Below the pieces are notes generated by a model, which saw nothing but the letters and a program-made list of their open reading frames with translations, was not told where the DNA came from and did not search any database. Below, in pieces: positions 1 through 64,000 of a stretch of DNA of 64,000 bases. Numbering within the stretch: position 1 is the stretch's first letter; every line of letters begins with the position of its first letter. The position numbers and the translations under genes are program-made. Source of the stretch: Macrostomum lignano (Eukaryota); NCBI GenBank assembly GCA_002269645.1, contig NIVC01000890.1, positions 310,001-374,000 of the forward strand, written 5' to 3'.

Positions 1-389
1 CATTTCAACGGATACGAAGCTGACTTGATGACGCAAACCGAGAGAGAAAAAAATCGATTAAATTTTAAATTATAGTCGCGACAAGAAGAAGGTTTTTATT
101 AAAGTCTAAGTAGAGAGAAAGTCCGGCCAAGGTGGGAGAATCTTGTCTCACTTAAGCCTCGCCATTCTAATATTAAAGCACTAGATGCATACTGAAGTGC
201 CCGCTTCGCCGATTGTATCAAAGCCTGTAATTTTTGGATTCGGCTCTGACCTCGAGAAATTTGACTGCCTAGCAACTAATCCAGGGAAGTCCCCGGCAAT
301 TTTTTCGGTTGTACAGTTTAACTGTCTTATCGACTTTCCAATTGGTTTGGCTTATACTAAGGATTAAGGATTAACAGAATGTCGCTAAC

Positions 390-2034
390 TGTGTTCCAGG
401 GGTCATCGACCTCCCTTATCCTTCTATAGCAGAGGTCATTGACCCTCGCCAGCAACTCACAGTTCCTGATGGGCCCGATGACCAGGCGCGGCAGGTGCAG
501 TCGCCGACTTCGCTGCCGGGCGACGCTAATCTGCATCGCCCCCCGTCTGGAGCCGCAGGCGGAGGCTGCACTACTCGTCGACTCTGCCGGCGCCTCGAAG
601 TGCGGCATCTCCACCAGGAAGGCCAGGTGCAGCCGGACCAGCTCGGCAAACTTGGCTGGATGCTGACAGCGAAACTGACCGGCCAAATCCGCCAGCTGAC
701 GGTCTCTGGCGCCAGGGACGGCGCCTGGGTCCAGCGCGTTTGTCAGGCGCCCACAGTAGTCCATGACACCGAGCTCGTCAGCTGCAGCTGTGGGCTGCAA
801 ATGCCGAGTGTGTTGGGGGGACATCAAGGGTGTGCTTTTAATACTTCTGGGATCGTTCTTAATATCTTATTCTGATGGGATCTTGACCCACTAGGATTGG
901 GATCTTGACCCTCTTTGATTGGAATCTTGACCCACTAGGATTGGGATTTTGACCCACTAGGATTGGGATTTTGACCTACTAGGATTGGGATCTTGACCCA
1001 CTAGGATTGGGATCTTGACTCACTTTGATTGGGATCTTGACCTACTAGGATTGGGATCTTGACCCACTAGGATTGGGATCTTGACATACTAGAATCGGGA
1101 TTTTTATTTGACTCATTGAGTCCATTTTTCAAGACCTGCAAATAGAACGGAGCCTCTTGAACCTCGTGAATATAAAAGGCCTACCCGTGAAAGCCTACAA
1201 TATTCTTAATGTTGGCCTATCCATTTTGTTTACACTTTTACAGCTCTTTTAATGTCTTTTAATAGAGTCTTGCTAATTTCCTAATGATATTTCAAGTCTA
1301 CTAGAGATCTCGCTTGAAGTGGAGCTCAAAGACCAGTTAGAGTTGACTATCTTCTTTTATACTATATTTAACTTTTCACTTTTACGTTCTAACCACACTA
1401 ATAGTTTAGGTGCTAAAAGCCGCCGAAAGTTGAAGTTAAAATTGGCCCGAAATTCTGGAGTTCAACTCCCATTCAAGCGATGAGTTCGTCTTTGTCCCGG
1501 CAGCAGACCGAGGGGCATGGGTTTTCGGGAGGGGGCGCTGGGCTTAAAAAGGCTTTGAAATTTATTGACAACAGATGAGATGGGAACCAGGCATTCGTCC
1601 GGGGGGGATTGCGCTAGATTCTGAAGTGGACTGCCTGTTGTCTAAGAACAAAGACTACATATTGGCGCGGCGCTATATGCAGAGGCTTAGTACAAAGACT
1701 ATAGCGCAATGCCGAGGACAGGAAGATGTTTTTCTGCTGATAACGGCTGGTCCTTATGCGGAGCTGCAGCAACCCAGCAGCTGTCTGTCTTTCATCAAAG
1801 TCAGCGAATCCTCTGCCCCCCTGCCGGGGGAGGGGTTTCCTGTCCGCCTGTCTGTCTTTTAGAAGATTCGTGTTCCCCACCCTTACCACCTACATGCATC
1901 TATCATATATATCCATAGGTTTTTATTACCCAGCAGCCATTGTCACTTACCGGTATCAGCTGATTAAGTGGGCCCAGCTGCTGCCGCTGCTGCTGCTGCT
2001 GCCGCGAACCCAGGTCTTTCGCAGCAATTGTCAT
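390..2034 (-). CDS. Probable RhoGAP (ARHGAP19/RhoGAP54D-like), 5' part only; exons 2034-1951 and 794-390, continuing beyond the left edge
   Basis: ATG at 2034, strong donor CCG|GTAAGT at 1951, phase-0 acceptor TTTGCAG|CCC at 794, donor ACA|GTTAGC at 390, and GC3-rich codons. FRCQHPAKFAELVRLHLAFLVEMP resembles the ARHGAP19 N-terminal LRHEKPEIFTELVVSNITRLIDLP motif (recalled, not searched). The GAP domain itself is not in the window. Confidence 0.45.
877..1103. repeat. 22-bp minisatellite (GGGATCTTGACCCACTAGGATT), about 10 copies, intronic
   Basis: Direct tandem units visible in the sequence. Confidence 0.9.
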
Positions 2035-2068
2035 TTCAAGTTGGACTTTCTGCCGAATCGACCGAATC

Positions 2069-2100
<32 letters not shown>

Positions 2101-2115
2101 GACTGTCTGACTGTC
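2069..2115. repeat. (CTGT)n microsatellite
   Basis: Visible tetranucleotide run. Confidence 0.9.
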
Positions 2116-2169
2116 GATTTTCGGACCGAAATAACCCTTTATAAATGCCTGGCCTGTTGGGTGGGCCCC

Positions 2170-2245
2170 CACCCAATCTCGTCTATTTTTAGCTATTCTG
2201 CTATTGGTTGAATTGGAACCCCGAGCTGAGCTCTCATTGGCTGAG
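2170..2245 (-). promoter_or_regulatory. CCAAT-box cluster, putative promoter of the minus-strand RhoGAP-like gene
   Basis: CCAAT/ATTGG at about 2173, 2203, 2213 and 2236, 140-210 bp upstream of the ATG at 2034. Confidence 0.35.
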
Positions 2246-2454
2246 GGGTGATGCTAGCTGTGCTAGCAATTTAGAACTGCCTTCGCATCTATTTTTACTG
2301 TACTAAATTTACTACAATCACACTGATGTCTGTTAGATTATCATTAGACATTAAATTAGATTAGAAATAAAAAACGATGAGATCAGAGCGAGAGAGAAAG
2401 CTTCTTTGATAGCAAAATCATTTCGTAAATTATGGCAGTGAAATTAGAGAGAAT

Positions 2455-2940
2455 TCGGGAATGAGATTAGAGATAAGTTAGGAGAGATATTGGAAAGAAT
2501 ATAAGAGTGAGATTAGAGAGATATCGGGAGTGAGATTAGAGAGATATCGGGAGTGGGATTAAAGAGATATCGGGAGTGAGATTAGAGAGATATCGGGAGT
2601 GAGATTAGAGAGATATCGGGAGTGAGATTAGAGAGATATCGGGAGTGAGATTAGAGAGATATCGGGAGTGAGATTAGAGAGATATCGGGAGTGAGATTAA
2701 AGAGATATCGGGAGTGAGATTAGAGAGATATCGGGAGTGAGATTAGAGCGAATTTAGGAGTGAGATTAGAGAGAATCTCGGATTGAGATTAGAGAGAAGC
2801 TCGGAGTGAGATTAGAGAGAATCTAGCAGTGAGATTAGAGCGAATTTAGGGGTGAGATTAGAGAGAATCTCGAAGTGAGATTAGAGAGATATCGGGAATG
2901 AGATTAGAGAGAATTCGAGAGTGAGATAAGAGAGAAACTA
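2455..2940. repeat. 23-bp minisatellite (GAGATTAGAGAGATATCGGGAGT), about 20 copies
   Basis: Direct tandem units, degenerate at the edges. Confidence 0.92.
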
Positions 2941-3962
2941 AGAGGAGAAGTTGGAGAAGAATGGGTTAAGATTAGAAATACTATGGCAGAAATGAGAAAT
3001 CTCTAGGTGAGATTAGCGAACACATATGATTAGTCTATAAATTAGGGCCACAGCCCAGACCAAGTGCTCATAATTATATTTCACTTAGCAACGCAAAACG
3101 GACTCTTAATTACAGACGCACATGTCATTAAGGTCCGAATCAGCCGTAATGATTGGCAGTATATTAAACATCCATTGGTGATTAGAGCACAGACCAGACA
3201 CACATTAATGATGCTCATTTCTCAATAGAGCTCACCGATGGCAACAGTGTAAGGCCATGAAGTCTATGCCAGTATACCTGCATGCTTGTGGGAGCCACCA
3301 TAGAATTATTAATTAACTAATAATTATAGTAACAAGATGCACAAGTTGGAGAGCCGCCCTGTGCACGCCTCAATGACAACTTCAATATGCTGGTATGAAA
3401 GCAGAGGCACAGAGAGGAATACACAGTGTATTATACGAGTTAATGGCCATTATTAGCCATAGAAACAAGATGAAAGATCATACAGATCTGTAATTTCAAA
3501 CAGTGGTCAGTTTTTAGCAGTCATACAATGGCGTGTTTTATGTCACATTTTCTGTGCCTGGGGTAGGTCGAGGCACAAATGATGAAGATGTGGTGTCCAG
3601 TTATAGTTGCCATGGTCCGGAAGATACAGATTTATATCTTTAAGCCACAGCCTCTCCTTTAAGTGTGCGATCCGAGATCTGATTCTGCTGTGATGACGTC
3701 ATCACTTTTTAAAAACAAAAATTAGCAGCTGATACGGTTTATGCCTGATCTGTAATCAAATTAATTAAAAACACAGTGTCTGCCAAAATGCCTGCTGAAA
3801 CGCATCCAAAAAAACTCTAGCAGCTGTGAATTAAATCAATTCACCAATGTGCTTATCATGCTGGATTGAGCAAATACAACGCTTGACTGCTTGGAAAATA
3901 GTCTAGCCTACGATGAAGGTGAAGTTTAAAATTGGGGAAACTGAAGGCGAAATTGACGCGAA

Positions 3963-3966
<4 letters not shown>

Positions 3967-4007
<41 letters not shown>
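3967..4007. repeat. (AG)n microsatellite
   Basis: Visible dinucleotide run. Confidence 0.95.
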
Positions 4008-4009
<2 letters not shown>

Positions 4010-4124
4010 CTGCGAGGGTTTTAAGAGGTGCGTGCATAGCATAGCCTCAGGTAAATTGTGGAATACGATGTTCAAAAATCAAAATTGAATACAGGGAACT
4101 TTTGTGAGGGGACTTAAGAGGGAT

Positions 4125-4708
4125 TTAAGAAAGGGAAGGAGAGGGAGAGGAAGAGGGAATAGGGAAGAGAGAGAGGCGGAGAGGAAGAGGAGAAAGAGAT
4201 GGATAGGGGAAAGAGATGGAGACAAAGAGAGGGAGAGGGGAAAGAGAGGGAGACAAAGAGAGGGAGAGGGGAAAGAGAGGGAGAGGGGAAAGAGAGGGAG
4301 ACAAAGAGAGGGAGAGGGGAAAGAGAGGGAGAGGAGAAAGAGAGGGAGAGGGGAAAGAGAGGGAGAGGGGAAAGAGAGGGAGAGGAGAAAGAGAGGGAGA
4401 GGGGAAAGAGAGGGAGAGGAGAAAGAGAGGGAGAGGAGAAAGAGAGGGAGAGGAGAAAGAGAGGGAGAGGAGAAAGAGAGGGAGAGGGGAAAGAGAGGGA
4501 GAGGGGAAAGAGAGGGAGAGGGGAAAGAGAGGGAGAGGAGAAAGAGAGGGAGAGGGGAAAGAGAGGGAGAGGAGAAAGAGAGGGAGAGGAGAAAGAGAGG
4601 GAGAGGGGAAAGAGAGGGAGAGGAGAAAGAGAGGGAGAGGGGAAAGAGAGGGAGAGGGGAAAGAGAGGGAGAGGAGAAAGAGAGGGAGAGGGGAAAGAGA
4701 GGGAGAGA
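4125..4708. repeat. Polypurine 17-bp minisatellite (GAGAGGGAGAGGGGAAA)
   Basis: Near-pure purine strand. The overlapping ORFs are low-complexity artefacts. Confidence 0.95.
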
Positions 4709-5574
4709 GTGACCAGGGATTTGTTTGCACAGGATATTATCAAAAGTGAATGTTTACCAAAAGCACAGTAAGCAGAATGCTATGAAGACTGAGGCTCTAC
4801 AGACAGAGAAAACGGACCCTCCACAGGTCAATCAATCTGATCGCTCATATCAGTGAGAATCCCAATTCAACAATACAGATCTGACAGGACTACTCCGTTT
4901 GATGCACCACCTGTATTAGATTTCAAGCAATAAGCAAACCTAATATGTGACGACAACCTGTTATCCTTGCACGCCAGCTAGAGCCTATATGAAGTAATGT
5001 AAATGCCCGCGAGGTCTGAGGGCAAACATCATCGCAAATTTCATGGGTCAGTGCAGCGTGTTGGTCGAAGTATTATTAAAAGATCTTTGACTTGCCTCTG
5101 AACAAATTATAGACGATTAACTCACAGGTAACACACACCTTTTTTGGGGTTTTCGATGCAAAAAAGCAAGGTCTGATATGTCTGTGACAGCACACCCACG
5201 AGAGCCCTTGAGGGCTCATTTTACACACACACACACACACACCTCGAGTCTGCTTATACGTGGCAAATTAAAGGTAGAAAGCTGATTGCCTCATCTCATT
5301 CCTGTGCCAGATCGATTTGTACCCGGTAATCAGCTCAGAGGAAAAGATCTGGAATTAAAAAAACCAAATCAAAAACCCATCAGGGCTGATGATATAACCA
5401 TTCGATTGAGCAAGTTTAATATGAATGTTTTGTTATATTTTAGTCCTTCCTTGCTTAGCAGATAAAACCATCAGCTTTTTGTGCTTGATAGAAGCTTCAG
5501 TTTTAAAAGAAAAATACCTGAGGTAGCTAAGATACGAGAGAGCTACTAGAGACTTCTGACCGATCAATCCCTGA

Positions 5575-6095
5575 AGGACCAGAGGTAGGGTTAGCGATAA
5601 TCCCTGACGGACCAAAAGTAGTGTAGGGTTAGCGATAATCCCTGAAGTACCAGAAGTAGGGTAGGGTTCGATAATCCCTGAAGGACCACAGGTAGTGTTA
5701 GCGGTAATCCCTGAAGGACCAGAGGTACAGGTATGGTTAGCGATAATCCCTGAAGGACTAAAGGTACAGGTAGGGTTAGCGATAATCCCTGAAGGACCAC
5801 AGGTAGGGTTAGCGATAATCCATGAAGGACCACAGGTAGGGTTACCGATAATCCCTGAAGGACCACAAGCAGGGTTAGCGATAATCCCTGAAGGACCACA
5901 GGTAGGGTTAGCGATAATCCCTGAAGGACCAGAGTTAGCGATAATCCATGAAGGACCACAGGTAGTGTTAGCGATAATCCCTGAAGGACCAGAGGTACAG
6001 GTAGGGTTAGCGATAATCCCTGAAGGACCAGAGGTACAGGTAGGGTTAGCGATAATCCCTGAAGGACCACAGGCAGGGTTAGCGATAATCCATGA
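5575..6095. repeat. About 33-bp minisatellite (GGGTTAGCGATAATCCCTGAAGGACCACAGGTA) with length variants
   Basis: Direct tandem units. Confidence 0.92.
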
Positions 6096-6213
6096 AAGAC
6101 CAGACAAAAATGATTGTCAAGGGTCCCAGAGTCTTAGCAGATTATAATCTACCTACATGTAATATTGGACACAGGCACTGAATTTTGCAATGTACAAAAT
6201 TCGTTTAGTTATT

Positions 6214-6480
6214 CTCAGCAACATGGAAAAGTCGCCACTCTATGCGCCAGTGAGCAATTTCTCTTATTCTGAAATAAAAGATGCGAGAAAACTGATTGGG
6301 GTAGCTTTAATCCGTCCAACCCTCGCACACCGCTCCCCCACTCCATTCCTCAACTCAAGTCTGCCGTGGCGTAGCTAAATTGCGTCACTCGCAAAGATTG
6401 AGAGAGACTTTACCTGCACTCTCAAAAGTGGCGATCACAGGCGGAATATTCTGTGATGGCGACTTTTCGATGTTGATGAG
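6214..6480. mobile_element. Possible small MITE remnant with 24-bp imperfect terminal inverted repeats
   Basis: CTCAGCAACATGGAAAAGTCGCCA (6214-6237) matches the reverse complement of 6457-6480 at 22/24 positions. No clean TSD. Confidence 0.4.
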
Positions 6481-7012
6481 TATATGTAAGAATCACATGC
6501 ATGTCCAATGGCAATTCCGATGACACCAACATTTCACAATAAGCCCCAAGGAAGGTGATTAGCATTATAATTGAACATTATTTACCTGTAAGTCGTGAAC
6601 TGAAAATGATTCATTAAACAACAACAGCTTGCAATATTGAAGCAACGCGCGGCGGCATCATCAAAGGATGATGATATAGATAATTACGCGCGCCGCGTGT
6701 TTGAAGTCATAAAACATTTTTCACCAGCATACAAATGTACAGAGAGACAATATTTAAAAGTAGCCCACAGCCACAATGTATAAGAATAGCGAGAATGTGA
6801 GATAATAAACAATTTACTGATAGGAATTATTGAATTGAATATGAAACCCCCAGTCACACCCAGCATGTCTTGTAAGACCGATTAGCGGGTTTACCATGTG
6901 AGCCACTGTATTCTATTCTCTATGATCACATCTGTGTATATGAATTTGCATTTTGTATCATAATTTAACTCAGACCAACATCAGATCAACTATTATGGTT
7001 AGAATTAAGTCA

Positions 7013-7404
7013 GGGGCGCTGTACAACCCAAGTAAGCGTGTGTATGTTTAGTGTGTGCACCCTGGTGCACTTTAATAAGCGACATAACAAGTAACACAAC
7101 CGGCGAGAGGCATTGCTGCCCATTCTGCCGACTCCCCTGAGCAGGCACACAAGCGCGCGGATACGTACGCAGCCATACGCACAGGCACACACTCACACAG
7201 GAGTGTACAGCGGCCCTAACTTTTTTTATCGTTAGGCATGTACACCTCACTGTGCCTTGGAAGGTTGGCCCTCCAGGCCGCTAATTGCACGAGCAGAGCT
7301 GCAGCCGAGATTCCAATTCAGCCCCAAATTAATGTGACTGCACTTGGAATCGAGCCTGGGCCGCTGGCATATCAGAGCGCCGCGATAGACCATTATGCTC
7401 AGGA
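7013..7404 (-). mobile_element. tRNA-derived SINE, copy 1
   Basis: Minus-strand head with A-box-like CATAATGGT and B-box GGCTCGATTCC. The body is shared with 15500-15877 and 17191-17481. Confidence 0.75.
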
Positions 7405-8342
7405 CAGGAGTCCGTGGAATGAGCAGAATTACCTCAGCGCTGGTTTTTTGACTTAATTAAAGCATTTTACTGTTAAATATCCTCTCGACTTAATGCGTCG
7501 CCCTCTGGTCTACAACGTTAACTTCGAAAATTGTCGCAACTTGTTCAGAGAGTCCAGTTGCAAGAATTGGCATTTATGAAAGAAATGAGATTAACTGACG
7601 GGACATTTAATGGGCTTTTAATCCCCTTTTGATCATGGGAGGAGGCAAGGAGGCGGGATCCCTTTGAGTAGGGGGTGGGATTTTCACAGCGGGTTGGCTG
7701 GCAATGCCCTGTCTCATCTAATGAGCTCTAAGTGGAGTATTAATTAACTACATATATATAAGTATCTCTCTAGAGGTTAGGCTCGTAATAGCGGACTTAA
7801 CGGCCTTCCACTCCTATATGCTACGTGTAATCACCAAAGTTTAAGCGAGGTCAAGCGTGTACAAATGAATGTCAGACACACGCCTCATTAGATTCTCTAC
7901 AGCGAATTGTCGACTCAAGAGTTCCCTCAATAGCTGGTCTCCATGCCGAACATTGAAACGGACTCAAAGTTTCTCAAGCCTACTACTAAATCACAAGAAA
8001 TGAGCAAAAAAGCTCAACAGGCCACTTACTTATGCTGTACAAAATCTTCAACCTAAATTTTAGTTACTAAGCAATTTACTAATAAATGCTCAATTAGATC
8101 ATCTAAATAAAATAACAACTCAACGAGTTCAAATTAGGACAGTTAGGATTTGAAAATACTCTACAGAGCAAAACAAATTCACTTTCAATTGAAATTCTAT
8201 ATTTTTAACTGATTGACACATATTATACATATAAATGCACTCTCAAGATGAAATACTAAGCTGTAAACAGGAGATCCGTTTATTACAATAATAACTCAGA
8301 CATTAAGCAACCAATTAGAAAATCAACAAAAAGACAAATCAC

Positions 8343-9096
8343 CTGTATTTACAGACAGAAATCTGTATTTACAGACACAAACAGTCTGTATTTACAGACA
8401 CAAACAGTCTGTATTTACAGAAACAAACAGCCTGTATTTACAGACACAAACAGTCTGTATTTACAGAAACAAACAGCCTGTATTTACAGACACAAACAGC
8501 CTGTATTTACAGACACAAACAGCCTGTATTTACAGACACAAACAGCCTGTATTTACAGAAACAAACAGCCTGTATTTACAGACACAAACAGCTTGTATTT
8601 ACAGACACAGACAGCCTGTATTTACAGACACAGCCTGTATTTACAGACACAAACAGCCCGTATTTACAGACACAGACAGCCTGTATTTACAGACACAGTC
8701 TGTATTTACAGACACAAACAGCCTGTATTTACAGACACAGACAGCTTGTATTTACAGACACAAACAGCCTGTATTTACAGACACAGACAGCCTGTATTTA
8801 CAGACACAGACAGCCTGTATTTACAGACTCAAACAGCCTGTATTTACAGACACAGTCTGTATTTACAGACACAGTCTGTATTTACAGACACAGACAGCCT
8901 GTATTTACAGACACAAACAGTCTGTATTTACAGACACAAACAGCCTGTATTTACAGACACAAACAGCCTGTATTTACAGACACAAACAGCCTGTATTTAC
9001 AGACACAAACAGCCTGTATTTACAGACTCAAACAGCCTGTATTTACAGACTCAAACAGCCTGTATTTACAGACACAGACAGCCTGTATTTACAGAC
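8343..9096. repeat. 23-bp minisatellite (ACAGACACAAACAGCCTGTATTT), about 33 copies, immediately 3' of the FAM20B stop
   Basis: Direct tandem units. Confidence 0.95.
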
Positions 9097-9112
9097 CCCA
9101 ATACCCACAGCG

Positions 9113-12100
9113 TCACAGTGTTAGCCTGGCATCGTCAGACACCAGCACAGCGGCAGGCCCCAGTCTCCTGTTGCATTTGTCCAGCTCGCGCAGCACCCGA
9201 TCCAGCCGCCTGTCCAGAGCCGCGGAGTGCTCGAGCGTCAGGAGCGGCCCGCTCGACGGCAGGCTGGAGGCGCCAGACCGGCACAGGGCGGCCTGGGTGG
9301 CGGCGCCGAGCAGACCCTGGGATTGGATGGTGGGGGAGTTAGAGTGGACACATTAGTAGTCTACCTGTCCATTAGACTGGATAATCTACCTGTGCATTAG
9401 ACTGGATAATCTACCTGTCCATTAGACTGGATAATCTACCTGTCCGTTAGACTGGATAATCTTCCTGTCCATTAGACTGGATAATTTACCTGTCCACTAC
9501 TAGACTGGATAATCTACCTGTCCATTAGACTGGATAATCTACCTGTCCACTACTAGACTGGATAATCTACCTGTCCACTACAGACTGGATAATCTACCTG
9601 TCCATTAGACTGGATAATCTACCTGTCCACTACAGACTGGATAATCTACCAGTCCACTACTAGACTGGATAATCTACCTGTCCACTACTAGACTGGATAA
9701 TCTACCTGTCCATTAGACTGGATAATCTACCTGTCCGTTAGACTGGATAATCTTCCTGTCCATTAGACTGGATAATCTACCTGTCCACTACTAGACTGGA
9801 TAATCTACCTGTCCACTACTAGACTGGATAATCTACCTGTCCACTACAGACTGGATAATCTACCAGTCCACTACTAGACTGGATAATCTACCTGTCCACT
9901 ACTAGACTGGATAATCTACCTGTCCATTAGACTGGATAATCTACCTGTCCATTAGACTGGATAATCTACCTGTCCGTTAGACTGGATAATCTTCCTGTCC
10001 ATTAGACTGGATAATCTACCTGTCCACTACTAGACTGGATAATCTACCTGTCCACTACTAGACTGGATAATCTACCTGTCCACTACTAGACTGGATAATC
10101 TACCTGTCCACTACAGAATGGATAATCTACCTGTCCACTACTAGACTGGATAATCTACCTGTCCACTACTAGACTGGATAATCTACCTGTCCACTACAGA
10201 ATGGATAATCTACCTGTCCACTACTAGACTGGATAATCTACCTGTCCACTACTAGACTGGATAATCTACCTGACCACTACAGACTGGATAATCTACCAGT
10301 CCACTACTAGACTGGATAATCTACCTGTCCACTACTAGACTGGATAATCTACGTGTCCACTACTAGATTGGATAATCTACCTGTCCACTACTAAACTGGA
10401 CAATCTACCTGTCCACTACTAGACTGGATAATCTACCTGTCCACTACTAGACTGGATAATCTACCTGTCCACTACTAGACTGGATAATCTACGTGTCCAC
10501 TACTAGACTGGATAATCTACCTGTCCATTAGACTGGATAATCTACCTGTCCATTAGACTGGATAATCTACCTGTCCACTACTAGACTGGATAGTCTACCT
10601 GTCCACTACTAGACTGGATAATCTACCTGTCCACTACAGAATGGATAATCTACCAGTCCACTACTAGACTGGATAATCTACCTGTCCACTACTAGACTGG
10701 ATAATCTACCTGTCCACTACAGAATGGATAATCTACCAGTCCACTACTAGACTGGATAATCTACCTGTCCACTACTAGATTGGATAATCTACCTGTCCAT
10801 TAGACTGGATAATCTACCTGTCCATTAGACTGGATAATCTACCTGTCCATTAGACTGGATAATCTACCTGTCCACTACAGAATGGATAATCTACCTGTCC
10901 ACTACTAGACTGGATAATCTACGTGTCCACTACTAGATTGGATAATCTACCTGTCCACTACTAAACTGGACAATCTACCTGTCCACTACTAGACTGGATA
11001 ATCTACGTGTCCACTAGAGACTGGATAATCTACCTGTCCACTACTAGACTGGATAATCTACCTGTCCATTAGACTGGATAATCTACCTGTCCATTAGACT
11101 GGATAATCTACCTGTCCATTAGACTGGATAATGTACCTGTCCACTACAGACTGGATAATCTACCTGTCCACTACTAGACTGGATAATGTACCTGTCCACT
11201 ACAGACTGGATAATCTACCTGTCAACTACTAGACTGCCAGACTGAATAATCTACCTGTCCACTACAGACTGGATAATCTACCTGACCACTAGACTGGATG
11301 GATAATCCACCTGTCCATCAGTCAATGCAGTTCCAAATCAAGCACTCATCTCACACCCAAGCCCACGTGGATTAAATTCCTCATTCCCAAGTCTCACCTG
11401 CAGCGCCAGCAACCTGCTATTGGTGCTGGTCCGCAGCCTACAGCACTGCTGCAGAGGCGCCAGAATGCTGAGCTCATCGTGATACGGATTCCCCAAGCCT
11501 TTGCCATTGTCCAGCGTGACAACCAGCTGCTGTCCGCCAATACCGGCCGCTGTCTCAAACTCGTGCCTATCAGCGTTGCCCAATAGAAAGTCTAATATCG
11601 AGGTGTCAATCAGATCAAGCAGAACGCCAGGACCCAACCGACTTAATAGCTGTGAGTTGCAGGGATTCTCGCCCAGTTGCCAAGCCGCCTTGGCATCGTT
11701 CGAGGCGTAGTTCCTGGCCCAGGGGTGCCTGTGCCTGGAAATCACGTGTTCGGGTCGGGATTGTTTGTACTTTTTTTAGTACCGTACTTTAAAGTTGCGA
11801 CAGTTAAAGTTCGCGTCATCTCCCTACGGACATTTGGCGCCATCGCCCTCCACAGACATTTGGCGCCATTGCCCTCCCCCCAGATATTTGGCGCCATAGC
11901 CTCCCTCCAGATATTTGGCGCCATAGCCTCCCTCCAGATATTTTGCGCCATAGCCTCCCTCCAGATATTTTGCGCCATCGCCCATCCCAAGACATTTGGC
12001 GCCATTTCCCCCTCAAGACATTTGCCGCCAGCCAACTCCCCCAAAGATTTGGCGCCATAGCCCCCTCCAGATATTTGGCGCCATCGCCCATCCCAAGACA

Positions 12101-15100
12101 TTTGGCGCCATTTCCCCCTCAAGACATTTGCCGCCAACTCCCCCAAAGATTTGGCGCCATAGCCCCCTCCAGATATTTGGCGCCATCGCCCATCCCAAGA
12201 CATTTGGCGCCATTTCCCCCTCAAGACATTTGCCGCCAACTCCAAAGATTTGGCGCCATAGCCTCCCTCCAGATATTTGGCGCCATTTTCCCCCTCAAGA
12301 CATTTGCCGCCAATTCCCCCAAAGATTTGGCGCCATCGCCCATCCCAAGACATTTGGCGCCATTTCCCCTCAAGACATTTGCCGCCAACTCCCCTAAGAT
12401 TTGGCGCCATCGCCCCCCTCCAGATATTTGGCGCCATCGCCCATCCCAAGACATTTGGCGCCATTTCCCCCTCAAGACATTTGCCGCCAACTCCCCCAGA
12501 TATTTGGCGCCATCGCCCCCCTCCAGATATTTGGCGCCATCGCCCATCCCAAGACATTTGGCGCCATTTCCCCTCAAGACATTTGCCGCCAACTCCCCCT
12601 AAGATTTGGCGCCATCGCCCCCCTCCAGATATTTAGCGCCATTTCCCCCCTCAAGACATTTGCCGCCAACTCCCCAAAGATCGTCGATTTGGCGTCATTG
12701 CCCCACCCCAAAAGTTTGGCGCCATCACCCCCAGACCAGATTCAAGAAATTTGGCGCCACCAACCTTTTCAGAGCCAGTCGATGCGGCAGCATCAGAACG
12801 GCGACGCCTTCAAGAACTTCGTCAGGGCCGGCGCAGACCCCGGTGCGTCGGCCAGTGCAGTAGCGACAGACGCCCCACAGACAGAGCCGGTTGTCGCTCA
12901 GGCGACGATAGAAAGTCTCTCTGAGGCGAGGCGTGGCCGCCAGCGACGCTGCGGTCAGGTTTAGCAGCCGAGGCGACGCCACGGGACCGCGGTGGAAGCC
13001 CAGAAGGCGGCCAAGGTGGTAGCCAACGACCTCGGCATTGTCTCTGCAGGGGGGCGGGCGGGCTTTGAGGGTGACCTGACGATCCTGAACGTAACCTGAC
13101 AATCCTGAGGGCAACCTGAAGATTCTGAGGGTAAACTGAAGATCCTGAGGGCAACCTGAAGATCCTGAGGGTAAACTGAAGATCCTGAGGGCAACCTGAA
13201 GATCCTGAGGGTAAACTGAAGATCCTGAGGGTAAACTGAAGATCCTGAGGGTAACCTGACGATCCTGAAGGGTAACCTGACAATATTGAGGGTAACCTGA
13301 CAATTCTGAGGGTAATCTGACAGTTCTGAGGGTAACCTGAAAATTATGGGGTAACCTGACAATATTGAGGGTAACCTGACAATTCTGAGGGTAATCTGAC
13401 AGTTCTGAGGGTAACCTGACAATTCTGAGGGTAACCTGACAATTCTGAGGGTAATCTGACAGTTCTGAGGGTAACCTGACAATTCTGAGGTAACCTGACA
13501 ATTCTGAGGGTAACCTGACAATTCTGAGGGTAACCTGACAATTCTGAGGGTAACCTGACAATTCTGAGGGTAACCTGACAATTCTGAGGGTAACCTGACA
13601 GTTCTGAGGGTAACCTGACAATTCTGAGGGTAACCTGACAATTCTGAGGTAACCTGACAATTCTGAGGGTAACCTGACAATTCTGAGGGTAACCTGACAA
13701 TTCTGAGAGTAACCTGACAATTCTGAGGGTAACCTGACAATTCTGAGGGTAACCTGACAGTTCTGAGGGTAACCTGACGATTTTAATGGAATCTGAGTGT
13801 CATATGTAAGTCTAAGAAGTCAGCAGGGTGTCTAGACCTCAAAAACAACTAAGAATCCAAAGACTTTTAGGACACAAACATTGCTTAGAATTCAATAAGG
13901 TGTCAGATCTCAACCCAAGCTCAAGACAATGATGATGCCAGCTCTAGAAAAAGCACCCCTTTATCACGCACCTGTCCCTGCCGGCCACAACGCTCCCAGT
14001 CATCACCCGATCGCGGTCGTAGACGCGTGGCTTAAAAACCACAGATGCGCCACCGGTTCCAGCATCCAGTTGGAGTAGCAGCTTCATCTGACTGCCAGCT
14101 GGAAACTCTGAGACCAACGAGACGGCAGCTTGGCCTGTCAGCCGTTCCAGCTGAGATAGAATTCGCTGACTGGCGTTGCTAGGCAACAAGCGACGCTCTT
14201 TGTTGTTAGCGGCGAACGAACTCTGGGAAAACTGGGGTGTTCCAGTTTATGGGTGAGACTACTGTAGCTTAATTAAGTGGCGCCAAGGAGAGTCTTCTAG
14301 TGGCGCCAATTTGAGTCTTCTAGTGGCGCCAAGTTGAGTCCTCTAGTGGCGCCAAGGTGAGTCCTATAGTGGCGCTAAGTTGGGTCTTATAGTGACGCCA
14401 AAGTTTCTTAAAGTGGCGTCAAGTTGAGTCTTATAGTGGCGCCAAAGTTTCTTATAGTGGCGCCAAGTTGAGTCATCTAATGGCGCCAAAGTTTCTTAAA
14501 GTGGCGCTAAGTTGAGTATTCTAGTGGCGCCAAGGTGAGTCCTATAGTGGCGATAAGGTAGGTCTTACAGTGGCGCCAAGTTGTGTCTTATATTGGCGCC
14601 AAAGTTTCTTTAAGTGGCGCTAAGGTGAGCCTTATAGTGACGCCAAGTTGAGTCTTCTAGTCGCGCTAAGGTGGGTCTTATAGTGGCGCCAAGTTGTGTC
14701 TTATAGTGGCGCCAAAGTTTCTTAAAGTGGCGCCAATGTGAGTCTTATAGTGGCGCCAAGGTGGGTCTTATAGTGGCGCCAAGTTGAGTCATCTAGTGGC
14801 GCCAAAGTTTCCTAAAGTGGCGCTAAGTTGAGTCTTCTAGTGGCGCCAAGGTGAGTCCTATAGTGGCGCTAAGGTAGGTCTTACAGTGGCGCCAAGTTGT
14901 GTCTTATAGTGACGCCAAAGTTTCCTAAAGTGGCGCCAAGTTGAGTCATCTAGTGGCGCCAAAGTTTCCTAAAGTGGCGCTAAGTTGAGTATTCTAGTGG
15001 CGCCAAGGTGAGTCCTATAGTGGCGATAAGGTAGGTCTTACAGTGGCGCCAAGTTGTGTCTTATATTGGCGCCAAAGTTTCTTTAAGTGGCGCTAAGGTG

Positions 15101-16389
15101 AGCCTTATAGTGACGCCAAGTTGAGTCTTCTAGTGGCGCCAAGGTGGGTCTTATAGTGGCGCCAAAGTTTCTTAGTGGCGCCAAGGTGAGTCTTATAGTG
15201 GCGCCAAGGTGGGTCTTATAGTGGCGCCAAAGTTTCTTAAAGTGGCGCTAAGTTGAGTCTTCTAGTGGCGCCAAGGTGAGTCCTATAGTGGCGCTAAGGT
15301 AGGTCTTACAGTGGCGCCAAGTTGTGTCTTATAGTGGCGCCAAAGTTTCTTTAAGTGGCGCCAAGGTGGGTCTTCAAGTGGCACTAAAGTGTCTTATAGT
15401 GGCGTCCAGGTGAGACTTACGGAGGGTTGAATTATGATAGGAACCATTTCTTTGAAAAATCCTTGAAGGCCGACCAATTAGGCGTCCTAATTTAGTCGTC
15501 ATTGCAGTCAATATAGATAGGCGCTCTGATGTGCCAGCGGCCCAGGCTCGATTCCAATTTGCAGTCACATTAATTTGGGCTAAATTGGAATCTCGGCTTG
15601 GCTCTGCTCGTGCAATTAACGACTAGTTTGAGGGCCAACCCCAAGACACAGTGAAGTGTACATGCCTAACGATAAATAAAGTTAAAGCCTCTGTACACTT
15701 CTGTGTGAGTGTGTGCCTGTGCGTATGACTGCGTACGTATCCGCGCGCTTGTGTGCCTGCTCAGGGGAGTCGGCGGAATGGGCAGTAATGCCTCTCGCTG
15801 GTTGTGTGACAATGTCGCTTATTAAAGTGCACCAGGGTGCGCTCATACACACGCTCATACAGCATGTACAGCAGCCCAAACTTTCTAATCGTCAGGCAAG
15901 AGTCAGACTCATTTACCATGCAAAGTGAGACCTCACCATAGCAACATAGCTATCGTGCAGTCCAGCCTCCAGAGCAAATCCTTTATTAAAGTTACTACTA
16001 TTAGTAGTAGTAGCGTAGAGCTCCGCAGGCGGCCAGCCGGCATCCAGCAGATCCCGGATGCGCAGCTCCTGGTCGCTGTTAGCCGGCCGGAAATCCGGCA
16101 GCCCCTCGTGGCCCCGGTGCTCATACAACCGATTGGACTGCAGTCGCCAAGCAATATGAGCAGACTGGCCTAGACTATGCGATTCGCGATCGTGCTTAGC
16201 AACTAAACTGGCGTCGTTAGCAACCGAGGCGGGCAGTTGACTCAAGTTGAGCACAGTCAGACAGGCGAAGACCAATAGCGCGGCCAATGCGTAAGCCAAT
16301 AAGCGGCGATTGAAGCCGGAGATGCGGCGTCTCGGAGGCTGGAGATGTCGAAGATGACAGATAACTGTTTGAGGAAACCGAGCTCCAAG
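9113..16389 (-). CDS. FAM20B: FAM20B-type glycosaminoglycan xylosylkinase (Golgi secretory-pathway kinase); exons 16389-15937, 14222-13972, 13043-12765, 11734-11398, 9316-9113
   Basis: All four junctions are GT-AG with consistent phases (0,2,2,0). Motifs GSQMKLLL, VVFKPR, AGRDR-DNAE, CRYC, RHRHPW, catalytic NADRH, LDNGK, SILAPLQQCC and ALDRRL; N-terminal type II TM segment RRLLAYALAALLVFACLTVL. No in-frame ATG in the first exon (see findings). Confidence 0.9.
9353..11310. repeat. 25-28-bp minisatellite (AGACTGGATAATCTACCTGTCCACTACT), about 70 copies, filling FAM20B intron 4
   Basis: Direct tandem units. Confidence 0.97.
11830..12760. repeat. Complex minisatellite built on a TTTGGCGCCAT core, filling FAM20B intron 3
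   Basis: Dozens of GGCGCC-core units with a higher-order period of about 100 bp. Confidence 0.93.
13067..13780. repeat. 20-bp minisatellite (GAGGGTAACCTGACAATTCT), about 35 copies, FAM20B intron 2
   Basis: Direct tandem units. Confidence 0.95.
14275..15410. repeat. 22-23-bp minisatellite (TAGTGGCGCCAAGTTGAGTCTTC), FAM20B intron 1
   Basis: Direct tandem units with repeated higher-order blocks. Confidence 0.95.
15500..15877 (+). mobile_element. tRNA-derived SINE, copy 2
   Basis: B-box GGCTCGATTCC at 15545-15555. Reverse-complement homolog of 7013-7404. Confidence 0.75.
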
Positions 16390-17190
16390 CTGTAAAATCT
16401 GAGCTACTTTAACCTAGAAAAGTAAACTAGAGTAGTTTTTTACGAGCGTAATTAATTTATCAGGTAGCTACAATGGACACAATTTTTTAATAAACAGATA
16501 CGAGGGGCCAGAAGACTTTATGGACCTCCTCTGGATAGCTCCCTTTTGCCATTACAAAGAATGGCACTAAGATTTCGAGATAGGAAAAAGCTTGACTTAG
16601 TCATTTGAAGGTCAACTACTTGCTTATTGAAGTTTGACATAACTAACCGATGCCAATTTAGCTTAACTTGCAGGTGCTAAGGGGAGCGGCTAATGCGCTT
16701 CAGACCCACTAAACAATAACCATTCTTTAGTGTTACATAGTTCAGAACTAAGTACGTATAAACAATTGAATTTTAGAAGTTGTTATTAAAACTACCAACA
16801 AATTGGCGGCTAGTGGGCTGGTGATGATAACGGAAAAACAAACAAGGAAATCTTTCGACAAGCACTCGACATTCCCAATGTCATCGCCCACGGTTGCTAA
16901 CCCGGTTGTGCTTGGATATTATCGGAATAGAAATCTAAACAAATCACTTGATTATAGAAACTGCCACTTAGCCTAATAACATTTGACACTCCAACCTGCA
17001 CCTTCCCTATATTCTAGACCTAGACAGAGAGTGAATGGGAGGGGTGTAGGATTCAGGGTATATCTGATGGTTAATCAGACATTGCATCTGTCATCGTAGA
17101 CTATAGCCTACATCAAGACATCCGGGAAGTTCTTGCGCTTACGAATTATAATTCAGACATAGGCCTATCTGTAATATCTGCTATGTTCAA

Positions 17191-17481
17191 GCGACATTGT
17201 CACACAACCGGCGAGAGGCATTCCTGCCCACTCTGCCGACTCCCCTGAGCAGGCACACAAGCGCGCGGATACGTACGCAGTCATACGCACAGGCACACAC
17301 TCACAGGAGTGCACAGCGGTCCTAACTTTATTTATCGTTAGGCACGTACACTTCACTGCGCCTTGGGGGTTGGCCCTCAAGACTGTTAATTGCACGAGAA
17401 GAGCCAAGCCGAGATTCCAATTTAGCCCGAAATTAATGTGACTGCACTTGGAATCGAGCCTGGGATGCTGGCACATCAGAG
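17191..17481 (-). mobile_element. tRNA-derived SINE, copy 3 (truncated at both ends)
   Basis: Near-identical to the interior of copy 1. Confidence 0.75.
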
Positions 17482-17921
17482 ACTACGCCCCCATCGACAT
17501 GTCTACCCTACCCTTGATCTACCCTAACCTAGACACACACTATTGATACAAACAACCCAGCTGAAATTTCATGCTCTGAATGTTCAACTAGAAATCAGAT
17601 ACTTACAATAAATACATCTAAATAAGGAGCTGTTGCGAAGCCTAAAAATGACTAATAATTAAAATTGTAAAACAAAGACAAGAAAAAAGTCAGACTGCTA
17701 TGCAATAATTAGTTTTTTTGTTTCCAAAATTTTGCTTAACACACGAGCCAGAGCCATTGAGTTGTTAGTTTTCTTTTATTTGGAGTTGTTGGAGAACAAC
17801 AAACCAGAAAAACAGGATTTATGGAATTGTTATTTAGAACGGGCTCCTTCAGACTTATTGCACAAGGTCAGATCACGAAGCTCTTGTCCTCCATAGTTAG
17901 CTGACCCGGTTAGCTCAGCCT

Positions 17922-19988
17922 TCAGAACACCATAGCATGCGGCCGCTGCCCAGACTTGATGCTGAACAAAGATCGCAGATAAGAGCGCAGCATCGGGCCA
18001 TCACCGCTGGCCTTGATCGCGCCCATCAGCGCCTTGTCAACGGCTGCCTGATCTTCCCGACGCTCAGCCGACACAGCGTAGGCGGCGTCCGACTTGGCAA
18101 AGATGTCGGCGCTGCCGCCAGCCGAGGCGGCCGACTTCTTAGCCGAACGCTGGCGACGGAAATAGGCGTCGTTAAGTCGCTCGGGCAGAGCGACCTTGCT
18201 GATGTCGATGCGAGTTTTAGTGCCGATTACGTAGCGTTGACTGACGCGGCGGAGAGGGCAGCCGTTAAGCTTGCGGGGTCCCGTGACCAGCAGCAGGCCG
18301 CTCTCGAGCTGCTTGAGCAGCACAACGCGCTTGCCCTTGTGCCGGCCAGCTAGCAGGATTAGGACGGCGCCAGGCGCCAGGTTGGAGCGAATACGGCGCA
18401 CGTGTTTCTTGAAGGTCTTCTTCGGGCGTAGCTGAACCTTGCGGCTGGCCACCTGAGTGGGCAGCGACTTCGGCTGCAAATCAGTGGGGGCGACAGGATT
18501 TGTGTTTGGGGTGAGAGGATTAGTGTTTGGGGTGAGAGGATTAGTGTTTGGGGTGAGAGGATTAGTCTTTGGGGTGAGAGGATTAGTGTTTGGGGTAACA
18601 GGATTAGTGCTTGGGGTTAGAGGATTACTGTTTGGGGTGAGAGGATTAGTCTTTGGTGTAACAGGATTAGTGTTTAAATGACAGGATTAGTTTTTGGGGT
18701 GAGAGGATTAGTGTTTGGGGTGAGAGGATTAGTGTTTGGGGTGAGAGGATTAGTCTTTGGTGTAACAGGATTAGTGTTTAAATGACAGGATTAGTTTTTG
18801 GGGTGAGAGGATTAGTGTTTGGGGTGAGAGGATTAGTCTTTGGTGTAACAGGATTAGTGTTTAAATGACAGGATTAGTTTTTGGGGTGAGAGGATTAGTG
18901 TTTGAGGTGAGAGGATTACTGTTTGGGGTGAGAGGATTAGTCTTTGGTGTAACAGGATTAGTGTTTAAATGACAGGATTAGTTTTTGGGGTGAGAGGATT
19001 AGTGTTTGGGGTGAGAGGATTAGTGTTTGGGGTGAGAGGATTAGTCTTTGGTGTAACAGGATTAGTGTTTAAATGACAGGATTAGTTTTTGGGGTGAGAG
19101 GATTAGTGTTTGAGGTGAGAGGATTACTGTTTGGGGTGAGAGGATTAGTCTTTGGTGTAACAGGATTAGTGTTTAAATGACAGGATTAGTTTTTGGGGTG
19201 AGAGGATTAGTGTTTGGGGTGAGAGGATTAGTCTTTGGTGTAACAGGATTAGTGTTTAAATGACAGGATTAGTTTTTGGGGTGAGAGGATTAGTGTTTGA
19301 GGTGAGAGGATTACTGTTTGGGGTGTGAGGATTAGTCTTTGGGGTAACAGGATTAGTGTTTAAATGACAGGATTAGTTTTTGGGGTGAGAGGATTAGTGT
19401 TTGGGGTGAGAGGATTAGTCTTTGGTGTAACAGGATTAGTTTTTGGGGTGAGAGGATTAGTGTTTGAGGTGAGAGGATTACTGTTTGGGGTGTGAGGATT
19501 AATCTTTGGGGTAACAGGATTAGTGTTTAAATGACAGGATTAGTTTTTGGGGTGAGAGGATTAGAGTCTGGGCGAGAGGATTAGTGTTTGGGGTGCAGGA
19601 TTAGTGTTTGGGGTGAGAGGATTAGAGTCTGGGGTGACAGAATTAGTCTTTAAGGGGACAAGCAGGGTGCCTGGCTTACGAGTAGAGGGGCTTAGGGTTG
19701 CTAAAAACTCTCATACTTCCCACTGCAGCCTGCAGTTCACACATACAAAGTACTCACCGTCTTCTTGTACACCTTCCTCTCTCCGCCATTCTTATCGCCG
19801 CCAATTTTCTTAACAACAAAAGCGGCGGCAGCGGCGGCTTTCTCGGCCGATTTCTTGGCCGGAGTCTTAACCTTCTTAACCTTGTAGGCGGCCTTGCGTT
19901 GGAAAATTCTGGCCCGAGAATATTTCATCAGCCTACTGGCGTTAATAGCCGAGTTCTTGGGCTTGTGGGGAGCGCTGCTCTTGGCCAT
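17922..19988 (-). CDS. RPL6: 60S ribosomal protein eL6; exons 19988-19758 and 18473-17922
   Basis: ILLAGRHKGKRVVLLKQLESGLLLVTGP and NGCPLRRVSQRYVIGT are eL6 hallmarks. Donor ACG|GTGAGT and acceptor TTTGCAG|CCG are both phase 0. Confidence 0.96.
18500..19640. repeat. 21-bp minisatellite (GGGTGAGAGGATTAGTGTTTG) filling the RPL6 intron
   Basis: Direct tandem units with higher-order variants. Confidence 0.95.
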
Positions 19989-21134
19989 TTGCTGCAATGT
20001 AGCATGGGTTAAACAGGTTTAGAAAATTAATTTTCGAATGCGTTACAGAGAGAAACTAAGATTTATAGCAAATATATAAGCGGAGGAAATAACCTCATAC
20101 AATAAGTGCAAAACAGCGAGTGTCACGAAAAAATGTTTGTTGCATGTAGCACAGGTAAAATAGGTAAGAAGTTACTTCAGACCAGGGATCCGGGATCGAC
20201 AAAGAAAGGAAGAGAAGAGAAAAGGGATAGAATAGATGAGAGAAGAGAGGGGAGGCGGGAAAGAGGAGAGAAGAGACGAGAGGGAGGGGAGAAAAGAGAG
20301 AGAAGGGAGAACAGAGAAAAATTAAAAAAAGGACATAAACCTTGAGCGGGCAGTTTCAAAGGACCGAGGGCCGGTTACGGTTAGAGAGGCTTATGCCCGC
20401 GGGCCGACCCCTGCTCTAGGTGACAAAATATCACGGCACAAGTGCTGTAGAGCCACTGAGTTGCATCTAAAGCGCAATTGCGTCACTTTATAAATCAGAA
20501 TCGCATTCTGCGTTTATAAAACAACGATATTTTGTCTACTCAAGTTCTCGTATTACGAGTAGAAAGTTAAGCGCTAAAACATCGACTCTTGGGACGACTT
20601 CTTTTTGCGACTCTTTAAGATTCTACAGCTCGCGTGATGCGCTTTGTGACTTTGAGTTTACAGTAAACACCAGTAAGTTTAAGGACAGCTGTTTTCCATT
20701 AATAAATAAACATTTGCTTAGACAAACAGTTTTTTCGTGCAAGAAAGAGAATGAATAGTTAATAGGTGTGTAAGCGTAAGGAAATTTATATTAGGTTAGC
20801 AATCCAAATAGCCAAGGAAGAACAACGTGAACTATAAAATGGATTGTGCAAGGAAGATAAGGAAAATAATTTTATCTAGATCAAATTCACGTACTTTGCC
20901 TTGCGGCTTTTTCTGCGCTTTAGGAGCCATTGGCGTATTTTACTAAACTGTATGTCTCAAACTTTACTCAATATAATATTATTATGGAAAATTATTGCAA
21001 GCTACTGCAAGTAGCAAGATGAGGGCACTGGCTGAAATACAAAAAATGCACCGAGTTTCTTATCAATCATTTGAACGCCAGCATAAAATGCTGATTAAAC
21101 TGATATAAATATATTATAAGCTGATTAACTGACA

Positions 21135-22495
21135 CTCTGGGAGGCTGGCCCAGCAACTGAGGATCCGGAAGGCTGCCCCAGCCACTGAGGATCTGGGGGG
21201 AGGCTGGCCCAGCAACTGAGGATCTGAGAGGCTGCCCCAGCAACTGAGGATCTGGGAGGCTGGCCCAGCAACTGAGGATCTGGAAGGCTGGTGCCCAGCA
21301 ACTGAGGATCTGGAAGGCTGGTGCCCAGCAACTGAGGATCTGGAAGGCTGGTGCCCAGCAACTGAGGATCTGGGAGGCTGGTGCCCAGCAACTGAGGATC
21401 TGGGAGGCTGGGCCAGCAAATGAGGATCTGGGAGGCTGGGCCAGCAACTGAGAATCTGGGAGGCTGGGCCAGCAAATGAGGATCTGGGAGGCTGGGCCAG
21501 CAACTGAGGATCTGGGAGGCTGGCCCAGCAACTGAGGATCAGGGTGGCTGGCCCAGCAACCGAGGATCTGGGAGGCTGGCCCAGCAACTGAGGATCAGGG
21601 TGGCTGGCCCAGCAACTGAGGATCTGGGAGGCTGGGCCAGCAAATGAGGATCTGGGAGGCTGGGCCAGCAACTGAGGATTTGGAAGGCTGCCCCAGCCAC
21701 TGAGGATCTGGGAGGCTGGCCCAGCAACCGAGGATCTGGAAGGCTGGCCCAGCAACCGAGGATCTGGGAGGCTGGGCCAGCAACTGAGGATCTGGGAGGC
21801 TGGCCCAGCAACCGAGGATCTGGGAGGCTGGGCCAGCAAATGAGGATCTGGGAGGCTGGCCCAGCAACTGAGGATCTGGGAGGCTGGCCCAGCAAATGAG
21901 GATCTGGGAGGCTGGTCCAGCAAATGAGGATCTGGGAGGCTGGCCCAGCAACCGAGGATCTGGGAGGCTGGCCCAGCAACTGAGGATCAGGGTGGCTGGC
22001 CCAGCAACTGAGGATCTGGGAGGCTGGGCCAGCAAATGAGGATCTGGGAGGCTGGGCCAGCAACTGAGGATTTGGAAGGCTGCCCCAGCCACTGAGGATC
22101 TGGGAGGCTGGCCCAGCAACCGAGGATCTGGAAGGCTGGCCCAGCAACCGAGGATCTGGGAGGCTGGGCCAGCAACTGAGGATCTGGGAGGCTGGCCCAG
22201 CAACCGAGGATCTGGAAGGCTGGCCCAGCAACCGAGGATCTGGGAGGCTGGGCCAGCAACTGAGGATCTGGGAGGCTGGCCCAGCAACCGAGGATCTGGG
22301 AGGCTGGGCCAGCAAATGAGGATCTGGGAGGCTGGCCCAGCAACTGAGGATCTGGGAGGCTGGCCCAGCAAATGAGGATCTGGGAGGCTGGTCCAGCAAA
22401 TGAGGATCTGGGAGGCTGGCCCAGCAACTGAGGATCTGGGAGGCTGGCCCAGCAAATGAGGATCTGGGAGGCTGGTCCAGCAACTGAGGATCTGA
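21135..22495. repeat. 28-bp minisatellite (CTGAGGATCTGGGAGGCTGGCCCAGCAA) downstream of MRPL45
   Basis: Direct tandem units, including a duplicated block of about 390 bp. Confidence 0.95.
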
Positions 22496-22760
22496 GAGTT
22501 ATTTACAATAAACTTACGATAAGAAATAAAATTATAAATAAAAAGGAATACGGAAAATCATTTTGTTAACAGATATTAATAGCAAGGCAAATTTCGGTTT
22601 ACTTTCTGAAAATTTAAGCTACGCCAATAACATTACTTCAATACTAATTGATATCATATTCGATATAGATACTAAAAGCATTAAATTGAAATAGGATTTT
22701 CAGATTTAAAGTCGAATATTTTAAACAAACAAAAAACAACTGCACCAAATCGATTGCATA

Positions 22761-24985
22761 TCAAGCAGCCTGATCGTAGTAACGAAATGTGGGCAACAGG
22801 GGCAGCCGGTTATCCTTAGACTGGTAGCGCCCGTGCAGCAGCCACTGGTGAAACTCGGCAGTTGCGTTACATTCGTACACGGGGAATTCCACCAGCTCGC
22901 GCGGAGTCTCCCACGAGCCGAGGATCAGCCGGCCGAACCTGTCAAATATTGCCCGGCGCTGTCTGAGGTGAACGCGCACAGTGGCTTGAACAAATTGCAG
23001 ATCTCGACCGATTTCTTGTTTAGCAAATTTCATTATCTTCGGCTCGCTGACTACTGACAGTAGTTCGAAGCGGTAGGACCGGTTTAGAATGTCGTCCGTC
23101 ATGCACTGGAAAAATTGATGGGAGAAAATGGTGGGAAGCTGGGATCAACTGAGGATCTGGGAGGCTGAGTGGCAAAGCCACTGAGGATTTGGGAGGCTGG
23201 TCCTGCCCAGCAACTGAGAATCTGTGAGGCTGGTCCAGAAACTGAGGATCTGGGAGGCTGGCTCAGCAACTGAGGATCTGGTAGGCTGGTCCAGAAACTG
23301 AGGATCTGGGAGGCTGGCCCAGCAACTGAGGATCTGTGAGGCTGGCCCAGCAACTGAGGATCTGTGAGGCTGGTGGACTAGCAACTGAGGATCTGGGAGG
23401 CTGGCCCAGCAACTGAGGATCTGTGAGGCTGGTGGACTAGCAACTGAGGATCTGGGAGGCTGGCCCAGAAACTGAGGATCTGGGAGGCTGGTCCAGCAAC
23501 TGAGGATCTGGGAGGCTGGCCCAGCAACTGAGGATCTGAGGCTGGTCCAGAAACTGAGGATCTGGGAGGCTGGCTCAGCAACTGAGGATCTGGTAGGCTG
23601 GTCCAGAAACTGAGGATCTAGGAGGCTGGTCCAGAAACTGAGGATCTGGGAGGCTGGCTCAGCAACTGAGGATCTGGTAGGCTGGCTCAGCAACTGAGGA
23701 TATAGGAGGCTGGTGGCCCAGCAACTGAGGATATGGGAGGCTGGCCCAGCAACTGAGAATCTGGAAGGCTGGCTCAGCAACTGAGGATCTGGTAGGTTGG
23801 CCCAGCAGCTGAGGATCTGGGAGGCTGGCACAGAAATTGAGGATCTGGGAGGCTGACTCGGCAACTGAGGATCTGGGAGGCTGGCACAGAAATTGAGGAT
23901 CTGGGAGGCTGGCTCGGCAACTGAGGATCTGGGAGGCTGGCCCAGCCACTGAGGATCTGGGAGGCTGGCCCAGCAACTGAGGATCTGGGAGGCTGGCTTA
24001 GCAACTGAGGATCTGGGAGGCTGGCCCAGCAACCGAGGATCTGGGAGGCTGGCCCAGCAACTGAGGATCTGGGAGGCTGGCTTAGCAACTGAGGATCTGG
24101 GAGGCTGGCCCAGCAACTGAGGATCTGGGAGGCTGGCCCAGCAACTGAGGATCTGGGAGGCTGGCTCAGCAATTGTGGATCTGTGAGGCTGACCCGGCAA
24201 ATGAGGATCTGGGAGGCTGGCCCGGCAAATGAGGATCTGGGAGGCTGGCCCGGCAAATAAGGATTTGGGAGGTTTAGCAAAGCTCTTAAGCAAAAATTAA
24301 CAAGAAAGCATTGAATCATCTATTTATACCTTGAATCCTCGCGGTGTCAAATGATTTTCAAGTAGATTTTCGGCATTCTTATTAAGACTGAAATGTGTTG
24401 AGATTGAAATCAGTTCAAGATGAATAACACAGAAGTTTTAGCAAAAAAGGAAGCAATACGGCAGCAGAGCCGATATACTCACTCCTGCAGCTGCTCATTA
24501 ACAGACACATAGTCATCCTGCAACAGGCGGGCCAGCTCCTCCTTGCCACCGCTAGGAATCAGATCATTATTCTTCAATAGATTCTCCGCCTCTCTATGCG
24601 AACTTTTCGGCTTCTTCTGGTCCCAGAGTCTGGCGGTTTTATTCACCAGACTGCGCAGGCCGCTGCCCTCTACAGCGTCAGCTTCTTCCATTGGTTCGAA
24701 GATCCGATCGGATGACCGATGGAACAGGCTGCCGTGCAGGAATGGCAGAGTCTGTATCTGACTGTGCGACTGCATCAGTTTAATTCGATCTGGCATACTG
24801 CGCTGCCGGCCGAATTCATCTTCAAACCAAACGCTGGGCCGATTGCGCAGCTCCGGCCCGAATTCGTGCACTCTTAATTGGCGAATTATTTTAAAGCGCG
24901 GATGCCATGGCTTGTGGCGAGCGTAGCGGACTGGCTGGAAACCTAGCAGGATTCGGCCGCAGCCAATACAGGAGGAGGCTGAGGC
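22761..24985 (-). CDS. MRPL45: Mitochondrial ribosomal protein mL45 (Tim44-like domain); exons 24985-24483, 24387-24330, 23105-22761
   Basis: WHPRFK, IFEP, KKPKS and QATVRVHLRQRRAIFDRFGRLILGS match mL45. A 58-nt middle exon absent from the ORF track (D-LNKNAENLLENHLTPRGFK) restores the phases (2 then 0) with GT-AG sites. No ATG in exon 1. Confidence 0.85.
23150..24270. repeat. Same 28-bp minisatellite family, filling MRPL45 intron 2
   Basis: Same unit as 21135-22495. Confidence 0.95.
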
Positions 24986-27435
24986 CTGCAAGTTAAACGA
25001 ACAGGTAGCTTGGTCAGGTATCAAAAAAGGTATTTATTATAATAGGTGTATATTTAGAGATTTCATTTAGTTGCTATCTTGGCAATTTTACATCTCAAGG
25101 TTTTTAATTCATTGAATTCCAATAATTCAGGACAAAAACTAGATTGACTAGAGGCCAATTAAACTAAAAACTATTGGACTACAGTCTTAAAATTGCATTT
25201 GAAAAAGGTAATAGGTTTTTACCTCAGAAGTATATGTTGCACTAACTTTATTTTGTAAGTATTTTATAAGCCAAGTTATTAATGCATATACTATCAATGC
25301 TTTTGTTTTCAATAAATGTATGCAATTTATTGTATAAATACACTATTACATTGAAGACTTTCTGGTACTAAAATGCAAAATTGCATCCAAGGTCTAATTT
25401 CAAGATGCAATTTGAAGTCACATTGTTATATAACTCCCCTATTCATGAATGCATAACACCCAGCTAAGCTAGCCAATCTGACTTAGCCAAGGTAAATTGC
25501 AAAAATGCCCACCCAAAAATTACTACTATTAAACAAAACAATGAAAATTTTTGTTTAAATTATTTAAATCATTGTTATAAATTATTTAAATCATTGTTTA
25601 AATTATTAAACAATGAAATGTGGAAGCAGATGGATATTACCAATTTTTGTCCAATTTTTATATTGGATAAAGCTGCTCACCAAATATTGGGTACATTGTC
25701 TAATTAAATAAAGGTCAATATCAGCAGTAAGTATTAGATATTTATTTGATTTGCCTATGCATTTTGTCCATCTTAGATATCTTCAAGGTCAAAATTTATT
25801 TGAACCAAACAAAATGTATCAGCAACTCAAATAATTAACTAATACTTAATGTTGATATTGACCTTTATTTATCTACTCTTCATTAAGCGAGCCACTTTAC
25901 CTGATTTCTACATTGTCTAATTATTTTAGTTTTTTTGTCCAAATCTCAATCAATTTCTTGTCCATTTCCAATCTAGATAAGAAATGATAAGAAAAATGTA
26001 TAATCTTTCATCTAGTCTATCTAAATTGCAGTAAAAAATTGAATGCAAGGCATTTGAAACAAACAAAAAATGGCTTGCAAGGTAAAATGCACAAATTTAA
26101 GCTATACAAATGCTTTCCCTTTTATTTGCTCTTGTTTGAGGAAGATGTGCTATAGCAGCTTTGGCAAATGTAAGATGACATTAAAATCAGCAGTTATCTT
26201 AGCACTTATCTATTCTATTGAGGGTTTATTGTGATCTAGATTATAATAGAAGGCAACATTAGATGTCAAAATCAATAGACAAATGAGATAGAAGTGCATG
26301 ATATTCCTATTTACTTTCTTACATCTGCAAATGTTTCAAATATTACTAAGCTTAAAAGTGAGAATGAGTTGTAACATATGTTGTACAACCTACTTTACTC
26401 AAGATGATCAGCATATAGACTTATATCCTAGTAAACTATAGTCTCCTAGAGGCCATTCCATGGAAAATTCCAGCATGCAAGAGCCTTTGGTATCCAGTGT
26501 ATGGCATGTATTGCATATAAGACAAGAAGACTAAGCAAATTTAGACTAAACAAAGTGTAAATACATAATTTTTTTGCAATGATTTAACAAATTTTAAAGA
26601 AGTGGCAAACCTATTTTTGCAAAATTTTGAAGCTTAACATTTTATTTTTTTATAAATATAATACAAAGATATAAGTATGAATTTAAGTCAGTAAATTAAA
26701 AGTTCATATTCTAATAGACTTTTTGTTTTGATTGATGTTTCATAAAATCATCACTCAGTTTCAAAATATACTCTTTCTTGCTGTTTAGAGGTTAACCCAT
26801 AGCCTGGATCATGCTGGGTGCTCACCCAAAGAAAAATTGAATATAGAAAAATGCATGCCAAAATGTAGTATATGCCTATTCTAAAAAATATACTGGTCAT
26901 GCATTTTTGCAGCTTACCTTGGCTGGGCCCTTTGCCAGCCAGCTGGATCGACTTGGTGTTACATCTGGATGATCAATATAAGGACAAAACAAGCTTAATT
27001 ATGGTGTAAGGATTAAAATTCTATATGTGGCATATTTTTATTTTGAGAATAAAAGAAAAACTATAATTAGTTATATTTTTTAAAGGACTAATGCAAAATA
27101 ATCTACAAGAAAAATGCTAAAAATGACATATAAAGAATGAAAATCCATTGAATAGTTCAAAAGTTATGTTAATTATAACTTGGAAAATCAGACCTTTTGA
27201 GCAAAAAATGATCACATTGCTTTATGGGAAAATTGCATTATGAAAGTATAAAAAAATATGACACTAAAAGTACTTTTTTATTACTTGACCAAAATTCAAA
27301 AGTGAGGTGTCTTTTTACTCATACAAATAAGATCTATTATACTACATAGTTAAAAATAAGAAATTTAGAAGTTTATAAAAATCTCACTGGACCTCCTACT
27401 ACCATGTGACTCTGGTCTCTGGGTCATTTGCAAAA

Positions 27436-28035
27436 GGCAGTGCTTATCCCCACGGTACCATAGGAATAATTTCTGTCTTATCCCAACGGTACCGTGCGAA
27501 TAATTTTCTGCTTATCCGCATGGCACACTGAGGAGATAGCTGCCCTATCTTCTACATATGCCGTGCAAATAATTTTCTGCTTATCCGCACGGCATACTGA
27601 CGAGATAGCTGCCCTACACGTCCTCTGTTTTATTCCCTCTGCTTTACTAGCTGCCCTATCTGCTACATATATATGCTGTGCTGTGCGTGAATAGTTTATA
27701 GCTTATTGAAAGGGAATTTGAACTGAGGATACTAAGATTAAGAAGCTGTTGATCTTGATGTAAAAACTCGAATAAGTTCTAGACTAGTATATGCATGTGT
27801 AAATGCGTGTTATTCTGCTTTACTGATACCCTTCTGTATACTTATTCAACAATAATTCCACAAAGTTGTTATATTGCACTCAAATCGTATGTACTAAACT
27901 TCCCACACGGCATATATAGAAGATAGGGCAGCTATCTCGTCAGTGTGCCGTGCGGATAAGCAGAAAATTATTCGCACGGTACCGTTGGAATAAGACAGAA
28001 ATTATTCCTACGGTACCGTGGGGATAAGCACTGCC
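27436..28035. mobile_element. Non-autonomous Mutator-like MITE, 600 bp, TIRs of about 130 bp
   Basis: TIRs GGCAGTGCTTATCCCC... at 27436-27565 and 27906-28035. 9-bp TSD TTTGCAAAA / TATGCAAAA (8/9 match). Confidence 0.75.
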
Positions 28036-29479
28036 TATGCAAAAAGCTTTATTTAGGGTAGTCTAGTCTTAAAAAGCTAGTCTAGACTTGGATTTTGTAT
28101 GCAGAAACACAAAGTTGAACTGGTCTACTATAGACAGAACTAAGGTAGCTAGACCATAGACTATAGACTGAACTACCCAAGTCCGGACTAACTAGTCTGG
28201 ACTAACCTTTCTGCATACAGCTGTCTGTCAGCACTTTTATACCTTGGTATATCCTCCCTATAGAAAATTTACCTTGGTGTATCCCCCAATAGGAAATGTC
28301 TGGCTATGCCCCTGCAACTTATTCCAATAAGGCAATTTCATTAATTTAAAATATATATGGCCACTAATATAAGCTAAGTAAAATTTATAGTCTAACTACT
28401 TAAATAGTAGCAACAAAGTAAAAAAGCATTTTATAGTACTTTTATAATGATTAGATGCACTTGACTATAGTCTTTGAGAACCATTTAAAAGTAATTCTTG
28501 TTTAATTATTTTTTACTTAAAAACAGCTTTTATTTTTCAACAAGGGTTGACAAAAAGAGCAACTAAGTTGCAATGCAAAACAAAAGGATCAGGAAAGTTG
28601 CAACAAAAGCAACAAAGTCGCAAAAGGAGCAAACTAAGATACGAAAGAAATTTCTGCTTTAACGCAAACCAGTTACAGCCAAGAAGCCACGTTGGAACTT
28701 GCACATTAAAGGCAAATTGAGACGAAGACTACATATTTGATTGGCGAATACAACCAATCTACATCCTAAATTTTGCGAGTGTAAAACAACATATTTTAAT
28801 GTTTAAATTTTATCATTTTTAACAAAACTTTTTTTTATTAAACATTTTGTTTAAGAAGAAGGTAAGCAAACTGTTTATAAAGCAGAAAACTATTTAAAAA
28901 ACATTTTAATAAGATTTTACACTTAAATACTAAAATGGCTTTGCTTAAACGAATAACTAAATATATACATTGTAAATAAGCAACTAAATAATTATAATAG
29001 CAATCGAATGATCCAGGAATATTCTACCGCCGGACTATTCGTCTGCCCTGATTAAATGCAGTGGACTATTCGTCTGCCGGTGCTAAATAGTGAAGACGCT
29101 TTGGTGTTGCAGATTTGCAGACTGATTCCTGCTCTCGGAACTCAACTCGATCGGTTTTCATCTACGGTGTGGACGCACTCAATCGTCTTCTGCTTGAGAC
29201 TGACCAGGAGTCCCCCGTTTCCCTCCCTAGCGTCAACTGCTATTACAGTATCCATGCATCGAGATCTTTTACTTGCCAATTCCTCTGAATGTGCAGGTTG
29301 GACATGCAGCTCCGAGTTATAATAGATTTATCGTAAAACGATCCAAATGCAACCCAAAAAATCGTTTTTGTCCTATTTGCATGTACATGTATAATTAAAG
29401 TCGTACTTCATGTATACGAGCTAACAAAATTTAACTATAAATGCGACTTCAGGGCTTATATAAGAGCGTAGAGCTGATT

Positions 29480-30485
29480 ATAGCTACTAAAAATGCGCAA
29501 ATTACACTTACATGTAGTAAACAACATTTTATTAGAATTTTTAAGGTTATTTTTGCATGCTACACACAGTACACACACATGTGCATATTTATGCGCAGTT
29601 ATATATGTAATGCAGACCGTCATATTTTCAAAGAAAATTTTCTGTGCCAAACAATTTCCCATGAGTGCAAAATTCACATGAACACAACAATGACATACAG
29701 TGTAATTGTCAACTTAAAATCATTGTTAGGAAGACTGTGGTTGTCTTCAGTTGAGGTGGACCCGACAAGGGCCGTTTTAGCGAAAGCAAGTGCCATTTCT
29801 ATAATATTGTTAATTTGATGGTCTCGTACTCTAACGTCTGCTTATAGTAATGCCCAAGGAATTTTAACAACATTGCGTGTCGACGTTCGTAAAGCCTATG
29901 TACAATGCGATCGATAATTCCTGTTTTTCAAGTTGGTTTTTCGCGCCGGCCAATAGGAAAGCCGCGCATAATTATGCTAGCCTGAAATTAAGCTTTGTCG
30001 TGCACCCACCCCCAGCCCGCTCGTTATTATAGTCCTGTCTGGCTTGGGGCGCCCCGGGGTTAGTCCTTGTTTTCCGGCCGGCGATCTCTCGCTCTCCCTC
30101 TCCGCTGCGAATAAATATCTGCGTTTCGTTTGAGCGTAGCGCTGGTCGGATGCTTTTTATATCTGGCTCTCGATCGGCCAGTATACCGGGTATGCAGTAA
30201 TCTGATATAGCTAGCTGCTAAATGCGCAAAATAACACTTACAGAGTAAACAATTTACATTTTATTTAGAATTTTCTAGGAAAATTTGGCATGTAGCTACG
30301 CAGTACACACACATGCATATATGTATGATAAATGGTTCATATATGTTTATATGCAGACCGCCATATTTTAAAAGAAACTTTCTGTGCTAATATACAATTG
30401 GAATTCCTAATGAGTGCTAAATTCCCTGCATGAACACAACAATACTAAGGCGTATATTTTCAACTTAAATCATTGGTAGGATGAC
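29480..30485. repeat. Diverged direct repeat of about 260-280 bp (29480-29735 and 30206-30485) flanking a GC-rich segment
   Basis: Shared blocks such as AAATGCGCAAA, CAGTACACACACATG, TGCAGACCG, ATGAACACAACAAT and CAACTTAAA. Confidence 0.6.
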
Positions 30486-31316
30486 ATCTCATTACGAACC
30501 CCTTAAATGCAATGTACACAAAAAACTCATAGAAAGAGGTGATATATAATTAAAGCTGACGATAGCAATTCAGCTGTTACAATTTCTGATATATTATAAT
30601 ATATTGATTGTGTAGCTGAATGAGCTATTGCGGATATCGACCTTTGAAAAATATCGACTGAATATATTTGTAAAAGTTAAATATTAAATCGAGGTAAACG
30701 GCCTTTATTAAAGAAAAAAAGTTTTTTTGCACTTGTTATAATAGTGTTGCTAGAACTTTTGAAAGCAAGCGAATGAAAATTATATTCACTATAAAAAATA
30801 AAATTAGTAAATAGGCTCATGCTGGCCGAAAGAATGGGAAAAAGTATGCAATGGATTTGCCCTTATACAATTGTAAATAATTCCAAAAAATATTGCGATT
30901 CTATTGCAATAATCGAATTTAATGCACTTAAAAAGATAATAAGATTAATAGAAAAATACTGCCGTTATTGATTCTTTTTATGAGTTAAAAATCGAAAACT
31001 CCTCCGAAAAGCCAGAAATTCGGAAAAAATCAACGTTCAGTTTGAGCAAATAGCTTTGTTACAACAAACTAGTAAAGTACACTTCCTAGGTTAATTTTGG
31101 TTCAATTATTATTTTCTCTTTTTTCATAACGATATAGATAATCTAAAAAATTTTTTCGTGCAATTCCTTTCGTAGCATAAGGCAACTTCATGTTACACTG
31201 TAACTTCAAAATAGATTTCCCAGATACTAAAGATTTATATACTATAATTAGATGTAGATCGAGTGTTACAGAACAGCTTAAGCATGCATTCAACTGCATC
31301 AGCAGGTTGCAGTAAT

Positions 31317-33387
31317 TCACCGCCTTCGTAAGATGTTGAATAAATGAACAGAAAACGACACAATACAAAGTAAATTCTTGCAAAAACTCAGAAAACGGAA
31401 TTCATCAGCGAGATGCCAAAGCTGCACCAGCGTGTTCATGGCGTGGTGCGGCGAATTCACCACGGGCGACACAAACATTCTTATTGTGTCGAGATGGAAA
31501 CAAAAATAAAAGCAGACTGAAACAGCCAGCAGAATCCAGACAATATGGTCGAAAATCGGCATTTTTTGTTGCGCTCCGACTTGTAAGTGTGGGCTGCTCT
31601 GCCTCTGCATCATCCGTGTAAAATGAACATCGTCTGTTGTCTGCAATCGCTTTTCGTCCTTAAGTTTCCTGGCTCTCTCCAGACAGAAATTCACGTGGTT
31701 CTGACTGTCGCTGAACTCAGTCAGTGTGCGCAGCTCCTCAAAATCCTCGCTGCCAGGACTGTCCTGAAGCTCCTGGAACCAGCTGTCAGTTTGTGACTTC
31801 CTGGAGTCGGCAAGAAGCTCAGCTCCGAGACTCCACCAGAGGCAGCGGAAGTTCACGTACAGGTGGGTCGGTCCTCGCTCCGGTCTCTTGACGCAGATCA
31901 GGGATCTGGAGAACTCGGGCAGAAACTCCATCTCCGGCAGGTTGTGGTGAATGAAGCAGAACCGCCACAGCCAGTCCGATGTGATTTCGTCAAGGTGGCG
32001 CACATTTTCAGGCGACAGAGATCTGAGAACCTTGAGCTGAATTTGTCGCTGCAGAAGCTGTTTGGCTGTGCTCTCATCTTTGGATTTCAAGTGAGCCATG
32101 GCCATGAGACACAGCTTGGCCATCATACAGCAGTCTGGCAGTCGCTCTGCTTGACTCAGCAAGGCTTCTTTGTCCCAAATTTCAGAGCGCAGCTCACCGA
32201 GAATTTCGAACACGATGCAGTAGATGTGAGCGAACTTGTCTTGCTTAACTTCCTCCTCATCTGGAGGCACTGTCAGAGGCAGCAGGGCGAACGGGTGGAA
32301 GTGGAAGACGTCAGATTCCAACGGACTCACGGTCTCGAGAAGGTGCCGTTCTACAATCTCGATGTTGTTCTTAATCTCAATCAGTTTTTCAAGGATTTCA
32401 ACTTTTGATTTCAAAAAGGGGCCGCCGATTCCAGCATTTTTGACATATAAAAATGCGCCAGGAATGAAGAAGTGCGGCATACAAATGTCAGTACAGCCTT
32501 TGGCTTCCATCAGTTCAATCATCGTGTTTAAAGCCTTTGCTAGCAGGCTCCTGAGGTTCTCCCGACTCCACTTGTCGCTAGGAAAAGTATGCAGAATGAA
32601 GAATATCAAAGTTCTAGCATGGTATGTCTTAAGCCCGGAGAGATGATACACTCTTGGTAAAAGCCTCTTAAAGATGAACTTGATGAGCACGAATAGCTGA
32701 CCCTGGGTCTCGCTCAGGCCTCTCATGATCTTCTTCTCATGAAAGCTGAAACTCACTCTCATCTCGTTGTCTGAGTTAGGTCTGGTTGCAGTCACCAGGT
32801 GCACCTCCATCGCTAATGCACCTGCTGGAAGCAGCTTCTGAACTCTCTTTGGGTGAATGAGACTGCCACAGCACTGGTACGCATGGCATGTGTCTTCAGC
32901 AGATCGAACTCCGCAAGCGTCCGCTGCCACCGCCGGCTGGCTTCCTGGAACAGGAATTCCGGAGCGGTTTGCGAATCCAATTTTGTTATATTATTAGTTT
33001 ATTAGCTGATTAGCTACTTACCTGCAGGGGACTGTATCTGTGCGTGACCATCAATGATGCTTTGGTTTTAGCCTCACCACATCGGCAACTGCCCTCAAGA
33101 TGAAACACCAGCTGCATATTTTTGTCTTCATCTTCCTCTTGTGAGCCAACGATGACTGTCCAGTCAATGTCGGAGTCGGCAGCGGTCAGTCCATTCACCT
33201 GCTTCAGACTGTTGCCCCATCCGTCTGCGTAGCTGCCAGTCATGCTCCTGCCGTCTTTGGTGATGATGCCAGCCAGGGTCTCCAAAAAGTCAGCCAATCT
33301 CTGCTGCTGCTTGGCCCGCTCGCGAGTGAAGCCAGCGCTGCTGAGAATTCTGCTCAGACTTTCACCGCGCGTCAGGTTTCCGGGACT
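31317..33387 (-). CDS. cGAS-like receptor (Mab-21 nucleotidyltransferase) paralog 1; exons about 33387-33022 and 32944-31317; 1-nt frameshift near 33065; C-terminal hydrophobic segment
   Basis: TGSYADG...DSDIDW (GS and DxD), third acidic residue in EDTCHAY, and Mab-21 C-lobe motifs RVSFSFHEK, LIKFI, LKTYHAR and MPHFFIP. The start is uncertain because there is no ATG. Confidence 0.8.
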
Positions 33388-33959
33388 CTGTAGGATTTCG
33401 CTGTAGATAGGCCAGCAGTTGGAGGAAGAATTCGTGAGAGGTATTCAATACAGCATGCTCAGAGAACGGACTCATCAATGAGCTCAATGTAAATTAATCC
33501 CATGAGCCTAATCATAAAATATCATTCATAGTCATCGAACAGGAAAGACGTCGAAGAGCACTTCATCAAGACTAAGGCAAGTCAAAGACAATGATAAGCC
33601 TCACTCACTAAAATCCACAGGAAAAAACAAAATTTCACTCAAAGTCCCATGAAGTTCGTCAAGACTATGTTGCTTTGATACTTTGGTGCTGTGAGAGAAA
33701 AGTAAGACGCTACTTTGGATTAAAGACAGAAAAGTTGAGTACAGTGGTTTAGAAGTTTTAGCAAAATATTTTTAATGAACCGTTTGATCTCTTGGGGTTG
33801 TAAATTTTGCCAAATTGAATCTGGCAGTAAAGTGCCTATTATTGCCTATTGCCTATTCAGGTCTAAAGAAATAAAAGTGACTTCACAGAAAAAGAGGGAC
33901 TCATTGAAAAATATGGACTCCTCCACCCTTAATATCAAGAAATCGTCAAATCGAAATAC

Positions 33960-36900
33960 TTACGGCTGTTCTGGTGTGCTTTTTAACTTGAGTCGGTGTT
34001 GAAGCAGTCTCAATAGGTCTCTCTGCTTGTAAAGCTGTGCCAGTTTGAGGCAGTCGCGTCCTCCACGATCTCTAAGCTGCAAATTTGCCTCTGAACCCAA
34101 CAGAGTCATCGCGACTCTCAGGTGGCCTCTGACGCACGCCTTGGCCAGTGCTGATTGGCCAGTTTCATCCACCGCATCGATGTCGGTGCCCGGTGAGCCG
34201 AGAATTTGTTTCACCAGCTCGTGATGTCCGGCCAGCGCTGCCACCATCAGACAGGTAAGTCTGCCTTTATACAAGTAGCTCATGTTTGCGTATTTGATAA
34301 CCGCACTGGCAAGGGACACGAATCCCTCTGACATGCTTTTGTAAAGCACGGCAGCGATTATCCCTGCACATTCTCTTCTTAGATCAGCATCAGATATTCC
34401 TTGAGGCTCTTGGGATTCTTCAACGCAGCTTAACTCGTGAAAAATAAAGTCGATAAGCTCAAAGTCGCCGTGAAGAGCCTCGTTTGCCAAATAATGCAGG
34501 ATGTCAGGGTCAGTGAAATCCGGCTTGAATTTAGACTGCACAATGTAGCACACGATTTCTTTGTTTCTACCTTTGAGAGCTCCAACAAAGGCCTTGTGAT
34601 GGCACTGCTTCAGAATCCTAGCATGTCGCTCATTAACTAAACCGAGCAGCCTCAGTAGCAGGTCTAGTGGTCCACACTTTCCAAAGAGGCACGCAGCTTT
34701 TGAGCAGCATTTGCTTTTTTGCAGTGAGTCCCTGATGAGTCTTATCAGTATGAGCGACGTCTTTGTTTGGCAATTCTTCACTTCGGCTGGGAGGAGCTCA
34801 ATGCATCTTGCATCGCTCTGAGGGTCAGGCAGCTCCCGAGCCAGTTGTTCGATGAGCTCCCAGTCCTTGATCCAAACAGCATGAGGCCAAGCTAATCGAC
34901 TCAAAGTAGCTCTTGTGGGATGACAGTTTTCAAGTGGAAACTCGGACACTTTGATGAGCAAACTGGAAACAATTTCGTGCTCACCAGCTTCAGGAAATGT
35001 TCGATTGTCATCGCAGCAGCATTCTCTCAATGTTGACTTTTCCCACTGTTTCCTCCTGATCAGATTCTGAACGATTCGCTTCCTGTCTTCATCGTTGCAG
35101 ACACCGCCAACGAATTTGCAGCTGGTGGCTGCACAGTCAAGAATTTTGTCAGTCGTTCTCCAGCCGAATTTGAAAGCCTTCAGGTAGCTCTGAATCTTCG
35201 CATATTGGTTGGGGGCGCAAGCAATCAGGTGCTCCATCAAGCTCCACTTTTGATGCTTTGATGCGAACTCAACGGCTCCGACAATGACATCCGTGGCCAG
35301 TTGTTGATCAGCTTCACTAGCAAAGCTCACTAGTTGATTAACATTGGGTGAATCTTCTAATAAAATATTGAGCTCCGCGATTCGGCTGAATACTGCCTGA
35401 CCCCGCAGCCAGTCTGAGCGGGATTTTAATTGACGTCTGAGGCTGGTGCAAAATGTTTCGACTGCTTGTTGATCGCAAAACAGTTTCCCTCCTTGAGTTG
35501 AATTTGCTAGTATGAGCATTTCTTTCCACCAACTCTGCTTCTGAGATTTGGTTGCAGTTTTGAGATTTTCTAACTCTTGAAGCATGCGATGCAGTGCTTT
35601 AGTTTGGATGGGTCCTGTTGCTTCAACTCGTTCCACTTCGAGCTCAACAGTTTCTTTGTGTGGTTTATGCTCTTCATCCATGAGAGCTGATTTTATATTT
35701 TCTAGGAGACAATTCTTTTGATAATTGCTATAATTTTGTCTGTCCAGCCACCTGTATATTTCGTTCAAATCCTGAGAACCAAACGGATAAGAGTTGATTA
35801 AAGCACTGAGCTTCTCGTTCAGTGTCTTACAACTGATTGAGTTGCATAAACATCGACGTTTATGCCACCACTCACGCCAGTTACTTCTTTGACTGTCATC
35901 ACAGAACCACATTTCGTCCCTCCAATTATGTGGAAATGGAAACCAACTATGGCCAGAGCAGTGCCATCTATGTCGATAGTCCAAGTTCACTATAGAACAC
36001 CAAATCAGCACTTCGATCAGCCTAAAATCTCTCTGTTTTACAGCCACTTTGGCAAAAACTTTAAATAGTTTTTCATTTTCATATCGGTTGCAGTGCACGT
36101 AATAGTAGAAACAACGAGAAATCCGGTTGTAGATATCCCGATTGCTTTGCTGACGGGCAAGCATTGAAACGAGAGCATCTTCGAGTTCTTCGTTGGCTTC
36201 AGCGCTGGCTAATAAATTTGTATCTGAATCATAGTTCGGCCAATAGTTAAAGTCATTGAATTCCAACGAATAAACGATTAGAGCTACACAACAATGCGAC
36301 TTTGTTTGTTCATCGATAATTGAAAGCACCGCAATCATAGCCTGTTCGAAAGAGCCATCACTGTCTGCACGAAGATCTTTGATAGGCTTCCCTTCAGTGA
36401 CCTGGTTAAAGAGGCTTGCAATCAGGCAGACGGCACGCCACTCCTTTTGATCGATTGACAGCTCGAGCAGCTTCTGCAAATAGTGCTTTTTACACGTACC
36501 TGGTATTCTTTCGATGCCCATTATGAGCCACTTCCATTTTTTATTGAAATGTTCGAAACCAGACTTGTCACGATCGGCGATAGAATAGTCTGCTTCTTCG
36601 AGATTGTCAGCAAAGAACTCCAACAAAAACAGCACCGTTTCATACTTTCCTAAATCGAGTAGCTTCAGAATGAAATCTCCTCTGACCTTCTCTGTGCCTT
36701 GCATCTGAAGGAGCTGTCTCACTGTTTCTGATTGCTTGCCCAACGATGCCAGCTCCAACGCAGTAATCCAGCACTCATTGCCTTCAGATATTTCTTTGGA
36801 AAGTTTAACCAGATTGAGAACGAGGTTCCATTCTTGACTATCAGCTAACGTGGCTCATCAAATGAGCACAGCACTGAACTCTCAGAGCGACTTGAGAAAT

Positions 36901-37776
36901 GATGGGAATTACTTTGACTGCCATTTCCCACTGTTTATTAGAAGCTGCAGACTGAACTGCATCATTGCAGCATTTGTCACGGACTGTCATTGCTTTTGAC
37001 TGTTCTCGATGCATGGTATCAACGCAGGATTGATCCTTGAATTCAATTTCATTTTCAGAAGCCATTTGAATCAGTTTCATCACCAACTTCCAGTTCCTGC
37101 TATCTGCAGACGGCTTCACTGCTGCTAAACAGCACTGGTCTGTAGCGGGCCCAGGTGAGACAATGTCAAGAATTTCATCCACCGAATTCCACTGTTGATT
37201 ATGAGCCACTGTACTCACAATATCGATGCAGCACTTGTCTCTGACACTGGTTGATTCAATCAATTGACAAAATCGAATCATGGCTTGCCAGTTTGCACTT
37301 TTAGCTGCAAGTCGAGCAGCCAGGGCGCAAATTGCATCATGGGCAGCGCAAGTCTCAGCAGCTTCCAGAAGCTCAGTTACTTTGTCCCCCTGGAACTGAG
37401 CAGACAGCAGGGACACCAAGGCAAACTGGTCTCTGGCTCCGAAGTCAGTCAGGTCAAGCAGTTGACGCACCACATCTGCCTGACGGTCCTTGGCTGCCGC
37501 AGCGACCACCAGAGCGCAGCAAGCATTCATGGTGCGAGCGTCAGGAGCGGCTGAAATTAGTTCGATCACCGACTGCCAACGTTTTTCATCAGCTGCAGTT
37601 GCCACAGCTTTCATGCAGAACCTGCGGGCAAGATCTGAGCTGTTTGTAGCGACAGACGCTCTGAGCAGCTCCACCATCTTCTTCCAGTCCGAGTTTTGAA
37701 GAGCTTGATGAAATGTGTCGCCATCAGGAGGCTGAGGTGGCTCGGGCTCTGCTGGAGCAGCGAACGCCTCGGCCAT
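33960..37776 (-). CDS. Large ankyrin-like solenoid protein, paralog 1 (about 1270 aa), split by a +1 frameshift at about 36855
   Basis: C-terminal canonical ankyrin repeats (LMVAALAGHHELVKQIL, GQSALAKACVRGH). N-terminal 33-aa CCxxAVxxAAxxxxW repeats continue in register across the two ORFs if one A is removed. ATG (MAEAF) at 37776. Confidence 0.75.
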
Positions 37777-39520
37777 CGCGGTCAGTCTTGGCTGTGTCTC
37801 TTGTGGCTCAGTGTTGTGTGAGCTGGGGACAGAAATCAAGAAGTTTCTCGTTTCTGACTAAGCTTATGTGTGAAGATTTTTAGAAACTGCTTAGATAATA
37901 TTTTTCCTAAATAACATTTTAAACGTAGTTTAGGATTTAAATGTGAATTTTATATTAATGCATGTATTCTTACAAAGAAATAAAGCTTTAAATGTCAATC
38001 AAACACAAAACAGAAATGCCAAATAAAAAACGCAAGTATTTGCTTTGGCAATAGAGAAAGCTATTGCTAAAGTTGTGTCGAAAATGGAAACTTCGTTCTC
38101 TATAATGTAAGTATACTATTCGCCAAAATGATTTTTCGAGAAAATAAAAGTTATTTTACAATTACCACTACTGCCTTAGGTTGCCCCTGAAGGAAACGCA
38201 AGAAAAATGTCTTTTAGCATTAGCATTGCACACCAACAAAGTACTTAAAACTTCTGTTTTTGTAAAGATTGACATGCAGTTGTCACTTGTCAGGTTGTCA
38301 AATATAACCTTATAATCTTTTTGTGGATAATTTGTAACTTAAAAATGAAAATAAGTATCCCTGTAATTAAACTATTTCCTACTATGTATAGCTATGTTTT
38401 TTAAATTCTCTAGTGCTTAATAATAAAAGTATTCATAGTATTAATGACAGCCAAAAAGACAATCGACTGCTAATGTATGAATAGGTTGAAAAACGAGATT
38501 TTAAAAATGCATTCAGTATAAATGTATATGCTTACACTAGTTTTCTTTGTAAAAGAAAAAGTGAAAAAATATCTACGCACAAAATCTATTAAAATGCTAA
38601 GACATTTTTTAAATCATGCTCTCAGCACTCTTGCATTACATTTAAAAGTAATCAGCGACAACATGTTATAGAGTGCAAAATGATTAACTTGTTATAAATT
38701 AAAGTCGTAACTAAGTATTTGATCCACAAATGAAATAAATTTTGTTTATATTTTAGTACCGTGTTAGTGAATCTAATATACTTTAAATATTAACCAGTAC
38801 AAGATTCCGTGGCAATTGATAATTAAAAGTTTTTAATTTATTAATTAAAGGCTTGTTTTTATTGTACAAGGACTAAAAATACAAATGCATTTTTAATGAA
38901 TAGTAATAATTTGTTAGTAAAAGTTGAATATTTTGTTTAAATCTTACCTTAGCAAAGCAGGAAACAATAAGCTAACTGTTGACAATAGAAACAAACAAAC
39001 CATCTCTTAGATTTATGAAAGCAAGAAATGGCAAGAAAAAGATCAAAATAGTTTTTGTGCAATGCAAGATCTTTAGTATATATGCTCCCAATATACATGT
39101 AAATGTACGCTCGTAGGTAGTGGATTCAGTATAAATTACATTTTTTAAATCATGCTCTCAGCACTCTTGCATTACATTTAAAAGTCATTCGACGGCGGAT
39201 TTAGGGTGGGAAGGGCACAGGGCGCGCACCCCCGTAGAGCATGCTTTTTTATTTTCTCAATGAGTAAATACACATTATCATGGTATTGTGGCGGCCAGAC
39301 TGGCTGAGAGCAGGGCCCGCCTGTACACAGGCCCCTGCATCTGGCTGCTGGGGAGTTTTGCCCAGCCAGCCAGGTCGATCTGACTCACACCTCCCTATTC
39401 TCGTTATGTATAAATAAACTATGCTGAACAAATATACACAAGAGCTTTTTGCTCGCTTGCTGTACTAGCTACCACTCGCAAGCCGCTTCATTGGTGAGCC
39501 CTACGCAGCCATTTCGTGCA

Positions 39521-40170
39521 ATGGCCCAACAAACCGACTCTGCTGTGTCCCTGAAGCTGCCCAAGTTTTGGGCGGCCCAGCCTCGAGCCTGGTTCATCCA
39601 GGCCGAAGCTCAGTTCACCCTGAGAGGCATCACTCAGGACGATACCAAGTACGCCCATCTGGTTGCAGCTCTTGACCAGCAGACAGCAGAGCGCCTGCTC
39701 GATGTGCTCGAGGCTCCTCCGGAGGCGAACAAAGTACGCTCAGCTAAATGAGCGCCTCAACAGCACTTTCGATTAGACTCCTAGGCAGCGGGCCAGTCGC
39801 CTGCTCAGTATGTCCGGCCTCGGCGACCGGCGGCCGTCCGAGCTGATGGACGAGATGCTCGCCCTGCTGGGGAACCACCCCTGCCTGCTGTTCGAGGAGC
39901 TGTTCCGCCAGCAGCTGCCACCGGAGGTACGCATGGCCATGACAACCGTCAGTTTCGCGGACCCCCGAGCAGCAGCGCAGCAGGCGGACAAGCTCTGGGC
40001 CAGCCGACCGCAGCTGGTCGCCGCCTCCATCCAGCAGCCGGCGGCAGACCCAGCCCAGCAAGCCCAGCCAGCGGTCTCTGCGGCCAGCAAGGGCGCCAAC
40101 AGAGCCGGCCCCAGCAACAAGGCCCAGACGACGGCCTGTGTTTCTTTCACCGTCGCTTCGGCCTTCTAGG
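39521..40170 (+). pseudogene. gag: gag of the CsRn1-like element, frameshifted
   Basis: VSLKLPKFWAAQPRAWFIQAEAQF capsid motif and a CFFHRRFG remnant of the CHCC knuckle in a shifted frame. Confidence 0.85.
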
Positions 40171-40192
40171 AAAACGGACAGGCCGGCCGTCA

Positions 40193-43100
40193 GTGAACAG
40201 CTCGACGGCCGGCAACACCAGCAGTCTGCTCCTCATCCCGGATGTGCAGACAGGCCAACGTTTCCTGGTCGACACCGGCGCCGAAATCAGCATTTCCCCG
40301 TCGCCAGTTCCGACGCCCGCCTGCACTCGCCAGGCCAGCCAATGGCAGCCTGATCCGCACCTTCGGCACCCGCCAGCTCCCGCCAGCTTGACCTCGGCAT
40401 CCGGCGCTGCTCCTGGCCGTTCATTCTGGCCGAGGTCTCCCGCCCGCTCATCGGCGCCGACTTTCTGCGGCACCACGGCCTGCTGGTGGACCTGCCGCAC
40501 CGGCGCCTCCTGGACGCCCGCTCGCTCGCCAGCGTGCACCTGCTGGACGGCGCGGGGCCCGGACTGCAACTCGCCGCAGCCGTCGCTGCGGACCCGTACA
40601 GCCAGCTGCTGGCCGAATTCCCCGCCCTGACTGAGCCCAGTTTCCAGCCGACTGAGCCGCGCCACGGGGTGGAGCACCACATCCCGACGCAGGGCCCGCC
40701 GGTCCACGCCCGCCCTCGCCGCCTGCCGCCGGACAAGCTGGCGGTGGCCAAGGAGGAGTTCCGGCTCCTGGAGCAGCTCGGCATCGTGCGCCGGTCCAAC
40801 AGCCCGTGGTCCTCGCCGCTGCACATGGTGCCAAAGGCCTCAGGCGGCTGCCGTCCCTGTGGCGATTTCATGCGGCTCAACGACGCCACGGTGCCCGACC
40901 GCTATCCGGTGCCGCACATCCAGGACTTCACAGCACGCCTGGCCGAATTCTCGATCTTCTCCAAGATCGATCTCGTGCGTGGCTACCACCAGGTGCCTGT
41001 GGCCGCAGTTGACGTGCCCAAGACCGCCGTCACTACCCCGTTCGGCCTCTTCGAATTCCTGCGAATGCCGTTCGGCCTCAAGAACGCCGTCCAGGCCCTC
41101 CAGCGGTTGGTGGCCAGGATCTCGACTTCGTCTTCGCCTACATTGACGATTTCCTAGTCGCAGCCCGCAGCAGCACCTGGAGTACCTGCGGACGCTGTTT
41201 CAGCGCCTGACCGACAACGGCCTTATCGTCAACCCGGCCAAGTGCGAGTTCGGCCGCAGCGAGATCGATTTCCTCGGCCACCGGATCAGCGCCCAGGGAG
41301 CCGTGCCGCTGCCCGCCAAAGTCGATGCCATCGCCAGGTTCGCACTGCCAGCCACCGTCAAGGGCCAGCAGGAGTTTGCCGGCATTGTGAACTTCTACCA
41401 CCGCTTCGTGCCGCGCGCCGCCCAGCTGCTGCGCTTCATCCATTCGGCCATGGCCGGCAGGGAGAAGTTCGTCCGGTGGACGCCCGAGCTGACCACCGCT
41501 TTCGTTGGAGCGAAGCGGGCGCTGGCCTCCGCCGCCATGCTGGCGCACCCGCGGCCAGACGCGCCCATCGCCCTCACCGACCTCTGATACCGCAGTCGGC
41601 ACGGAGCTCGAGCAGCGGGTTGGCAGCGCCTGGCAGCCACTCGCCTTCTTCAGCCGGCAGCTCCGCCCGCCCGAACAGAAGTACAGCGCCTTCCATCGGG
41701 AGCTGCTCCTTCGCACTTTCGGTCCGGCACTTTCGCTATCCGGCACTTTCGCATTCACCGCTTTCACGGACCACTGGCCGCCACTGGCCGCCGCCATGTC
41801 TAAGATGTCTGACCCGTGGTCCGCTCGGCAGCAGCGTCACCTGGCTTACGTGTCCGAGTTCACCACGGATATCCAGCACGTGGCAGGCAACTCGGTCGCA
41901 GACGCGCTGTCCCGCTGCACGGTCTCTTCGGTGAAGCCCCGGCTGCTCCCCGGCGTGGATTTCGCGGTCATGGCGCAGGCGCAGACGGCCGATACGGCCA
42001 GTCAGGCAGACGCCAGCCTCCACCTTGAGCCGCTGCAGCTCAGCCCCGGTGTCTCCCTGCTCTGCGACATATCCACAGGCCGGCCGCGCCCGTTGGTGCC
42101 GCCGAATTTCTGACGCCCCGTCTTCGACGCCATCCACGGCCTCGCCTACCCGTCCGTCCGCAGCACGCGGCGCCTCGTGGCCGCCAAGTTTGTGTGGGCC
42201 GGCATGAACAAGGACGTTAGCCGGTGGGCTCGGTCCTGTCGCCTGCCAGACAGCCAAGGTGCAGCGGCATGTCGCCGCCTCAGTTGGCAACATCCGCGTC
42301 CCCGGACCAGCGTTTCGCCCACGTACACGTCGACTTGGTGGGGCCGCTGCCGCCTTCGCAAGGCTTCACGCACCTGCTGACCATCGTGGACCGTTTCACC
42401 CGGTGGCCGGAGGCGATCCCGATGACCCACACCTCCGTGGCCTCCGCCTTCATCGCCCATTGGATCGCCAGGTTCGGCATGCCGAGCGACATCACATCGG
42501 ACCGCGGCTCGCAGTTCACGTCGCAGCTGTAGTCCAACGTCTCACGACTCCTAGGACTGCAGCTACACCGGACAACGGCCTTCCATCTGCAGGCGAACGG
42601 GCTGGTCGAGCGTTTCCACCGGCAGCTGAAGGCCTCCCTCATGGCGCGACTGGCCGGACCAGCCTGGGTCAGCGAGCTGCCCTGGGTGCTGCTCGGCATC
42701 CGGACGGCCCCCAGGGAGGACCTGCCGGCATCGGCGGCCGAGCTGGTCTACGGAGCGCCCCTCTGCGTGCCCGGCTCCGCGATGCCGTTCAGGCATTCCG
42801 GCCGAAGCCGACGTCCCGTCACGGCAGCCGCCCCACAGCTTGGCCGGCCGCCCTCGACGCCTGCCAGTTCGTTTTCGTCCGGCGCGATGGCCACCGCCCC
42901 CCACTGCAGCGACCTTTCGACGGCCCGTTCAAAGCGGGACGCCAACGCTTTCCTGCTGGACCTGGGCACTCGCCGCGACCGGGTGTCAGTGGAGAGGCTG
43001 AAGCCAGCCGTCATCGACGCGGACGACCCGTTCCCGACGCCGGCTCTGCGACCGAGAGGCCGCCCGCCACGGCTGCTCGCTGAGCCGCCTCTAGCGCACT

Positions 43101-43225
43101 CTGCCGCCGACCCCGCCTCTTCAGCTGATGACCTTCCGCCTGCGGCCCAACGCACTGCTGCTTTCCCCAGCCGCCGACTGCCGCCCCGCCAGTGCCGTCC
43201 GAGCCCGGCGGCCTTGGCCGAATAG
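40193..43225 (+). pseudogene. pol: pol (PR-RT-RH-IN) of the CsRn1-like element, with multiple frameshifts and stops
   Basis: FLVDTGAEIS (PR), IFSKIDLVRGYHQV and MPFGLKNA (RT), HVDLVGPLP and ITSDRGSQF (IN). Confidence 0.9.
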
Positions 43226-44952
43226 CTCGGTGCTGGGGGGAGCTCTGTGGCGGCCAGACTGGCTGAGAGCGGGGCCCGCCTGTACATGCACAGGCCCCTG
43301 CACCTGGCTGCTGGGGAGTTTTGCCCAGCCAGCCAGTTCGCTCTGACTCACACCTCCCTATTCTTGTTATGTATAAATAACAATGCTGAACAAATATACA
43401 CAATAGCTTTTTGCTCGCTTACTGTACTAGCTACCATTCGCAAGCCGCTTCAGTATACATGATGCATGATATCATATACATATTACCCCTTAGTAATCTG
43501 CCCTCCCCGTTCAAAATTATCTGGATCTGCACCTGCATGTTTATCATGTGTAAAATCATGTACGCGCATGTATAGGTACATAATTTGGGCAATGTAGTGA
43601 GTGTAGGATGAGACTTGCATGTTAATACAGCCTCTCATAATTTCACTCACATACAAAGAACGATTGTGCATAGCTATATATATTTAATTATGTAAAAAGC
43701 AGTACACATTTGCCCGTACATGTAATCTTCGAAGTCTCGGTAAATTTTTATTATTGGGCTGCAGAAATGCACTGTAGATAAATTACTGATGTCGAGTTTC
43801 AAGAGTTTGAGGCCCATCATCAGCATTAATTGAGCGTTCGTCATCAGCTTTTAACAATCCACTTTTTATCTCTCTGCTCTGAAATCGGGCTTTTAAAATT
43901 AGCTAGTGGACACCGCGCATGCAGCAGCAAAGTCGCGTGGCGCAACTTAACGGCAAAGCCTCAGTCAATGTACATGTACATGAAAATGAGATCGCGCCTC
44001 CACGATGGCTTCCCCAAAAGTCACTCCTTAACGTCATTAAAAAAACCTAATGGGTGCTACGTACGCGCCCCTCTTTCACTGTACATACGACATGGCAATG
44101 ATTTATGATTAGCGATTAAACTTGCTATTGAATCTATAATTCCGACGGTTCTTGAAATGTGAATACAGATAAATTAGAGTGAAAAATAATCTCTGAGTCA
44201 GAAATCAGCAATTCCTTTTATACAACTGTATTTTAGTAGTCAAACTGCATGGGATAACCAAAAACATGAAAAGCCTCCTCAGGTGTTTCATTACATGCAC
44301 ATGTTTGCATCCGGGTTACAGAATTCCCTCGTTAAGAAACGGATCTACATGTATCTGCATCTGCGAACTAATACTTTACGATCGACGCCATAATCCGCAC
44401 ATACATGGTTGACTCCATTCCTAATTTTCTATGCAGAGAGAAATATCTTATATCCAGCTAATTATGTCAACAGCACGTCATCAATCAATCACAGCTGATG
44501 AGTCAGCAATCAAATAGAATAAAAAAATCACCGGCTAGCATGCAGTTTAATCTCACTTCATGACAGAATAAAGTAGCCATTTATCATGCTGTCAAGCGGT
44601 TCATTCACGCGTTTATCTGGTTACTTCTCTACACAAATATCGTATATGGCTGGCCCACATGAGCAGCTGTGCAAACAAAAAAGTAGTTGCAGAACAAAAC
44701 CGGCTCGTGACCTGAGCAAACACGCAATGATTTACCGGATAGCCCCCACAGCACCCGATAAGGCACCAAAAGTAGTTCCTGATCCTCCATCCACCGGGAT
44801 CGGCCGGCTCTCGCTGTGTCACAGAAATTGAGCAAACAATGATTTGGGGGAGTGCTCCAGTCTGCCCCGTGTATAAGGCCGAATAAATATTCCCGATACA
44901 CCTGATAAATCTGCTCAGAAATCAGAAATCAGTGCCACTAAAAAACTGTGAA

Positions 44953-47159
44953 ATGAACTCAGAAAAAAAATCTGAAATGAAAAAGCTCAAGCTGAAGCAG
45001 GCAAAGGATTTTCTTCCTGAAACCTGCGACTGGCTCGCGTTCGTCCGCTGCATCGCCGATGACAACGCTGACGACCTCAAAGAGTTCCGCGACTCTCTCG
45101 GACCCTCCGACTGGGCCGCATTTCTCGCCAGCTCCGACCACCGAGGAGCTCGAGCTCGAGACCAAGCCGACTGGATCGGGTCTGGCGATCCGGAGCAGGA
45201 CGACAGCGACATTCCGTTCCCCACCAACCCGTTCTTCGTCGCCATGTTCTACAACGCTCAGCAGTGTCTGCGCCTCATGCACGAGACCTCGGACAGCGGA
45301 AAGGACACGGTAGACTTTGCTAAGATCAGAGAGCGAGGCTTCACGGCCTACCACATGCTGCTGAGCGCCGTCCGCTTCATGTCCGGGACGGAGCAGCGCA
45401 CGGAACAGCCGACGGACTGCGGCAGTACCGGCCGAGATCTCGTCGAGCTCTTTCACCGTCGCCTGTTCACCAGACAACAGCAGGCCGAGATGCTGCAGGT
45501 CAGCAGCCGAGGCATGACGCCAATGAGCTGGGGCGTGTTTCTCGGACTGGCCGGTCATGTCGAGTACATCATGCTGCACCACCTGGCCAGCAGCGAGGTG
45601 CACTCGGACTCGGTAGGCATTCGAGAGCGAGTGAGCGTCGATGTGACCGACTGGTTCGGCGAGAACCCAGCGTTCTTCACCAGCCCGATCTGCGTGCTGC
45701 TCGACGTGTACAGCCAGGCCACCCTGGCGGAGCTGAAGGCAGCAGGCGTGTTTCGCAACGGCTTCCTGTGGAGGCGCTGGGTCGAGGCGCTGTACGACCG
45801 CAACCGGTGGGCGATCAGATTGATTGTAGCTTTTATCTTTACGCAGACGGTTGCCACGGTCGTGTTCTCTGGTCCGGGAGTGAACCATTTCTTGCAGAGT
45901 CGTTGCCTTCAAAAGCAGAGCCGGCAGATACAGGCTCCACATGCTTCATCCATTGGCATTCTTATCGTGCTGCTCTTCTGGCTTCTAGGCTCTCTACCTG
46001 GACTGCTTTTTGCTGCAGCTGGCTTGTTTCGAAAGGAGCGATTCAGGTTGGTACTAATGTGACAACATTTACTGCCTTGTGCCACTTAGGTATTATTTCT
46101 AGCATGAAAATCTATCGGGGTCATTAAATGTCAGCACTTTATCACCTTTGATTGTTTTTTTCATTGGGTAATCGCTTCGTGTGTACTTCTAGCGTAGGAA
46201 TGTCTCTTGACTCTAAAGCATGCAATTTTTTGGATACATTAAGCAACCAACGCAATCTCGACTCAATCCATTTTAGGAGGCAGGTCGGATACCCCAGTCG
46301 GCCTCGAAGGAGCTACATCGATCTGTTGCCATGGCTTGTGCCATGCGCCGTGTCATTGCCTACTGCAGTCTTTCTCATGTGGGTGTACATCGACACTGAG
46401 AGAAGCTGCAGAGTTTTTGAGAACCTCATCTACCCTGCGAGTGGCTGCGCTACCAAAGTTCTGCTGCTGACTGTCCTGAACCTCATCGTGTGGTTCATGC
46501 GTCTCGTGACACCGATATCCACTCTGATGAGCAGTTTCCATCGAGGCCTCATGACGTTCACGATGTTCATGGCGTTTTACCTGGCTCTCACCGGAATATT
46601 TTCTCGAATGTTCCAAGGTAGCAACCCCGTGTCTGACAGCGCCAACCTGACCTCAACTGCCGAGACACTGAATGATTACATGCGCTCTTTCTACACCACC
46701 TTCCTGGTGTCCCTCAACATTATCGACACCAGCCTCTACGTGCCCGAGATCGACCGGATCGACCTCCTCATCACCCACGTGACCTACGTCCTGTTCGTGC
46801 CCATCCTATTCATCAACTTCGTGGTCGGAGTTCTGTCCTCGGCCGTGAACCACGTCATCGAGCACGAGGTAGAGAACAGGTACTTGATCATGCTGACTGT
46901 GTCCGAGATTATCGAGCGAGACTACAGCTGCATCAGGAGTTTGTTGAGCAGGATGCTGGGCAGGTGGTTGGGTAAGCGGAAGCGAATCCTGATTGGCGGC
47001 TACCTGCCGATCACAGGCGGCAGTCGGCTGTTCAGCGACAGCTCGACGACTTTGCCACGAGGCTTCTGGAAGAGGCGTCAAGTGATTGGTAGTGCGGATG
47101 CTGCGGTCACTGTGCAGCCAGTAAGGTGTATGAAGAGTGGCGTGCCGGTTGTGGAATGA
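44953..47159 (+). CDS. Divergent TRPV-like cation channel (ankyrin-like N-terminus plus multi-TM region); exons 44953-46046 and 46277-47159
   Basis: Junction TTCAG|GT...TTTTAG|G in phase 2. GMTPMSWGVFLG resembles the last TRPV ankyrin repeat, there are several hydrophobic helices, pore-like FYTTFLVSLNIID, and S6/TRP-box-like ILFINFVVGVLSSAVNHV...IIER. Confidence 0.7.
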
Positions 47160-49110
47160 CTGTCAACTGATTCTAAATTTGCTTTTTAAGAGTATAGATG
47201 TACGAGGACATAGCCATGTGCGTCAATCAGCACTGCCTTGCCCAGCCTCCAAGTTTCGTTAGAATGTCGTCGATCACATACGTCTGCGTCATGCCTGACT
47301 TCGGTAGTAACTGGGTCTTCGATCATCCGAGCGGAGCTTCTGGGTCATCAGCAAATAATAACATCTGTAGTATAGCAGAGCCCCTCAATTGGCATTATCT
47401 GATATAGCTGGTATGCGTAGAAAGGACTAAGTAGTATTAATAAGAAGTTTTCTGTAAGTTATTATTTGTGTATCAGAAAAAATAATATTGTAACAGGAGA
47501 ACCATTCGGTGTACGTAAAGATTGTAGACAGTGTAATTTAAAAAAATTCAAATTTGACAGAAATTTTCGTAGCGAAGCAAAAATAGGACATGTACGAATC
47601 TTTTCTGGGTAAAGTAGAAAAAATTGATGGATTTTTACCAGCGCAAACCTTTGAGTAATAAAAATGTGTGTAAAAAGTTTTTTTTACATTAATAAGTACA
47701 CGTGCACTGAACGTAAGTTACGCTTTGAGCACCGATTTAAAAAACTCTGCCTTGGAGCGCCCTTTACACTGATGTAATTATCATTGAGCACGAATCACAA
47801 CTTCTGTAAAGCAAACTGTTTGTTTGCTGGAAATAATATCTTTAGAACTACACCAGGTCAACTACATCACGCAGTTACCATGAATTAAGCAAAAACGCTC
47901 GTACAACACGATAAAGCAAAACAAATCTACACAGCAACAAAAAACTCAAGCAAAGTACGAGCGTATGTTGATAAAAGGGAGAATCACAAGTAAATAATTA
48001 CCACAATAGCAACTTCAGCAATAGAAGGTCGAAAGAAAAAGAAGATACACAGATAAATCGCAGATACCAGAAACACTCAGCCTCAGCATTTCCAAATTGT
48101 GTCATGGATGTTTTCTGAATAATTCTGTGATCAAATGATGTCCATGGAAATGATATTTTTGGATTGATCCCAATCTTACCCATATTTATTTCAAATTTAA
48201 TACTTTAATGGACCAACAAATGTTTGTTTTGAAGATGTCTTCATAAATCCGTAAGACAGGAAAAGTTAATTATGAATTCACTGATTATTTGTAAGACCGT
48301 AGTTGCTTCCGGCTTTAACCTTGACGATTTCTAATATGATTACTAACTTAATGCGTAAATTTATCATGCTAATCGTCGATTCTGTTCATCACTTTGTATC
48401 CTGGTCTGTATCCTGGTTGGCTAAGATAACGGATGTAAGAAAATCAGATAGCCATGCGAGATACTCAGGAATTTGAGTATGTTAGTCACCTATCCAGTGT
48501 TTCAAGTACAGTATCTGCGCTACAGATAGAAGCTCTCAAGGTTGGTGTTTGGAATTTAGAAAAAATGTTAAAAATCAAACAGGATCCAGCCTAACTCATC
48601 ACGGATGTGCACATTTTTAGCGCGAATTCTTCAAAATAACAAAATTTGAAAAAAAATGAAAATAAATAGATACGATTTCATGAGCCACTGTCGAATAAAT
48701 AATCAAATATGAGCTTTCAATAACAACTTAACCAGTCATTGATTTTTAGTAAAAATAAAAAACAAATCAGTTTGAAGACAGTGACGGCAAGGAATTCCAG
48801 CACAAAAAACACGGAAGAAGAAAACAGCTGATAAAAACTATCACAAGCTGATTATGGAAGCTGCTATAGTTTCACAACCAAATACAGGCATGAAAACAAA
48901 AAAAAATTAAGCAGATTTCAAAACCTGAATAAAATAATCCGATTCCCAGAACCATCAGAGTTTACGATTTGTACAAATAGTGATCTGATGATGAAAATTG
49001 GTTTAGCAACAGACGGACAGGGCCCAGCAGTTGCCCAAATTAATTTAGTCTGGATCAATAACACAGTTTCCGGTCTTGAATGAACAAGCTCTGTGTTTTC
49101 TGTTTGTAAA

Positions 49111-50845
49111 TTAGTCATCTCCATTTGCTAAAGTCAAGTGACATGTAGCACTGGACTCGGCACTCATATTTGCATTCAGCAACTCCGCTTTAAAACTTGC
49201 CCACAGACAGCGGAAATTGATGTGCAGGTAAGCTGCTCCTTTTACGGGTCGCTTCGTGCGAATTTGCAGTCTGGATAATTCGGGAAGGAATTCCATTTCC
49301 GGCTGGCCGTAATCGACAAAGCAGAATCTCCAAAGCCAGTCCTGCTTTATTTCCTTCATCTTTGCCACTTCCTCTGGGTTCAAACTCGTCAGAACTTCAT
49401 GGTTTTGTTCAGCACATAGGAGACTTCGAGCCTCGTCAATATTGTCAGACTTCAGGAAGCACATGACTTTGATGCAGAGTTTCGCAGATTTGCAGCTATC
49501 TGGAAGAGTCTCAACCAATCGGAGGACTTCTTCTTTTTCCCATTCATCAGAGTGGAGTTCTCGAATGCAGAAGAATACTAAGCTGTAGATCCGAGCGAAA
49601 ATGTCAAGACCCTCGAATTCTTCAGGCGGCACTGTCAGCGGCAGCAGTGTGAAAGGATGGAAATAGAATTTAGTAGACTCGAGAGGCTTCAAGAGCTTAG
49701 AGAGCTCAGTTTCCAAGACACCAGGATCATTAAACACATCCCAAAGTCGCTGAAGTACAGCTTGATTAGTTGCATCAAATGCACCTCCGGTAATTCCTGC
49801 GTTCTTGTAGTGCAAATACGAATCAGGCATGAAGAAGTGCTTCATAAAGGCTTCATCCGGGAGCTGTTCTCTATTCGTGATAACCGAAAGCAAAGCTTCT
49901 CTCAGCAGGCCCACCAAATTTTCCGGCTCCCAGTCCTGAGGTCGTTTTAATTTTCGCTCCAGCATGAAGAACAGGACGCTTCTCGCGTGATATGTCTTTA
50001 AACCAGTGGTTTTCCAAGTCTTTGGGAGCAGGCGCTTGAAGATGAACTTGATGAGCACAAAAAGCTGGCCTTGCACTGTGGTCAGCCTCCTCATTATCTC
50101 CTTCTCTCTGAAGCTGAAGCTGAGCCGCATTTCGTTGCTGCTAGTCAGTCCTGTGGCTGTCACCAGGTGAACTGGCTCATCACGGGCATTCGGCAACAGC
50201 ACGCGAACTCTGTCTTGTCCGTAGCCACTGCAGCAGGCGTAGGCGTGGCAGATGTCCTGGGCTGGACGGAGCCCGCACGAGCTCGAAGCGCTGGCTGGCT
50301 GGCTGCCTGAAGTAAGAAAGATTTTGATTGCCGGATTATCCTAATTGATGATTTAGAGTGAACTGTGCTCTAACATCTATTCAGGAAAAAACTACTAAAA
50401 ATAAAATTCAAACCGTACCAGCAGGTCTCTTGGTTTCGGCATGACCGTCCCTGACTATTGACCGTTCCAGTTCCTCAGGTGTATCGTCGCATTTGCAGTG
50501 TCCCATTAGATGAAACGTCAGCTTCTTAAGATTCCTGGCCCTGTCCTCTTCCTCATCTCCCTCTTCCTTATCTTCCTCTTCCTCATCTTCCTCTTCCTCA
50601 TTCCAGTCCTTAATAGAAGGCCGAATTATGACTGTCCAATCAATGTCCGAGTCGGAAGCTGTTCGGCCGTTCACCTGCACTAGGCTGTTGCCCACTCCAT
50701 CAGAGTAGCTTCCCGTTAAATGCCAATCTTCCTTCGTGAGATCGCGGGCCAGTTTCTGGAGACAGTCTGCCATCTGCTGTAGTACCTTTGCTCTCTGCTC
50801 GGTGAATCCAGCGTCACATAGACTCTTGTGAAGCCTCAGACTCAT
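49111..50845 (-). CDS. cGAS-like receptor paralog 2; exons 50845-50419 and 50306-49111; frameshifted tail probably extends to 48872
   Basis: TGSYSDG...DSDIDW, QDICHAY, RLSFSFREK, LKTYHAR and MKHFFMP. Phase-1 GT-AG intron at the same position as in paralog 1. Confidence 0.85.
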
Positions 50846-50990
50846 TTGCTTATACTTTCTATCTGAGTCTACCTGGGTCCTCCTACAATTTTTTATTACG
50901 AGGCGGGAGAATTAGTTATTTACATGCACTTTCCGACTTTCATTTCCCAAGTTTTCATCTGTTCTCCATGGCCGGAAATCCGTGGACACA

Positions 50991-51042
50991 ACCAGTCTCG
51001 TTGGTAGAAGTCCTCAGGTGTGCTTCTACCAAGGTGACTGGT
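50991..51042. other. 20-bp stem / 12-nt loop hairpin between the ankyrin gene and cGLR2
   Basis: ACCAGTCTCGTTGGTAGAAG (50991-51010) pairs with CTTCTACCAAGGTGACTGGT (51023-51042) at 18/20 positions. Confidence 0.6.
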
Positions 51043-51400
51043 GGCGGCCACCCCTATTGACATGTATTCCCTAGAACCTTGGGTCCTCCAGCATTAGTTT
51101 AGTTGTCCTTGTCAACATAAGATGAACATCTCCAGAGGGCGATCGGCCTGACGTGCAGTTTCAGCGCCAGAGCTCGGTTGTCAGCGTCTGCACCGACGCA
51201 CGGTGGGGTGACGTCATTAACTTCACAGACTTCAATTCCAAATCTGTTTCTTCCCAGCCAGCCTTTTCATCCGATAATTTCTAGTCTTTTTTACGTTAGA
51301 TTAAAAATCGATAATTTATATAAAGCTATTTTTTTCAAATTGATTTCAGTAAAAATGGAAGGTAAAATACTGTTTTAATGTATTTTTTATGCTAAAGTAC

Positions 51401-54400
51401 TTACTCGTCATGGTGCAAAAGAAGCTTGAGGACGTCAGATTGGTGATGCAATGTAGCCAACTGTATGCACGTGGCATCATCATTATCTTTATGCATAATT
51501 CTAGCCCCATTGTCAATCAGCGTCTTGACCGTTTTGATGTGGCCCCAGATGCTCGCCCAGGAAAGCGCAGTCCGACCTTGGCTGTCCTTTTCATCTACAG
51601 GCGCTTGCTGCGCTAGGATTTGTTCTGCTAGCTCGTGATGTCCGCAGTGTGCGGCAGCGATTAATAAAGTCGTTTCGAGCTCAAATGGCTGTTCGCTGTC
51701 CTTCGTTCGGTAATGAATGTCCGCGTATTCAAGAATGGCGCTTGCGAGGGCAACATGACCCTCTGACATGCTCTTGAACAGCACAGCAGCAATCATATCG
51801 TGGCATTCTCTGCTGAACTGAATGTCGATGCCAAAATTCTCTTGAGCACAACGTTTCAGCTCACCGAAAATAAGTTTAATCAGTTCGAAATCTCCAAGCA
51901 GAGCCTCGTTGGCCAGAAAGTGCAAAATATCGGGATGAGTGAAGTCAGGTCGGAACTTAGATCGAACGATGTATAAAATCATGGAGAAGTTCCGCGTTCT
52001 TAACGCTCCAATAAACGCTCGGAAGTGACAGTGCTTAATAACTTTCTTTGTAGAAGCTAGTCTAATGAGACTTATTAGCAGTGCTACAGTCTCGCCTTTT
52101 CCTATAATGTTTGAAATTTTTGAGCAGAAATGGTCTCTCTTTCGTGTAAGTTCTTTGCTAACAAATCTTAGGATACCACACGCAATTCTAGCCTTGTTCC
52201 TTTCAATAGCCTCAGGCAAAAGCTGAAGACATTTCTGATCTCGGTCGTCAGCATCAGTCACTTCTGTCAAAAGTAGCAAAACTAGCTTCCAATTGCGATC
52301 CTCCATATTTTCAATCAAGGCTGCAGGCCAAAGCTGGTCGCAAAGCGAGTTTCTTGTCGGGTGACAGATACACATTGAAGACGCTTGAAAGCCCCCAGGC
52401 TCGATATCAGCCGATCCTAAACGTTGATAATTCCAGCGAGGACAAATACGATTTGTCAACTCATTAATCAGTTGTTTCAGTTTAGAAGAATTTGATGCTG
52501 AATATCTCTCAATGCGCAACTGATCTTTAAAGATCGGACACACTTTTATGTTTTCAACTTGTGCAGAATCTACTAATTTTAATGCAAGTTCGCTTTTATG
52601 ATGCTGGAAAGCCGTATTCACAGCAGTGACAAATCCTTGACACTTACTAGTAGGAGTATCTATCAATCTTAGAATTTTGATAATGTACTCCCAATCATTT
52701 TCTGACTCAATATGCACTACACTCAGCTTTATCATTTCTAGATATTCTTTGACATCATTTTGATTATTCTTATTGAACATTTTTAGATAGGCATCTGTAG
52801 CAACCTTTGCATAGGAATTGTTGTGCCGGACAATCTCCAAAACATCCTGCCAGTCATACTTGGAAGCTGCCGATTCGATTAGCTTGGGAATGCATCTATC
52901 CTTGCTTCCGCAATGGCAAGTAGTGCTGGTGCACTTCTCCTGATGTCGATTAAATGACTGAATTCCTGCCTCAGCAAACCCATAACTGAGTCTGCTGTGG
53001 CCACAGGGGCTACGTACTCTACCGACACTGTGAATGGGTTCAGACTCAGGCCGCAGATATTGCAAAAGTAGGTGGTTTTTCAGGTCACCCCTACTTTTGG
53101 TGCAGGAAGATACCCGCCGTAAAAAGTCATTAATATGACGAGATTTGTCTAAAATTTTTATTATATTAAACGGGCCCATGCGTTCCTTAACCACACGGTC
53201 TAATGACCTGTCAAGGTGTAAAACCTCTTCAGTTAAAATTAGCACAATCTCGTCAGTTAGGGCGATGTTCTGTTTCTCTTGAGCGAAATAATGAATCAGT
53301 GTGACACTTATCGCCCATTCGATCTTGTCTATAGTTTTCAGTTTCTCAAGGAGTTCAGAAATGTTTTTATTTTCATTCAGTGTTTGCACTTTTTGGAGCG
53401 GATCAAAGTTGTCTGTTGTGCCGAGAATCGAGAGAATTTGACAAACCACAGACCAATTTGAATGTCGAATAGCTTCTGTCAAAATAAAATTGAGCCAGTC
53501 GTTCTTGGTAGCAACAGGCAGTTTTTGACGCTCAACGAACCGAAATATGATTTCCAAGATTTGACAAATCACAGACCAATTCGAATTGCGAATCGCTCCG
53601 TTCAAAACAATCTTGAGCCAGCCATTCTTGATTGTAAAAGGCAATTCATGATGCTCAGTATTGTAATGAAATATTATGTCTAAGGTTTGGCAAACCTCAG
53701 ACCAGCTTAACTTTCGAATGGCTTCTTTCAAAAAAATCTTGAGCAAATCATACCCTTTAGCGGCAGGTAGGTCACGATGCTTAATAGCGCAGCAAATGAG
53801 TTGCAAGATCCAGCTCCAATGGTTTTCACTTTTTGATTTGCGATCGCTTTTAGCATTTCTCATGCCAGAATCCAACGTGAAGGCAAACATGATGGCCCTT
53901 GTATAGCATCGGAGAACTATGTTGCTTTCTTGATACTTTACCTTGTCCAACAACTGAGCAACGAATTTCTTCGAATCCTCAGCACTTTTTGCACTTGTTA
54001 GAGCAGTTTGAAAGCATTCTTCAATGTTATCGCTAGAATCTACAATATCCATAAGCTCTAGGATCAGTTCTGGTCTTCTATATGCAGCGGCTTTTTTCAT
54101 GGCTTCAAAATAGCAGCTATCCTTGATTCCTGCTTCTGTTTTTGCCACTAAAAACTTCTTGATATAATCCCACTCACTGTCAGTCGGTGATTGATCTAGT
54201 AGCCGTCTAATTGCAATTTTGCGACATTCGTCTTGGGCAGAAAATGCTTCAGCTTTTGCAATTGTTGTTTCAACAATTTCCCACTCTCTTTTCGACGAGG
54301 CAGCCTTGACAATTTTAATGCAGCAAAAATCTTTGACCCCAAAGTCGGCTGAATCCAGCAGCCTCCTCACGGTGTCACTCAGATTATAAAGTTGCGAGCT

Positions 54401-54514
54401 TGTAGACACGTCTAGCAGCATTAAAAATTCAATCCATTTTGACTCCGAGAACACTCTGCCATACCATTCATTCAGATCGGCATCTGAAGGTGCCCGTGCA
54501 CCTCCAGTAGCCAT
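51401..54514 (-). CDS. Large ankyrin-like solenoid protein, paralog 2 (1037 aa, intact single ORF)
   Basis: C-terminal ankyrins (LLIAAAHCGHHELAEQIL, GRTALSWASIWGH). Clear paralogy to 33960-37776 (SKFRPDFTHPDILHFLANEAL vs SKFKPDFTDPDILHYLANEAL). Confidence 0.85.
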   Translation of the reverse strand: MATGGARAPSDADLNEWYGRVFSESKWIEFLMLLDVSTSSQLYNLSDTVRRLLDSADFGVKDFCCIKIVKAASSKREWEIVETTIAKAEAFSAQDECRKIAIRRLLDQSPTDSEWDYIKKFLVAKTEAGIKDSCYFEAMKKAAAYRRPELILELMDIVDSSDNIEECFQTALTSAKSAEDSKKFVAQLLDKVKYQESNIVLRCYTRAIMFAFTLDSGMRNAKSDRKSKSENHWSWILQLICCAIKHRDLPAAKGYDLLKIFLKEAIRKLSWSEVCQTLDIIFHYNTEHHELPFTIKNGWLKIVLNGAIRNSNWSVICQILEIIFRFVERQKLPVATKNDWLNFILTEAIRHSNWSVVCQILSILGTTDNFDPLQKVQTLNENKNISELLEKLKTIDKIEWAISVTLIHYFAQEKQNIALTDEIVLILTEEVLHLDRSLDRVVKERMGPFNIIKILDKSRHINDFLRRVSSCTKSRGDLKNHLLLQYLRPESEPIHSVGRVRSPCGHSRLSYGFAEAGIQSFNRHQEKCTSTTCHCGSKDRCIPKLIESAASKYDWQDVLEIVRHNNSYAKVATDAYLKMFNKNNQNDVKEYLEMIKLSVVHIESENDWEYIIKILRLIDTPTSKCQGFVTAVNTAFQHHKSELALKLVDSAQVENIKVCPIFKDQLRIERYSASNSSKLKQLINELTNRICPRWNYQRLGSADIEPGGFQASSMCICHPTRNSLCDQLWPAALIENMEDRNWKLVLLLLTEVTDADDRDQKCLQLLPEAIERNKARIACGILRFVSKELTRKRDHFCSKISNIIGKGETVALLISLIRLASTKKVIKHCHFRAFIGALRTRNFSMILYIVRSKFRPDFTHPDILHFLANEALLGDFELIKLIFGELKRCAQENFGIDIQFSRECHDMIAAVLFKSMSEGHVALASAILEYADIHYRTKDSEQPFELETTLLIAAAHCGHHELAEQILAQQAPVDEKDSQGRTALSWASIWGHIKTVKTLIDNGARIMHKDNDDATCIQLATLHHQSDVLKLLLHHDE

Positions 54515-54627
54515 CAGCTACCTCTAGCTTTAAAGTTTTAGAAGACTTTAGTAAATTTCCTGGTAGACTCTCATGAAGTTAAGGGTTTGAAGGATATGAA
54601 ATATTTGACAGCAAAAGTTTTTTAATG

Positions 54628-55194
54628 TGGACAAGTCGTGGTACCTGCGGTTTCGGCTACTGGTTTTCTTATTTGCTACTAAGGATTTTACTAGTGGATT
54701 ACTGTCTGCTGTACTGATTTGAGATTTGGTAGAATCGCTGCCACCAGGTTTCCTGCTTTCCCTAATTCTAGTACTTTAGATTAAAGAAGTGAGTCAGGAC
54801 ACCAAAGATTATGGTTAACAGTTGGAAATATTTAATAATAAGAGAATGCGTACAAAAGGTTATTTGTTTTACATTAATTCCCTAGTTTTATTCCCGTTGT
54901 GCGTTGGGCAAGACTCCCAATATTTAGAGGCAAGACTCCTCTGTGCAAGCCTATCTCTTATATTTCCCTTTCCTTACCACTTCTTCGTGAACTCTCTTAA
55001 GTTAAATAGGAGAAGACACTCCAACGAAGGCTTTCTTTCCCGAGAGCCCAACTGCTCTGTAGTTCTAAAGGAACCCCAATTTTATCCACTTACCCCCGCT
55101 CTAATTATTTCCCCGGGTTGAAACTACTGATAGTAGGGTAAAAGCATATTTAAACCTGCATTAATTCCCGTTCCTAAAATAATGCCCTACTACA
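54628..55194 (-). repeat. 3' LTR (567 bp)
   Basis: TG...CA ends. By eye, it matches 63001-63553 apart from an extra 14 bp (ACTCCAACGAAGGC). Confidence 0.95.
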
Positions 55195-55204
55195 CCTCCC
55201 CTTC
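55195..55204 (-). other. Polypurine tract GAAGGGGAGG
   Basis: Abuts the 3' LTR on the minus strand. Confidence 0.85.
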
Positions 55205-55393
55205 GCTACAAAAATGTGCAAAACCCCCTTTTGTACATTGATGATTATATTTATTAACAAAATTTGAGTTACGTAATAAGTATTAATTCGCTTATCAGCG
55301 ATGTACTGAATATAGGGATTAAGTAAGCAACTATTATGAATATGAAAATGTAATGCGTAAATCATACGCATTACATGAAACATAAATTCCTAG

Positions 55394-56000
<607 letters not shown>

Positions 56001-56299
56001 TGCATATTGCTATATTGCTAAAACAAAACAAAAAAAATTTTTAGCACACTACAACAACAAGATATAAGCATAAGTGGTGTGTGTCTTATTAGCATCGGAT
56101 TGAGTAATGTTGGCACTATTAAGAATAACATGTAGACATATCAAAATTAGAAAACTGTACGCAACGTAAAATGTGGACAGGTCCTTGTGTAAAAAGGAAG
56201 TGCTATGATTAAAGCAAGGCAGCGATTTAATGCAATTTGTCCCAAAAAATGGTAAAAAAAATAGCCACTATATAGTAAAATGCAGTTCGATTACTCTAG

Positions 56300-57028
56300 T
56301 TAGATGTCGTGTACAGGCCGAAGATTATTAGTGTTTTGCGCCGATGCATACAATAAGCCATTGACCGGGATCATTTGGCGTTCCGGGTCGAATTTTCCCG
56401 CCAAGAACTCTAGTTGCTCCTTGGTGACGCTCATACTGAAGGGGCCGCGTGCGTTACTTTCCGCATACTGGAGGCAATAGGTACAGGCTATTTCGTAGCA
56501 CTTAATTGCCTCCTCCTTGGTCGCTGTCGTTAAGAAACGCGCGCAGGCTTCGGGTAATTCGGTTTCGAACATACCGGTCTTACCCGTCCTTAGTATGTAC
56601 TTCTTGAGGGCCCGGCGGCAGCGTCTAAACTTCCTCTTTTGCTCCTCTGGGTCTACTTGCGGCTCGGCTGGCTCCTCTGCTGGTTGCTGTCGCTCTTCTT
56701 CTTCCTCTAATCCGTCTTCCTGCTGGCTTCCTTCCTCATACTGTCGCACCTCTTCCATGAATCTGGTCATCTCCTCTCGGAACGCTTCTTCCTCTCTTTC
56801 CGTCTCCCTTTCCAACTCTTCCAAGTCTATGTCCACGACCAGTTTTCCTTCGGGCTCACCGCTCTCTTCCGGTTGCTCTAATTTCCGCTTTTTACCGCTT
56901 GTCGCGACACTATCGCTTACTTCTTGAACAGCCCTAATTCTTGGGGGTTCATTTTCTGAAGCTGCCTGTCTTCCTTGTTGGCCATAGATTCGCTTTTTTG
57001 GATAGACGCGGATTGGGGCGTCGGCCAT
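56300..57028 (-). CDS. Gypsy ORF3, 242 aa, unknown function (acidic, NLS-like, not env-like)
   Basis: ATG 2 nt after the pol stop (TAA CT ATG), intact ORF, no signal peptide or TM segment. Confidence 0.7.
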   Translation of the reverse strand: MADAPIRVYPKKRIYGQQGRQAASENEPPRIRAVQEVSDSVATSGKKRKLEQPEESGEPEGKLVVDIDLEELERETEREEEAFREEMTRFMEEVRQYEEGSQQEDGLEEEEERQQPAEEPAEPQVDPEEQKRKFRRCRRALKKYILRTGKTGMFETELPEACARFLTTATKEEAIKCYEIACTYCLQYAESNARGPFSMSVTKEQLEFLAGKFDPERQMIPVNGLLYASAQNTNNLRPVHDI

Positions 57029-57030
57029 AG

Positions 57031-60000
57031 TTAATTAGTTTTAGGCTGTAAGAGGTTAAATGGGTTAAACAACTCCGCTATCCTCTGTACATAACTTTTC
57101 TGGTTTGGCCTGACAGTTAATCTATCTGGAGCATGACGCTCTCTAGCTGGCCTAGCTTTTAAATTAATCCCTAAATTATTATTGTTATTATTTAATTGTA
57201 CCGGCATAACTCCTTGTACACCTACCGAATTATTTTGATTATTATTTTGATGCTGCATTTGTTGATTTGGCACTGACTGCACATTATTTTGATTTTGCAC
57301 TGGCATAAACTGCTCATTATTTTGATGTTGCACTGGCATAAACTGCACTGCGTCTTCGTACTCGTCTTCACTTTCTGAGTCATTGTACACATTCGGCTGA
57401 CTATTGGCTAACTGTTCCCTATCGTATTGTTTCCTCTGCTCTTTTGGCTTAGTACTAGCTTCTTCCTCCTGATAATCTGCTTGCGGTACTTTCATTAAAT
57501 TGTCTCTATGCATGATAAGTTCTTCCTTTCTAGCCTTCTTATTTTTGGTAACTGGTCTAATCTTAAAGACTACTTCTGATAATTGTTCTACAATTTCATA
57601 AACTGCCCTTTGCTTTCTGTGAAATTTATTAGCCTCTGTGTTAGCAATTACTGGATTATTGATAAATACTAAGCTTCCTACAGGCAATATTTTCGGCTTA
57701 GGCTTATTAGAGTACTCCTGCTCACGGTTTTGCTGCACTAATTTTAATCTCTTTCTCGCTAGCTCTTGGCCTTCCTGCAGATTCTGCTGATGTTCCTGGA
57801 CATAAGATGGTAGGTCCTGAAACTGCTTCGGCTCGTTCAGCTCATTGTCACAGGGCATTCTAGCCTCTCGTCCAAAGACTAAATAGTGCGGACTAAATCC
57901 TGTGGCAGTGTGCGTGCTGGTTCTCAGAGCTGTTATGCAACCTGGCAACAGAACGTCCCAGTTGGAATGCTCCTTCTCCAGTAAGCAGGTGAGAATTGAT
58001 TTAATCTGCTTATTAAGGTTTTCTACTAAGCCATTGCTCTGCGGATGATAACTAGTTGTTCGAGTGTGTCTAATGCCATAGAGGTCTAAAAATTTCTTAA
58101 AGGCCCTACCAGTGAACTGTGTTCCCTGGTCTGTGTGAATCCATTGTGGAATCCCAAAATCAGCGAAAACGCGTTCTTGTAGAATTTTGATAACTGTTTT
58201 AGCCTTCTGATTCCTAATTGCGAATGCGAATGGAAATTTGCTAGTGCTGTCTATGACTGAAAGTACATATTTGTTTCCTGATTTGCTAGTTTGGCCAATA
58301 GGTCCTATTAGATCTATGTGCAATCTACCGAACGGTTCGACTACAGGATAGTTCTGAATTGGTGCCCTAATTCTTCTTCTAGTTTTGCTTTCTAGGCATG
58401 ATTTACATTTGGCTACGTAGCGTTCAACTGCTGTTGCTAATCCTGGCCTCCAAAATCGAATTTTAATTCTCTGATAAGTTTTATCTCGACCTAGGTGTCC
58501 CGCTAACGGTGAATCATGGAATTGGTGAAAGACTTCACTATCCAGAGACTTGGGCAACACTACCTTTGGATCAGTCTGCCCCATAGATAAGTCTACTTTG
58601 AGTACACCGTCCTCAATTCTGAGCAACTCATAGTAACCTAAGAGGTTCCTACAGTCGTGGGTTAACTCTAGTCGTTCTTGAAATGTCGGTTTAGGCGAGT
58701 CATTCTCAATTAAATTTCTAACAAAGCCTACCGCCGGATCGGCTAGCTGTGCTGCGATCAATTGGTCACGGCGAACTGGGCTACGGAGATAGTCACTGAG
58801 CAGGGCATTGCATGCAGGCGGATTTCCGGTTTTAGGCTCCTGTCCCTGTCTATTGTCTAGCCTACTGCTACTAAAGATCGGAGTATTGTGTCGGTTCGTG
58901 ACAGTGTCTTGTGACGAACAGCATGACGGAACTCCACTGCTCGAGCTACAGGTTTCAGCGAACGCGGAATTGCCTGAGCTGACAGTAAAAGCTGATGCTG
59001 GGTCTGTATTCACAGTTGCCCTACAGCTTAGCGACCTGGCATGTGGGGACATCTCTTCCGGGTGGGGATCAGGGATCCTGGATAGAGCGTCAGCATTCAC
59101 ATGTTTAGGGCCACTCCTATGTTCTATCTCAAAATCAAATTCGGAAAGTCTTTCGATCCAACGACCTAAAATGCCTGTCTGTTCGGTTTGGCGAAGCAAC
59201 CAGGTTAGGGCATTGTGATCAGTGCGCACCTTAAAATGTTTTCCTACGAGGTAAAATCTAAAATACTTCAGCGAGTCAACAATCGCTAGAAGCTCCTTCC
59301 TCGTAATCGGATATCTAGTTTCTGACTGCCTCATCTTCCGACTATAATACGCGATCGGTCTTTCTATGCCGTCGCTCTGAACTTGATTTAAGACCGCCCC
59401 AATTCTGACATCTGATGCATCAGTGTCTAACACAAAATAAACTTGGGGGTCTGTATTAAACTCTGGGTAAGCAAGCACTTCTTCGGAACACATCCGTTCC
59501 TTCAACGACTCGAAGCATTCATTATGGATCCTGGTCCATTTGTCCTGGATACAATTGATGTTCTTCTTGGTTAACTCACAGAGTGGTGCTGCTACCTCGG
59601 CGAAATCTCTAACGAATTTTCTATAGTAATTACAGAGTCCGAGAAAACTTCGAAGCTCTGTCACAGATTTAGGTTTCGGCCAGTTCCTAATTGATTCTAG
59701 TTTCGACGCATCTCTCTTAATTCCTGTTTTGCCTATGACGTGTCCTAAATATTGTAATTCTGATTTGAAAAGGTGACATTTCTTAGCCTTTAGTTTTATG
59801 TTAGCTTGTATTAGTCTCTTGAGCACTTCCTTCAGGTGTTCTAAATGGGCTTCAAAGTCTGCACTATAAACTATTACATCGTCTAAGTAAGCTATGGCGA
59901 ACTTCTGTGCAATGTCCTTAAGAACTAAGTTCATGCACCTTTGAAAAGTTCCTGGAGCTCCTTGCAGTCCCATTGGCAATACTTCGTACTCAAACGAGCC

Positions 60001-61563
60001 TCGATGTAAAGTTGGAAAGCTAGTCTTGCACTTATCTTCTTCCCTAAGAGCTATCTGATAATATCCCGAAAATAGATCTAACGTAGAAAATTGACTGGCT
60101 CCATGGAGACATGAGAATGTTTCATTGATATTAGTTATTGGATACGGAAAGTACTCCGATTTATTGTTTAGTGCTCGATAGTCGTTAACTAATCTCAGCG
60201 AACCGTCTTTCTTAGGTACTATGACTAATGGAGTCGAGTACTGCGAGTAACTAGGCCTAATTATGCCTCTAGCCAACATGAGATCCAACTGCTCATCTAC
60301 CTCCTTGATCCAATGAGGTGGAATCTTTCTAGCTGGTATCTGAACTGGGTTGTTGTCCTTCAAGATAATTTCATGTGTGACTAAATGCGTTCTGCCTAAG
60401 TCTAACTCGTGCTGCGAGAAAGCTGCTGAATGTTCCTTGACGACCTCGATCACCTTCTGTCTCTGTTCCTGAGTCAGTTCAGTTCCTATGTTGATTTCAC
60501 TAATCCAGTCTTTTGACTTCTCCTGCACCTGGCTGATCTTTTCTCTGTTTCCGCAAGACTGCGTGTTCTTATTCTGCTCTTCTTCTGGCTGTTCCTTCAG
60601 ATAGTTAAGCTCGCTAGCTAAGAGTGGCTTAGCCATCCCTACTAATGCTGATGCTGGTACTCTAGCTTCCTGTGAACTGGTGTTGATCACTTCTAAATAA
60701 GCTTCCCCTTGTCTTAGAGTTACTAAACTTGGCACTACAGTTACCTTCTCTGTTCTAGTCTTTAATACTGATCTGAGTGGCTCAACAACTGATGGCACTC
60801 CGAAATTAGTTTCACTACCTGCTGCTAATCTGACTTTGACTAATCCTGAACTATTGGCTGGAACTGTCGTCTTTTCTGCGACATAGATTCTCCTAACCTG
60901 AGGCTTAGCTCTGGTTGATCGAAGCGGAATTCTAGTTCCTTGTTTCATGGTCAGCATTCCTGCATCGAAGTCAATAGTAGTACAATAATTTTGGACAAAC
61001 GTCACACCTATTACATTGTCTACATCTGCGTCACATAAGAGAAATTCAACTTCTTCTTCAAAATCGCCAAATGTTGCCTTAATAACTACGAAACCCTTAA
61101 TTGGAATAGGCTCTTCCATAAAGGAAACGATTCTATTATCCCAATGCTTAATTAGATGCCTATTCTTGCCAGTGAAAAGATGCTTCCAGGTTTCGCGTCC
61201 TAAGATATTTCTATTACTGCCAGTGTCTAATAGATAAACTATTTCCTTATTTAAAATGCTGCCAGTGATGTACGGATCGTAACTTTGTTTTTTAGTTTGT
61301 TCAGTTAATTTTGGTTGTTTTAGCTGCTGCTTGCTAGAATAAGGTTGCTGTTGTGGTGCGTTTGAAAAGTGCTGAGAGTAAATGTTTGGCTGATTAAATG
61401 ATTGATTAAATGATTGCGCATGCGTACTGTTATACACTGAAGGATTCAATTCACTATTTACAGAAAAAGTATCGCTGCTATTTACAGGTTGTGAGGCTAC
61501 AGACTGTGAGGGATCTACTGCTGGAAAGCGTTGCCTCCGACGCTTCCGTCTACTCCGTTTCCC
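57031..61563 (-). CDS. pol: Gypsy pol (PR-RT-RNaseH-IN), entered by a -1 frameshift
   Basis: LLDTGS, YLDD, DTDAS, HDSPLAGH...CKSC, IDLIGP/TDQGTQF/GLVEN. The frame is open back to the slippery site at 61563-61557. Confidence 0.95.
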   Translation of the reverse strand, partial: GKRSRRKRRRQRFPAVDPSQSVASQPVNSSDTFSVNSELNPSVYNSTHAQSFNQSFNQPNIYSQHFSNAPQQQPYSSKQQLKQPKLTEQTKKQSYDPYITGSILNKEIVYLLDTGSNRNILGRETWKHLFTGKNRHLIKHWDNRIVSFMEEPIPIKGFVVIKATFGDFEEEVEFLLCDADVDNVIGVTFVQNYCTTIDFDAGMLTMKQGTRIPLRSTRAKPQVRRIYVAEKTTVPANSSGLVKVRLAAGSETNFGVPSVVEPLRSVLKTRTEKVTVVPSLVTLRQGEAYLEVINTSSQEARVPASALVGMAKPLLASELNYLKEQPEEEQNKNTQSCGNREKISQVQEKSKDWISEINIGTELTQEQRQKVIEVVKEHSAAFSQHELDLGRTHLVTHEIILKDNNPVQIPARKIPPHWIKEVDEQLDLMLARGIIRPSYSQYSTPLVIVPKKDGSLRLVNDYRALNNKSEYFPYPITNINETFSCLHGASQFSTLDLFSGYYQIALREEDKCKTSFPTLHRGSFEYEVLPMGLQGAPGTFQRCMNLVLKDIAQKFAIAYLDDVIVYSADFEAHLEHLKEVLKRLIQANIKLKAKKCHLFKSELQYLGHVIGKTGIKRDASKLESIRNWPKPKSVTELRSFLGLCNYYRKFVRDFAEVAAPLCELTKKNINCIQDKWTRIHNECFESLKERMCSEEVLAYPEFNTDPQVYFVLDTDASDVRIGAVLNQVQSDGIERPIAYYSRKMRQSETRYPITRKELLAIVDSLKYFRFYLVGKHFKVRTDHNALTWLLRQTEQTGILGRWIERLSEFDFEIEHRSGPKHVNADALSRIPDPHPEEMSPHARSLSCRATVNTDPASAFTVSSGNSAFAETCSSSSGVPSCCSSQDTVTNRHNTPIFSSSRLDNRQGQEPKTGNPPACNALLSDYLRSPVRRDQLIAAQLADPAVGFVRNLIENDSPKPTFQERLELTHDCRNLLGYYELLRIEDGVLKVDLSMGQTDPKVVLPKSLDSEVFHQFHDSPLAGHLGRDKTYQRIKIRFWRPGLATAVERYVAKCKSCLESKTRRRIRAPIQNYPVVEPFGRLHIDLIGPIGQTSKSGNKYVLSVIDSTSKFPFAFAIRNQKAKTVIKILQERVFADFGIPQWIHTDQGTQFTGRAFKKFLDLYGIRHTRTTSYHPQSNGLVENLNKQIKSILTCLLEKEHSNWDVLLPGCITALRTSTHTATGFSPHYLVFGREARMPCDNELNEPKQFQDLPSYVQEHQQNLQEGQELARKRLKLVQQNREQEYSNKPKPKILPVGSLVFINNPVIANTEANKFHRKQRAVYEIVEQLSEVVFKIRPVTKNKKARKEELIMHRDNLMKVPQADYQEEEASTKPKEQRKQYDREQLANSQPNVYNDSESEDEYEDAVQFMPVQHQNNEQFMPVQNQNNVQSVPNQQMQHQNNNQNNSVGVQGVMPVQLNNNNNNLGINLKARPARERHAPDRLTVRPNQKSYVQRIAELFNPFNLLQPKTN

Positions 61564-62543
61564 GAATTCTGCTGCTGAGGGTAATGCGGCTGCGGGTACT
61601 GCGGCTGCATCTGCTGCTGTGGGTATATCGGCTGCTGATACTGCGGCTGCTGATACTGCATCTGCTGCTGAGCCGGGTACCTAAGCTGGTTCTGCGGATG
61701 TGGCTGTCTACAATTCTTAGCTACGTGACCTAGCTTGCCACACCTGTTACACTTTATTGGGGGACGCCCTTGCTGATTCTGGCCTTGCTGCTGCTGACCT
61801 GACGGCTGCTGCTGCTTGACCTTTTGCTCAACGTTCTGGTGGTGTCGGAGTAACTCCTGAAGCACCTTCTGCTGGTTTTCTAGCGCCTCACCCTGCTTGC
61901 GGACTAATTCCTTCAAGCTATTCTCAGCTTCTTCTCCTCCAGTTGCCTTACACTGCTGCGGGTCTCTACCTCGGCGAGACATAGCGTACGCCATTTCGAT
62001 ACGTCGCAAGACTCGACGTGTCTCTTGAAGCGAGTTTACCTGAGCTAGTAGTAGCTTCTCTCTAGTCTCTGGGGCAACCCTAACACCTCTGATAAACTGT
62101 TCCACCACCTCTTCCTGTCTCTGCTCGTTAGTTAGATGGGGAAACGCCCTGCATGCTAGCTCTATCAGCTTTTCAGCGTAGTCATCAGTGCTTTCAGTCT
62201 TGCACTGGAACCTACTACGGAACTCTTCCCTAGCTTCTTGAGCACTACCTACGTGCGTGAATCGCTTGATTAGCCTATCCTTAAAGTCTGCGTATGCTAG
62301 ATTAGGATCTAAATTTAGCCTTGTCACGATAGCGAACGCTGACTGAACATCTAGGTTAGACAGTAGCTCATTCTTCCACTCAGCTGGGGGTATCTCATCT
62401 GCGATACACCTCTGCTCAAAAGCCTGAATCCACACGTCTATATCCTGATTAGGCGTGTACTTTTGGATCCTAATGTGTTTCCTAATGTCTAGCCTGTCTC
62501 TAATGCCTTCAGCCAGTGCTTCTACTATGTCATTAGCTTCCAT
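61515..62543 (-). CDS. gag: Gypsy gag with CCHC zinc knuckle
   Basis: Capsid-like helices, CNRCGKLGHVAKNC and a Q-rich tail. Confidence 0.93.
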   Translation of the reverse strand: MEANDIVEALAEGIRDRLDIRKHIRIQKYTPNQDIDVWIQAFEQRCIADEIPPAEWKNELLSNLDVQSAFAIVTRLNLDPNLAYADFKDRLIKRFTHVGSAQEAREEFRSRFQCKTESTDDYAEKLIELACRAFPHLTNEQRQEEVVEQFIRGVRVAPETREKLLLAQVNSLQETRRVLRRIEMAYAMSRRGRDPQQCKATGGEEAENSLKELVRKQGEALENQQKVLQELLRHHQNVEQKVKQQQPSGQQQQGQNQQGRPPIKCNRCGKLGHVAKNCRQPHPQNQLRYPAQQQMQYQQPQYQQPIYPQQQMQPQYPQPHYPQQQNSGNGVDGSVGGNAFQQ

Positions 62544-62988
62544 ATTATTTTAAATTTAGGTTGGATTCTAAAATTAACGCTTCTGGTTTAATAATTTTGG
62601 TCAGTAAATTGGCAAGACTCCAAATTTAGCTGCTAAATTGCCTAATGGTAAGACTTTATTTAATAAAATAGCAGTGACTCTACTTTTATTACTTCCGCCT
62701 TACTTCTGGTCTTAATTGAGACCTTACTAATCTTCTAGCGAAGAAACTAAGTTAGAATTCCTTTCAGGAGCGTTAATCCGTTCCTAATCCGTTAATCCGT
62801 TAATCTGAGATCAGACAATCTTTAGATCAACTGACTATGTACATTAATCTCTAATTTAGAACCTAATTAGTAATTTTTGTGTTAGTTTTAGTTCTAATTT
62901 CAGCACATAGGAGTTAATCCGTTAATCCCTTACTAATCCTAAGCTCCAGTCTAATGTATGCTCTTTCTCGGGTATTCTAATCCTCTAA

Positions 62989-62998
62989 GCTGCCACCA
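62989..62998 (-). other. Primer-binding site TGGTGGCAGC (complementary to a tRNA-Leu-type 3' end)
   Basis: 2 nt from the 5' LTR. The tRNA identity is from recalled tRNA-Leu(AAG/UAG) ends. Confidence 0.75.
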
Positions 62999-63000
62999 AT

Positions 63001-63553
63001 TGGACAAGTCGTGGTACCTGCGGTTTCGGCTACTGGTTTTCTTATTTGCTACTAAGGATTTTACTAGTGGATTACTGTCTGCTGTACTGATTTGAGATTT
63101 GGTAGAATCGCTGCCACCAGGTTTCCTGCTTTCCCTAATTCTAGTACTTTAGATTAAAGAAGTGAGTCAGGACACCAAAGATTATGGTTAACAGTTGGAA
63201 ATATTTAATAATAAGAGAATGCGTACAAAAGGTTATTTGTTTTACATTAATTCCCTAGTTTTATTCCCGTTGTGCGTTGGGCAAGACTCCCAATATTTAG
63301 AGGCAAGACTCCTCTGTGCAAGCCTATCTCTTATATTTCCCTTTCCTTACCACTTCTTCGTGAACTCTCTTAAGTTAAATAGGAGAAGACTTTCTTTCCC
63401 GAGAGCCCAACTGCTCTGTAGTTCTAAAGGAACCCCAATTTTATCCACTTACCCCCGCTCTAATTATTTCCCCGGGTTGAAACTACTGATAGTAGGGTAA
63501 AAGCATATTTAAACCTGCATTAATTCCCGTTCCTAAAATAATGCCCTACTACA
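63001..63553 (-). repeat. 5' LTR (553 bp)
   Basis: See the 3' LTR. TATA-like and AATAAA motifs are present on the minus strand. Confidence 0.95.
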
Positions 63554-64000
63554 AATGAAAGTGGTACTTGAGAAGCCACTAAGAGTTATGGTAAAAATGA
63601 TTATTTAGCTATTCTGACACATGTCAATTGCGACATTATTATATAAGCGCTAATATTATCCCTTGTAGAAAAAATTTATTCTGCAATGCAAATTAAACCT
63701 TGCTTTCCGGCTAATCCTTATAAACAAAAAAGTTTGTAATAAACAAAGGCAAACAATTACATCTTAAATACATCTTTTGTATGGTGTCTATTAATATGAT
63801 TTAAAGTTTTGATTTATAGAGATATTAAAGCATATTGGCCTGAATTGACCTAAAGCTAATTTCCATAGTGCTTTTTAATCTCAACCACAGATTTGCAATT
63901 AAAAAGCATTAAAGTTTTAAGCATAAAATTTGTAGTTGTAAAGTTTATAAATTAGAGAAACTTTAATTTAAATTTTTTTTAATTTAAAGAGCCTTACAAA

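Follow-up and report, generated by a model that had tools for sequence, protein, structure and literature searches.

That a trans-spliced leader (SL) can donate a start codon is known from parasitic flatworms. Of the trans-spliced mRNAs of S. mansoni, 28% carry the SL AUG in frame, and over 40 cDNAs depend on it (Cheng, Cohen, Ndegwa & Davis 2006, J Biol Chem 281:733, PMID 16230357). In the parasitic cestode E. granulosus, EST evidence indicates that, of 187 SL-bearing clusters, 143 reach full length only with the SL ATG as start (PMC3510090). SL start codons likewise create or extend open reading frames (slORFs) in nematodes, ascidians and euglenozoans, where ribosome footprints point mostly to near-cognate NUG codons inside the SL (slORFfinder, PMC9851317).

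Macrostomum lignano, an early-branching rhabditophoran, is free-living. According to its published annotation, it has a single 35-nt SL, CGGTCTCTTACTGCGAAGACTCAATTTATTGCATG, which ends in ATG (...TTTATTGCATG, followed by the donor GTAAG) and is joined to acceptors with the motif [T/C]TNCAG (Ustyantsev & Berezikov 2021, PMC8629364). This SL differs from that of Schistosoma, and its ending removes the concern, raised in a preliminary description of the locus, that the organism might lack an AUG-ending SL. The share of trans-spliced genes is given as 30% in that study and as 38.8% in another (PMC5730564 / PMC10468722), and the annotators regard the terminal ATG as probably a start codon (PMC8629364; Wudarski et al. 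2017, PMC5730564; Wiberg et al. 2023, PMC10468722). The searched text of these papers, which concern the same organism, SL and acceptor motif, neither lists nor analyses genes for which the SL ATG is required. Going by the same sources, the SL is trimmed by the annotation pipelines, so that such genes end up as '5'-partial' models lacking a Met. Here we analyse a window of 64,000 nt of M. lignano DNA in which three minus-strand genes, MRPL45, FAM20B and cGLR1 (the last a label taken from the preliminary description), most likely lack a start codon of their own and receive their AUG from the trans-spliced leader. Our basis is the genomic anatomy, the identity of the organism, the published SL and acceptor motif, and the position at which the MRPL45 gene models begin. 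A search of the window for the SL gene itself found none.

Start-codon anatomy of the three genes

At all three gene starts, a sequence matching [T/C]TNCAG is followed in phase 0 by an open frame (Table 1). The junctions read aacTTGCAG/GCC TCA GCC in MRPL45, tttTTACAG/CTT GGA GCT in FAM20B and cCTACAG/AGT CCC in cGLR1, and both the phase and the first exon bases (24985, 16389 and 33387) agree with those given previously. Each gene has an in-frame stop 9-20 codons before the acceptor, as had been reported for MRPL45 and FAM20B; in cGLR1 it is a TGA at 33445-33447 (codon -20). The interval from stop to acceptor holds no ATG in any of the three. From the AG, the frame is open for 168 (MRPL45), 158 (FAM20B) and 125 (cGLR1) codons, and the earliest in-frame Met stands at codon 64, 151 and 49, respectively, with 48-150 codons of open frame before it. 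Indispensable N-terminal elements follow each acceptor, namely a presequence in MRPL45, a signal anchor in FAM20B and a paralogue-conserved block in cGLR1. No genomic AUG precedes these elements, which upholds what had been claimed for MRPL45 and FAM20B and extends it to cGLR1. The DNA upstream of the acceptors is AT-rich, and GC content changes sharply at the AG (0.32 to 0.58, 0.30 to 0.54 and 0.46 to 0.60 in the three genes).

Over the whole window, each strand has one copy of the motif per 337 nt. In the interval from the upstream stop to the first indispensable residue, a phase-0 motif is expected by chance 0.08-0.11 times per gene, and the joint chance for three genes is ~1e-3, a naive estimate that ignores selection, the genes having been chosen in the preliminary description.

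Table 1. Features of the candidate SL-AUG genes and related loci in the window (minus strand throughout).
Feature	Position	Strand	Basis or remark
MRPL45 candidate trans-splice acceptor TTGCAG	24986-24991	-	fits M. lignano motif [T/C]TNCAG
MRPL45 in-frame TAA, codon -17	25034-25036	-	frame translation
MRPL45 exon 1, 159 codons, ATG-free until codon 64	24509-24985	-	residues 1-159 of A0A1I8G4R5
MRPL45 exon 2 and TGA stop	22761-23105	-	residues 160-273 of A0A1I8G4R5, exact
FAM20B candidate trans-splice acceptor TTACAG	16390-16395	-	motif match, phase 0
FAM20B in-frame TAG, codon -9	16414-16416	-	frame translation
FAM20B exon 1, 151 codons, sole ATG is last codon	15937-16389	-	reading frame; 3' part in A0A1I8FRM0
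FAM20B predicted signal anchor (type II transmembrane) LLAYALAALLVFACLTVLN	16246-16302	-	top Kyte-Doolittle 19-mer (2.31)
FAM20B exons 2-5	9113-14222	-	14222-13971, about 13043-12827, about 11735-11398, 9316-9116 and stop
cGLR1 candidate trans-splice acceptor CTACAG, phase 0	33388-33393	-	motif match
cGLR1 alternative acceptor CTACAG, 13 nt upstream, phase 2	33401-33406	-	motif scan
cGLR1 exon 1, 103 codons and 1 nt	33078-33387	-	GS...DID nucleotidyltransferase motif after Met49
cGLR1 exon 2 (Mab-21/cGAS-like C-terminal domain) and stop	31317-32944	-	Pfam Mab-21_C 7.8e-5
cGLR2 genome-encoded ATG	50843-50845	-	11 codons before conserved AGFT motif
RPL6 start TTGCAG/CAA ATG	19986-19997	-	SL-type acceptor 3 nt before own ATG, phase 0

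MRPL45 models start without a Met at the acceptor

Donation of the MRPL45 start codon by the SL has strong indirect support. The acceptor is the sole [T/C]TNCAG in the 400 nt upstream of exon 1. Two UniProt models, A0A1I8G4R5 (P0001) and A0A1I8J845 (P0002), map to the locus at 100%, have no upstream exon and start 'ASASSC' without a Met, at the codon that directly follows TTGCAG. Upstream of the acceptor, the genomic frame is open for a further 16 codons, and a model start at the AG despite this open frame is expected if the 5' end, that is the SL, fails to align at the locus. UniProt matches to exon 1 are confined to M. lignano entries, whose names are inconsistent (L39, L50). Exon 1 ends in the non-consensus donor GAC TAT/GTGTCT.

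Residues 157-253 of A0A1I8G4R5 match residues 165-265 of pig and human mL45 (E 7e-12), collinear with the mammalian precursor at an offset of only 8 residues. This homology covers the Tim44-like domain and marks MRPL45 as a Tim44-like mitoribosomal protein; the Pfam MBA1 match is weak and below the cut-off. The first 40 residues contain 8 K/R and no D/E, consistent with the plausible mitochondrial presequence that had been proposed once a Met is added, and the peptide quoted for it, (M)ASASSCIGCGRILLGFQPVRYARHK, is encoded in the DNA. The 40 residues following the first genomic Met (Met65) include 6 D/E.

FAM20B carries its signal anchor far upstream of any genomic Met

Sequence logic gives good support to an SL-donated start codon in FAM20B. 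The only hydrophobic anchor, at residues 31-49, is preceded by RRR..NRR and itself precedes the first Met by 100 codons, in keeping with the normal type II membrane N-terminus that had been expected. Exon 1 uses the donor ATG/GTGAGG at 15937/15936. Exons 2-5 are collinear with residues 79-136, 222-330 and 350-391 of the Hydra glycosaminoglycan xylosylkinase 5xom (E 2.7e-33) and match Pfam Fam20C (6.6e-34); among solved structures, the Hydra enzyme scores best with 118.6 bits versus 96.7 bits for FAM20C. These matches suggest that the gene, with its Fam20C kinase domain and N-terminal signal anchor, is closest to FAM20B, a glycosaminoglycan xylosylkinase. Its introns are rich in minisatellites. 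The public model A0A1I8FRM0 (P0003) maps to this locus and joins the 3' part of exon 1 to the Fam20 exons. It is 5'-truncated, lacks the membrane anchor and bears signs of assembly or model errors, and is thus uninformative on the 5' end. Neither the FAM20B nor the cGLR1 N-terminal exon matched a public protein starting at its acceptor.

cGLR1 has a tandem acceptor and a paralogue with its own ATG

For cGLR1, an SL-donated start codon is plausible but ambiguous. The phase-0 candidate CCTACAG/AGT proposed earlier is present and matches the motif, and the case is weaker because of a tandem acceptor out of frame with it, which the preliminary description had missed. This alternative, after which the exon would begin at 33400, has the better pyrimidine tract and puts the SL AUG out of frame; if used, it would let the SL AUG open a 13-codon upstream ORF. 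Downstream, the donor TGT G/GTGAGG (phase 1) fits the acceptor TTCCAG/GA at 32946-32945, giving a continuous ORF of 645 codons. TGSY...SDIDW can be read in exon 1. The Mab-21_C match scores 23.2 bits, just under the curated cut-off of 24.1, and there are matches to cGAS chains (E 0.002) and to the cGLR1 structure 8gjy (0.011).

The protein is 50% identical to cGLR2, a paralogue inside the window that has a genome-encoded ATG; no ATG stands at the corresponding position of cGLR1 or close to it. Conservation with cGLR2 is as high in residues 18-48 of cGLR1 as in the remainder of the protein, and the intergenic and non-coding flanks are unalignable. The stop of an ankyrin gene lies 575 nt upstream of the cGLR1 acceptor, an operon-like spacing at a threshold of 1 kb.

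Probable SL-AUG initiation and its alternatives

Taken together, we consider it probable that MRPL45, FAM20B and cGLR1 give rise to SL-AUG-initiated mRNAs. The preliminary description had arrived at the same reading, which gains support from an SL that ends in ATG, from the motif and phase 0 at each start and from the N-terminal arguments. As judged from the DNA, SL splicing would take place at the three AGs and ribosomes would start at the SL AUG. The pre-mRNAs would be transcribed with an AT-rich outron, that of MRPL45 from its own promoter, while cGLR1 and possibly FAM20B would be downstream genes of a polycistron. The spliceosome would join the 35-nt SL exon, ending ...UUGCAUG, to the [T/C]TNCAG acceptor. 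In the mature mRNA, the terminal AUG of the SL would then precede any other and lie in phase 0 with the ORF of the body, so that translation would begin at the SL Met. The predicted products are M-ASASSC... for mL45, with a basic, acid-free presequence, M-LGARFP...RRR-[TM] for FAM20B, with a type II signal anchor, and M-SPGNL... for cGLR1, whose conserved N-terminal part precedes the GS/DxD core of a cGAS-like protein. Without trans-splicing, none of the three ORFs would have a usable AUG before these elements.

The alternative that survives best, though we hold it to be unlikely, is that the AGs serve as normal 3' splice sites in cis, with the ATG provided by a short upstream exon that is unrecognisable from sequence. 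We scanned for upstream exons with an ATG and a consensus donor and found no candidates for FAM20B or cGLR1 between the acceptor and the preceding gene, and 2 for MRPL45, where 2.6 are expected. M. lignano does use non-consensus donors, and since the MRPL45 intron itself begins with GTGTCT, a genuine exon upstream could escape such a scan. When donors were relaxed to any GT or GT[AG], phase-0 ATG micro-exons appeared upstream of all three genes (14-24 for FAM20B, 2-4 for cGLR1 and 37-59 for MRPL45), but they are no more numerous than expected from shuffling, and none resembles coding sequence. The two MRPL45 models lack an upstream exon, although a very short 5' exon could drop out of the model alignment just as the SL could. 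The AT-rich upstream DNA with its sharp GC step, the fit of the acceptors to the trans-splice motif and the 30-39% of genes that are trans-spliced in M. lignano all argue against a cis-spliced exon. The preliminary description had set such an exon against its own reading; the MRPL45 models and, for FAM20B and cGLR1, the consensus-donor scan speak against it.

Initiation at the first downstream genomic AUG, with the preceding open frame as 5' UTR, is very improbable. Read from the SL sequence, the SL AUG has a U at -3, a weak Kozak context, so leaky scanning is possible and ribosomes could pass it; in cGLR1, use of the -13 acceptor and the resulting short upstream ORF would force downstream initiation. 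Such a start would nevertheless deprive FAM20B of its sole signal anchor and all of exon 1, and mL45 of 63 residues collinear with the mammalian precursor, leaving an acidic N-terminus unlike a presequence. Nor does it account for a frame that is open from the AG up to the first Met in all three genes, or for cGLR1 residues 18-48, conserved like the rest of the protein beside unalignable non-coding flanks.

We likewise give little credence to decaying duplicates, assembly errors or non-AUG initiation as the cause of the missing start codons: M. lignano is described as a hidden polyploid with many duplicated genes (PMC5730564 / PMC10468722), the public FAM20B model is error-prone and in-frame near-cognate codons such as CUG and AUU are present, but the Met-less start is common to two separate MRPL45 entries, every exon of the three genes is an intact ORF, the stop-free cGLR1 frame at 50% identity to its paralogue implies long-term constraint, and the same phase-0 acceptor geometry in three independent genes is unlike random decay.

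Relation to known systems and meaning for flatworm biology

SL-AUG initiation in M. lignano would resemble that of Schistosoma in its AUG-ending SL, in frame with the body ORF, and in the lack of any other AUG before a conserved N-terminus; the Schistosoma work rests on cDNAs and in vivo translation tests, whereas the M. lignano genes are known from genomic sequence and gene-model starts (PMID 16230357). In some E. granulosus clusters another ATG follows within 5 codons, as in M. lignano RPL6 (Pfam Ribosomal_L6e 1.4e-34), and others strictly need the SL AUG, like MRPL45 and FAM20B, in a gene set different from that of the window (PMC3510090). Unlike most slORFs, the M. lignano genes would start at a canonical AUG formed by the last three nucleotides of the SL (PMC9851317). 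Because donation of an SL AUG is established in parasitic flatworms, these genes are ordinary further examples and open no new kind of mechanism.

The main use of the finding lies in correcting annotations. SL trimming leaves A0A1I8G4R5 and A0A1I8J845 without a Met, and A0A1I8FRM0 is truncated; such models corrupt the prediction of orthology and of targeting signals. With the SL Met added, MRPL45 regains its mitochondrial presequence and FAM20B its type II anchor. The biological value is smaller: a mechanism of parasitic flatworms is extended to a free-living model species with working transgenesis, and cGLR1 without and cGLR2 with an ATG form a within-locus pair for studying how a start codon is handed over to the SL.

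More broadly, we see an even chance that a sizeable class of conserved M. lignano genes, some with an organelle-targeting signal that begins with the SL Met, has lost the genomic start codon. If so, trans-splicing would be obligatory for their proteins, since no genomic start would be left, and public Macrostomum proteomes would systematically mislabel them as 5'-partial. In that case, RPL6 and the cGLR1/cGLR2 pair would show stages of the passage from a genomic AUG to that of the SL. As Macrostomum branches early, SL-AUG initiation would be ancestral to rhabditophoran flatworms rather than a specialisation of the parasitic Neodermata.

Results

The three genes without an ATG open at candidate acceptors that match the trans-splicing motif of M. 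lignano. The preliminary description proposed that MRPL45, FAM20B and cGLR1, three minus-strand genes, take their start codon from the AUG of a trans-spliced leader (SL). The published M. lignano SL, CGGTCTCTTACTGCGAAGACTCAATTTATTGCATG (PMC8629364), does end in ATG, so the objection that the organism lacks an AUG-ending SL fails. An SL-containing read would carry the tract ...CAATTTATTGCATG. The motif that ranks first among trans-splice acceptors is [T/C]TNCAG (PMC8629364). Trans-spliced genes make up 30% of the gene set, with conserved genes enriched (PMC8629364), or 38.8% according to a second study (PMC5730564). Neither an SL RNA gene nor any Rfam hit was found in the window. All three acceptors, TTGCAG (MRPL45), TTACAG (FAM20B) and CTACAG (cGLR1), fit the motif, whose frequency in the window is one copy per 337 nt on each strand. 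A naive estimate of the number of phase-0 copies expected within the required interval is ~0.1 per gene, or ~1e-3 for all three. GC content rises at each AG, from 0.32 to 0.58 in MRPL45, from 0.30 to 0.54 in FAM20B and from 0.46 to 0.60 in cGLR1. In MRPL45 and in FAM20B one further copy of the motif lies 51 nt into the exon, in phase 0 both times.

Positions of start regions, genes and repeats in the window. A slash marks a splice junction.
Feature	Position	Strand	Description
MRPL45 upstream stop	25034-25036	-	TAA in frame, 17 codons before exon; no ATG in between
MRPL45 exon 1	24985-24509	-	...aacTTGCAG/GCC TCA GCC; exon base 1 = 24985; phase 0
MRPL45 exon 2	23105-22764	-	stop TGA
RPL6 start region	19986-19997	-	TTGCAG/CAA ATG (19991); phase 0
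FAM20B upstream stop	16414-16416	-	TAG in frame, codon -9
FAM20B exon 1, base 1	16389	-	...tttTTACAG/CTT GGA GCT; phase 0
FAM20B exon 1 donor	15937/15936	-	ATG/GTGAGG
cGLR1 upstream stop	33445-33447	-	TGA in frame, codon -20
cGLR1 rival exon start	33400	-	CTACAG; phase 2
cGLR1 candidate exon start	33387	-	...cCTACAG/AGT CCC; phase 0
cGLR1 exon 1 donor	33078/33077	-	GTGAGG; phase 1
cGLR2	50845 to 49114	-	paralogue of cGLR1
ANK1+cGLR1 module	37776-31320	-	
ANK2+cGLR2 module	54514-49114	-	
Gene candidate	44887-47156	+	long ORFs of 391 and 335 aa
Minisatellites	876-24272		units 17-33 bp, up to 110 copies
28-bp minisatellite array	21136-24272		
~290-bp interspersed repeat	17189-17481, 15524-15820, 7091-7377		3 copies, 90-91% identity
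LTR retrotransposon	54624-63553	-	long gag and pol ORFs between terminal repeats
LTR direct repeats	54624-55194, 62998-63553		~570 bp, 97% identical
Second retroelement remnant	39400-43400	+	very GC-rich, 66-69%

Public MRPL45 models start without Met at the acceptor. The site and the upstream stop are as originally described, TTGCAG is the sole copy of the motif within 400 nt upstream of the exon, and no in-frame Met occurs before codon 64. A search with exon 1 returned one protein cluster, consisting of UniProt A0A1I8G4R5 and A0A1I8J845, both from Macrostomum lignano. Both begin with ASASSC..., without Met, at the first codon past the AG, and A0A1I8G4R5 is 100% encoded in the window by the two exons. 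The genomic frame remains open for 16 more codons upstream of the AG (IPFLIPDQATCSFNLQ); therefore a caller that takes the longest ORF would have placed the start further upstream, and one that requires an ATG would have placed it at Met64. We infer, with regard to the annotation pipeline, that models starting at the AG are those expected of transcripts whose SL 5' end cannot align to the locus. UniProt labels the two entries for this gene, at 22761-24985, '39S ribosomal protein L39' and 'L50', but homology to solved mitoribosome chains identifies mL45. Residues 157-253 of A0A1I8G4R5 match residues 165-265 of pig and human mL45 (E 7e-12), in collinear order and shifted by just 8 residues; judged by this homology, the gene product is mL45. 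With an SL-derived Met, the N-terminus resembles a mitochondrial presequence, as had been suggested, with 8 K/R and 0 D/E in the first 40 residues, compared with 6 D/E in the 40-residue stretch that begins at the internal Met. MRPL45 is very probably an SL-AUG-initiated gene.

The FAM20B signal anchor lies ahead of its first Met. Acceptor and upstream stop were again located correctly, and the first Met is codon 151, the closing codon of exon 1. Gene identity is secure by sequence comparison, with a match to Pfam Fam20C at 6.6e-34. The Hydra xylosylkinase 5xom is matched in three collinear segments (E 2.7e-33) and scores above FAM20C and FAM20A. An exhaustive HMMER search with exon 1 recovered the public FAM20B model A0A1I8FRM0 and three chance matches to repeat proteins, with no orthologous N-termini, and no protein in a 5.8-billion-cluster database matched the N-terminal exon of either FAM20B or cGLR1. 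Exon 1 belongs to FAM20B: A0A1I8FRM0 maps here, at 9113-16389, and links the 3' portion of that exon with exons 2-5. The model opens without Met at exon 1 codon 63 and therefore does not include the membrane anchor; its micro-introns also remove the DFLxGNxDRH kinase motif and alter the C-terminus. It is a poor model, uninformative on the true 5' end, and its faults probably stem from indel errors in the older assembly. Golgi FAM20 kinases are expected to carry a type II signal anchor. Such an N-terminus, predicted in the preliminary description, is present as a basic RRR..NRR stretch ahead of the one strongly hydrophobic segment (residues 31-49, Kyte-Doolittle 2.31), and a start at Met151 would cost FAM20B this anchor. 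SL-AUG initiation of FAM20B is likely.

Conservation between paralogues places the cGLR1 start upstream of its first Met. cGLR1 scores slightly below the cut-off against Mab-21_C and at E 0.002 against cGAS chains; on this similarity it is probably a Mab-21/cGAS-like gene, the narrower label 'cGLR' being that of the preliminary description. The proposed phase-0 acceptor exists, with a rival CTACAG 13 nt upstream that has the better pyrimidine tract. If the upstream acceptor were used, the SL AUG would lose the frame of the main ORF and open a 13-codon upstream ORF; the tandem acceptors could represent an on/off choice for full-length cGLR1. The first Met is codon 49. cGLR2, at 50% identity, has its own ATG 11 codons ahead of a conserved AGFT motif, and cGLR1 has none at or near the homologous place. 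Residues 18-48 of cGLR1 are about as conserved relative to cGLR2 as the remainder of the protein and the non-coding DNA flanking the two genes does not align; therefore translation must start upstream of residue 18. Splicing from the GTGAGG donor gives an ORF of 645 codons, so cGLR1 is not a decayed copy. A second, strong-looking exon 1 donor, CAG/GTAAGT at 33022, was rejected: its phase does not suit the conserved acceptor, and GTGAGG restores the frame.

An ankyrin-repeat gene precedes each of the two paralogues, and the distance from the ANK1 stop to the cGLR1 acceptor is 575 nt, below the 1 kb operon threshold for M. lignano. This spacing fits cGLR1 as a trans-spliced downstream gene. It is less likely that cGLR1 is instead an exon internal to the ankyrin gene before it: both ankyrin paralogues stop directly after the last repeat, cGLR2 starts with an ATG of its own, and the two intergenic regions are unrelated. 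On balance, cGLR1 is a plausible SL-AUG-initiated gene. The two-gene module, in which a gene for a ~1000-aa protein ending in ankyrin repeats has a Mab-21/cGAS-like gene no more than ~0.5 kb downstream, occurs twice, and its operon-like spacing suggests functional pairing of the ankyrin protein with the cGAS-like enzyme.

An upstream cis-spliced exon supplying the ATG has no positive support. From each acceptor back to the neighbouring upstream gene, we counted phase-0 exons of the form ATG.../GT[AG]AG and found no candidates for FAM20B or cGLR1 and 2 for MRPL45, compared with 2.6 expected; neither of the two is coding-like. With relaxed donors the counts do not exceed the shuffle expectation. 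Odd donors do occur in M. lignano, such as GTGTCT in MRPL45, which leaves such an exon a low probability. The N-terminal elements speak against downstream initiation, non-AUG initiation and decay or assembly error, as do the long intact ORFs and the Met-less MRPL45 start common to two separate UniProt entries.

The remaining cellular genes RPL6, ANK1, ANK2 and cGLR2 have their own ATG. In RPL6 an SL-type acceptor lies 3 nt before the ATG; if trans-spliced, the transcript would read SL-AUG CAA AUG... (MQMAKSS), and RPL6 looks like an intermediate between own-start and SL-dependent genes. The sole plus-strand cellular gene candidate has its own ATG (MNSEKK...), several hydrophobic segments in its ORFs and no Pfam match.

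In the part of the window with minisatellites, almost all introns and intergenic spacers have an array of their own. The 28-bp array flanks MRPL45 exon 2 on both sides, and the FAM20B introns contain units of 20, 23, 27 and 28 bp. One copy of the ~290-bp repeat lies in the RPL6-FAM20B spacer and one is inverted in FAM20B intron 1. In the retroelement remnant, reverse-transcriptase/integrase-like reading frames are split between frames.

Discussion

Cheng et al. reportedly showed in 2006 that the 3'-terminal AUG of the SL supplies the initiator Met. An ATG end is common to all reported flatworm SLs. Of 187 SL clusters in E. granulosus, 143 need the SL ATG to be full-length, and use of this ATG as a start is conserved across Neodermata (PMC3510090). 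Our literature search found no paper analysing SL-ATG-dependent genes in Macrostomum, and MRPL45, FAM20B and RPL6 are absent from the supplementary tables of the M. lignano papers. The SL-AUG reading of MRPL45, FAM20B and cGLR1 is supported, and since SL-AUG initiation is already known, the three genes would be further cases of it and not a new mechanism. The main value of the finding lies in the correction of annotation and in a testable paralogue pair.
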